Source of the DNA: Gemmatimonadaceae bacterium
GTDB taxonomy: Bacteria > Gemmatimonadota > Gemmatimonadetes > Gemmatimonadales > Gemmatimonadaceae
Assembly: GCA_013820975.1 (NCBI GenBank)
Contig: JACDHQ010000001.1
Location: 1-27,741 of the forward strand
Reading direction: 5' to 3'
Length of the DNA stretch: 27,741 nucleotides
Below the pieces are notes generated by a model. That model did no database searches, had not been told where the DNA came from, and worked only from the letters and a program-made list of their open reading frames with translations. Both the position numbers and the translations under genes were made by a program. Position 1 is the stretch's first letter; each line of letters begins with the position of its first letter. Below are positions 1 to 27,741 of the stretch, one piece after another.

Positions 1-615
1 GCCTTCCTCTTTCCGGGACCCGGCTACGGCGGATCGTGCTTTCCCAAGGACGTGCAGGCGCTGGTGAGGACCGGCGAGTCCTTTGGCACACCGCTGAGGA
101 TCCTCGAGGCGGTGGAGCAGGTGAACGGGCAGCAAAAGATGCGCATGTTCGAGAAGCTCCAGGCGGCGCTCGGCGACTCGCTGACGGGCGCACGGGTGGC
201 AGTGTGGGGGCTCGCGTTCAAGCCCAACACCGACGACATGCGCGAAGCGCCGGCGTTGACGCTCATCGAGGCACTGCTGGGCGCAGGCGCCACGGTCGTG
301 GCGCACGATCCGGTGGCGATGGACGAGACGAGGCACATCCTCGGCGACCGCATCGCGTACGCCGAGACGGCATTTGCGGCGATCGAGGGCGCGGACGCGC
401 TGGCGATCGTGACCGACTGGAACGAGTACCGCCATCCCGAGTTCGAGCGGATGCGCAACCTGCTTCGGCAGCCGGTCGTCGTCGATGGCCGCAACCTGTA
501 CGATCCCGCGAAGATGGCTGCGCTGGGGCTGCGGTACTACTCGATCGGACGCTGCGATCCCGCGCCGTCCGGCCCTGCGGTCGTCGCGCCGCTCGAGGCG
601 GGGGCACGCCGCTGA
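1..615 (+). CDS. ugd: UDP-glucose/GDP-mannose 6-dehydrogenase family, C-terminal part (5'-truncated by window)
   Basis: Frame 1 is open from base 1 and reads [21 protein letters not shown], the catalytic Cys motif GGSCFPKD. Later [16 protein letters not shown] and IVTDWNEYR are typical of the UDP-binding domain. Stop TGA 613-615 overlaps the next ATG (TGATG). Confidence 0.95.
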
Positions 616-1595
616 TGCGGGTGCTCATCACCGGCGCCGCCGGGTTCCTCGGCTCGCACCTCTGCGACCGCTTCCTCGCAGACGGCCACGACGTGGTCGG
701 GCTGGACAACTATGTGACCGGGAACGCCGCCAACCTGGCGCACCTTTCCGGCAATCGCGCGTTCTCCTTCATCGAGCACGACATTTCCGAGCCGCTGGCA
801 GTCGACGGGCCGCTCGAGGGAGTCCTGCACTTTGCCTCGCCGGCAAGCCCCGTCGACTACCTCGAGCTGCCGATCGAGACCCTCAAGGTGGGCGCGCACG
901 GGACGCTGAACTCGCTCGAGGCTGCGCGCAGCAACGGCGCTCGGTTCTTCATGGCGTCCACGTCGGAGGTCTACGGCGACCCGCACGAGCACCCGCAGCG
1001 CGAGACCTACTGGGGGCATGTGAACCCTGTGGGCCCGCGGTCGGTGTATGACGAGGCCAAGCGCTTCGCCGAGGCGATGACGATGGCATATCACACCCAC
1101 CACGGGGTGGATACGCGCATCGTGCGCATCTTCAATACGTACGGCCCGCGCATGCGTCCCAACGACGGGCGTGTGGTGACCAACTTCATCGTGCAGGCGC
1201 TCACGGGCGCGCCGATCACGGTGTACGGCGACGGCACGCAGACGCGCAGCTTCTGCTACGTGGACGACGAGGTGGAGGGGCTGTACCGGCTGTTCATGAA
1301 GGGCGATGCCAATCCCACCAACATCGGCAATCCGGTGGAATACACCGTCGGCCAGCTCGCGGAGCTCGTGCGCGAGCTCACGGGGTCGGATGCGCCGGTG
1401 GAATATCGCCCGCTGCCGACCGACGACCCGAAGCAGCGCCGCCCCGACATCACGCGCGCGCGCGAGATGCTCGGGTGGGAGCCGAAGGTGCACGTGCGGG
1501 AAGGGTTGGCACGGACAATCGAGTACTTCCGGGGACTCGCGGAGTCGGGCGTATTCCAGTCGCGCCCGCAGCGCGAGACCATCACTCCCGCGTAG
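615..1595 (+). CDS. UDP-glucuronate decarboxylase (UDP-xylose synthase)-like extended SDR
   Basis: True start is ATG 615, coupled to the ugd stop; the 36..614 part of the track ORF is spurious. Motifs: [68 protein letters not shown]. Confidence 0.9.
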
Positions 1596-1607
1596 CCCCA
1601 GGCCCGC

Positions 1608-2558
1608 GTGTCACGCATCCTCATCACCGGCGGCGCCGGCTTCATCGGCTCGCACCTCGCGGACCGATACCTCGCGCTCGGCCACGAAGTCACCGTCATC
1701 GACAACCTCGCCAGCGGCAAGCGCGAGCAGGTGCCCGCCGGGGCGACGTTCGTCGAGACCGACGTCCGGAGCGAGGAGGCGGCGCGCCTGGTGCGCGAGG
1801 GCAGCTACGACATCGTCGCGCACCTCGCCGGCCAGATGGACGTGCGCGTGAGCGTGCGCGACCCGCAGTATGATGCGGCGGTCAACATCAGCGGCACCCT
1901 CAACCTGCTGGAGGCGGTGCGCGCACTGGACCCCGCCAGGCGCCCCCGGTTCATGTTCTCCTCGACCGGCGGAGTGCTCTATGGCGACTTCGTCACGCCG
2001 CCCAACGCGGAGCACGTTGCCAAGGACCCCGATTCGCCGTACGCCATCAGCAAGCTCACCGCCGAGACGTACATGGCGTACTACGGGCGGGTGCACGGCA
2101 TGGAGTGCGTGGCGCTGCGCTTCGGCAACGTGTACGGACCGCGGCAGGACCCGCACGGCGAGGCGGGAGTGATTGCGATCTTCTGCGGCCGGCTGCAGGC
2201 GAACGAGCCGTTCAGGATCTTCGGCGACGGCAGTCAGACGCGCGACTACATCTACGTGAGTGACGTCGTCGATGCCTTCGTCGTCGCATCGAGTGCGGCG
2301 CTGCCCCCGGTCGGCCGGCTCGACGCCCGTGCGTTCAATGTCGGCACGGGCGTGGAGCGTACGGTCGTGGACGTAGCCCGCGGCCTGCAGCGCGCGGCAG
2401 GCCGCGAGGTGCCGATCGAATTTGCGCCCGCCCGCCCCGGCGAGCCGCTCAAGTCCGGGCTCGATCCGGCGAAGGCAGCTGAGGTCCTCGGCTGGCGCGC
2501 GACCACCGCGCTGGATGAAGGACTCGCCGCCACCTGGCGGTGGATCACCGGCGCGTGA
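1608..2558 (+). CDS. NAD-dependent NDP-sugar epimerase/dehydratase (UDP-hexose 4-epimerase-like SDR)
   Basis: GTG start. Motifs: GGAGFIG, HLAGQMDVRVS, SSTGG, YAISK (YxxxK), LRFGNVYGPRQDPHGEAGVIAIF, GDGSQTRDYIYVSDV. Confidence 0.88.
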   Translation: MSRILITGGAGFIGSHLADRYLALGHEVTVIDNLASGKREQVPAGATFVETDVRSEEAARLVREGSYDIVAHLAGQMDVRVSVRDPQYDAAVNISGTLNLLEAVRALDPARRPRFMFSSTGGVLYGDFVTPPNAEHVAKDPDSPYAISKLTAETYMAYYGRVHGMECVALRFGNVYGPRQDPHGEAGVIAIFCGRLQANEPFRIFGDGSQTRDYIYVSDVVDAFVVASSAALPPVGRLDARAFNVGTGVERTVVDVARGLQRAAGREVPIEFAPARPGEPLKSGLDPAKAAEVLGWRATTALDEGLAATWRWITGA

Positions 2559-2602
2559 TCGCGCAGCGGCGGCTTCCCTTGTCGTGCTACGAAGACGCTC
2601 TC

Positions 2603-4132
2603 TCACCAGGGCGTGCGCGCCTTGCGCACCAGGTTCGCGGCCATCGTCCGGATCGCTCCCGCCCTGGTATCGATGGCCACAAGACCGACCAGGCCGACCG
2701 CTCCGAAGGTGCCGCCGATCATCGCCGCCGCAATCCAGTCCGCGATCCGAACGGAGTGTCCGACCGCTACCGCGAGCACGAGAAAGCTGATGCGAGCCGC
2801 CCATACCCTGACATCGACGCGATCATCCTCTGTCGCGAAGGGTCTCAGTCTCGAGATCGACCACCGATACGCGAGCACCCCGAACACCGATGCAGTCACG
2901 AGGGACGCCAGCGGAATGCCAGGCACGCCGATGACGCTCACCAGCCAGACCATCAACCCGATGCGGACGACCGCTTCGACGGCCGACGCGATGGAACCCT
3001 CGGCCACCGCGCCGGTTGCCCGGTACAGGTAGTTGGTGAGAAACGCGCCTCCGCCGACCACCGAGGATAGCGCGAGCAGCAGGGTCAGCTGCGTGCCGCC
3101 GTACAGGCCCGGCCCAACCCACGCAGCGACGAAGCTCGCGTTCATGGCGATGTAAGCGCCGGCAAGTGCCACGGCAAAGGACGTGCGGATGGACACGACT
3201 TCGTTGTAGACCGCAATGGAATTCGCACGCTGTTCCGATGTGACGAGATGCGCAAAGCTGCCGTACGTCCCGTAGGCGATTGCGTCTGCCACGGCGCGCC
3301 CGACGTCCGACGCGCGCCGCGTGGCGAGATACCCGGTGGCCAGGGCGGGATCGAGCATGAACCCGATGATCGCGAACTCGCTCTGATTCATGGCAGCGTA
3401 GCTCAGCCCGCCCAGGGCGGTGACCGGCATGAGGCGTGACGTCTCGCGCATCACTGCCGCGTCAAAACGGAATCCGCGGAACATCGCCGGGGTCATGCTG
3501 CTGAACAGAAAGTACGCCGACCCGACGATCAGCACCGTGCTGCGGGCCAGCATACCCCACGCGATGCTCGGAAGCCCGAATCCGTGCAGCAGCATGACGA
3601 GGGTCACGACGAAGCCAACCGGGGAGCTCAGGGCCATGAGCAGACCCATGAATGCCGTGCGCTGCGTGCCTCGCGCGAACCCGACAGCCACGTACTGCAT
3701 GATGATCCCCGCAGTGGCGATCGCCGCGATCTGAAACGTCAGCTCGAACGAGGCGGCCTGCTCGGCAGGCACCTTGAACCATTGGGGCAGCCGCGGGGCG
3801 ACGGCGTACGAGGCCCACACCACGAACGCCGCCACGGCCCCAAGCGAGATGACGCCGCTGAACAGCCAGCGGCCGATGTCGACTTCGTCTCCGCGGCCGT
3901 GGGCTGCACCGATTCGCTGCGTGAGAATGCCGGGCAGTCCGAGGTCGACGGCCTGGATCCAGGCAAGGACGTCGCCGGACGAAAGCCAGCTGCCGTACAG
4001 CCCCTTGCCGAGATACCGAATGAAGTACGGCAGGAGAATGATTGACTGCAGCGCGCCGAGCCCGATGTTGGCGGCGTTCGTGGCGAAGGTCGTCGCAGCA
4101 GCGGCCCGCCGACTGGGAGGGGGGGAACTCAC
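2603..4132 (-). CDS. wzx: Wzx-like oligosaccharide flippase (MOP/MATE-like polysaccharide exporter)
   Basis: 509-aa highly hydrophobic multi-TM protein. N-terminal 'ILLPYFIRYLGKGLYGSW...DLGL' pattern typical of polysaccharide flippases. Locus context fits. Confidence 0.75.
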   Translation of the reverse strand: MSSPPPSRRAAAATTFATNAANIGLGALQSIILLPYFIRYLGKGLYGSWLSSGDVLAWIQAVDLGLPGILTQRIGAAHGRGDEVDIGRWLFSGVISLGAVAAFVVWASYAVAPRLPQWFKVPAEQAASFELTFQIAAIATAGIIMQYVAVGFARGTQRTAFMGLLMALSSPVGFVVTLVMLLHGFGLPSIAWGMLARSTVLIVGSAYFLFSSMTPAMFRGFRFDAAVMRETSRLMPVTALGGLSYAAMNQSEFAIIGFMLDPALATGYLATRRASDVGRAVADAIAYGTYGSFAHLVTSEQRANSIAVYNEVVSIRTSFAVALAGAYIAMNASFVAAWVGPGLYGGTQLTLLLALSSVVGGGAFLTNYLYRATGAVAEGSIASAVEAVVRIGLMVWLVSVIGVPGIPLASLVTASVFGVLAYRWSISRLRPFATEDDRVDVRVWAARISFLVLAVAVGHSVRIADWIAAAMIGGTFGAVGLVGLVAIDTRAGAIRTMAANLVRKARTPW

Positions 4133-4220
4133 CCGGCAGCAGTATTACGCATGACCGTCGCCGTAGCGGAGGAGCGACAGCACGTTGATCACCGGGCCGG
4201 GCATGACAAGATGCGAGCCT

Positions 4221-5231
4221 TTAGGGACTTGCGTGCTGCGCGCGACGAAAGCCTGCGTCCCTGACAAGCGCCGCCACGAGGCCCGCACTCCCGCCCAGGA
4301 TCATCGAGACAATTCCCCAGATCGCCAGTCCGCGCGGATCCGGCCTGACGGGAGTACGCGGCGGATCGACAACCGAGATGAGCGGCGTGTCGCGCACTTC
4401 GTCGATCTTTGCCTGTTCGGATGCAAGCACGAGCTGGGTATACGCCTGCTGGCGGAGCGCCACCTCACGCTGCAACTGGTTCTCCCGGTACTCGAGCGTC
4501 GCCGCTCCGCGCCACTGTCTGTTCTGGTCGAGAAAGTCTCGGAGGCGGTTCTCGGCGGACTGCAAGGCGACCGCCGCCTCCTGGGCCTGCGCCTGGACGA
4601 ACCGGCGCTCCGACGTAGCCTGCGACCGACGCCGCTGCAGGTTGTAGCGGTCGATCAGACCAAGCGTCGCCACAGCCAGCGCATTTGACAATGCAGCCTC
4701 CTCGCTCACGACGCTGAGCCGGACGACGCCGGTTTTTGCCACCGCGGTCGCGGAAACCATCTTCGCCAGCTCGCGCCGCCCGTTGTCAGCTCTGGTAGCA
4801 GGGGGACCCGAAGGAATCTCGAGTGCATCCGTGACCGCGAGCTCCCCCCGACCGGGCAGAGAGATTTGCGTGCCTGACAGCTCGAGCAGAATCCCATCAC
4901 TCGTGATGAGATCTGCGTAGAAGGGGGGTGACTGCGTGGCGTCCGCCCCGGGAGCAGTGATGCCGAACTGCGCGGCAAGCCCGCTCAGATTGGCTGACGC
5001 GGATCGCCCCGTCTGAGGAGCAAAGGTGCTGCGAACGGTATACGTCCTGGGTTGGGCGAGCTTGTACGCCACCAGTGACACGACGACGAGCCCGCCGACG
5101 ACGAGGGCCGTGGAAAGCTGGCGGCGCACGCTGACATAGAGCTCATGAAGCGACGTCTCGCCATCCGGCCCTATCCATGGGAAGGGGGATTGCCGGTGTT
5201 CTCCCGGACGGTCGGGCGATGTGTATTGCAA
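4221..5231 (-). CDS. Wzz/GumC-like polysaccharide co-polymerase (chain-length determinant, no kinase domain)
   Basis: Two terminal TM segments flank a coiled-coil region (ERRFVQAQAQEAAVALQSAENRLRDF...LQREVALRQQAYTQL) and ISVVDPPRTPVRP. Start is uncertain: in-frame TTG at 5231 chosen, GTG at 5129 is an alternative. The track extension to 5402 runs through low-complexity/hairpin DNA. Confidence 0.75.
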   Translation of the reverse strand: MQYTSPDRPGEHRQSPFPWIGPDGETSLHELYVSVRRQLSTALVVGGLVVVSLVAYKLAQPRTYTVRSTFAPQTGRSASANLSGLAAQFGITAPGADATQSPPFYADLITSDGILLELSGTQISLPGRGELAVTDALEIPSGPPATRADNGRRELAKMVSATAVAKTGVVRLSVVSEEAALSNALAVATLGLIDRYNLQRRRSQATSERRFVQAQAQEAAVALQSAENRLRDFLDQNRQWRGAATLEYRENQLQREVALRQQAYTQLVLASEQAKIDEVRDTPLISVVDPPRTPVRPDPRGLAIWGIVSMILGGSAGLVAALVRDAGFRRAQHASP

Positions 5232-5316
5232 GGTGCCGAGTCGGAATTGGAGTCGAAATGCGGTTGGACTTCTACTATTTAATGGCTGGCCGGAGCTTTG
5301 AGAGGGTTCCGAATGC

Positions 5317-5347
5317 GGGGTGGGTCCGGATCCGGGGGTGGGTCCGG
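5317..5347. repeat. 13-bp direct repeat GGGGTGGGTCCGG x2 (18-bp period) containing four G-runs
   Basis: Copies at 5317-5329 and 5335-5347. The linker region contains the palindrome CCGGATCCGG. Confidence 0.8.
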
Positions 5348-5368
5348 TCCGCAACGAGCTTTGCAGGG

Positions 5369-5455
5369 CGCAGATCCGGTCGGGGCAATGCCCCGACCTC
5401 AACCGGATTGCGAATTCACGCGGATTCGCTCCGCGTGGTACGGCGAGTTCCGTGA
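5369..5455. other. Cluster of consecutive GC-rich inverted repeats (candidate structured RNA, no U-tracts)
   Basis: GGTCGGGGC-aat-GCCCCGACC (5378-5398) is nested in an outer stem 5369-5377/5405-5412. CACGCGGA-ttcgc-TCCGCGTG spans 5417-5437. A weaker ACGG/CCGT stem spans 5440-5453. Confidence 0.6.
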
Positions 5456-5530
5456 CTTGCGGGAGCCGGCAGCATCAAGGTCTTCTTTTTCGGCGCTGCA
5501 TGATTCCGTCAAGGTGGTTCCGGCGTTCTG

Positions 5531-5549
5531 TTGCGTCGTTGCGTCGTTG
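5531..5549. repeat. 8-bp tandem repeat TTGCGTCG x2 plus TTG
   Basis: Read directly: ttgcgtcg ttgcgtcg ttg. It abuts a minus-strand TTGACA at 5553-5548. Confidence 0.7.
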
Positions 5550-5571
5550 TCAAGGACACCGTTCCCGCTTC

Positions 5572-5633
5572 CATGGCGCACGGAGCCGCCCCTGCTACGG
5601 AGCGATCCGCCAGATCGGGCTCGTTGCGCCATG
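5572..5633. other. Long imperfect stem closing two small internal hairpins (candidate multibranch RNA structure)
   Basis: CATGGCGCA (5572-5580) pairs with TGCGCCATG (5625-5633), extended by CG-AGCC/GGCT-CG with single bulges. Internal stems: CGATC/GATCG (5603-5617) and GCT/AGC (5594-5603; overlaps the former at 5603). Confidence 0.55.
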
Positions 5634-5707
5634 CCACTCCCGCGCACCAGTCACACCCGGTAACCCGCCACAATTCGCGTCCCCTGCAGTTCCAAACGCC
5701 GCCAGAT

Positions 5708-6994
5708 TCACCCGGCCACGTTCAGCTGGCGCTTGCGCCGCCACCACCAGACGATCATGAGAATATAGAATCCGGTAAACCCCTCCGGGTTCGAGAGCAC
5801 CGAAGCATTTGCCGAAAAGTATGCAAAAATGATGATCGTGAATGCGAATACCGGTACAGCGAGCAGGTTGCCGGCTCCTATCATGTCCACCCAGACAACG
5901 GCGAGCAGGCGCGCAAGCAGGAATACCACGAGCAACGCGCCCGGGAATCCGACGTCCGACGCAAACCACGGATAGATGGAGTGCCAGAACGCCAATCGCC
6001 CAAAGCCGTCCTCGGTCTCGAGGCGACCCGGGTAGCTCTGCTCGGCGGCCCGATCCGACCCTCCAACTCGCTTGGCCACGTTATGGAGGAGCATCGAGTG
6101 TCCCATTCCATAGGTGGGGACGAACGGCTTGTCGAGAGCAAGCCCTAGCCCGTAATAACCCTGCGTCGCGTAGATCGAAAGTCCGCGCGCCGCGCCCTGC
6201 GCGCCCGGCGACAACGATCGCATGATCGGGCCATCCATGTTGGCATAGATGCCGGCGGGGCCGAAGTACTGCGGAACTTCGATCGAGCCCTGGCGTTGCG
6301 ACTGGCCGTATGTAAAGAAGGCCACAAATCCGAGGATGAGCGCGCCGAACGTCGCCCCACCTGCCACGAAGTGGCGGGCGCGGAGCCTGAGCTTGCCCGC
6401 GGCAACTCGCGCTGCGATCAGCCAGGGGAGCATTATGAGGAGATCGGCCAGCCCCTTGTTGGTGCCGGTCATGAGCCAGATCGTGAGGTTCAGAACAGTC
6501 GCGCCAACCACGAGGGACTTCATGCTGCCCGACAACCGCTCCCAGAAGTAGACTCCAGCGGGTAACAGAAACACCAGGATTGGGCCCAGGAACAACCGCA
6601 CGATCTCGGTCGCTGTCTTCCCCGGCGATGACGCTTCCGCAACCCCGTAATACGCCAGGGCAGGGTTTCGGATGGCGTCGATGAGGGTGAGCTCCGAGCC
6701 GGTCTTGAAGAAGACGGTGGGTCCGATCAGCAGCAAGTTGAAGACGATGCTGAGCCCGATGATGCGTCTGGGGTCGATCGCGCCGCGATCGGGGCGCGCA
6801 GGCTTGAACGCGCCGCTCAGGTAGCCCAGCGCCACGGCGATGTGCGCCAGGATCAGAAATCCGTAGAGACGGACGGGGTTCCGGACCGGCCAGGGCCACG
6901 GACCCCATGCGAAGAGCGCCACGACGCCGTTCAGGTACAACTGCACCGCGATGAGCGGAAAGAGACGCGCGAAGGTGCCTGGTGCCCGACTCAT
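5708..6994 (-). CDS. wzy: Wzy-like oligosaccharide repeat-unit polymerase
   Basis: 428-aa protein with about 10-11 predicted TM segments and a large periplasmic loop containing YATQGYYGL and WHSIYPWFASDVGFPG. Adjacent to wzz and wzx. Confidence 0.65.
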   Translation of the reverse strand: MSRAPGTFARLFPLIAVQLYLNGVVALFAWGPWPWPVRNPVRLYGFLILAHIAVALGYLSGAFKPARPDRGAIDPRRIIGLSIVFNLLLIGPTVFFKTGSELTLIDAIRNPALAYYGVAEASSPGKTATEIVRLFLGPILVFLLPAGVYFWERLSGSMKSLVVGATVLNLTIWLMTGTNKGLADLLIMLPWLIAARVAAGKLRLRARHFVAGGATFGALILGFVAFFTYGQSQRQGSIEVPQYFGPAGIYANMDGPIMRSLSPGAQGAARGLSIYATQGYYGLGLALDKPFVPTYGMGHSMLLHNVAKRVGGSDRAAEQSYPGRLETEDGFGRLAFWHSIYPWFASDVGFPGALLVVFLLARLLAVVWVDMIGAGNLLAVPVFAFTIIIFAYFSANASVLSNPEGFTGFYILMIVWWWRRKRQLNVAG

Positions 6995-7139
6995 CAGTGG
7001 TTCTGGATTGCTCCTCGAGGCCTCGCGCGGGGCGAGAGATTTGCTTTGCTGTGGCTACCTTCCGGCGTCCACGGCCCCATTTGGCAAGATCGTCGTACTG
7101 CAGGTGGAGTCAAGGCCGGAGCTCTCGGCACTGTTCCAT

Positions 7140-7168
7140 TTGACACCCGTTCGTCCAGAAGCTACACT
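7140..7168 (+). promoter_or_regulatory. sigma70-type promoter TTGACA-N17-TACACT for the 7242-10513 operon
   Basis: Perfect -35 TTGACA at 7140-7145, exactly 17 nt spacer, -10 TACACT at 7163-7168 (TA...T conserved), in a divergent intergenic region. Confidence 0.8.
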
Positions 7169-7171
7169 CCG

Positions 7172-7198
7172 CGAGATACGTGTTCGTCGCGTATCTCG
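7172..7198. promoter_or_regulatory. Perfect inverted repeat CGAGATACG-N9-CGTATCTCG over the predicted transcription start (operator or 5' hairpin)
   Basis: 9-bp arms at 7172-7180 and 7190-7198. As RNA it extends to 11 bp with a G-U pair and a UUCGU loop. Confidence 0.6.
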
Positions 7199-7241
7199 AT
7201 GACACGTAACCACTTAGCGGCTCCGCCCCCGACATCCATTC

Positions 7242-8294
7242 ATGAAACGCATTCTGATTACAGGGAGTTCCGGACTCATCGGTTCTGAGGTCTGCTCGTA
7301 TTTCGACTCCAAGGGCTGGGATGTCCACGGGATCGACAACAACCAGCGCGCGGTCTTTTTCGGCCCCTCCGGCGACACCCGTTTCAACCAGGAGCGTCTG
7401 GTCACCGAGCTCAAATCGTTCCACCATCATGAAATCGACATCCGGAACCGTGAGGGGGTTGCCGCGCTGATCGGGGAGCTTCGCCCCGATGCAATAGTCC
7501 ACGCCGCCGCGCAACCTTCGCACGATCGGGCCGCCGCAATCCCCTTTGACGACTTCGATACGAACGCAACCGGCACACTCAATCTCCTCGAGGCTGCCCG
7601 GCAGCACTGTCCGGAGTCGCCGTTCGCCCACATGTCGACCAACAAGGTCTACGGTGATGCTCCGAACCTGATCGAACTGTCAGAGCAGGAAACGCGCTGG
7701 GATTACGCCGATGCGCGATATGCCGATGGCATACCGGAGACGTTCACCATCGACCAGTCGAAGCATTCGCTGTTTGGCGCGTCGAAACTCGCCGGAGACG
7801 TGATGGTGCAGGAGTACGGCCGCTACTTCGGCATGCCGACCACATGCCTTCGCGGCGGTTGTCTGACCGGCCCCAACCATGCCGGTGTCGAGCTGCACGG
7901 CTTTCTCAGTTACCTCGTTCGCTGCAATCTGGAGAATCGGGAGTACACGATTTTCGGCTACAAGGGCAAGCAGGTGCGCGACAACATCCATTCGCTCGAC
8001 GTTGCCCGTTTCGTCGAATCCTTCATCGCCGCGCCGCGCATCGCCGAGGTCTACAACATTGGCGGCGGAAAGCCGAATAGCTGCAGTATTCTCGAGGCAT
8101 TCGGGCTGGTGGAGGAGTTCTCCGGCGTCCCGATGAAGTACACCTACTCGGGAAAAAACCGCGAAGGCGATCACATCTGCTACTACAGTGACCTGAGCAA
8201 GATGCGCGAGCACTACCCCGAATGGGACATCTCGGTATCGTTGCCCGAGACGATCCGCCAGATCGTGGAGAGCTGGCAGCATCGCCTGACGTGA
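7242..8294 (+). CDS. NAD-dependent epimerase, CDP-paratose 2-epimerase (CDP-tyvelose synthase)-like
   Basis: Motifs: [41 protein letters not shown]-like 'GGCLTGPNH', GKQVRDNIH, RxGDHxxYxSD. These resemble the Tyv/RfbE extended SDR subgroup. Confidence 0.7.
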
Positions 8295-9406
8295 AAGCCC
8301 TGTTCGTATTCGAGTACGGCGGGGAGTACATGATGGATGACCTCATGCAAGGCGTTCGTCGTGCGGTCCCCGGCCTGCAGACCCGCCTCTGCCACGGGCT
8401 TGTCGGCGGGTATGTGGCTGGCGGCACGCAGCCCGTGCGCATCCTCAACGCCGCGTACATGTATGCGACGCTGCCGTTCGTCATGATGCGCTGGCGTCCC
8501 GCGGTCGTGCTCGTCAGGACGACGCCGCCGGGAATCCAGCTGTGGGCTGCACTGCTGGGCAGACTGATGAACATCCGCGTGGGTTGCTGGATGATGGACT
8601 ATCACCCCGAGCTGGAAGCGCGGGTGCTTGACCGCCGCCGGGGAGCAGGCTGGGTGGCGCGCCTCATTCGCGGGATCGACAGGTACCTGCTCCGCCGCAT
8701 GAGCTTCGTCATCGTCCTCGACGATGCGATGCAGGCGCTCGTTCGCTCCCGCGCGCCAGCCGTGCCGATCGTGCAGCATCCCACATGGGGAGCCGTCGCT
8801 GACGTCACCCACGAAGATGCGGTGGATAGCGGAAACGCATCTCGCGGAGAGCTGTGTCTCGCGTACGGCGGGAATCTCGGTTTTGCGCACCCACTCGAAA
8901 CGTTCGAGACGTTGATCCGGGAGATCCAGTTGTCCACGAGGGTGAGAATCGTGGCCATCGGTGCGTCATCCCGCGGTGAGCGCCGTTTTGCCGGGCTCGC
9001 GGAACGAACGGGCGCGGTGCTCACGATTCTTCCCCGACATCCCTTCGCCGGGCTCGGCAAGCTGTTTGCGGAGCATCGGGTCGACGCGGGCGTCGTGTTG
9101 CTTTCCGACGAAACGTCGGGAGTGGTCGCGCCCAGCAAGTTTTCGGCGTACCTGCGCTTTGGATTGCCCACGCTGTATATCGGCCCCGCCCGTACGTCGA
9201 GCCAGGCACTCGCGGCCAGATTCGATGCCGGGTTCGCGCTCGCAAACGGTGCTGCGCCGGCGGACGTCCGGGCGGCCGCCGCGAGGCTCGTCGATCCCGC
9301 AGAACTGTCACGCACACGCGCGAACACCCGGGGTGCCGCGGAGTTCTTCGGTTCACGGAGTGGCACCACACTGGCGGCCGCCATTTCGAAGTTCTTCGCT
9401 GGCTGA
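8291..9406 (+). CDS. GT-B (GT4/WbuB-WcaI-like) glycosyltransferase, divergent
   Basis: GTG 8291 overlaps the upstream TGA (GTGA). Motifs: [42 protein letters not shown]. Confidence 0.7.
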
Positions 9407-9409
9407 GCG

Positions 9410-10513
9410 ATGACGCCCCTTTCGCACGGACGGCGTTTCGCCGTGGACTGCACGATCTATCGGGCGGGCATGGCGGGCATGGGCACCTACGTGCTGAACC
9501 TGTGCGAGGGGCTGTCCCGTGTCGCACGTCCCGGCGAAGTCTCGCTGCTGGTTCAGCGGCGCGAGGCTGCTGCCTTCGCCGAATTCAGCCCGCGGTTGCG
9601 CATCAGGACCGTACCGGGAAGCGGGGTCGTCCAGCGGCTGCTCTGGCAGAACCTGGTCTTCCCGATGATGAGTGGGCCGTACGACGCTGTCTGTTTTCCG
9701 GCGACTTTCCGGCCGATCCTGTTCCCCAAGCCCACGGTCGTCGTCGTTCACGACCTCCAGTATCTGACCTTTCCGGAGCACTGGACGCCGGCCCGGCTCG
9801 CGTATCGCCGGATGCTCAGCGGACTCACCATTCGACACGCATCACGTCTGATTGCCATCTCCCCCTTCACCGCGTCAGAAGTGCTCGCGCACTTCGGCCG
9901 GGAGGCGCGCGTGGTCGCGAACCCCGTTATCGTCGGCGCCCTGGCCGATGTAACCGGCCAGCCCGAATCGGCCGGCCTGGACGAACCGTTTTTCCTGGTG
10001 CTGGGGAGTCTGCTCCCACACAAGAACATCGGCGCACTCATCGAGGCACTGCGCAGCTGGCCCACAGCTGAGACGATCCCCCGGTTCGTGTTCATTGGTC
10101 CTTTCGTGCCAACGGAGCTTTCGGCCGGGTTGCCGGAAGAGCGCGTTTCCTTCCTGGGCTTCGTCAGCCGCCAGGTCCGCGACGAGCTGTTGCACCGGTG
10201 CGCCGCGGTGGTCATCCCCTCTGTGTTCGAGGGCTTTGGCCTGCCCTACGCGGAGGCGATCCTTGCGGGAAAGCCCGTTATCGCCTCGGACATTCTGCCG
10301 GCGCGGGACCTGATCGGCGACGACGGACACTACATCGCCGCGCCGTACGACGCTGCAAGCATCCAGGCCACGCTTCAGGCGGTGGTGAGGGGTCCGCTTC
10401 GCAAGCCGTCGCAGGCCACGATCGACGCCATTCGAGATCGGACGGATCCTGCCACCGTGGGGCGGCAGGTTCTCGAGACGTTGCGCGAGGCCGCGGAACG
10501 TCGTGCGGAATAA
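9410..10513 (+). CDS. GT4 family glycosyltransferase (MtfB/WbaZ-like)
   Basis: Motifs: VVVHDLQY, IAISPFTASE, GSLLPHKN, PSVFEGFGLPYAEA (E-x7-E), ASDI. Confidence 0.9.
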   Translation: MTPLSHGRRFAVDCTIYRAGMAGMGTYVLNLCEGLSRVARPGEVSLLVQRREAAAFAEFSPRLRIRTVPGSGVVQRLLWQNLVFPMMSGPYDAVCFPATFRPILFPKPTVVVVHDLQYLTFPEHWTPARLAYRRMLSGLTIRHASRLIAISPFTASEVLAHFGREARVVANPVIVGALADVTGQPESAGLDEPFFLVLGSLLPHKNIGALIEALRSWPTAETIPRFVFIGPFVPTELSAGLPEERVSFLGFVSRQVRDELLHRCAAVVIPSVFEGFGLPYAEAILAGKPVIASDILPARDLIGDDGHYIAAPYDAASIQATLQAVVRGPLRKPSQATIDAIRDRTDPATVGRQVLETLREAAERRAE

Positions 10514-10564
10514 ATCCGGGCCTGGGGTTTTGTCGGCCGGCCTGACCAGACCTCGTACTCCGCA

Positions 10565-11587
10565 CTACACCCGCTTGACCGTGTTCCACTCCAGCAGGCA
10601 CGCCCCCCACGAGTAGCCCACCCCAAAGCCGACGAGCATCACTCGATCTCCGGGCCCGAAGTCGACACCCTTCTCGAACATCGCGATTGGAATCGTGCTG
10701 CTCACGGTGTTGCCGATGGATTCCAGAAACATCGGCGCCTTCTCCTTCGGGATCTTCAGCTTGGTGCGCAGGTGGTCGTTCATGAATGCATTCGCCTGGT
10801 GAAACACGAACCAGTCGACGGCATCCCGCGTGATCCCGGCGCGCCGGAGCGTGGCATCGACGACCTGCGGGACCCGCCTGAGCGTGAACAGAAACAGCTC
10901 CTGGCCATCCATGTACAGCTGCTCCGCTGTCCGCACGGAGCCGTTCTCGTCCTCGACCTCCTGCTGGGTCGCGGCACAGCGCGGCCGGCGCGCGCCACCC
11001 GCTGGGACGATGAGGTTCTCGTAGCCTGCCCCGTCGGTGCCGAGTGTGCAGACGCCGATCTTTGCGCCGCTGCCGTCGCCGTTGATGAGCGTTGCGCTTG
11101 CGCCGTCGCCGAACAGCACGCGTACCGACCGGTCACGCGGGTGAATGAGCTTCGAATACGTCTCGGCAGTGATCAGGAGAACGTTCTTCGCCGAACCCGA
11201 AGCAACCAGTGCCTTTGCGAGGTACAGACCGTACACGTAGCCCGAGCAGCCCTGATTGAAGTCCAGCGCGGCGCAGTCGGTCGGCAGGCCGAGGCGATCC
11301 TGCAGCACGCACGCCGTCGTCGGGAGGAAGTAGTCGGGACTCTGCGTGCAGAGCAGCAGGCAATCCACTGATGCGCGATCGACGTTCATTCCCGTGAGCA
11401 GCTTCTCCGCTGCGGCAAAGCCGAGGTCCGATGCGCTCTCATCGGGACCGGCGATGTGCCGTGCGCGAATGCCTACCTTGGACTCGATGCGCGCCATGTC
11501 CCACGACGGATTCTCTGCCTGGAGGTCGTCGTTGGTCACGATGCGCTCGGGCAGATGATAGGCCATTCCCGCGATGTAGGCGTCCAT
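10565..11587 (-). CDS. 3-oxoacyl-ACP synthase III (FabH-like), copy A
   Basis: Intact Cys-His-Asn triad: NQGCSGYVYG, FHQAN, GNTVSSTIP. Also LFGDGASA and GFGVGYSWG. Confidence 0.92.
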   Translation of the reverse strand: MDAYIAGMAYHLPERIVTNDDLQAENPSWDMARIESKVGIRARHIAGPDESASDLGFAAAEKLLTGMNVDRASVDCLLLCTQSPDYFLPTTACVLQDRLGLPTDCAALDFNQGCSGYVYGLYLAKALVASGSAKNVLLITAETYSKLIHPRDRSVRVLFGDGASATLINGDGSGAKIGVCTLGTDGAGYENLIVPAGGARRPRCAATQQEVEDENGSVRTAEQLYMDGQELFLFTLRRVPQVVDATLRRAGITRDAVDWFVFHQANAFMNDHLRTKLKIPKEKAPMFLESIGNTVSSTIPIAMFEKGVDFGPGDRVMLVGFGVGYSWGACLLEWNTVKRV

Positions 11588-12331
11588 CTACCGGCCCCCC
11601 GATGTCGCGCCATGCCGGGCCGCCTGCGCCGCACCATCCGAGTCGTCGGGCTGCACCGGAGGCACGAACATGAGCCGCTGCGCCGGAACGCCAAACACCG
11701 TGGCGCCCGGTGCCACACGCCGGATCACGACACTCCCCGCACCGACCGTTGCGAAGTCACCCACGCGTGCGCCAGGAAGTACGGCGGCGTGCGCGCCGAG
11801 CGTCACGCCACGACCGAGCACGGCCCCGCCCATGATGTCGCTGTGCGCCCCGACGTGGCAGCCGTCGCCCACGACGACGTCGTGCGCCGGACCGCCCAGC
11901 AGGTCGATGAACACGAAGTCTCCGAGAACGGCGTTGGGGCCGACACCGGTGTACTGCCGCAGCACCACTCCCTCGCCAAGCGTCGCGCTGCGATGCACCA
12001 GCGATGTGGGATGGCGCAGATTCACAAAGCTTGCCCCCCGCGACCGAAGGGCGTTGCACCGGCCAAGCCTGGCGCGCGGCGACGGAATGGCGGGAACGAA
12101 CACCTCGTCGCCGTGGGGGCTGTGGTCGATGATGCCTCCGATCACGGGAAGGTCCACACCGCAGCGGGCCAGCGCATCGCGTGCGCCGTCGACGTCATCA
12201 TCCAGGAAACCCGCGATCTCCCAGTCACGCTGGTCGGCGGGAATCTCCTCCGCCGTCCAGAGTGTCTCCCGGCCGAGGCCTCCCGCTCCGATGATGATGA
12301 GGCGCCGCCGCGCTCCGATGGGATGGCTCAT
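11588..12331 (-). CDS. NeuD/PglD/VioB-family sugar acyltransferase (hexapeptide repeat), copy A, catalytic His present
   Basis: N-terminal IIGAGGLGRE...GFLDDD domain, left-handed beta-helix repeats, 'AHDVVVGDGCHVG', C-terminal GAGSVV...GVPA. Confidence 0.88.
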   Translation of the reverse strand: MSHPIGARRRLIIIGAGGLGRETLWTAEEIPADQRDWEIAGFLDDDVDGARDALARCGVDLPVIGGIIDHSPHGDEVFVPAIPSPRARLGRCNALRSRGASFVNLRHPTSLVHRSATLGEGVVLRQYTGVGPNAVLGDFVFIDLLGGPAHDVVVGDGCHVGAHSDIMGGAVLGRGVTLGAHAAVLPGARVGDFATVGAGSVVIRRVAPGATVFGVPAQRLMFVPPVQPDDSDGAAQAARHGATSGGR

Positions 12332-12334
12332 CGG

Positions 12335-12985
12335 TCAGACGGCCAACGGCCGCGCCGGCACGCCAAGCTGCGTGGAGCCCGCGGCGACACGGCGCAACAC
12401 GACACTGCCGACGCCGATTGTCGCGAACGCGGCGACCCGGACATGCGGGTGGACCGTCACGTGGCTGCCGAGAAAGGTGCCGCGCTCGAGCACGGCGCCG
12501 GACATGAGCTCGCACCGCGCGCCGACGAAGGAGCCCTCGCCGACGACGACATCCTCGCGCAATGACGCGGAAGGGTTGAGCACACTGAACTGGCCCACCG
12601 CTGCCTTGGGCGCAACGCAGGCAAGCGGTCCGATCACCACCCCGGTCCCGATGGATGCGGACCGGTGGACGCGCGCGGTCGGATGAACGAGCGTGATGAA
12701 CGCAGCACCACGATCGAGCAGCGAGCTGCCGATCGCCAGGCGCGCGCGATTGCTCCCGATCGCGGGCAGGAACACCTCGTCGGACCCCGGCACGTGATCG
12801 CGAATGGTGCCCAGCACCGGCAGGTCGACGCCCATGGCGGCGAGGCTCGCCCGCGCGCCGTCCCGATCGTCGTCGAGGAAACCTGCGACATCCCACTCCC
12901 GCGCCGCAGCGGCGATGTCGTCTGCCATCCACAGCACCTCGCGCGCGAACCCGCTTGCGCCGAGCAGCAGCAGTCGCCTGCGCAT
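12335..12985 (-). CDS. NeuD/PglD-family acyltransferase-like protein, copy B, catalytic His position replaced
   Basis: Colinear with copy A (LGASGFARE...GFLDDD...GVDLPV, GSVV...GVPA) but reads 'LREDVVVGEGSFVG' where copy A has 'PAHDVVVGDGCHVG'. Confidence 0.85.
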   Translation of the reverse strand: MRRRLLLLGASGFAREVLWMADDIAAAAREWDVAGFLDDDRDGARASLAAMGVDLPVLGTIRDHVPGSDEVFLPAIGSNRARLAIGSSLLDRGAAFITLVHPTARVHRSASIGTGVVIGPLACVAPKAAVGQFSVLNPSASLREDVVVGEGSFVGARCELMSGAVLERGTFLGSHVTVHPHVRVAAFATIGVGSVVLRRVAAGSTQLGVPARPLAV

Positions 12986-12986
12986 G

Positions 12987-13748
12987 CTAGGCGGAGTAGC
13001 CGCCGTCGATCACCAGCATGGTGCCGGTGACGACGCGGGCAGCGTCGGACAGGAGATAGGCTGCCATCACGGCAACCTCCTCGGGTTTCGGAATCCCCAG
13101 AAAGTGCTCTTCCTCGAGCTTGGTGATGACCGCGTCGGGTGTCGTCGCTTTCATCTCGTGGTACATGGGCGTCTCCACGTAGCCCGGTGCGATCGCGTTC
13201 ACCCGCACCCGTCTGGGCCCGAGCTCCTTGGCCGCGGAGCGCACGATGCCGTTGATGGCGCCCTTGGTGCCGGCATACGTCACCAGCCCGGGCGACCCAT
13301 CGAAGCTCGCCACCGACGACAGCAGCACGACGGATGACTGCCCGGCCGCCACCCCCTTGGCACTGAACCCGCGCAGGAGTCCCAGCGCCGCGTACACGTT
13401 GGGGATCATGAGGTTATCCGTGTTCGCGCGATTTGCCACGCGGATCGGCATCGTGACGCTCAGTCCCGCGGAATGCACCAGCCCATCGAGCGGCGCCTCC
13501 GCGCGTTCGCGCACACCCGTGATCCATGCCGGAATGCCGTCCATCGCCGTGAGGTCGAATGGCTCGACGCGGTGCATCTCCGCATTGGGCAATGCGGCCT
13601 GCGTCTCGCGCAGCGCACCCTCGCGGCGTCCGCCGAGCACGACACGTGCGCCGAGCTGGCCGCAGAGAATGGCGATCGCGCGGCCGATGCCGGATGAGGC
13701 GCCGGTGACGAGGATGGTCTTTCCGGTGAGGTCGAGCGGATTGTGCAC
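12987..13748 (-). CDS. FabG-like classical SDR (putative 3-oxoacyl-ACP reductase), copy A
   Basis: TGASSGIG, LVHSAG, SS, YAGTK (YxxxK), RVNAIAPG, IDGG. GTG start. Confidence 0.88.
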   Translation of the reverse strand: MHNPLDLTGKTILVTGASSGIGRAIAILCGQLGARVVLGGRREGALRETQAALPNAEMHRVEPFDLTAMDGIPAWITGVRERAEAPLDGLVHSAGLSVTMPIRVANRANTDNLMIPNVYAALGLLRGFSAKGVAAGQSSVVLLSSVASFDGSPGLVTYAGTKGAINGIVRSAAKELGPRRVRVNAIAPGYVETPMYHEMKATTPDAVITKLEEEHFLGIPKPEEVAVMAAYLLSDAARVVTGTMLVIDGGYSA

Positions 13749-13757
13749 GGGTGAAAC

Positions 13758-14894
13758 TCAGGCGTGAGTCAACGGATGTGATGCGGCGGAAGTGGACATC
13801 TGCTCCATGTACGCAGCGTGAAAGCGGTGCACCCGTTCTTCCTCTTCGCTGAGGATGCCCGGCTGCGTGGCGTCGCGCAGCCCGAGCTGGACTGCCTCGC
13901 ATACGACCCGATCTTCATGCGTCACCTTCTCGGTAAAAACCGCCGTCGACTCGGTCAGCGCGCTGTGCACCATCTCCTGCACGCCGGCGTCGGCCTTCAT
14001 TCGTGACAGAAAGACGATGCTCGTGAGCTGGGTCTCGACGGGGCTCACGGGGCGCAGCACCTGAAACCCGAAGGTCGCGCCGCAGAGGGTGGAGACGGTG
14101 ACGTTGGGGAAGATGAGCTGGTGGACGTAGCCGGGCACCGGATGCGGCATGCGGCTCGCCTTCACCAGGCGACCCAGCCGCGACGCCGTCGACGCCTCCA
14201 CGGGCGCATGCCAGGAGGAATGCAGGCCGTCGAAGCGGAAATCCATGCCGGACATCTCGAGCGGCTTGAACGTCTCCTCATGCACGAAGCCGACGTGATA
14301 CGCCTCGAGCCCGTTCTCCACTGCGACCTTCCAGTTGCAGCGCAGGAGGACATCGAGCCGCGAAACCGGCGTGCCGAGTGCGAGGCTCATCTGCTCGAGC
14401 GGCGCGAAGCTCGCACCGAGAAACTCACGAAGCGACTCCCCGGGTACGGACGAATCTCCCTCGCCTTCGGCGCCTTCGCGAACGAACACCAGGCCACCGC
14501 ACACATCCAGGTCGTAGCGTCGCAACGCAAGTCTTGCGACCTCCGCGCGGTCCTTCAGTGCATCGAAGCGCGGGCGACTCGGAATGCTGTACGGAATGCC
14601 CTCGGCGTTGTAGATCCACCCGTGATACCCGCACCGCAGCTTGCCATTGCCCTTTGCCTCGCACCGGAGCCGTGAAAATCGGTGCGAGCAGACATTGGCG
14701 AATCCGCGCAGCTCGCCGTCGAAGTTCTGAACCAGCACGGCGCGGCCGGCGACTTCGGTGGTGATGAAGTCGTTGGGAGCCGCGAGATCGGTGGCGAAGC
14801 CGGCGAACTGCCACAGGCGGCCGAAGAGGGACTGGCGTTCCATCCGGAACGCTTCGTCCTCGAAGTACGCGCTGCGGGGAATGAGGGGACGCAC
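13758..14894 (-). CDS. Rieske non-heme iron oxygenase alpha subunit (choline monooxygenase/ring-hydroxylating family)
   Basis: Rieske ligands CSH...CGYH (C-x-H...C-x2-H). Mononuclear Fe motif NWKVAVENGLEAYHVGFVH and EDRVVCEAVQLG. Confidence 0.92.
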   Translation of the reverse strand: MRPLIPRSAYFEDEAFRMERQSLFGRLWQFAGFATDLAAPNDFITTEVAGRAVLVQNFDGELRGFANVCSHRFSRLRCEAKGNGKLRCGYHGWIYNAEGIPYSIPSRPRFDALKDRAEVARLALRRYDLDVCGGLVFVREGAEGEGDSSVPGESLREFLGASFAPLEQMSLALGTPVSRLDVLLRCNWKVAVENGLEAYHVGFVHEETFKPLEMSGMDFRFDGLHSSWHAPVEASTASRLGRLVKASRMPHPVPGYVHQLIFPNVTVSTLCGATFGFQVLRPVSPVETQLTSIVFLSRMKADAGVQEMVHSALTESTAVFTEKVTHEDRVVCEAVQLGLRDATQPGILSEEEERVHRFHAAYMEQMSTSAASHPLTHA

Positions 14895-14903
14895 TGGCGG
14901 CGG

Positions 14904-15143
14904 TCAGCTCGCGAGCGAGGTCTTGGCCGACAGGTAATCCACCACGTCCTGCACCGTCAGGAACCCCCGAATTGCCGAGGACTCGATCTGCACGCCGAGC
15001 TGCTCATCGACCATCGACATGATCGTGAGCCACCCGATGGAGTTCCACTCCTCGACGTCCGCGATGCGCGTGTCGGGCGTCAGCACGCCGGCATCCACTT
15101 CCAGTCCTTCCGCGAACAGTTCCACGAGCTTGTCGTTCGTCAT
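14904..15143 (-). CDS. Acyl carrier protein
   Basis: 79 aa, acidic, start ATG 15143 with GAGGAAAGG upstream. Phosphopantetheine site WNSIG (DSL-type motif with Asn), then LGVQI...TVQDVVDYL. Confidence 0.88.
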   Translation of the reverse strand: MTNDKLVELFAEGLEVDAGVLTPDTRIADVEEWNSIGWLTIMSMVDEQLGVQIESSAIRGFLTVQDVVDYLSAKTSLAS

Positions 15144-15213
15144 CGTCCCTTTCCTCGATCGGATGAGCCGTTCACTGCAGCCAGCGGTTGTGCGGGCTGC
15201 GGCACGACTCCGT

Positions 15214-15969
15214 TCAACAGGTCCAGCCGCCATCGATCACCAGCGTCGTGCCGGAGATCGTACGCGTCGCATCTGACAAGAGGTATGCCGCGGAAGTTGC
15301 GACATCCTCCGGCGAAATGGCGCCGAGGAACTGGCGCTCCGCCACCTTCGCAAAGCCATCGCCCTGAATGTCCTGCACGACGTCCATGATCGGGCCCTGG
15401 ACCCACGCCGGGGCCACGCAGTTGATGCGCATGCGCCGCGGCGCCAGCTCCTTTGCCGCCGAACGGACCATGGCATGGAGCGCGCCCTTGGATGCACTGT
15501 ACACGGAGTGCCCGAGCGCGCCCGCAAGTCCGCTCACCGACGAGACCAGCACCAGCGATGCCGCGTCTGCCCCCACTCCTTTCGCTGCCATTCCGCGAAC
15601 AAGGGCCAGCGAGGCATACACGTTCAGCACCATGAGATCCTCCATCCGGCTCCGGTTGAGGATCCGGATGGGTATGGCTGTACTGAGCCCCGCCGCGTGC
15701 ACCACGCCGTCGAACGGGACGCCCCGCGCTGCCGCAACTCCCTTGAGCCACGCGGGAATGCCGTCAACCTCCGTGAGATCGTAGCACGCCGCGACATGGC
15801 CGGTGCCTTCGAGCATCCCCAGCGTCTCTTCGAGCGCATCCTGACGACGCGCCACGAGCACGAGTTCCGCTCCGAGCTGGCCGAGCACCACGGCGGTCGC
15901 GCGACCGATGCCCGACGAGGCCCCGGTCACGATCACGCGCTTGCCGCTCAGGTCAAGCGGATTGCGCAT
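15214..15969 (-). CDS. FabG-like classical SDR (putative 3-oxoacyl-ACP reductase), copy B
   Basis: TGASSGIG, VVHAAG, SS, YSASK, RINCVAP, IDGG. Shares the N-terminal NPLDL(S/T)GK with copy A. Confidence 0.88.
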   Translation of the reverse strand: MRNPLDLSGKRVIVTGASSGIGRATAVVLGQLGAELVLVARRQDALEETLGMLEGTGHVAACYDLTEVDGIPAWLKGVAAARGVPFDGVVHAAGLSTAIPIRILNRSRMEDLMVLNVYASLALVRGMAAKGVGADAASLVLVSSVSGLAGALGHSVYSASKGALHAMVRSAAKELAPRRMRINCVAPAWVQGPIMDVVQDIQGDGFAKVAERQFLGAISPEDVATSAAYLLSDATRTISGTTLVIDGGWTC

Positions 15970-17071
15970 GCTCGATCTGCATCTGCTCCACCGGACTTCG
16001 CCCCGCTACCACCGGAACGCGAATCACCTGAGCAACCTCGAGCCGCATCTCCACGGCGGCCGCGGCCCACGACAACCCGATGCCGAATCCCGCAAGGACC
16101 ATCTTCTCGGGCGTGCCGCTGGTGAGCACCGGCGCGAGGTCGTCGCCGAGCAGCAGCGGAATGGAAGACATGGAGGTATTGCCGTAGCGCTGGATGTTCA
16201 CCGGCACCTGCTCCGGCAGCACCTTCAGCTTCTTCGCCATCATGTTGAGGATGAAGCCGTTCGCCTGGTGAAACGCGAACGCCTTCACCTCCTCCTTCTG
16301 CCAGCCGTGCAGCGCGAGCACGTCCCTGATGAGCGTCGGCACACGCTTGAGCGTGAAGTTGAACACGGCCAGGCCATCCATGTACAGCTCGAACGGCGCA
16401 CGGCGATTGCCGTCTTCTGCGTCAACGCGCTGCAGCAACTCGGCTGTTGGCCGCTGGCGCCATCCGCCGGCCGGCGCGATGAGGTGACACGCGCCGGTGC
16501 CATCGCTGCCGAGGACGAATGAGATGGGCGGTGCGGTCTCGTCGAACTCCAGCGCGGTCGCCGTGCCAGCATCGCCGAACAGCATCGCGACGGAGCGATC
16601 CTCCGAGGAGATACCGATGCTCGAGGTATCGCCGGCAAGCAGCAGGAAGCGCTTGAGCCCACCCGACTGGATGAACTGGGATCCCATGTACAGGCCATAG
16701 ACATAGCCCGAGCAGCCCTGGTTCACGTCGAACGCAAGGGCATCGCTCGATAGCCCCAGACGCCCGTGCGCGATGTTCGCTGTCGCGGGGCAAAGATGGT
16801 CTGGGGTCTGGGTCACCATGATGACACCGTCGATGGACTCGCGCTCCCAGCCGAGGTCCGCGAGCAGCCGTTCGGCGGCCTGCACCGCGAGGTCGCCCGC
16901 GGTCTGCCCGGGCGCGACGCGGTGCACCGTCTCCAGTCCGACCGTTTTCGCGATCTTCTGGACGTCGGACTCACCGAAGTGCTTGCCGATCTCGGCGACC
17001 TGCAACGGTTCGCCGGGTACGGCGCACACGACTCCGCGGATCGCGACGTTCCTGTTCTGTGTTCTTGCCAT
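15953..17071 (-). CDS. 3-oxoacyl-ACP synthase III (FabH-like), copy B
   Basis: Intact triad: NQGCSGYVYG, FHQAN, GNTSMSSIP. Also LFGDAGTA and GFGIGLSWA. AGGAG precedes the ATG. Confidence 0.92.
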   Translation of the reverse strand: MARTQNRNVAIRGVVCAVPGEPLQVAEIGKHFGESDVQKIAKTVGLETVHRVAPGQTAGDLAVQAAERLLADLGWERESIDGVIMVTQTPDHLCPATANIAHGRLGLSSDALAFDVNQGCSGYVYGLYMGSQFIQSGGLKRFLLLAGDTSSIGISSEDRSVAMLFGDAGTATALEFDETAPPISFVLGSDGTGACHLIAPAGGWRQRPTAELLQRVDAEDGNRRAPFELYMDGLAVFNFTLKRVPTLIRDVLALHGWQKEEVKAFAFHQANGFILNMMAKKLKVLPEQVPVNIQRYGNTSMSSIPLLLGDDLAPVLTSGTPEKMVLAGFGIGLSWAAAAVEMRLEVAQVIRVPVVAGRSPVEQMQIEHAQSA

Positions 17072-17080
17072 GCCCGACTC

Positions 17081-17458
17081 CTAGGTGAGTACGACCACTG
17101 CGCCGGCGATTCCGCCGTCGTGGCTGATGCTCGTCTCGAACGTGGTGAAGCCTGCCTCGCTTGCGCGGCGCAGCGCTTCACCGGACAACTCCAGCACTGG
17201 TGCTCCCGAATCGGCGGTGGTCGTCTCGATGTCGCCGAGTGGGATGCCCGCGCTCAGGCCCGTGCCGAGTGCCTTGAGCACCGCCTCCTTTGTGGCGAAC
17301 CGGCCGGCGAGGTACGCGTAGCGGCGGAACTCGTTCGCATCCTGAACCGCAGCAAGCTCGCGCTCCGAAAAGGTCCGCGCGGCCAGCGGGGGATGCGCCT
17401 GCAGGAGGCGGCGCAACCGGGCAATTTCGACGAGGTCCAGTCCGACCCTGAGTGGCAT
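17081..17458 (-). CDS. acpS: Holo-ACP synthase (AcpS-type phosphopantetheinyl transferase)
   Basis: GLDLVEIAR, FSERE, LAGRFATKEAVLKALGTG, SISHD. Confidence 0.93.
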   Translation of the reverse strand: MPLRVGLDLVEIARLRRLLQAHPPLAARTFSERELAAVQDANEFRRYAYLAGRFATKEAVLKALGTGLSAGIPLGDIETTTADSGAPVLELSGEALRRASEAGFTTFETSISHDGGIAGAVVVLT

Positions 17459-17461
17459 CGG

Positions 17462-18079
17462 TCACTCCAGGATCGAGACGATCCTGAGGGAAGGCTCGGC
17501 CAGCTTCGCGAGCCGGGCCCGAATGGCCTCATCCTGAGTGATGCTGGTGATGACCACGGCATCGGGGGCGAGGCCGCGAAGCTCCGAGCGGTGCCGGATG
17601 GGTGCACCGCGGCACAGGCGTCCCCGCTTGACCGGGTCGTCGTCGATGACGCAGACGACGGTGACGACCTCGGTGCCTGTGAGCGCATCCATCACCACTT
17701 CCCCCGTTTCGCCGGCGCCATACAGCGCCACCCTGAAGACGCCCTGCTTGCGGAGCTCGCCGAAGAACTGCCGGAAGCGCGAGCGGGTCGCCTGGGTCAG
17801 CCGGACGAGCTCGGCCCGGTAGCTGACCTGGTGGTACGCGAGGCAACGCCTGCCCTGGGGCGTGAGGCGATAGGCCATGCCCTGGGAGAGCTGTTCGGTG
17901 GTGATGTACTCGCGTTCCTTGAACATGCGGATGTAGGCATTGACGCGAGCCGGCGTGAGCCCGACGAGGCTGGCGAGCGAACTCTGCGAGGTTTGCGGCT
18001 GACCTTCGAGCAGTTCCATCAGCTGGAGCTCGCGCATGCGGGGCGAGGGCTCCAGGTAGTCGGCGGTCGTGGTGGTCAT
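17462..18079 (-). CDS. Winged helix-turn-helix (MarR/EPS-associated type) regulator with C-terminal Rossmann-like (CoA/NAD-binding) domain
   Basis: N-terminal SQSSLASLVGLTPARVNAYIR...YRLTPQG (wHTH). C-terminal VALYGAGETG...VIDDDPVKRG...PDAVVITS. Confidence 0.82.
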   Translation of the reverse strand: MTTTTADYLEPSPRMRELQLMELLEGQPQTSQSSLASLVGLTPARVNAYIRMFKEREYITTEQLSQGMAYRLTPQGRRCLAYHQVSYRAELVRLTQATRSRFRQFFGELRKQGVFRVALYGAGETGEVVMDALTGTEVVTVVCVIDDDPVKRGRLCRGAPIRHRSELRGLAPDAVVITSITQDEAIRARLAKLAEPSLRIVSILE

Positions 18080-18087
18080 GGTGCCGG

Positions 18088-18115
18088 AATATAGCGAGGG
18101 AACTCATTCAGTGAA
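18088..18115 (-). promoter_or_regulatory. sigma70-type promoter TTCACT-N16-TATATT, 8 nt upstream of the regulator ATG (leaderless-like)
   Basis: Minus-strand -35 at 18115-18110 and -10 at 18093-18088. No Shine-Dalgarno between the -10 and ATG 18079. Confidence 0.55.
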
Positions 18116-18119
18116 TGAG
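18103..18119. promoter_or_regulatory. Perfect palindrome CTCATTCA-G-TGAATGAG, candidate operator overlapping the -35
   Basis: 8-bp arms at 18103-18110 and 18112-18119 with a 1-nt spacer, too tight for an RNA hairpin. It lies 24 bp upstream of the wHTH gene. Confidence 0.7.
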
Positions 18120-18196
18120 GGAGGGATCGTCCGCCCGGACGCGGCCACGTTCCCTTCGCAATTTCTGTTCTGCGTCTCGCGTCCGCAGGCCTCGCC

Positions 18197-19282
18197 TCAG
18201 CGGTCGATGCGGCCCGCCGCCGCGGCGTCGCGCCAGCGCGTTAGCGGGTAGAGCACGAGGATGAAGGGGATCTTCACGAACGTGCGCCAATGGGCGAAAA
18301 GCAGCCGTGGCAGGTTCTCCATCAGATGCGCGTGCTCCATGCGCGCGATATCCGGCTGCAGCCGAATGCGGCCTATTGCATGGCGGAAGAGAATTCCGAC
18401 CATGATGAGGTCGGTGATGGGTTCAGGAAGCTTCCTGGCGAACTCTGCCCTGAGGACCTGATCGTCGAGACCGAGCAAAGCGGCTTCCTTGATGGTGCCG
18501 TACGCCCGCGGTGAGAAGCGCAGATCGTGACTATCGCGGTCGCTCCATCCGATCTCCGCGCTGCGAAGCAGGAGCGTCCGCTGATGGTGAGTAAAGAGGA
18601 GCACGGAAAGGGTGATGAACCAGAACTCCGTTTCCATGCGGCCGCGGTCGCTGACGCCCTTTTCGTGAGGCGTCAGGTCACGCCGCCTGTACACGTACTG
18701 GCTGATCTTACCGAGGGCGAGCAGATGCCTGACGCCTGGCTCAAGATCGGTCACCATTACGGACGCCTGCCCATCGAGGCGCACGCGATCGCCTTCGAAC
18801 TTGTAATTGTTGAATGAGGAGACGCAGAGCTCCGGCCGTATCGTCGAGAGATCGTGAAGCAGCGGGTCGAACTCCGTGTCGTATAACCCGTCGTCGTCGC
18901 CCCAGAGGCAGACATACGACCCGCGAGCCTGCTCGTACAACAGCTGGAAGTTGCGCATCATGCCGACGTTCTCCGCCTGTCGGAGCACCCGGACGTGACA
19001 GAGCGGCGCGAGCCGTTCGCCGAACGTCCGACAGACCTCGTCCGTCTTGTCGGGTGAGGCATTGTCGGAGATCACGATCTCGACGGCATCGCGGAACGCG
19101 GACTGCTCGAGCACGCGCACCATCTGCTCGAGGAGGCGAGCCAGCTTGGGTGCGCGCTTGTAGGTCGGGATACAAAACGAGAGCAGGAGTTCGCCCGGTG
19201 GGACCGTGCCGAACGTCATCTCCGTGAAGGGCTGTGGATCAGTATGTGGATCAGTATGTGGATCAGTATGTGGGTCGGTCAT
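18197..19282 (-). CDS. GT2 glycosyltransferase, similar to 3,6-dideoxyhexosyl (abequosyl/RfbV-type) transferases
   Basis: LSFCIPTYKR, VISDNASPD, NVGMMRNF, ARGSYVCLWGDDD (DXD). ATGA coupling to the upstream reductase. Confidence 0.82.
   Translation of the reverse strand: MTDPHTDPHTDPHTDPQPFTEMTFGTVPPGELLLSFCIPTYKRAPKLARLLEQMVRVLEQSAFRDAVEIVISDNASPDKTDEVCRTFGERLAPLCHVRVLRQAENVGMMRNFQLLYEQARGSYVCLWGDDDGLYDTEFDPLLHDLSTIRPELCVSSFNNYKFEGDRVRLDGQASVMVTDLEPGVRHLLALGKISQYVYRRRDLTPHEKGVSDRGRMETEFWFITLSVLLFTHHQRTLLLRSAEIGWSDRDSHDLRFSPRAYGTIKEAALLGLDDQVLRAEFARKLPEPITDLIMVGILFRHAIGRIRLQPDIARMEHAHLMENLPRLLFAHWRTFVKIPFILVLYPLTRWRDAAAAGRIDR
19233..19280. repeat. 12-bp tandem repeat TGTGGATCAGTA x3 plus one degenerate copy, in-frame (TDPH)n at GT2 N-terminus
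   Basis: Perfect copies at 19233-19244, 19245-19256 and 19257-19268; degenerate TGTGGGTCGGTC at 19269-19280. Confidence 0.95.
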
Positions 19283-20193
19283 GTGGCGCGGGATTGAGCG
19301 TGAGCTATGACGCGGCGCAGACCCTCTTCAAGGCTCACCTGAGGGGTCCAGCCCGGGATCGGGGAACCCAGGAACCACGGAACCATCACTTCACGCTCGC
19401 GGTAGGGACGGCTGCCCCAGCGGATGGGGAGCGGACGGCCGGCGATGCGACCGTACCGCGTGGCGACTTCCCGGAGGGAGACCGCGTCTCCTGAGGAGAG
19501 GGCGAAGATCTCGTGCGCCGCGCCAGCGCCCGCCTGCAGATAGCGCGCCGCGGCGATGAAGGCGTCCACCACGTCGTCGATGTACACCAGATCGAGGAGC
19601 TGGTCCCCGGGCGACATTGCGAGCTCGGATCCTTCCCTGGCGATGCGATCGAGCACGGAGAACAGCTTTGGCCGCGGATCCCCGGGGCCGTAGGTGTCGA
19701 ACACCCGCAGGGAGACCGCGCGAATGCGTGCCGTCTCGACGTAGAAGGTCAGAAGGGCCTCGAATGCCTGCTTCGTCGCGGCATACAGGCAGACCGGATT
19801 GTAGTCGCCGTTTTCGAAGTGCTGCCACGCGGTCCCGGCGTTCACCAGGTGACGGACACCGCTGGCGGCCATCGCATCGAGCAGCTGGGTAGCGAATTCG
19901 ACGTTGGTTCGAACGAGCCGTGTCACGTCCTCCTGCTGGTGCTGTGCGACGAAGACCGATGCCAGGTGGAAGACGACGGAGGGCGCCGCCGCGGCGACGA
20001 GAGTGTGCATCTGCGCGGTAGTGCCGTCGTGGACATGAGGGACCACCCCGGGAGGCAGTGCGTCGGCTTGCGACTCCGGACGGAGGACGGCATGCACCTC
20101 CCATCCGTCCGCGACCAGCCGGGCGGCGAGATGCGATCCGATGAAGCCTGTCGCGCCGGTGATGAGCGTCCGTCGGCGGTCAGTCGGGTGCAT
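19279..20193 (-). CDS. NAD-dependent NDP-4-keto-sugar reductase, CDP-abequose/paratose synthase-like
   Basis: TGATGFIG, VFHLAS, LYAATKQAFE (YxxxK), DTYGPGDPRPK, GDQLLDLVYIDD, RPYREREVM. Located directly within the ddh block. Confidence 0.75.
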   Translation of the reverse strand: MHPTDRRRTLITGATGFIGSHLAARLVADGWEVHAVLRPESQADALPPGVVPHVHDGTTAQMHTLVAAAAPSVVFHLASVFVAQHQQEDVTRLVRTNVEFATQLLDAMAASGVRHLVNAGTAWQHFENGDYNPVCLYAATKQAFEALLTFYVETARIRAVSLRVFDTYGPGDPRPKLFSVLDRIAREGSELAMSPGDQLLDLVYIDDVVDAFIAAARYLQAGAGAAHEIFALSSGDAVSLREVATRYGRIAGRPLPIRWGSRPYREREVMVPWFLGSPIPGWTPQVSLEEGLRRVIAHAQSRAT

Positions 20194-20757
20194 CGGCCGT
20201 TGCGTCGAACCTGAAGGGGCTCACAAAATCGCTCAGGCGCTCAAAAGCAGTGTCCCGGGGAGATACCGTGGGCGCGCGTTCGGGCCAGGCGATGCCGGCA
20301 GAATCCCATCGAATGCCGGTATCGGCGGCCGGCGCGTGCTCCGACGTCACGTTGTACACCATGAGCGCACTCTCGCTCGTAACCAGGAACCCGTGCGCGA
20401 GTCCCCGCGGCACGTAGAGCGCGTTGCCCACATCCGCGCGCAATTGCACGGTCGCGGCCTGACGATACGTCGGCGACCCGATGCGAAGGTCCACCACGGC
20501 ATCCAGTACGCTGCCGTGCGCACAGTAGACGAGTTTCGCATGATCGACGGGCGGCACCTGGAAGTGCAGGCCGCGCAGGACGCCTCGCACCGATACCGAG
20601 TGATACTGCTCGTCGAAGTCCGTCTCGAGTCCGCAGTCGTCAAAGGCGGATCGAACGAACACCTTCACGAAGCTCCCGCGCGCATCCTCGAACCGTCGCG
20701 GTCGAACTTCCCACGCACCGGGAATCGCCAGTGGCTCGAAGTGCAGCACCGCGCTGC

Positions 20758-20761
<4 letters not shown>
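20180..20761 (-). CDS. rfbC: RmlC-family NDP-4-keto-6-deoxyhexose 3,5-(or 5-)epimerase
   Basis: Start ATG 20761 (ATGA overlap with the rfbH stop). Motifs: [48 protein letters not shown]. Confidence 0.9.
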
Positions 20762-22097
<1,336 letters not shown>

Positions 22098-22101
<4 letters not shown>

Positions 22102-23195
22102 ACGGTCCGCCGGTCCTGATATGAGTGAATCTGGTCGCGAACGACATCAGCGGTCGACTCGTCGCGGCTGTAGCCGCGATCGACCCACTGCAGCGTCTCG
22201 TCGAAGGAGAGGAGCGGCTGCCATGCCAGGCGGTGCCGAGCGAGATCGATCGCCAGCGAAAGCGCCTTTGCCTCATGCACCGCGCCTGGTTCCGACTCGT
22301 CGTTCCACACGCGGTCGGGCGCCAGTCGTGCCAGCCCCGATACGAGCTCGTGCACTCGGCGATCGCCACTGGGCCCGGGGCCGAAGTTCACCGCCTCGAC
22401 AGGCGCCGCAGCATTGAGATGATCGGCCAGCCGGATGTACCCTCCGAGCGGCTCGAGCACATGCTGCCACGGGCGGGTGGAGTGCGGATGCCTGAGGGCT
22501 ACCGGTGCGCCCCGGGACCACGACCGGTAGCAGTCGGGGACAATACGATCCTCGGCATGGTCGCCGCCGCCAAGCACGTTTCCGGCTCGTGCGGTCGCGA
22601 CGCGCACTCCGCTGGTCTCCGCAAAGGACGCCCGCCATGAGGCCACGGCGATCTCGCACGCCGCCTTGGATGCGCTGTACGGATCGTGACCGCCCAGTTC
22701 ATCGGATTCGCGGTAGGCGTGCGGCCACTCGCGATTGCGATACACCTTGTCGGTCGTGACGGCCACGACGCGCGCGGGACGGTTCGATGCCCGCACGGCT
22801 TCGAGCACGTTGAGCGTACCGATGACGTTCACGGTCCAGGTGCGCAGCGGGTCGCGGTAGCTCCGTCGGACCAGCGCCTGCGCGGCGAGGTGAAACACCA
22901 CGTCGGGTGCCGCCTCACGCACATGCCGCGACAGCCCTTCGGCGTCGGTGATGTCGCACTCGACATGGCGCAGTCGCGCAGCGAGGCCGAGTCGCTCGAA
23001 CAGCGAGCCCGGAGCCTCCGGCGCCAGTGCGATGCCGTGCACCTCGCCGCCGAGCTGCAGCAGCCATTCCGCGAGCCAGGCGCCCTTGAAGCCGGTGTGA
23101 CCGGTAATGAGCACCCGCTTGCCGGCCAGCGCCGAAAATTCGTTCGACGTGCCACGTGTCCCGTCCACGGGGTCAGGCCCCGGGCTGCCGGCCAC
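22098..23195 (-). CDS. rfbG: CDP-glucose 4,6-dehydratase (DdhB)
   Basis: [57 protein letters not shown]. Start uncertain (GTG 23195 or GTG 23168). Confidence 0.93.
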
Positions 23196-23976
23196 GACGA
23201 TCCCAGCGAGCCCACGGCGCCTGCCTGGTGTCCCATAGCTCGTTGAGGTGCTGGTACTCGCGATAGGTATCCATCGCGTAAAAGAATCCTTCGTGGCGGA
23301 ATGCCTGCAGCTGTCCGTCGCGCGCGAGCTTCTCCAGCGGCTCTCGCTCGAGAATGCACGACGGATCGTCGGGGAGATAGTCGAACACGCGCCGGTCGAA
23401 CACGAAGTATCCGGCGTTGATCCAGCCATCGCTCTGCGGCTTCTCCAGGAAGTTGGTCACTGCGCTACGGTCGTCGATATCGATCACCCCGAAGCGCGAC
23501 GTCGGACGCACGGTGGTCAGGGTTGCGAGCTTGCCGTGCGACTTGTGGAACTCCGTCAATGCGCGAATGTCGACGTCGCATACCCCGTCGCCATACGTCA
23601 CCATGAAGAGGTCGCCCTCGACGAATCGCTGCACCTTCTTCACGCGCGCCCCGGTCATCGAGTCGAGCCCTGTCTCGGCGAGCGTCACCCGGAATTCCTG
23701 CTCCTCGTGCGCCCCGTGATACGAGATCTCCTGCTGCTCACCCAGGCAGATGGTGAAGTCGTTGTTCATCGCCTCGTAATCGAGGAAATACTCCTTGATC
23801 ATGCGGCCGCGGTACCCGAGGCACACGATGAAGTCGAGAAACCCGAAGTGCGCGTACGACTTCATGATGTGCCAGAGAATGGGGCGCCCGCCGACCTCGA
23901 CGAGCGGCTTCGGCCGGTACTCGGTTTCTTCGCGGAGTCGCGTGCCCTGTCCGCCGGCCAGAATGATTACTTTCAA
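23173..23976 (-). CDS. rfbF: Glucose-1-phosphate cytidylyltransferase (DdhA)
   Basis: TTG start. LAGGQGTRLREET...PKPLVE, LGYRG, TGAR, TYGDG, WINAGYF, MDTYRE. Confidence 0.95.
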   Translation of the reverse strand: MKVIILAGGQGTRLREETEYRPKPLVEVGGRPILWHIMKSYAHFGFLDFIVCLGYRGRMIKEYFLDYEAMNNDFTICLGEQQEISYHGAHEEQEFRVTLAETGLDSMTGARVKKVQRFVEGDLFMVTYGDGVCDVDIRALTEFHKSHGKLATLTTVRPTSRFGVIDIDDRSAVTNFLEKPQSDGWINAGYFVFDRRVFDYLPDDPSCILEREPLEKLARDGQLQAFRHEGFFYAMDTYREYQHLNELWDTRQAPWARWDRRGRQPGA

Positions 23977-24015
23977 CGTCGTCTCATGTTTCAGTGGTGC
24001 CCCACACGAACCGTC

Positions 24016-24021
24016 AGTGTA
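24016..24021 (-). promoter_or_regulatory. Candidate -10 element TACACT for the rfbF operon
   Basis: Same hexamer as the -10 at 7163, about 40 nt upstream of the rfbF TTG. No recognisable -35. Confidence 0.3.
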
Positions 24022-24029
24022 ACGCGTCC

Positions 24030-24653
24030 ATGGCCGGATATCGCGGAAAGCGCCTGTTCGACATCATTGCCGTGCTGCTCGCCGCGCCGCTCTGGGTTCC
24101 CGCCCTGGGCGTCGTTGCGGTCGTCGTGCGCTGGAAGATCGGCGCGCCTGTGCTGTTTCGTCAGGTGCGCCCCGGCCTCGACGGCCGGCCATTCGAGATG
24201 ATGAAGTTCCGGACGATGACCGATGGGCGTGATGTCTCGGGCGCCCTGCTGCCCGATGCCGAGCGGCTCACGCCAGCCGGCCGCCGGCTGCGGTCCACGT
24301 CGCTCGACGAGCTTCCCGAGCTGCTCAACGTCCTCCGAGGCGGGATGAGCCTCGTCGGTCCGCGTCCGCTGCTCGTGAGCTACCTGCCGCGCTACGCCGT
24401 GCATCACCGTCGGCGTCACGAGGTGCGTCCGGGGCTCACCGGGCTTGCGCAGGTATCCGGCCGCAACTCGCTCACGTGGCCGGACCGGCTCGATCTTGAC
24501 GTCGAGTACGTCGAGCGCTGCTCGCTCGCGCTCGATCTGCGGATTCTCGGGCGCACGGTGAGCGCGGTGCTCGGGCGGCGCGGAATCAGCGCGGAGGGCG
24601 AGGCGACCATGGCAGAGTTTACGGGTTACGCAGCGGACGAGCCGCGGCGGTGA
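24030..24653 (+). CDS. Small monotopic phosphoglycosyl transferase (PglC-like initiating sugar transferase)
   Basis: Start ATG 24030. KRLFD, RPGLDG.PF..MKFRTM, SLDELPELLNVL.G.MSLVGPRP (Asp-Glu dyad), RPGLTGLAQVSGRN. Confidence 0.93.
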   Translation: MAGYRGKRLFDIIAVLLAAPLWVPALGVVAVVVRWKIGAPVLFRQVRPGLDGRPFEMMKFRTMTDGRDVSGALLPDAERLTPAGRRLRSTSLDELPELLNVLRGGMSLVGPRPLLVSYLPRYAVHHRRRHEVRPGLTGLAQVSGRNSLTWPDRLDLDVEYVERCSLALDLRILGRTVSAVLGRRGISAEGEATMAEFTGYAADEPRR

Positions 24654-25834
24654 TGGGCCGGCGCCATGGCTGAGCGCGCCCCATCCTGGCGCGGAGACTG
24701 TCCCGCGGCCAGGCACCGCTGCAGGCTCTCGATGACCCGCGCCTGGTCCGATGCCGGGAGCGACGACGAGGATGGCAGGCACACGCCGGAGGCAAACAGC
24801 TCCTCGGCGACGGTGCCGCCCACGCGCGGCGCGTCGGCGAAGAGTGGCTGCGTGTGCATGGGACGCCACACCGGCCTTGCCTCGATCTCCGAACGACCGA
24901 GCACTTCGACCACCTCGTTGGGGCGCACCCCGGTCTGGCGCGGGTCGAGGATGGCGACGGTCAGCCACCTGGTGTGAAGCCCCCACGACGATTCGGGCTG
25001 CAGGCTCGCGCCACACATCATGCCAAACGCGGCAGCATACCGCTCTGCCACGGCGCGCCGCTGTGCCACTCGCTCGTCGAGCACCTGCAGCTGCCCGCGC
25101 CCGATGCCGGCCAGCACGTTGCTCATGCGGTAGTTGTATCCCAGTTCATGGTGCACGTACTCCGCCGCCGGCTCCCGCGCCTGCGTCGACCACTTGCGCA
25201 TGACGGCGATGGCCTCGGCGCTGCGGGCCACGACCATCCCGCCTGCCGTGGTCGTGATGATCTTGTTTCCGTTGAAGCTCAGCAGCGAATAGTCCGCGGT
25301 CGTGGCCGTCTGCCGGCCGCGGTAGGTCCCGCCGAGCGACTCCGCTGCGTCCTCGACGAGCGGGACGCCGTACTCGCGGCACGCCTCGGCGATGGCGTCG
25401 ATGTCGCAATGCTGCCCGTACAGGTGCACCGCGACGAGCGCCTTGGGCAGCGTCCCCGCCGCGGCGGCCGTCCGCAGGTACTCCCGCACCAGTGAGGGGT
25501 CGATGTTCCACGACTCGCGCTCGCTGTCGATGAAGACGGGCGTTGCGCCCAGGTACATGATCGGAAATACGGAGCCGGCGAAGGTCAGCGTGGAAACCGC
25601 AACGCGATCACCCGGCCCCACCCCCAGCCAGCGGAGGATCAGGTGCAGCGCCGCGGTTCCACTGGCGACGGCCAGCGTGGAAACCCCCTCGCCCAGCCGG
25701 CCGGCGACCTCCTCCTCGAACCGGTCGAGGTTGGGACCGACGGATGACAGCCAGTTCGAGGCGAAGGCCTCGGCCACGTACTGCTGCTCGTGGCCGCTCA
25801 TGTGCGGCACGGAAAGGTGAACGCGCGAGGACAC
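24626..25834 (-). CDS. DegT/DnrJ/EryC1/StrS PLP aminotransferase, PglE-like (UDP-4-keto-6-deoxy-GlcNAc 4-aminotransferase)
   Basis: HLSVPHMSG, ASNW...GP, SGTAALHL, VEDAAESLG, SFNGNKIITT (Schiff-base Lys), GYNYRMSNVLAGIG, RPVWRPMHTQP, GVCLPSSS. Confidence 0.93.
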   Translation of the reverse strand: MSSRVHLSVPHMSGHEQQYVAEAFASNWLSSVGPNLDRFEEEVAGRLGEGVSTLAVASGTAALHLILRWLGVGPGDRVAVSTLTFAGSVFPIMYLGATPVFIDSERESWNIDPSLVREYLRTAAAAGTLPKALVAVHLYGQHCDIDAIAEACREYGVPLVEDAAESLGGTYRGRQTATTADYSLLSFNGNKIITTTAGGMVVARSAEAIAVMRKWSTQAREPAAEYVHHELGYNYRMSNVLAGIGRGQLQVLDERVAQRRAVAERYAAAFGMMCGASLQPESSWGLHTRWLTVAILDPRQTGVRPNEVVEVLGRSEIEARPVWRPMHTQPLFADAPRVGGTVAEELFASGVCLPSSSSLPASDQARVIESLQRCLAAGQSPRQDGARSAMAPAHHRRGSSAA

Positions 25835-25857
25835 AGATGGAGGGAGTTCGTGGGAAA

Positions 25858-25882
25858 TGCAGCAGGCCCGGCCGCTGCTGCA
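25858..25882. promoter_or_regulatory. Inverted repeat TGCAGCAG-N9-CTGCTGCA in the aminotransferase leader/divergent region
   Basis: 8-bp arms at 25858-25865 and 25875-25882. Confidence 0.4.
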
Positions 25883-25936
25883 ACCATCAGGCCGCTACCG
25901 GCCCGTGGATTGCAAAGGAGGTTCCGCACCTTCCCA

Positions 25937-25945
25937 ATTCTAACA
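25937..25945 (-). promoter_or_regulatory. Extended -10 promoter TG-T-TAGAAT for the aminotransferase gene
   Basis: Plus strand ATTCTAACA at 25937-25945 reads TGTTAGAAT on the minus strand. Confidence 0.55.
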
Positions 25946-25949
25946 TAAT
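25944..25949 (+). promoter_or_regulatory. -10 element CATAAT 7 nt upstream of the PglF/CapD ATG (leaderless-like)
   Basis: CATAAT at 25944-25949, then CCGCTGT, then ATG 25957. No SD in between. Confidence 0.5.
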
Positions 25950-25956
25950 CCGCTGT

Positions 25957-27741
25957 ATGCAGAACCGGCATTTCTTCGTTCTCGACTTCATCCTGCTCAT
26001 CCTGGTCGCGGCGGTCGCATTCACGTCGCGATTCGAAGGGTGGGGGTGGTGGGCCGACTGGCATCGGGAGGCCATCTGGCTCGCGCTCCTGATCGTCCCG
26101 CTGAAGCTTGCCATCTTCCACGCAGTCGGGATATACCGCCGGCTCTGGCGGTATGCGAGCGTGGCCGAGCTCGAGATCGTCCTGGTCGCGTCGGCGGTGA
26201 CGGCAGGGGTCACGCTCCTGGCCGGCACCCTGGTTCTCCCGGCACTTGGAGTCGTATCGGGACGCATCCCGCTGAGCGTGCTGCTCATCGACAGCATTCT
26301 GACGCCGGCGGTCATCACCATCCCGCGCATCGTCCTGCGGTCCTGGGCCAGGCGTGAGCTCAACGGAAGGAAGAGTCCCGCATCCGGCCGCCGGGCGCTC
26401 ATCGCCGGTGCGGGCGATGCCGGAGGCATGATCGCCGCCGAACTGCTCAGCAACCCGCAACTCGGCATCGTCCCGGTGGGCTTTCTCGACGACGACCCGT
26501 TCAAGCGGGGGCTCCACCTCCGCGGGTTGCGCGTGTTCGGCCCGCTCTCGACGCTGGCTGAGCATGTGAAACGCCACGAGGTGGACGAAGTGATCACCGC
26601 GATGCCGTCCGCGCCCGGGGCCGTGATCCGGGAGCTGGTGAAGGTCGCGGCGACAGCAGGGGTCAACGTCCGCACGATTCCGGGGCTGTACGAGATCCTT
26701 TCCGGCTCCAAATCGGTGAGCACGCTGCGCCAGATCGAGATCCAGGACCTGCTGCGGCGCGAGCCGATCGAGACCGACCTGGAAGAGGTCGGTCGCATGA
26801 TCACGGGGAGGGTAGTGCTGGTTACTGGTGCCGGGGGGTCGATCGGCAGCGAGCTGTGCCGCCAGATCGCCCAGCTCTCCCCCGCGAGGATCGTCGCGCT
26901 TGGTCGCGGCGAGAACTCGGTGTTCGAGATCCTGCAGGAGCTGCAGGTGACCTACCCGCACATCGACGTGGCGCCGGCGATCGTGGACGTGCGCGACGAG
27001 CGGCGACTCGACGCGGTGTTCGCCGCGCACCACCCGCATGCGGTGTTCCACGCGGCCGCCCACAAGCACGTGCCGCTCATGGAAGCGAGCGTGGACGAGG
27101 CGATCCTCAACAACGTGGTGGGGACGCAGAACGTCGCCGAGTGCTGCTCCATTTATGGCGCTGAGCGCCTGGTGCTCATCTCGACCGACAAGGCCGTACG
27201 GCCCACGAGCATCATGGGGGCGACGAAGCGCGTCGCCGAAGGGGTGGTGCATGCGGTGGCCGACCGCGAGCAGAAGAACTTCGTGTCGGTTCGGTTCGGC
27301 AACGTGCTCGGCAGCCGGGGCAGCGTGGTGCCGACATTCATGAGGCAGATCGCCGCCGGTGGGCCGGTCACCATCACCGACCCGGAGATGCGCCGCTACT
27401 TCATGACGATCCCGGAGGCGGTGCAGCTCGTACTGCAGGCGGCGGTGATGGGCCGCGGCGGCGAGACGTTCGTGCTGGACATGGGCGAGCCGGTGAAGAT
27501 CGTGGACCTTGCGACCGACCTGATCCGACTCTCGGGGCTGGAGCCGGGAACGGACGTGGAGATAAAGTTCACCGGGGCGCGCCCGGGGGAGAAGCTGTAC
27601 GAGGAGCTGTTCTTCGGGTCGGACGTCGCGACGCCGACGGTGCATCCCAAGGTCCTGCGGGCTCGCGACACCCACTTTCCACCGTCGATGGCGCTGATGG
27701 TCGACCGCCTGGCCGAGGCGGCGTGGCGCGCGGCGCCTACC
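25957..27741 (+). CDS. Membrane-anchored UDP-GlcNAc 4,6-dehydratase, PglF/CapD/WbpM family (3'-truncated; missing from ORF track)
   Basis: Hand translation from ATG 25957: MQNRHFFVLDF...GIYRRLWRYASVAEL, GFLDDD, VTGAGGSIGSELCRQ (26821), STDKAV..MGATK (27181), RFGNVLGSRGSVVP, RPGEKLYEEL. Open to the window end. Confidence 0.95.
   Translation, partial: MQNRHFFVLDFILLILVAAVAFTSRFEGWGWWADWHREAIWLALLIVPLKLAIFHAVGIYRRLWRYASVAELEIVLVASAVTAGVTLLAGTLVLPALGVVSGRIPLSVLLIDSILTPAVITIPRIVLRSWARRELNGRKSPASGRRALIAGAGDAGGMIAAELLSNPQLGIVPVGFLDDDPFKRGLHLRGLRVFGPLSTLAEHVKRHEVDEVITAMPSAPGAVIRELVKVAATAGVNVRTIPGLYEILSGSKSVSTLRQIEIQDLLRREPIETDLEEVGRMITGRVVLVTGAGGSIGSELCRQIAQLSPARIVALGRGENSVFEILQELQVTYPHIDVAPAIVDVRDERRLDAVFAAHHPHAVFHAAAHKHVPLMEASVDEAILNNVVGTQNVAECCSIYGAERLVLISTDKAVRPTSIMGATKRVAEGVVHAVADREQKNFVSVRFGNVLGSRGSVVPTFMRQIAAGGPVTITDPEMRRYFMTIPEAVQLVLQAAVMGRGGETFVLDMGEPVKIVDLATDLIRLSGLEPGTDVEIKFTGARPGEKLYEELFFGSDVATPTVHPKVLRARDTHFPPSMALMVDRLAEAAWRAAPT

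Follow-up and report, generated by a model that had tools for sequence, protein, structure and literature searches.

A Rieske oxygenase-bearing, ACP-based acyl cassette in a Gemmatimonadaceae polysaccharide locus, proposed to acylate a 4-amino sugar

Within the surface-polysaccharide locus of a Gemmatimonadaceae bacterium lies a ten-gene operon that we interpret, with moderate confidence, as a dedicated type II ACP-based line that delivers a short oxygenated hydroxyacyl group to the C4 amine of UDP-2-acetamido-4-amino-2,4,6-trideoxyglucose. The product is probably UDP-QuiNAc4N bearing an oxygenated hydroxyacyl group of C6 (or C4) length. The basic acylation kit is known, while its widespread Rieske oxygenase-bearing version has not been described previously. 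The added oxygenase predicts a product that differs from, and is more oxidized than, the 3,5-dihydroxyhexanoyl group on Qui2NAc4N. All coordinates refer to the 27,741-nt stretch analyzed here (contig JACDHQ010000001.1, positions 1–27,741, forward-strand numbering; hereafter the window).

The cassette occupies positions 10565–18079 of the minus strand. Reading down from 18079, its tightly packed genes encode a winged helix-turn-helix (wHTH)–Rossmann regulator, AcpS, a KASIII, an SDR, an ACP, a Rieske oxygenase, a second SDR, two acyltransferases, and a second KASIII, with intergenic gaps of 3, 9, −17, 70, 9, 9, 1, 3, and 0 nt. A sequence-only reading of the window had proposed a contiguous minus-strand operon, and all ten ORFs were found in place on that strand. 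We regard the genes as an operon on the strength of their domain content, catalytic residues, and close spacing. The same reading had named the first gene product (205 aa, 17462–18079, minus strand) a regulator. It does carry a wHTH domain (HTH_24, 1.2e-7), but it is not a simple regulator, being fused to a C-terminal, PglD_N-like Rossmann domain that resembles PglD_N (0.0066) and Methyltransf_14 (4e-8); a MarR_EPS match is weak. Orthologues with 61–65% identity head the cassette in two related loci (L001 and L002), and the protein probably controls the operon. A sigma-70-like promoter match (TTCACT-16-TATATT; 18088–18115, minus strand), identified by consensus alone, overlaps a short palindrome and itself sits 8 nt ahead of the regulator start codon (ATG). 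It is the sole such match in 10300–18400, where 0.6 would be expected.

KASIII-A (KSA; 340 aa, 10565–11587, minus strand) and KASIII-B (KSB; 372 aa, 15953–17071, minus strand) are FabH-like condensing enzymes with ACP_syn_III and ACP_syn_III_C domains. As the sequence-only reading had stated, the translations of both contain the catalytic Cys (GCSGY), His (FHQAN), and Asn (GNT), and the YxxxK motif is present in both FabG-like ketoreductases, as YAGTK in SDR1 (253 aa, 12987–13748, minus strand; adh_short/KR) and YSASK in SDR2 (251 aa, 15214–15969, minus strand; adh_short, KR, adh_short_C2). The SDRs share 52% identity. KSA and KSB share 41%, and each is 29–34% identical to the FabH encoded on contig C217. 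Both fall below the 292-bit cut-off of the housekeeping FabH model TIGR00747 (KSA 256, KSB 190), and KSB is again below a FabH cut-off at 229 versus 249 bits. In a KASIII tree, KSA belongs to a well-supported clade that includes WfpC (25 rows, SH-aLRT 100), and KSB clusters with KS enzymes from cassettes that have just one. The best Protein Data Bank matches are 3gwa from Burkholderia pseudomallei for KSA (363 bits) and 4efi from Burkholderia xenovorans for KSB (264 bits); the names of these structural-genomics KASIII entries give no function. The dedicated ACP (PP-binding, 2.1e-7; minus strand) likely starts at an internal ATG at 15143 of ORF 14904–15233, giving a 79-aa protein (14904–15143), as in L001 and L002. 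Its Ser sits in an EWNSIG motif, and (E/Q)W(D/N/S/T)S is kept in 19 of 20 aligned ACPs, the exception being a divergent second Asticcacaulis ACP (L052) that retains the Ser alone. The dedicated AcpS-type phosphopantetheinyl transferase (125 aa, 17081–17458, minus strand; PF01648, 7.8e-18) scores above the curated cut-offs of TIGR00516 (74.8 versus 59.8 bits) and TIGR00556 (91.2 versus 45.35). Because a housekeeping fabH-fabD-fabG cluster resides on contig C217, away from the window, and a second ACPS match on contig C160, the cassette genes represent extra copies.

Two acyltransferases had also been claimed, and both are indeed PglD/VioB-like, with PglD_N and Hexapep domains, although one has lost its catalytic residue. 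Acyltransferase A (247 aa, 11588–12331, minus strand) and acyltransferase B (216 aa, 12335–12985, minus strand) are 54–55% identical. TIGR03570 (NeuD/PglB/VioB) matches both at 1e-42 to 6e-44, below the model's 160.8-bit cut-off, and the solved VioB structure 7txp is the closest for both (3.4e-20 for acyltransferase A). The catalytic His of the left-handed β-helix, retained in 40 of 42 cassette acyltransferases, is kept by acyltransferase A in an AHD motif. At this site acyltransferase B has RED, a His-to-Glu replacement, where PerB has DHD, PglD EHE, and VioB SHG. We propose that acyltransferase A is the acyl-ACP:UDP-QuiNAc4N N-acyltransferase and that acyltransferase B is probably its partner, either without catalytic activity or with an altered one.

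The likely acceptor is encoded nearby. The window contains a PglF-like, membrane-anchored UDP-GlcNAc 4,6-dehydratase (25957–27741, plus strand; Polysacc_synt_2, 4.8e-115, and CoA_binding_3), whose ORF has four transmembrane-like segments and continues past the window end. It also contains a PglE/LegC-type sugar aminotransferase (402 aa, 24626–25834, minus strand; DegT, 1.7e-87; LegC family, 5e-101) and a PglC-like phosphoglycosyl transferase (219 aa, 23994–24653, plus strand; Bac_transf, 2.4e-57). RfbH, also in the window, proved to be a true 3-dehydrase (728 bits), leaving the PglE product as the sole amino-sugar acceptor encoded there. A vio-type dTDP-viosamine acceptor (RmlA/RmlB/VioA) was considered and set aside, as the only sugar-nucleotide routes found in the window are those of CDP-glucose and UDP-GlcNAc, with the PglE/LegC type as the sole amino-sugar transaminase. 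We propose that the PglE-like enzyme makes the 4-amino acceptor and that the PglC-like enzyme transfers the sugar-phosphate, once acylated, to the lipid carrier. The same cassette order lies beside PglC/PglE/PglF in L001 and L002 (53–77% identity), and linkage of a PglD-like acyltransferase to PglC/PglE/PglF is seen in the window, L001, L002, and L136.

The cassette is related to the wfpC–G genes of Flavobacterium psychrophilum. The wfpB–wfpG set encodes PglC, KASIII, ACP, KASIII, ketoreductase, and a PglD-like acyltransferase (Cisar et al. 2019, PMC6519341), and the order PglC-KS-ACP-KS-KR-AT-PglE-PglF accompanies 3,5-dihydroxyhexanoyl-QuiNAc4N in that organism (PMC6519341). These genes were proposed to make UDP-Qui2NAc4N(3,5-dihydroxyhexanoyl) from gene content and the NMR structure, not biochemistry (PMC6519341). 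Both systems have two KASIII enzymes, a private ACP, a FabG-like reductase, a PglD-like acyltransferase, no dehydratase, and PglC/PglE/PglF alongside. Identities are 47% for KSA–WfpC, 35% for SDR1–WfpF, 28% for acyltransferase A–WfpG, 46% for PglC–WfpB, and 44% for PglE. The window differs in gene order, in a KSB clade distinct from that of WfpE, and in having a Rieske oxygenase, AcpS, the wHTH–Rossmann regulator, a second reductase, and the second acyltransferase that lacks the catalytic His. The Pseudomonas syringae vio island likewise combines a KASIII, a 3-oxoacyl-ACP reductase, an ACP, and a VioB-type acyltransferase to place a hydroxyacyl group on a 4-amino-6-deoxy sugar (PMC3927599). 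That island has a single condensing enzyme, yields a C4 group on dTDP-viosamine, and has flagellin as its target, and the vio genes named in that paper comprise neither a Rieske oxygenase nor an AcpS nor a regulator (PMC3927599), whereas the window pairs a UDP-GlcNAc-derived acceptor with a Wzx/Wzy-type polysaccharide locus. This kinship, together with relatives' cassettes that adjoin PglC/PglE/PglF, bears out the earlier suggestion of an ACP-based N-acylation line for a PglF/PglE amino sugar.

The distinguishing component is the Rieske non-heme-iron oxygenase α subunit (378 aa, 13758–14894, minus strand; Pfam Rieske and Ring_hydroxyl_A), which comes without a β subunit. Its Rieske ligands (C69, H71, C88, H91) and iron site (H200, H205, D328) are invariant in 40 relatives. 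The AlphaFold 2 model (pLDDT 92) returns 3vca, 4quq, and 6y9d as top Foldseek matches (TM 0.72–0.75), and the modeled fold is closest to the CntA/YeaW and Stc2 mono-oxygenases. These enzymes, which act on carnitine (CntA/YeaW) and on stachydrine (Stc2, a demethylase), oxidize aliphatic sp3 C–H bonds. They share with the window enzyme the CxH...CxxH motif, a 2-His-1-carboxylate site, and the lack of a β subunit gene, but identity is ~20%, with sequence searches matching the N-terminal 200 residues alone, and the setting is acyl-ACP and glycan genes rather than quaternary-amine catabolism, without an adjacent CntB-type reductase gene. We surveyed neighbors within 9 kb at 83 loci from about eight phyla that encode a relative. 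SDR genes were found at 61 of the 83, KASIII at 56, DegT aminotransferase at 48, PglD-like acyltransferase at 39, and a small ACP at 28 or more, a pattern that places the Rieske enzyme within the acyl line. In Flavobacterium sp. CF136, wfpB–G orthologues (54–76% identity) are accompanied by this Rieske gene as the sole insertion, which strengthens the earlier idea of a further-oxidized, uncharacterized substituent. In Nostoc, the gene for a relative is flanked by a type I PKS (KS-AT-ACP-ACP) on one side and a PapA-like acyltransferase on the other, and sugar genes are absent; the substrate is therefore probably a carrier-bound acyl group.

We envisage the following pathway. The cassette AcpS would turn the cassette ACP into holo-ACP, and housekeeping FabD (contig C217) would load malonate, since the cassette has no FabD. 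By analogy with vioS/vioR, one KASIII would join acetyl-CoA and malonyl-ACP, with an SDR giving 3-hydroxybutyryl-ACP; by analogy with wfpC/E/F, the second KASIII and an SDR could extend this to a 3,5-dihydroxyhexanoyl-type C6 chain. We infer two condensations on one chain from the gene count and the wfp precedent. Bearing on KASIII order, single-KS cassettes have the KSB type, and some Rieske-less Flavobacterium loci have a KSA-clade KS and SDR alone. Both oxygens would stay on the chain because the cassette has no dehydratase or enoyl reductase. As the sequence-only reading had noted, the window lacks a dehydratase and FabD: FabA/FabZ matches occur on contig C22 alone in the assembly, and Acyl_transf_1 (FabD) matches on C217 alone. 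In line with that reading, none of the scanned ORFs was recognized as an enoyl reductase. The β-less, CntA/Stc2-like Rieske enzyme may then add one oxygen at an sp3 C–H of the carrier-bound chain, presumably with electrons from an unlinked reductase. Acyltransferase A, with its catalytic His, would transfer the chain to the PglF-like/PglE-like amino sugar, and the PglC-like enzyme would begin the repeat unit with the acylated sugar. Contrary to the earlier claim, the line is not self-contained, given a FabD on another contig (one relative carries its own) and a Rieske electron donor, ferredoxin or reductase, found neither in the window nor in the 79%-complete assembly, where the sole NAD_binding_1 match is a ferric-reductase-like membrane protein.

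Several observations count against this pathway. Two acyltransferases face a single acceptor amine, the use of an ACP rather than a CoA donor by PglD-like enzymes is a proposal in the cited literature, and no ferredoxin or reductase is conserved beside Rieske relatives among the neighborhoods examined. The Rieske gene is found, too, in C4 cassettes with one KS and next to genes for NeuB or for flagellin-type glycosyltransferases. An unlikely alternative, one condensation per chain, would have parallel or redundant C4 (3-hydroxybutyryl-type) KASIII/SDR/acyltransferase lines share one ACP, for example with differing stereochemistry or acceptors, and the Rieske enzyme hydroxylate the C4 group. 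The SDR pair and the acyltransferase pair resemble tandem duplicates, many Rieske-bearing cassettes (β-proteobacteria, Azospirillum) have a single KS, a KSA-clade KS stands alone with an SDR in L115, L117, and L118, and Vibrio cholerae O100 carries C4 and C6 acyl groups on two sugars (PMC12024518). However, parallel lines fit poorly with the lone amino-sugar aminotransferase in the window and with the missing His of acyltransferase B, every KSA-clade KS from a Rieske-bearing locus on the tree has a second KS in its locus, and the two-KASIII wfp precedent yields a C6 chain.

Whether the Rieske enzyme acts on acyl-ACP is a separate matter. With the acyl line working as proposed, it is doubtful that the enzyme acts only once the chain has been transferred, using the N-acylated nucleotide sugar or the sugar itself as substrate, although its gene adjoins the acyltransferase in several architectures (e.g., KS-SDR-AT-Rieske in Paraburkholderia and Burkholderiaceae loci) and the enzymes with the nearest folds take small, free polar molecules as substrates. 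The Nostoc PKS/PapA setting argues for a carrier-bound substrate instead, as does the position of the gene directly after the ACP gene, both in the window and in the nearest relatives. Furthermore, between the Rieske-minus wfp and Rieske-plus CF136 cassettes, the acyltransferase is the most diverged gene (54% versus 66–76% identity for the others), consistent with a need to accept a pre-modified acyl group. It is very improbable that the cassette instead feeds a non-glycan product (membrane lipid, lipid A, or a small secondary metabolite) and sits in a polysaccharide locus by chance. Its parts are all fatty-acid-synthase-like and Nostoc supplies a PKS context, but both acyltransferases have the nucleotide-sugar-binding PglD_N domain and most closely resemble VioB, PerB, and PglD, and no dehydratase or enoyl reductase is available for a lipid chain. 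The linkage to sugar aminotransferases in the survey, and to PglC/E/F across many phyla, points the same way. In sampled Burkholderiaceae genomes, the arrangement KSA-ACP-KSB-SDR-AT-Rieske lies beside PglF/DegT/PglC.

The cassette consists of ten close-packed minus-strand ORFs that run from 18079 to 10565 and encode, in order, a wHTH-Rossmann protein, AcpS, KASIII-B (15953-17071), the FabG-like reductase SDR2, an ACP, a Rieske alpha subunit, a second FabG-like reductase (SDR1), acyltransferase B (12335-12985), acyltransferase A (11588-12331) and KASIII-A (10565-11587), with spacings of 3, 9, −17, 70, 9, 9, 1, 3 and 0 nt. Cys-His-Asn is kept in both KASIII enzymes and YxxxK in both SDRs. Order, motifs and spacing confirm the gene set, catalytic residues and contiguity described by the sequence-only reading. 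As that reading also stated, the window lacks a dehydratase and FabD; FabZ is encoded on C22 of the same assembly, a housekeeping fabH-fabD-fabG set on C217 and a second AcpS match on C160, and the cassette genes are additional copies beside the housekeeping set. The ACP most likely starts at an internal ATG, giving 79 aa and matching its relatives, and it shares the motif (E/Q)W(D/N/S/T)S with the cassette ACPs of other loci. With 52% identity between SDR1 and SDR2 and 54-55% between the two acyltransferases, both pairs look like tandem duplicates. The sole sigma-70-like match in the region scanned lies just ahead of the first gene, where it shares bases with a 7+7 bp palindrome (TCATTCA c TGAATGA) at about 18103-18119; promoter-like site and palindrome span 18088-18119 on the minus strand, 8 nt before the wHTH-Rossmann ATG, which suggests autoregulation and a leaderless or mis-called start. 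The scan for intrinsic terminators covered the minus strand of this region, the stretch behind KASIII-A included, and detected none.

The closest homologues of the Rieske protein (57-64% identity) lie on metagenome contigs with identical gene order. In the two closest relative cassettes, that of L001 adjoins PglE and PglC, and that of L002 is followed by FabD, GT4 and PglC/PglE/PglF. The closest relative encodes two Rieske paralogues (L001:10001-13052; 64% and 56% identical to the window protein) with an SDR between them, an arrangement that suggests two oxygenation steps in L001. Scanning one genome per species for the pattern gave 80 named loci, distributed over Acidobacteriota, Gemmatimonadota, Bacteroidota, Verrucomicrobiota, Planctomycetota, Cyanobacteriota and Alpha- and Betaproteobacteria. 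When every ORF lying up to 9 kb from the Rieske gene was clustered across 83 loci, an SDR was found in 61, KASIII in 56, a DegT-type aminotransferase in 48, a PglD-like acyltransferase in 39 and a 77-aa ACP in at least 28. TPR-GT41 and FkbM-methyltransferase genes are recurrent neighbours in Chthoniobacter, Methylovorus, Xylophilus, Paracidovorax and other Betaproteobacteria (the TPR-GT41 cluster excludes Paraburkholderia loci), in an arrangement that we take to resemble flagellin glycosylation islands. NeuB recurs together with GNAT, AMP-ligase and a further ACP in Asticcacaulis and other Alphaproteobacteria, and this oxygenase family may act in the decoration of nonulosonic acids too. From these counts and the recurrent glycan genes, it follows that the Rieske family is a regular member of short-acyl glycan-decoration cassettes. 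These cassettes occur in several architectures and contain either one or two genes each for KS, SDR, Rieske and acyltransferase. In the phylum to which the window belongs the family is rare: of 300 other genomes sampled, 2 encode it (33-35% identity), and this patchy presence suits a serotype-type, mobile module.

Rieske-SDR pairs with KASIII, GNAT, AMP-ligase and a second ACP are found in Azospirillum (L004/L005) and Asticcacaulis (L052, L055, L079), with NeuB present in the Asticcacaulis loci and absent from those of Azospirillum. Five loci from Burkholderiaceae genomes (L131-L135) have the order KSA-ACP-KSB-SDR-AT-Rieske, adjoined by PglF/DegT/PglC in L131 and L132 and by DegT alone in L133. 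The KASIII-A orthologue carries one in-frame TGA in two Burkholderiaceae genomes (G887, G818) and may therefore be a pseudogene or reflect a sequencing error.

The kind of system is already known, by genetics and gene content only, from the P. syringae vio island for 3-hydroxybutanoyl-viosamine and from wfpC-G of F. psychrophilum. Among the ORFs compared by Yamamoto et al., no Rieske oxygenase gene is listed. The O-polysaccharide of F. psychrophilum contains Qui2NAc4N with a 3,5-dihydroxyhexanoyl amide (PMC6519341). Its wfp genes encode a PglC (WfpB, 200 aa), two KASIII enzymes (WfpC, 333 aa; WfpE, 350 aa), an ACP (WfpD, 76 aa), a reductase (WfpF, 242 aa) and a PglD-like protein (WfpG, 216 aa), and the products of wfpB-G were proposed to assemble the acyl group on the ACP and then transfer it (PMC6519341). 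We recovered this locus (L136), which is without a Rieske gene. In Flavobacterium sp. CF136 (L016), orthologues of wfpB-G occur in unchanged order with 74, 73, 66, 71, 76 and 54% identity, respectively (PglE, 75%), and a Rieske gene (359 aa) sits precisely at the junction of the second KASIII and reductase genes. The same Rieske-containing wfp layout is found in F. tistrianum (cultured strain GB 56.1), F. hibisci (THG-HG1.4), Chryseobacterium culicis (DSM 23031), Aquirufa and several further Flavobacterium genomes. Of the genes compared between CF136 and F. psychrophilum, that for the acyltransferase has diverged most (54%), as expected if it must accept a modified acyl group. The literature searched contained no description of a Rieske oxygenase in a pathway of the vio or wfpC-G type.

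All 40 relatives compared retain the ligands of the Rieske cluster and of the mononuclear iron, and the AlphaFold model of the protein is confident (pLDDT 92). Its best structural matches are Stc2, CntA and an unassigned Silicibacter protein (TM 0.72-0.75, approximately 20% identity), and its cluster bears the Atlas label 'YeaW family'. Stc2 and CntA are beta-less Rieske mono-oxygenases that act on small aliphatic substrates. In Nostoc sp. FACHB-892 (L026:4363-12623), a 36%-identical Rieske protein is encoded between a type I PKS (KS-AT-ACP-ACP, 1845 aa) and a PapA-like/condensation-type acyltransferase, with no sugar genes beside it, a non-glycan setting for the same oxygenase family. In the window, the Rieske gene directly follows the ACP gene. 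The Stc2/CntA-like predicted fold, the PKS setting in Nostoc and the position after the ACP gene together favor an enzyme that would hydroxylate the carrier-bound acyl chain. An enzyme acting after acyl transfer would also be compatible with this evidence.

In the KASIII phylogeny, KASIII-A groups with WfpC (47% identity) in the same well-supported clade (25 rows, SH-aLRT 100), in keeping with the parallel to F. psychrophilum drawn from the sequence alone, and KASIII-B falls in a separate group. This second group includes the sole KS of single-KS cassettes, and some Rieske-less Flavobacterium loci pair a KS of the KASIII-A clade with an SDR alone; for the assignment of starter and extender KASIII, the tree and co-occurrence signals conflict. 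The best PDB matches are 3gwa for KASIII-A and 4efi for KASIII-B. Both are unannotated Burkholderia structural-genomics entries, and each represents its KS type best among solved structures. Acyltransferase B (minus strand) has Glu where PerB, PglD and VioB have the catalytic His. Of 42 cassette acyltransferases, 40 have this His; it is lost only in the window protein and its L002 orthologue (Pro; L002:11915-12601), with the L001 orthologue retaining it. Acyltransferase B may form part of a mixed trimer as its non-catalytic subunit.

Returning to hydroxylation of the carrier-bound chain, the boldest reading, to which we give somewhat less than even confidence, is that the Rieske protein represents an undescribed family of ACP-directed oxygenases. 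Enzymes of this family would introduce an additional oxygen into short C4 or C6 hydroxyacyl chains prior to their attachment to amino sugars, yielding decorations on O-antigens, flagellin glycans and nonulosonic acids across no fewer than eight bacterial phyla. In this locus, control would gain a further layer through a carrier-specific AcpS, a regulator that possibly senses nucleotide sugars and a His-less acyltransferase partner. What is new here is that the analysis shows a specific Rieske oxygenase family to be regular in such cassettes across many phyla. A class of acyl decorations that are more highly oxidised, and that structural surveys have not tied to genes, is predicted as a consequence. 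If the reading is true, glycan decorations such as trihydroxyhexanoyl or hydroxy-oxo-acyl amides are expected; to our knowledge, none has been reported, and the literature searched yielded nothing relevant on trihydroxy- or hydroxy-oxo-acyl products. Among the dominant epitopes of O-antigens and flagellin glycans are short N-acyl groups borne by 6-deoxy-amino sugars. They define serotypes, as in F. psychrophilum and V. cholerae O100, and the genes responsible for them have to date been proposed on gene content alone. Cultured Flavobacterium strains that combine the wfp cassette with a Rieske gene, set against F. psychrophilum without one, offer a natural experiment, and Rieske enzymes acting on carrier-bound aliphatic chains would be of interest to biocatalysis. 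We also considered the 291-Da flagellin glycan of B. pseudomallei, which by our own arithmetic might correspond to viosamine plus trihydroxyhexanoyl, and dropped it, given that these residues do not match the fragments reported (acetyl, formate, possible acetamidino).

The sequence-only description of the cassette as self-contained did not hold, as it encodes no malonyl-CoA:ACP transacylase and no reductase or ferredoxin for the Rieske enzyme was found in the window. L002, in contrast, has its own dedicated FabD (Acyl_transf_1, L002:14647-15603) directly after the cassette. A search of the 78.6%-complete assembly for an electron donor gave a single NAD_binding_1 match, a ferric-reductase-like membrane protein, and a reductase or ferredoxin gene is not a conserved neighbor of the Rieske relatives. 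RfbH, encoded to the right of the cassette, also requires a [2Fe-2S] flavoprotein reductase, a requirement established for the E1/E3 pair. No E3/RfbI-type reductase was found in the window and no such flavoprotein in the 79%-complete assembly. Since both RfbH and the Rieske oxygenase are without a reductase, an unlinked single [2Fe-2S] flavoprotein might serve both.

The assembly is fragmented (3.16 Mb in 684 contigs; completeness 78.6%), and the window (GC approximately 66%) is its longest contig, with a locus of the Wzx/Wzy polysaccharide type. The genes to the left of the cassette comprise two of the SDR-family epimerase/dehydratase-like kind (36-1595, 1608-2558), those for a Wzz/GNVR protein (4221-5402), a further epimerase and two GT4 glycosyltransferases, along with two minus-strand multi-pass membrane ORFs (2603-4132 and 5708-6994) that have no Pfam match and at least eight TM-like/hydrophobic segments each; the latter probably encode divergent forms of the flippase Wzx and the polymerase Wzy. 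The minus-strand genes to the right encode a GT2, a reductase, an RmlC-like epimerase, RfbH (728 bits against a cut-off of 423), CDP-glucose 4,6-dehydratase and glucose-1-phosphate cytidylyltransferase, and constitute a 3,6-dideoxyhexose route, not an amino-sugar route. Beyond them are a PglC-like transferase (plus strand), a PglE/LegC-like aminotransferase (minus strand) and a PglF-like dehydratase (plus strand). A second amino-sugar acceptor made via the 447-aa DegT protein was rejected, this protein being RfbH, a dehydrase. The CDP-3,6-dideoxyhexose route (RfbF, RfbG, RfbH, RmlC-like protein and reductase; 19279-23976, minus strand) looks complete.

What the first reader, a model, noticed from the sequence alone, without database searches (positions are those of the whole stretch)
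13758..14894. Rieske oxygenase wedged between ACP and a ketoreductase, with no reductase partner in the window
Seen: complete Rieske and mononuclear-Fe ligands, placed directly downstream of the ACP in the acyl operon, with no ferredoxin, reductase or beta subunit nearby. Established: Rieske oxygenase genes occur alongside ACP/FabH/FabG genes in the P. aeruginosa PAK flagellin glycosylation island. I do not know of a firmly assigned reaction for such glycan-linked members. Inference: it hydroxylates, desaturates or oxidatively tailors an acyl-ACP or acylated NDP-sugar rather than an aromatic ring.
Basis: partly seen in the sequence, partly recalled or inferred. Interest (0 to 1): 0.7.

Follow-up and report, generated by a model that had tools for sequence, protein, structure and literature searches.

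The report
Rieske oxygenase tailoring a glycan acyl chain
This is a real iron-sulfur oxygenase gene from a widespread but untested enzyme group that sits inside gene sets building short hydroxy-acyl chains for surface amino sugars, so it most likely adds an oxygen to that chain rather than breaking down aromatic compounds.

Summary
Window 13758-14894 (-) encodes a 378-aa alpha-only Rieske oxygenase with all [2Fe-2S] and Fe(II) ligands. It lies 9 nt after an ACP gene and 9 nt before an SDR ketoreductase gene. No ferredoxin, reductase or beta subunit is on the contig, and no classical partner was found in the 78.6%-complete MAG.

The enzyme belongs to a large uncharacterised clade. Of the 44 closest genomic loci, 32 (seven phyla) carry it beside KSIII + ketoreductase, usually with ACP, a PglD/VioB-type N-acyltransferase and a sugar aminotransferase. 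The clade separates (SH-aLRT 97) from HcaE, BenA, AntA and GbcA-like enzymes.

In Flavobacterium the same cassette occurs with the Rieske gene (10 genomes) and without it (4 genomes have no family member anywhere). The published Rieske-less cassette makes 3,5-dihydroxyhexanoyl. At least six divergent natural fusions join this Rieske to a catalytically intact PglD-like acyltransferase.

Best reading: an optional tailoring monooxygenase that oxidises the C4/C6 hydroxyacyl chain, on the ACP or just after transfer to the UDP-amino sugar, using a housekeeping electron donor. The reaction itself is not shown.

The parts
13758..14894 (-). Alpha-only Rieske non-haem iron oxygenase, 378 aa (the finding)
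   Evidence: Pfam Rieske + Ring_hydroxyl_A. Ligands C69 H71 C88 H91 H200 H205 D328 and bridging E197 are invariant. AF2 pLDDT 92.3.
14904..15233 (-). Dedicated acyl carrier protein. The likely true start is the internal ATG near 15146 (MTNDK...). The attachment serine lies in an EEWNS motif.
   Evidence: PP-binding E 2.1e-07; translation. A similar EEWDS-motif ACP sits in a Paraburkholderia cassette.
12987..13748 (-). SDR / FabG-like ketoreductase A
   Evidence: adh_short_C2 E 1.3e-46; FabG models match below their cut-offs.
15214..15969 (-). SDR / FabG-like ketoreductase B
   Evidence: adh_short_C2 E 3.2e-40.
15953..17071 (-). KSIII (FabH-like) B
   Evidence: ACP_syn_III and ACP_syn_III_C; NF006829 at 229 bits, below its 249-bit cut-off.
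10565..11587 (-). KSIII (FabH-like) A
   Evidence: NF006829 beta-ketoacyl-ACP synthase 3, 283 bits against a cut-off of 249.
11588..12331 (-). NeuD/PglD/VioB-type N-acyltransferase that keeps the catalytic His (AHD)
   Evidence: TIGR03570 E 6.1e-44; motif alignment.
12335..12985 (-). Second NeuD/PglD-like LbH protein, in which the catalytic His is replaced (RED)
   Evidence: TIGR03570 E 1.4e-42; motif alignment.
17081..17458 (-). AcpS-type phosphopantetheinyl transferase
   Evidence: ACPS E 7.8e-18; TIGR00556 and TIGR00516 above their cut-offs.
17462..18079 (-). wHTH regulator at the head of the acyl operon
   Evidence: HTH_24 E 1.2e-07.
24626..25834 (-). PglE/LegC-family sugar 4-aminotransferase; it supplies the amino-sugar acceptor
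   Evidence: DegT_DnrJ_EryC1 E 1.7e-87; LegC family model at 338 bits.
25744..27741 (+). PglF/WbpM-like UDP-HexNAc 4,6-dehydratase (runs off the window end)
   Evidence: Polysacc_synt_2 E 4.8e-115.

Best explanation
The gene encodes an optional tailoring monooxygenase of a glycan N-acyl cassette. AcpS loads the dedicated ACP. Two KSIII enzymes and two ketoreductases build a short C4/C6 3-hydroxyacyl (3,5-dihydroxyhexanoyl-type) chain on that ACP. The Rieske enzyme, presumably an alpha3 trimer, inserts one oxygen atom into this chain while it is still ACP-bound. It works closely with the trimeric PglD-like N-acyltransferase, which then moves the oxidised acyl group onto UDP-4-amino-4,6-dideoxy-HexNAc made by the PglF-like dehydratase and the PglE/LegC-like aminotransferase. 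Electrons come from a non-dedicated housekeeping ferredoxin/reductase. Shown here: the intact enzyme, the gene context, the family-wide linkage to the cassette, the optional presence, and the fusions. Inferred: hydroxylation as the chemistry, the acyl chain as the target, the ACP-bound stage, the trimeric state and the electron source. I put the general role (oxidative tailoring of the acyl side chain) at about 0.7 and the ACP-bound stage at about 0.4.
For: The enzyme is intact, and all ligands are invariant across the family. Of the 44 closest loci, 32 have KSIII + KR within 6 kb, against 2 of the 36 more distant loci. On the tree the KS+KR label needs 7 changes against 31 when shuffled. No locus pairs the Rieske with an aminotransferase + N-acyltransferase but without a KSIII, which argues that the acyl chain, not the sugar, is the target. 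The commonest gene order is KS-Rieske-KR, which places the gene inside the chain-building block: 20 of 48 upstream neighbours are KS and 20 of 48 downstream neighbours are KR. Flavobacterium cassettes occur with the Rieske (10 genomes). Four cassette-bearing genomes have no family member anywhere. The published Rieske-less wfpC-wfpG cassette makes 3,5-dihydroxyhexanoyl (PMC6519341). At least six fused Rieske-PglD-like proteins, 53-59% identical to each other over the searched stretch, keep the GHD catalytic His. No recurrent redox partner appears in 34 loci. Flavobacterium sp. CF136 has this as its only Ring_hydroxyl_A protein.
Against: There is no biochemical or glycan-structure evidence, and no paper in the held library assigns a reaction. 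Gene order does not give reaction order. The fusion to the acyltransferase fits a post-transfer substrate equally well. A cyanobacterial and sulfotransferase-linked subclade has no ACP or KS nearby, so family members do not all need a carrier-bound substrate. I know of few precedents for Rieske enzymes acting on ACP-tethered chains (my knowledge). The electron donor is unidentified, and the MAG is incomplete.
Confidence: 0.4

Rival explanations
1. The role is the same but the stage is later. The PglD-like enzyme first transfers the hydroxyacyl chain to the UDP-amino sugar. The Rieske enzyme then hydroxylates the N-acyl group of the nucleotide sugar. This would be a bacterial functional analogue of CMP-Neu5Ac hydroxylase (CMAH).
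For: Rieske-N-acyltransferase fusions exist. The same acyltransferase family also fuses to the next enzyme acting on the nucleotide sugar, Bac_transf (P0272-P0279). In 13 of 48 cases the Rieske gene directly abuts the acyltransferase gene. Some family members lack any ACP nearby. CMAH is a precedent for a Rieske protein hydroxylating an N-acyl group on a nucleotide sugar (my knowledge).
Against: The commonest position is between KS and KR, not next to the acyltransferase or aminotransferase. CMAH has a different catalytic domain, so it is only an analogy.
Confidence: 0.3
2. The chemistry on the acyl chain is not simple hydroxylation. It could be desaturation or oxidative cyclisation (lactone or ether formation), as in Rieske desaturases or RedG-type cyclases.
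For: The cassette has no dehydratase or enoyl reductase, so a double bond or a ring could only arise oxidatively. Rieske enzymes are known to catalyse such reactions (my knowledge).
Against: Nothing in the sequence distinguishes these outcomes, and hydroxylation is the default chemistry of the superfamily.
Confidence: 0.1
3. The enzyme acts on the sugar or its 4-amino group, for example by N-oxygenation or C-hydroxylation, rather than on the acyl chain.
For: Fusion and adjacency to the N-acyltransferase, whose acceptor is the amino sugar. PrnD is a precedent for a Rieske N-oxygenase (my knowledge).
Against: Among 80 loci, none pairs the Rieske with aminotransferase + acyltransferase in the absence of KSIII. 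If the sugar were the target, plain N-acetyl pathways should also carry it.
Confidence: 0.08
4. It is a catabolic Rieske oxygenase (quaternary-amine demethylase or aromatic ring hydroxylase) that merely lies within the glycan locus.
For: The nearest solved folds are Stc2, CntA and TPADO, and the best NCBIfam hit is GbcA.
Against: The GbcA score is 90.6 bits against a cut-off of 670, and identity to those structures is 18-23%. The tree excludes GbcA-like, HcaE, BenA and AntA with SH-aLRT 97. There is no beta subunit or reductase. Synteny, the with/without pattern and the fusions tie it to the cassette.
Confidence: 0.03

Closest known systems
wfpC-wfpD-wfpE-wfpF-wfpG N-acyl cassette of the Flavobacterium psychrophilum O-polysaccharide locus (PMC6519341)
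   Same: Both have two KSIII genes, an ACP, a ketoreductase and a PglD-like acyltransferase, next to pglE/pglF-type genes for UDP-Qui2NAc4N. The published product is a 3,5-dihydroxyhexanoyl amide. Other Flavobacterium species have the same gene order.
   Different: The paper text mentions no oxygenase for that cassette. The window's cassette adds the Rieske oxygenase, a second KR, a His-less second LbH protein, an AcpS and a regulator.
Viosamine island of Pseudomonas syringae pv. tabaci 6605 (vioA, acp, vioS, vioR, vioB, vioM, vioT; PMC3927599)
   Same: Both combine an aminotransferase, ACP, KSIII, KR and a VioB-type N-acyltransferase to make an N-(3-hydroxybutanoyl) amino sugar. Betaproteobacterial relatives of the window's Rieske sit in such islands with GT41-TPR transferases.
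   Different: No Rieske gene is among its seven ORFs. It modifies flagellin, whereas the window's locus looks like a polysaccharide locus with a Wzz-like protein (GNVR domain).
Xanthomonas flagellar-cluster genes XCV2007-XCV2013 (PMC3826837)
   Same: The annotation lists a Rieske 2Fe-2S protein, an acetyltransferase, two SDRs, a 3-oxoacyl-ACP synthase, an ACP and an aminotransferase in a row. This is the same set as here.
   Different: It is known only at the level of annotation. I could not fetch the sequence to confirm orthology, and I found no reaction assigned to it.
Alpha-only quaternary-amine Rieske monooxygenases: Stc2 (3vca), CntA (6y9d), GbcA
   Same: These are the closest solved folds (TM 0.74-0.76) and the nearest labelled outgroup in the tree. 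Like this enzyme they have no beta subunit. They also use a Glu rather than an Asp as the bridging acid (E197 here; the CntA comparison is from my knowledge).
   Different: Identity is only 18-21%. The GbcA model scores 90.6 against a cut-off of 670. There is no adjacent reductase gene, and the gene context is entirely different.
CMP-N-acetylneuraminate hydroxylase (CMAH), from my knowledge
   Same: It is a Rieske-cluster monooxygenase that hydroxylates the N-acyl group of a nucleotide-activated sugar and uses general cellular electron donors.
   Different: Its catalytic domain has a different fold and it is found in animals. It is a functional analogy only and was not tested here.

Membership tests
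Rieske non-haem iron oxygenase, alpha (catalytic) subunit | Rieske [2Fe-2S] motif C-x-H-x16-C-x2-H | tested here: met
   C69 H71 C88 H91, invariant in 36 sequences; Pfam PF00355 scores 46.8 bits against a cut-off of 20.3.
Rieske non-haem iron oxygenase, alpha (catalytic) subunit | 2-His-1-carboxylate mononuclear Fe site plus a bridging acidic residue | tested here: met
   H200, H205, D328 and E197 are invariant; PF00848 scores 89.6 bits against a cut-off of 24.9.
Rieske non-haem iron oxygenase, alpha (catalytic) subunit | Fold of the solved alpha subunits | tested here: met
   AF2 pLDDT 92.3 and pTM 0.91; 192 PDB matches at E<=0.001, and all those listed are Rieske oxygenases.
Rieske non-haem iron oxygenase, alpha (catalytic) subunit | Dedicated reductase and/or ferredoxin component | tested here: not met
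   None in the window, and no classical one in the 78.6%-complete MAG. No ferredoxin-motif ORF and no recurrent redox gene family in 34 related loci. Oxygenase activity itself cannot be tested here.
Heteromeric (alpha3beta3) aromatic ring-hydroxylating dioxygenases (BenA, AntA, HcaE, BphA type) | Beta subunit gene and an equivalog-level match | tested here: not met
   No Ring_hydroxyl_B in the genome. BenA, AntA and HcaE models score 55-66 bits against cut-offs of 672-830. The tree places them outside.
GbcA / CntA / Stc2 quaternary-amine monooxygenases | Equivalog-level match and a paired GbcB/CntB-type reductase | tested here: not met
   GbcA scores 90.6 bits against 670. There is no reductase. 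GbcA-like proteins of Paraburkholderia fall outside the clade, SH-aLRT 97.
Glycan N-acyl-cassette Rieske clade (unnamed, defined here) | Neighbourhood of KSIII + KR + ACP + PglD/VioB-type acyltransferase + sugar aminotransferase | tested here: met
   All are present in the window. 32 of the 44 closest loci share KS+KR.
Glycan N-acyl-cassette Rieske clade (unnamed, defined here) | Phylogenetic placement among cassette-linked members | tested here: met
   The nearest rows are L011 (Gemmatimonadetes), L013 and L014, all cassette-linked. The backbone within the clade is poorly resolved.
Glycan N-acyl-cassette Rieske clade (unnamed, defined here) | Oxidises the hydroxyacyl side chain of the glycan | not testable with these tools
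   This needs an enzyme assay or glycan MS/NMR of a mutant.

The most novel reading that the evidence does not exclude
The Rieske alpha3 trimer forms a threefold-symmetric complex with the trimeric LbH N-acyltransferase, covalently fused in some lineages, and with a His-less LbH paralogue as adaptor in others. It hydroxylates the N-acyl chain in the course of transfer to the nucleotide sugar, without any dedicated reductase. That would make it a new substrate class for Rieske oxygenases and a bacterial counterpart of CMAH, generating O-antigen and flagellin epitope diversity.
Probability: 0.3. Interest if true: 0.7.

Novelty: new variant of a known kind. Interest (0 to 1): 0.55.

Why it matters
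Rieske oxygenases are studied mainly as catabolic and natural-product enzymes. This clade has more than 150 clusters at 50% identity with E<1e-74, is tied to surface-glycan acyl chains in seven phyla, and has no assigned reaction. It would add a new substrate class. It would also explain part of the serotype-level chemical diversity of O-antigens and flagellin glycans, including those of plant-associated Xanthomonas, Xylophilus and Paraburkholderia. The natural with/without cassettes in cultured Flavobacterium, and the natural fusions, make the question directly testable.

Tried and rejected
I used genome-contig loci instead.
2. The Arora 2001 and 2004 PAK papers are not held, so the PAK claim is unverified.
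3. All ten literature searches are used, and none found an assigned reaction for a glycan-linked Rieske enzyme.
4. No ortholog was found in 40 relatives of the MAG; the best match is 35% identical.
5. A regex search for plant-type, Rieske-type and 4Fe-4S ferredoxins in 34 loci gave only junk ORFs and further Rieske oxygenase paralogues.
6. I tested whether a His-less LbH protein is a universal partner. It is not: it accompanies only a paralogous Rieske subclade and this window.
7. I rejected a catabolic choline/carnitine/aromatic role.
8. I could not tell ACP-bound from sugar-bound substrate by any computation available.

Full report
**Observation.** The window is contig C322 of a 3.16-Mb, 78.6%-complete MAG. 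Its closest named homologs are from Gemmatimonadota.

- The ORF 13758-14894 (-) encodes 378 aa, with Pfam Rieske (residues 28-109) and Ring_hydroxyl_A (181-367).
- The cluster ligands are C69/H71/C88/H91. The iron ligands are H200/H205/D328, and the bridging acid is E197. All are invariant in a 36-member family alignment.
- An AlphaFold2 model built on that alignment has mean pLDDT 92.3.
- The gene begins 9 nt after the stop of a PP-binding ACP. It ends 9 nt before a FabG-like SDR.
- It is one gene of a minus-strand operon: wHTH regulator, AcpS, KSIII-B, SDR-B, ACP, Rieske, SDR-A, LbH-B, LbH-A, KSIII-A.
- Further upstream on the minus strand lies a PglE/LegC-type aminotransferase. A divergently transcribed PglF-like dehydratase overlaps its start. 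Together they would supply UDP-4-amino-4,6-dideoxy-HexNAc.
- The locus also has a Wzz-like protein (GNVR domain), GT4 and GT2 transferases and a complete RfbF/G/H set. It is therefore a polysaccharide locus, not a flagellin island.

**Missing partner.** Whole-genome family scans find no Fer2, NAD_binding_1, second Rieske domain or Ring_hydroxyl_B on the contig.

- Genome-wide, the only Fer2 proteins are NuoG and SdhB. The only NAD_binding_1 protein is a membrane ferric-reductase-like protein.
- Pyr_redox_2 flavoproteins do exist elsewhere in the genome.
- The absence is a family trait. In 34 related loci, no ferredoxin-motif ORF lies within 9 kb.
- The only recurrent extra families there are GT41-TPR, FkbM methyltransferase, alpha/beta hydrolase, GNAT, AMP-binding, Bac_transf and NeuB.
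- Flavobacterium sp. CF136 has this enzyme as its only Ring_hydroxyl_A protein.

**Family and neighbourhood.** The protein has 273 relatives at E<=0.001 in the word-indexed search. The closest is 63% identical, and nearly all are metagenomic and unnamed.

- A profile search of 1.84 billion representatives gives 2788 hits at E<=1e-30, and the 150 listed all have E<1e-74.
- A scan of species-representative genomes returned 80 loci. I searched their six-frame ORFs with the window's own proteins.
- Of the 44 loci whose Rieske scores at least 148 bits, 32 have KSIII + KR within 6 kb. Most also have an ACP, a PglD/VioB-type acyltransferase and a DegT aminotransferase.
- Only 2 of the 36 more distant loci share this context.
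- The 32 loci span Gemmatimonadota, Bacteroidota, Verrucomicrobiota, Acidobacteriota, Planctomycetota, Cyanobacteriota and Alpha-/Betaproteobacteria.
- On a maximum-likelihood tree the KS+KR label needs 7 changes against a shuffled mean of 31. Kin share labels, so this shows clustering, not independence.
- A 39-row, mainly planctomycete clade lacks the context. So does a small cyanobacterial subclade, two of whose members lie next to sulfotransferases.
- No locus pairs the Rieske with aminotransferase + acyltransferase but without a KSIII.

**Relation to characterised enzymes.** NCBIfam's best hit is GbcA at 90.6 bits against a cut-off of 670. AntA, BenA and HcaE models score 55-66 bits.

- The closest solved folds are Stc2, 3n0q, CntA and TPADO, at TM 0.72-0.76 and 18-23% identity.
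- I took the ten Ring_hydroxyl_A proteins of Paraburkholderia atlantica and labelled them with NCBIfam. HcaE, BenA and AntA scored above their cut-offs. Two others were GbcA-like and one AndAc-like.
- Nine of them, all but the cassette-linked protein itself, served as references in a tree. All fell outside the group holding the window's enzyme (SH-aLRT 97), and the GbcA-like proteins were the nearest outgroup.

**An optional module.** In 201 Flavobacterium species genomes, 17 have a cassette-type KSIII.

- Ten cassettes include the Rieske gene, either as KS-ACP-KS-Rieske-KR or as ACP-KS-KR-Rieske.
- Others run ACP-KS-KR-acyltransferase without it. Of five such genomes checked, four have no family member anywhere at E<=1e-10.
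- The published F. psychrophilum cassette wfpC-wfpG (two KSIII, ACP, KR, PglD homolog) makes the 3,5-dihydroxyhexanoyl amide of Qui2NAc4N. The paper text mentions no oxygenase (PMC6519341).
- The P. syringae viosamine island makes the 3-hydroxybutanoyl amide, also without one (PMC3927599).
- The Rieske is thus an add-on to a cassette whose baseline chemistry is known.

**Fusions.** Three of the long hits in the profile search carry a C-terminal PglD_N/hexapeptide domain: P0124 (578 aa), P0137 (590 aa) and P0130 (473 aa, with only the PglD N-terminal domain).

- P0124 and P0137 keep the GHD catalytic His; P0130 ends before that motif.
- A search with the C-terminal part of P0124 finds further fused proteins (P0265, P0267, P0268, and P0266, which lacks the Rieske domain). 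They are 53-59% identical to P0124 over the searched stretch and come from separate assemblies.
- The fusion is therefore a real lineage and not an assembly artefact.
- Rieske alpha-only oxygenases and LbH acyltransferases both form homotrimers (established knowledge), so a fused threefold assembly is plausible.
- The same acyltransferase family also fuses to Bac_transf, the next enzyme on the nucleotide sugar.

**Gene order.** Among 48 Rieske genes in cassette loci, the upstream neighbour is KS in 20, KR in 9 and the acyltransferase in 7. The downstream neighbour is KR in 20, the acyltransferase in 6 and KS in 5. The window's ACP-Rieske junction is unusual, while its Rieske-KR junction is typical.

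**Mechanism.** My committed reading has four steps:

1. The cassette builds a C4/C6 hydroxyacyl-ACP.
2. The Rieske enzyme adds one oxygen to the chain.
3. The PglD-like enzyme transfers the chain to the UDP-amino sugar.
4. Electrons come from housekeeping carriers.

I put the general role at about 0.7, the ACP-bound stage at about 0.4 and the post-transfer, CMAH-like stage at about 0.3. Which carbon is oxidised is unknown. Orthologous enzymes occur in both one-KS and two-KS cassettes, so a position common to C4 and C6 chains (C2 or C4) seems most economical. That is pure inference.

**Novelty.** The arrangement is visible in published annotation (Xanthomonas XCV2007-2013). Earlier notes of this scan describe the same kind of cassette in other genomes. 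I found no assigned reaction in the held literature. I class it as a new variant of a known kind: a Rieske monooxygenase clade with a new substrate class and no dedicated reductase.

**Limits.**
- The PAK papers are not held.
- The relatives tally includes the unpublished genome G009, but no claim depends on it.

Noticed in passing
window 19279-23976 (-): A complete RfbF (23173-23976), RfbG (22098-23429) and RfbH/E1 (20758-22101) set, all above their NCBIfam equivalog cut-offs, plus an RmlC-like epimerase (20180-20791) and a reductase (19279-20193). E1 also needs a [2Fe-2S] flavoprotein reductase (E3; my knowledge). None was found in the window or the MAG, so two Fe-S enzymes of this locus lack a visible electron donor. 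One unassembled E3-like reductase could serve both.
   Followed up: partly
window 12335-12985 (-); L039:9295-9945, L041:9623-10318, L046:15586-16281, L051:6888-7835: LbH (PglD-like) proteins with the catalytic His replaced lie beside or overlap paralogous Rieske genes in four loci. The window has one too (RED in place of GHD), two genes downstream of its Rieske. This may be a non-catalytic adaptor for the oxygenase.
   Followed up: partly
P0124, P0137, P0130, P0265, P0267, P0268 (metagenomic proteins): Natural fusions of this Rieske family to a PglD-like N-acyltransferase. P0124 and P0137 show an intact GHD motif.
   Followed up: yes
L015:1968-3829; L029:8042-9966: One subclade of the family lies next to one or two Sulfotransferase_3 genes, and in L015 also an alpha/beta hydrolase, with no KS or ACP nearby. 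This may be a hydroxylate-then-sulfate pathway. Its cyanobacterial members (Microcystis, Leptolyngbyaceae) have no recognisable partners.
   Followed up: partly
L044, L045, L046, L049, L051, L054, L039, L068, L089: Betaproteobacterial and some caulobacterial loci add a GT41-TPR glycosyltransferase, and several add an FkbM methyltransferase. They therefore look like flagellin glycosylation islands. Alphaproteobacterial loci add alpha/beta hydrolase, AMP-binding, GNAT and NeuB genes, which suggests N-acylated nonulosonic acids.
   Followed up: partly
L011 (Gemmatimonadetes MAG) compared with the window: Between the two Gemmatimonadota cassettes, KSIII-A is 70% identical, KSIII-B 61%, KR 56%, the acyltransferase 47%, the ACP 45% and the Rieske only 42%. 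The oxygenase is the most diverged component.
   Followed up: no
window 14904-15233 (-); L044:7290-7535: The cassette ACPs carry the attachment serine in an EEW(N/D)S motif instead of the usual DSL. The window's ORF has a 29-codon N-terminal extension that overlaps SDR-B, so the real start is probably the internal ATG.
   Followed up: no
L014, L023, L026, L034, L039, L043, L046, L051: Eight loci hold two or three Rieske oxygenase paralogues, suggesting more than one oxidation per acyl sugar; six of them show a second copy within 6 kb of the first.
   Followed up: no

Follow-up and report, generated by a model that had tools for sequence, protein, structure and literature searches.

The regulator gene and its operon

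The window analyzed here is a 27,741-nt stretch of DNA from the metagenome-assembled genome (MAG) of an uncultured Gemmatimonadota bacterium, in which ten tightly packed genes lie on the minus strand, beginning with a regulator gene, REG (17462..18079, 205 aa), recognized as an open reading frame with Pfam and NCBIfam matches and an AF2 model with a pLDDT of 87.9. Three nucleotides past the REG stop codon is the ATG of a gene for AcpS (holo-ACP synthase; 17081..17458, minus strand; ACPS 7.8e-18, TIGR00556), which has a GGAG Shine-Dalgarno sequence. The remainder of the operon follows (10565..17071, minus strand; Pfam and NCBIfam assignments), with genes for KASIII (15953-17071), an SDR (15214-15969), an ACP (14904-15233), a Rieske oxygenase (13758-14894), a further SDR (12987-13748), two NeuD/PglB/VioB-type acyltransferases (12335-12985 and 11588-12331), and a second KASIII (10565-11587), all on the minus strand and with intergenic gaps of -20 to +9 nt. 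The operon genes build an acyl group and attach it to an amino sugar.

Upstream of REG is a GT2 glycosyltransferase gene (18197..19282, minus strand; Glycos_transf_2 4e-15), the last gene of the backbone block, whose stop codon ends at 18197; the open reading frame coordinates bear out the 117-nt gap to the upstream block described in the initial annotation. That annotation also proposed that the regulator controls the acyl decoration only. The tight packing of the ten genes and the finding of a single operator in the MAG, which is 78.6% complete and may lack other operators, are consistent with this proposal, but no terminator-like site was found between GT2 and REG, so transcription may read through from GT2 and control independent of the backbone is only a possibility.

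REG has 24 homologues at 55-67% identity, and we compared four close orthologous loci, all of them metagenomic (L015-L018; 57-65% protein identity; three independent). The order GT2-REG-(AcpS)-KASIII-... is syntenic in all four, with GT2 preceding REG in every orthologous locus that reaches that far (L016-L018). A profile search of species-representative genomes with the close-family alignment returned no relatives, and among 60 relatives and 400 phylum genomes REG homologues were found only at ≤37% identity. REG belongs to an uncharacterized family of 139 50%-identity clusters, with members in Gemmatimonadota, Verrucomicrobiota, Desulfobacterota, Thermotogota, and Firmicutes, and in each of the four phyla examined it sits in a glycan or nucleotide-sugar locus.

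A conserved palindrome at the REG promoter

Between GT2 and REG lies a 17-bp palindrome, CTCATTCA-G-TGAATGAG (18103..18119, strandless), a predicted operator that is exact, unique, and conserved near REG orthologues and the homologues in Candidatus Glassbacteria. Its arms (8+1+8 nt) are 100% complementary, and the 17-mer is the sole match in the window even at ≤3 mismatches; in a shuffle control of this search (3 mismatches), 7 of 100 shuffles gave a match. The 15-mer core has one exact copy in the whole 3.16-Mb MAG, and 18103-18119 is the highest-scoring PWM site of the MAG (26.9 bits); the second-best (C179:5971, 25.2 bits) falls within a TrkH-like coding sequence (SAFCNAGF), and the PWM finds no further operator above 12 bits in the window. 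The palindrome reported in the initial annotation is thus confirmed, and its uniqueness in the window and the MAG, together with its conservation, leads us to reject a chance palindrome. Two other MAG sequences, C353:1187 (20.6 bits) and C168:4644, are unconvincing as extra operators; the weak motif-like sequence at the former precedes a MotA/TolQ/ExbB-like ORF.

The palindrome overlaps a sigma70-like promoter, TTCACT-N16-TATATT (18088..18115, minus strand), which is the only promoter-like site in 17000-19000, a search in which shuffles averaged 0.2 sites. The -35 hexamer TTCACT (18115-18110) is inside the palindrome, and the -10 hexamer TATATT (18093-18088), beyond the 16-nt spacer, is separated by 8 nt (ccggcacc) from the ATG at 18079. 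There is no GGAG in this interval, and the regulator gene has no Shine-Dalgarno sequence. The overlap with the -35, the 8-nt distance, and the missing Shine-Dalgarno sequence had all been claimed previously, and each holds on the sequence. The transcription start is predicted at about 18079-18082, which would make the transcript leaderless or give it a leader of ≤3 nt. No earlier start codon is possible because the right palindrome arm contains an in-frame TGA, and conservation of the N-terminal YLEPSP with synonymous third-base changes places the start codon upstream of YLEPSP. Two other promoter assignments in the window were rejected: the candidate for a TTGAC-type upstream promoter like those of the orthologues, TTGCGA at about -60, lacks a -10 at a distance of 16-18 nt, and for GACGAT as an alternative -10 the sole -35 available is GGGAAC.

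The sole conserved noncoding block of the GT2-REG intergenic region is TTCATTCA-N-TGAATGAA, present in all four orthologous loci; conservation of the palindrome upstream of orthologues had been set beforehand as a test, which the palindrome passes. TTGAC(G/A)-N17/18 promoters precede the motif in L015, L016, and L018, and in L016, probably also in L018, the motif contains the start codon. Relative to the transcription start, the site spans -38 to -22 in the window, about +3 to +20 in the orthologues, and -32 to -16 at second sites in Glassbacteria. Operator position relative to the promoter varies between the window and its closest orthologues, a point against the operator reading.

The Glassbacteria homologues are 35% identical to REG, and their surroundings differ from those in the window, being a fliD-maf-fliS flagellin-glycosylation island. 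In each of the 12 Glassbacteria loci retrieved, TTCATTCAGTGAGTGAA or TTCATTCGGTGAATGAA stands 2 nt ahead of the ATG, and four of five genomes have a second motif copy, abutting a TGnTATATT -10, at an operon encoding a UDP-GlcNAc 2-epimerase, an acetyltransferase, a GT4 glycosyltransferase, and an AsnB-like protein. The layout of motif plus TATATTCCGG is common to the window promoter and these second sites, and the second copy, because it precedes the predicted start of transcription, points to a site in DNA. The consensus for the operator family is TTCATTCA-S-TGA(A/G)TGAA, that is, (TTCA)2-N-(TGAA)2.

There are one or two motif copies per genome, always beside REG or on a glycan operon, and the motif was found only where REG was found, across two classes and differing neighborhoods. 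The full motif was not found in 299 other Gemmatimonadetes-class genomes (relaxed 15-mer scan), and no close REG was found in phylum and relatives samples that largely overlap these genomes. Twelve relaxed 15-mer matches, in 12 of the other Gemmatimonadetes-class genomes, fall within long open frames, lack the flanks and center of the motif, and have no REG in their vicinity; we regard them as unrelated. One of them, in the unpublished genome G102, enters this tally only. The recognition helix pattern V-N-x-Y-I-[RK] is common to the motif-bearing subfamilies, and three homologues without the motif have V-N-R-x-[IL]-R. As in an autoregulated operator-repressor pair, the operator is conserved beside the regulator gene and co-occurs with it, and judging from these sequence patterns the palindrome is very probably REG's own binding site.

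Domain architecture of REG and its relatives

The N-terminal domain of REG is a winged helix-turn-helix (aa 13-72; 17864..18043, minus strand), assigned from HTH_24, VIA-align, and family conservation. HTH_24, a generic winged-helix model, matches aa 17-60 (E 1.2e-7; 31.7 bits, above the cut-off of 21.9), and in the recognition helix, PARVNAYIR, N47 and Y49 are near-invariant family-wide. A long helix of 38 residues follows (aa 74-111; 17747..17860, minus strand; AF2 secondary structure), which aligns to the C-terminal helix of PadR-like and Sso10a proteins and is probably a dimerization or coiled-coil linker. VIA-align matches aa 9-101 to PadR, MarR, and Sso10a proteins with Z of about 10-13: the PadR-like (subfamily 2) protein 7wjp superposes on this region with a Z of 12.9 and an rmsd of 2.1 Å over 92 residues, and Sso10a and many MarR proteins superpose on the winged helix plus long helix (Z 10-12.6), a likeness at the level of fold only. 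REG therefore has, at the fold level, the MarR/PadR arrangement of a winged helix followed by a dimerization helix, but it scores below the Pfam MarR model (E 0.039; 14.3 versus 24.6 bits) and the MarR_EPS model TIGR04176 (22.5 versus 88 bits). PadR-like, MarR, and Sso10a proteins are dimeric and palindrome-binding, and the known members are mostly repressors; unlike REG, they have no C-terminal Rossmann-like domain.

That domain (aa 116-202; 17474..17734, minus strand), assigned by its likeness to PF08484, 3nkl, and the Rex C-domain, has five strands and the motifs YGAGETGE and IDDDPVKRG, and is presumably the sensor. PF08484 matches aa 84-197 (33.6 bits, above the gathering cut-off of 23.5); because REG has no methyltransferase domain, the match reflects a shared domain and not a shared enzyme family. 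The PF08484 domain, which helps bind dTDP-sugar, is the C-domain of sugar C-3'-methyltransferases (3ndi, 5t6b); both structures match REG, 3ndi with a Z of 11.5. Among the best sequence and structure matches to aa 113-205 is the N-domain of PglF/WbpM-type dehydratases (3nkl; E 2e-6 to 2e-8, the latter with the family profile; Z 11.6, 26% identity). The N-domain of NeuD/PglD/VioB/PerB N-acetyltransferases matches as well, with GAG...DDD..K common to the PglF-like and NeuD-like proteins of the window; these HMM matches are weak, that of NeuD TIGR03570 covering positions 2-87 only (29.9 versus 160.8 bits), which does not place REG in that class, and that of PglD_N scoring 17.4 versus 23.4 bits, with no Hexapep match.

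The initial annotation had likened the C-terminal domain to those of the PglF-like and NeuD-like proteins encoded in this locus, and the likeness is real for both, at different levels. The YGAGETG-to-IDDDPVKRG region matches the CoA_binding_3 region of the PglF-like protein at 38% over 45 aa (E 4e-5). With both NeuD-like proteins REG aligns on GAG...DDD, but BLASTP of REG against these two gave nothing significant, and the likeness is at the HMM and alignment level only. Unlike its counterparts in these nucleotide-sugar enzymes, the Rossmann-like domain of REG follows a DNA-binding domain and is not accompanied by a catalytic LbH, SDR, or methyltransferase domain. D146 is invariant across 60 diverse family members. 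In VioB, Gly8/Gly11 and Asp32/Lys37 bind the ribose and pyrophosphate of dTDP-sugar (PMC9271549), and G121/G123...D146-x4-K151 of REG have equal spacing.

The best full-length Foldseek matches to REG are Rex repressors (E 1e-6 to 1e-5, ~210 columns), with a TM of only 0.35 because the domain arrangement differs. Rex proteins (T-Rex 1xcb/3ikt, B-Rex 2vt2, RSP 3wg9, TTHA1657 2dt5) are like REG in size (~205 aa) and in having two domains, an N-terminal winged helix and a C-terminal Rossmann-type nucleotide-binding domain with GxGxxG and (F/V)D.DP.K.G. Promoter palindromes rich in TTCA/TGAA are also common to both, as predicted for REG, and the family profile matches the Rex C-domain of T. maritima with an E of 7e-6 (6.9e-6) and that of B. 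subtilis with an E of 5e-3. However, REG fails the NCBIfam Rex model NF003995 (E 0.0025; 17.4 bits versus a cut-off of 126; aa 112-171 only), the Rex N-domain and CoA_binding are not among the 14 Pfam families listed for it at E≤10, and its helix-turn-helix is HTH_24/MarR-like. It further differs from Rex in its 38-residue interdomain helix, five-strand sheet, shorter domain, and lack of a swapped C-terminal helix; in its predicted operator, (TTCA)2-N-(TGAA)2, where that of Rex is TTGTGAA-N4-TTCACAA; and in its location in glycan loci, where Rex is found with fermentation or respiration genes. CggR, which is among the Foldseek and VIA matches to REG, and SorC follow the same logic of a metabolite-binding fold as sensor together with a DNA-binding domain, but this is an analogy only, as the sensor fold and operator differ from those of REG.

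Proposed mechanism and alternatives

On balance, we favor a reading in which REG is a ligand-released autorepressor of the ten-gene operon, REG through KASIII; from the comparisons above we infer DNA binding, the direction of control, dimerization, and the ligand alike. REG would be a dimeric, Rex-like one-component regulator in which a long pairing helix connects a winged helix of the PadR/MarR type to a small Rossmann-like sensor, and it would bind (TTCA)2-N-(TGAA)2 at 18103-18119. Because this site extends over the -35 and spacer of the REG promoter, bound REG should block RNA polymerase and would repress its own gene. Co-transcription would extend repression to the nine downstream genes (AcpS, KASIII, SDR, ACP, Rieske oxygenase, SDR, two NeuD-type N-acyltransferases, and KASIII), and a ligand on the Rossmann-like domain would free REG from the DNA and turn the operon on. 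An autorepressor sensing a nucleotide, CoA, or acyl ligand had been proposed at the outset, and the proposal is supported in part: phylogenetic footprinting strongly supports the pairing of operator with REG, and repression is read only from the position of the site.

A nucleotide, ribose, and diphosphate are probably part of the REG ligand, as homology favors either an NDP-sugar, the ligand type of the VioB/PglD N-domains, or the NAD(H) of Rex; we favor an NDP-amino-sugar acceptor or a related nucleotide-sugar. The domain is equally similar to that of NAD(H)-binding Rex, and GAAETG replaces GxGxxG in the Glassbacteria subfamily, so this choice is only a guess. A broader proposal, which we put forward only tentatively, is that this widespread family comprises Rex-like repressors with a glycan-enzyme-type nucleotide-sugar sensor, directly sensing an NDP- or CMP-sugar intermediate such that the surface-glycan decoration is expressed only when its nucleotide-sugar substrate is available, and that REG is the first described member with a predicted operator. 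To our knowledge, few transcription factors directly read nucleotide-sugar pools, and we know of little on the switching of individual glycan decorations (acylation, flagellin glycosylation) outside phase variation and of almost nothing on gene regulation in Gemmatimonadota. Our literature search found no paper on the motif or on such a regulator, and the motif would be the first cis-regulatory motif for Gemmatimonadota, Candidatus Glassbacteria included. A compact regulator family can now be tested together with its likely 17-bp operator and, in several phyla, its candidate regulons; REG is a small, probably soluble protein with a defined DNA site and few candidate ligands. If the sensor reading is true, the acylated amino sugar here, and flagellin/nonulosonic-acid glycosylation elsewhere, would be tied to nucleotide-sugar supply; if the ligand is NAD(H), a divergent Rex lineage would have been recruited to glycan loci, which is likewise of interest.

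The same repressor and operator could instead respond to a redox signal, NAD(H) as in Rex, or to CoA/acyl-CoA, a prospect that we judge unlikely but still substantial. The profile matches to the NAD(H)-binding domains of the T. maritima and B. subtilis Rex proteins, the top Foldseek matches, and the common GxGxxG...D..K all fit such a signal, as does the operon's use of NAD(P)H-dependent SDRs, a Rieske oxygenase, and acyl-ACP or acyl-CoA. However, every one of the four phyla examined has the gene in nucleotide-sugar loci, the sequence matches to the nucleotide-sugar enzyme domains (3nkl, PF08484, and the NeuD/VioB N-domain) are stronger, Ala takes the place of the second glycine in the Glassbacteria subfamily, and the domain is shorter than that of Rex and without the swapped C-terminal helix.

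It is improbable that the palindrome is a true DNA operator from which REG activates the acyl operon over a weak -35, in a class-II or MerR-like manner. The overlapped -35 hexamers are indeed weak (TTCACT, 4/6, in the window; TTCATT, 3/6, at the Glassbacteria second sites), and the promoters at those second sites have extended -10 elements, which need no -35, but in three close orthologues the site is past strong -35/-10 pairs, at about +3 to +20, which suits repression or a roadblock only, and most Rex and PadR/MarR proteins, the closest analogues by structure, are repressors.

We also consider it very unlikely that the conserved 17-mer works in the mRNA, as a 5'-UTR hairpin or a site for an RNA-binding protein at the start codon that tunes translation or stability. 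The motif would be transcribed in the three loci where it follows a good TTGAC(G/A)-N17/18 promoter, it contains or closely precedes the start codon in L016, probably L018, and Glassbacteria, and perfect copies fold as a 7-bp hairpin (z about -2.2), in which pairing survives both the window's outer T..A to C..G change and the A to G change seen in Glassbacteria (a U.G pair). Against this, the Glassbacteria variant without a hairpin (z -0.17) is equally conserved, the sequence itself is conserved beyond pairing, the motif is upstream of the -10, and so outside the transcript, in the window and at the Glassbacteria second sites, and the hairpin is short and AU-rich, with no known RNA family found by an Rfam search of 17900-18350 (E≤1).

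Finally, weak motif-like sequences elsewhere (e.g., G000:C353:1187) might suggest that a different transcription factor, either global or specific to the locus, uses the site, with REG binding elsewhere or nowhere, but this is most improbable, as the motif adjoins REG or a glycan operon, was not found in the scan of 299 other Gemmatimonadetes-class genomes, for which overlapping samples gave no close homologue, and is present or absent in step with changes in the recognition helix.

The REG promoter and its palindrome

The gene for the wHTH-Rossmann regulator REG (205 aa; 17462-18079, minus strand) is separated by 117 nt from the GT2 glycosyltransferase gene upstream (18197-19282), and this gap contains a perfect 8+1+8 palindrome, CTCATTCA-G-TGAATGAG (18103-18119). 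A consensus scan of 17000-19000 identified a single sigma70-like promoter, TTCACT-N16-TATATT (18115..18088, minus strand); its -35 sits within the palindrome and its -10 lies 8 nt from the REG ATG. No Shine-Dalgarno sequence precedes that ATG, and the downstream neighbor, AcpS, has GGAG. The palindrome's right arm contains a TGA in frame, which excludes an earlier start, and because the N-terminal YLEPSP is conserved among orthologues with synonymous third-base variation, translation starts upstream of it. The initial annotation had reported the gap, the palindrome, the promoter with its -35 overlap, the 8-nt spacing and the lack of a Shine-Dalgarno sequence, together with the domain resemblance described below, and every one of these is confirmed.

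The palindrome is the sole match in the window, even at three mismatches, and its 15-mer core has one exact copy in the whole MAG (3.16 Mb, 78.6% complete, 68.6% G+C). It also ranks first in a PWM scan of the MAG (26.9 bits), with the runner-up (25.2 bits) falling within a TrkH-like coding sequence. The sole other intergenic near-match, GTCATTCGCTGACTGAA (L049, G000:C353:1187-1203), scores 20.6 bits in the same PWM scan; it adjoins the ATG of a MotA/TolQ/ExbB-like ORF and is probably a chance occurrence.

Conservation and distribution of the motif

REG relatives at 55-67% identity (n=24) are all metagenomic, with one labelled Gemmatimonadetes. We compared four close orthologous loci (L015-L018), of which L016 and L017 are near-identical, leaving three independent. 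The gene order GT2-regulator-(AcpS)-KASIII-... is kept in all four, and the GT2-regulator intergenic regions share one alignable block only, which is the motif: TTCATTCA-C-TGAATGAA in L015, TTCATTCA-G-TAAATGAA in L016 and L017, and TTCATTCA-G-TGAATGAA in L018. The conservation upstream of orthologues on which the initial annotation staked its autorepressor proposal is present at all four loci. At these loci the motif is preceded by a good promoter, TTGACG-N17-TACTCT, TTGACG-N18-TACAGT or TTGACA-N17-GAGCAT, whose -10 is 9-12 nt away, and the start codon is either 11 nt past the motif or overlain by it.

When 400 genomes from the phylum were searched, homologues with 35% identity turned up in all but one of the 13 Candidatus Glassbacteria genomes (12 of them), in a neighborhood that differs from that in the window. 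The gene lies in a flagellar glycosylation island (L034:5234-13112 = G075:C67; also L035-L039) ordered fliD, a Maf-type (MptE-like) flagellin glycosyltransferase, fliS, regulator and a PQQ-propeller protein, continuing with a nucleotidyltransferase (an NTP_transf_3 and CDP-OH_P_transf fusion), GT9, a methyltransferase and a CMP-sugar synthetase; the motif falls in its 43-nt fliS-regulator gap. Nonetheless, all 12 loci have TTCATTCAGTGAGTGAA (TTCATTCGGTGAATGAA in one genus) 2 nt 5' of the regulator ATG, in upstream sequence that is otherwise dissimilar. Four of five Glassbacteria genomes carry a second copy (three exact, one with one mismatch), at L045:3026-3042 (= G075:C90:13326-13342, minus strand) and likewise in L044, L046 and L050. 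It always has a sulfatase gene on one side and, on the other, an operon that begins with UDP-GlcNAc 2-epimerase and continues with a hexapeptide acetyltransferase, GT4, an AsnB-like amidotransferase, GT4 and GT1; this operon is likely a second target of the Glassbacteria regulator. This second site runs directly into an extended -10, TG(A/T)TATATATT, about 80-100 nt 5' of the gene, so it spans approximately -32 to -16 and should be outside that promoter's transcript. The layout of motif, few bases and TATATTCCGG is common to the window and the second Glassbacteria sites, with gaps of 9 nt and 5 nt, respectively.

We read the motif as a predicted DNA operator. Action at the RNA level is very doubtful: perfect copies can fold as a 7-bp RNA hairpin (z ~-2.2), but the equally conserved Glassbacteria variant forms none (z -0.17), the window site and the second Glassbacteria sites sit upstream of the -10, conservation is of sequence beyond mere pairing, and Rfam gave no match.

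Among 299 other genomes of the Gemmatimonadetes class, a relaxed 15-mer matched just 12 (including the unpublished G102, which enters this count alone); none of the 12 has the central A[CG] or the T/A flanks, none has a REG homologue near the match, and all of the matches lie within long open frames. No close REG homologue was found in the phylum sample or the relatives sample, which largely overlap the 299 genomes. The association of motif and regulator gene is strict in the genomes examined. Three other homologues (28-35% identity) are without the motif, and their recognition helix reads V-N-R-x-[IL]-R rather than V-N-x-Y-I-R; N47 and Y49 are near-invariant among 60 diverse family members.

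Several homologues have other arrangements. A 35%-identical one (L026, G300:C161:36840-37388) lies in a 393-aa open frame adjoining a PglF-like gene, lacks the motif and has a divergent recognition helix, LTRVNRLIR; fusion or a mis-called start may account for this form. A Desulfobacteraceae homologue heads an NDP-sugar 4,6-dehydratase/NeuB operon (NeuB with a fused AP_endonuc_2 domain), preceded by B12-radical SAM and GT2 genes; upstream of the homologue are a related perfect palindrome, CCATTCA-T-TGAATGG, at a distance of about 200 nt, and its degenerate counterpart TCCAGTCAGTGAACGAA (L067:2772-2788 and 2929-2945). Verrucomicrobiota homologues come after a Maf gene and have a related palindrome, TTCAGTCAGTGAATG, just 3' of the regulator; in L063 and L066 the sequence immediately past its stop codon is TTCAGTCAGTG(A/C)ATG. 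A motif-like (C/G)TCATTCTCTGA(A/G)TAAA (L063:313-329, L064:297-313, L066:272-288) is followed ~20-35 nt on by TTGGCACAGAATCTGTAT, resembling a sigma54 -24/-12 promoter; the pair is upstream of a 206-aa ORF and the Maf gene, both of which precede the regulator homologue.

The regulator family and its candidate ligand

In Pfam, REG matches HTH_24 (E 1.2e-7) over aa 17-60 and, over aa 84-197, PF08484 (33.6 bits; cut-off 23.5), a domain that sugar C-methyltransferases carry at their C-terminus. PglD_N, Rex and the N-terminal portion of the NeuD/PglB/VioB model are matched weakly. In an AlphaFold2 model (23 homologues as input; pLDDT 87.9), a single helix of 38 residues (aa 74-111) joins a winged helix (aa 13-72) to a beta/alpha domain with five strands (aa 116-202). 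Residues 9-101 superpose on PadR-like, MarR and Sso10a proteins (Z 11-13). For residues 110-205 the structural matches are 2g6t, a WbpM/PglF-type dehydratase N-domain (3nkl; Z 11.6, 26% identity) and the C-domain of 3ndi, a C-3'-methyltransferase (Z 11.5). The C-domain sequence profile matches 3nkl (E 2e-8) and the Rex NAD(H)-binding domain 5zz5 (E 7e-6). Over 45 residues, the YGAGETG...IDDDPVKRG stretch shares 38% identity with the CoA_binding_3 region in the window's PglF-like protein, and the claimed resemblance to NeuD-like proteins is borne out by alignment on GAG...DDD with both of the operon's. The family signature is YGAGET.E ... VDDD..KQG, with D146 invariant in the 60 members.

The best full-length Foldseek matches are the Rex repressors 2dt5, 3ikv, 1xcb, 3wg9 and 2vt2 (E ~1e-6, ~210 columns), although the TM of only 0.35 indicates a domain arrangement unlike Rex. 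REG would work like Rex, yet is not a Rex: the curated model gives 17.4 bits against a cut-off of 126, the Rex Pfam domains are undetected, and linker, domain size and predicted operator differ. Its wHTH resembles PadR/MarR at the fold level only, and its presumed sensor corresponds to the small domain that nucleotide-sugar enzymes carry, here with no catalytic domain beside it. We class REG as a putative ligand-sensing wHTH repressor with a palindromic operator.

We tentatively favor a nucleotide-sugar as the ligand over NAD(P)(H) and CoA/acyl-CoA, because in each phylum examined the gene is part of a nucleotide-sugar locus. The sugar N-acetyltransferase VioB has a homologous N-domain that binds a dTDP-sugar: Gly8 and Gly11 contact its ribose and beta-phosphate, and Asp32 and Lys37 bind the ribose (PMC9271549). 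REG D146 and K151 have the identical five-residue spacing. The matching motif in Rex serves NAD(H), and NAD(P)(H) is a rather unlikely ligand for REG; CoA or acyl-CoA is more improbable still. Direct nucleotide-sugar sensing, if shown, would raise the interest of this family, which comprises 139 clusters at E<=1e-10 (1.84 billion representatives searched), nearly all 200-220 aa, in Gemmatimonadota, Verrucomicrobiota, Desulfobacterota, Thermotogota and Firmicutes. Members are annotated just as 'winged helix-turn-helix' or 'MarR family', and we found no paper on the family or the motif.

Proposed control of the acyl operon

REG heads a tightly packed ten-gene operon (gaps of -20 to +9 nt) encoding the regulator, AcpS, KASIII, SDR, ACP, a Rieske oxygenase, SDR, two NeuD-type acyltransferases and KASIII. 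A REG dimer, paired via the long helix, would bind (TTCA)2-N-(TGAA)2 and block RNA polymerase; the block would fall on the -35 and spacer in the window, and on the transcription start in the orthologues. The REG gene and the co-transcribed acyl genes would thereby be repressed until a ligand on the Rossmann-like domain lifts the block. Control confined to the acyl decoration, as the initial annotation proposed, fits the single predicted operator in this incomplete MAG; however, no terminator was found between the GT2 gene and the operon.

The Rieske non-haem iron oxygenase alpha subunit (13758-14894, minus strand), in the middle of the ACP/KASIII/SDR genes, points to hydroxylation of either the acyl chain or the sugar; neither a reductase nor a ferredoxin to partner it was noticed in the window. 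Elsewhere in the window, a 341-aa ORF without a Pfam match (23991-25016, minus strand) shares ~390 nt, in another frame, with the 3' part of an ORF for a DegT-type aminotransferase (24626-25834, minus strand), and the call or start of one of the two is probably wrong.
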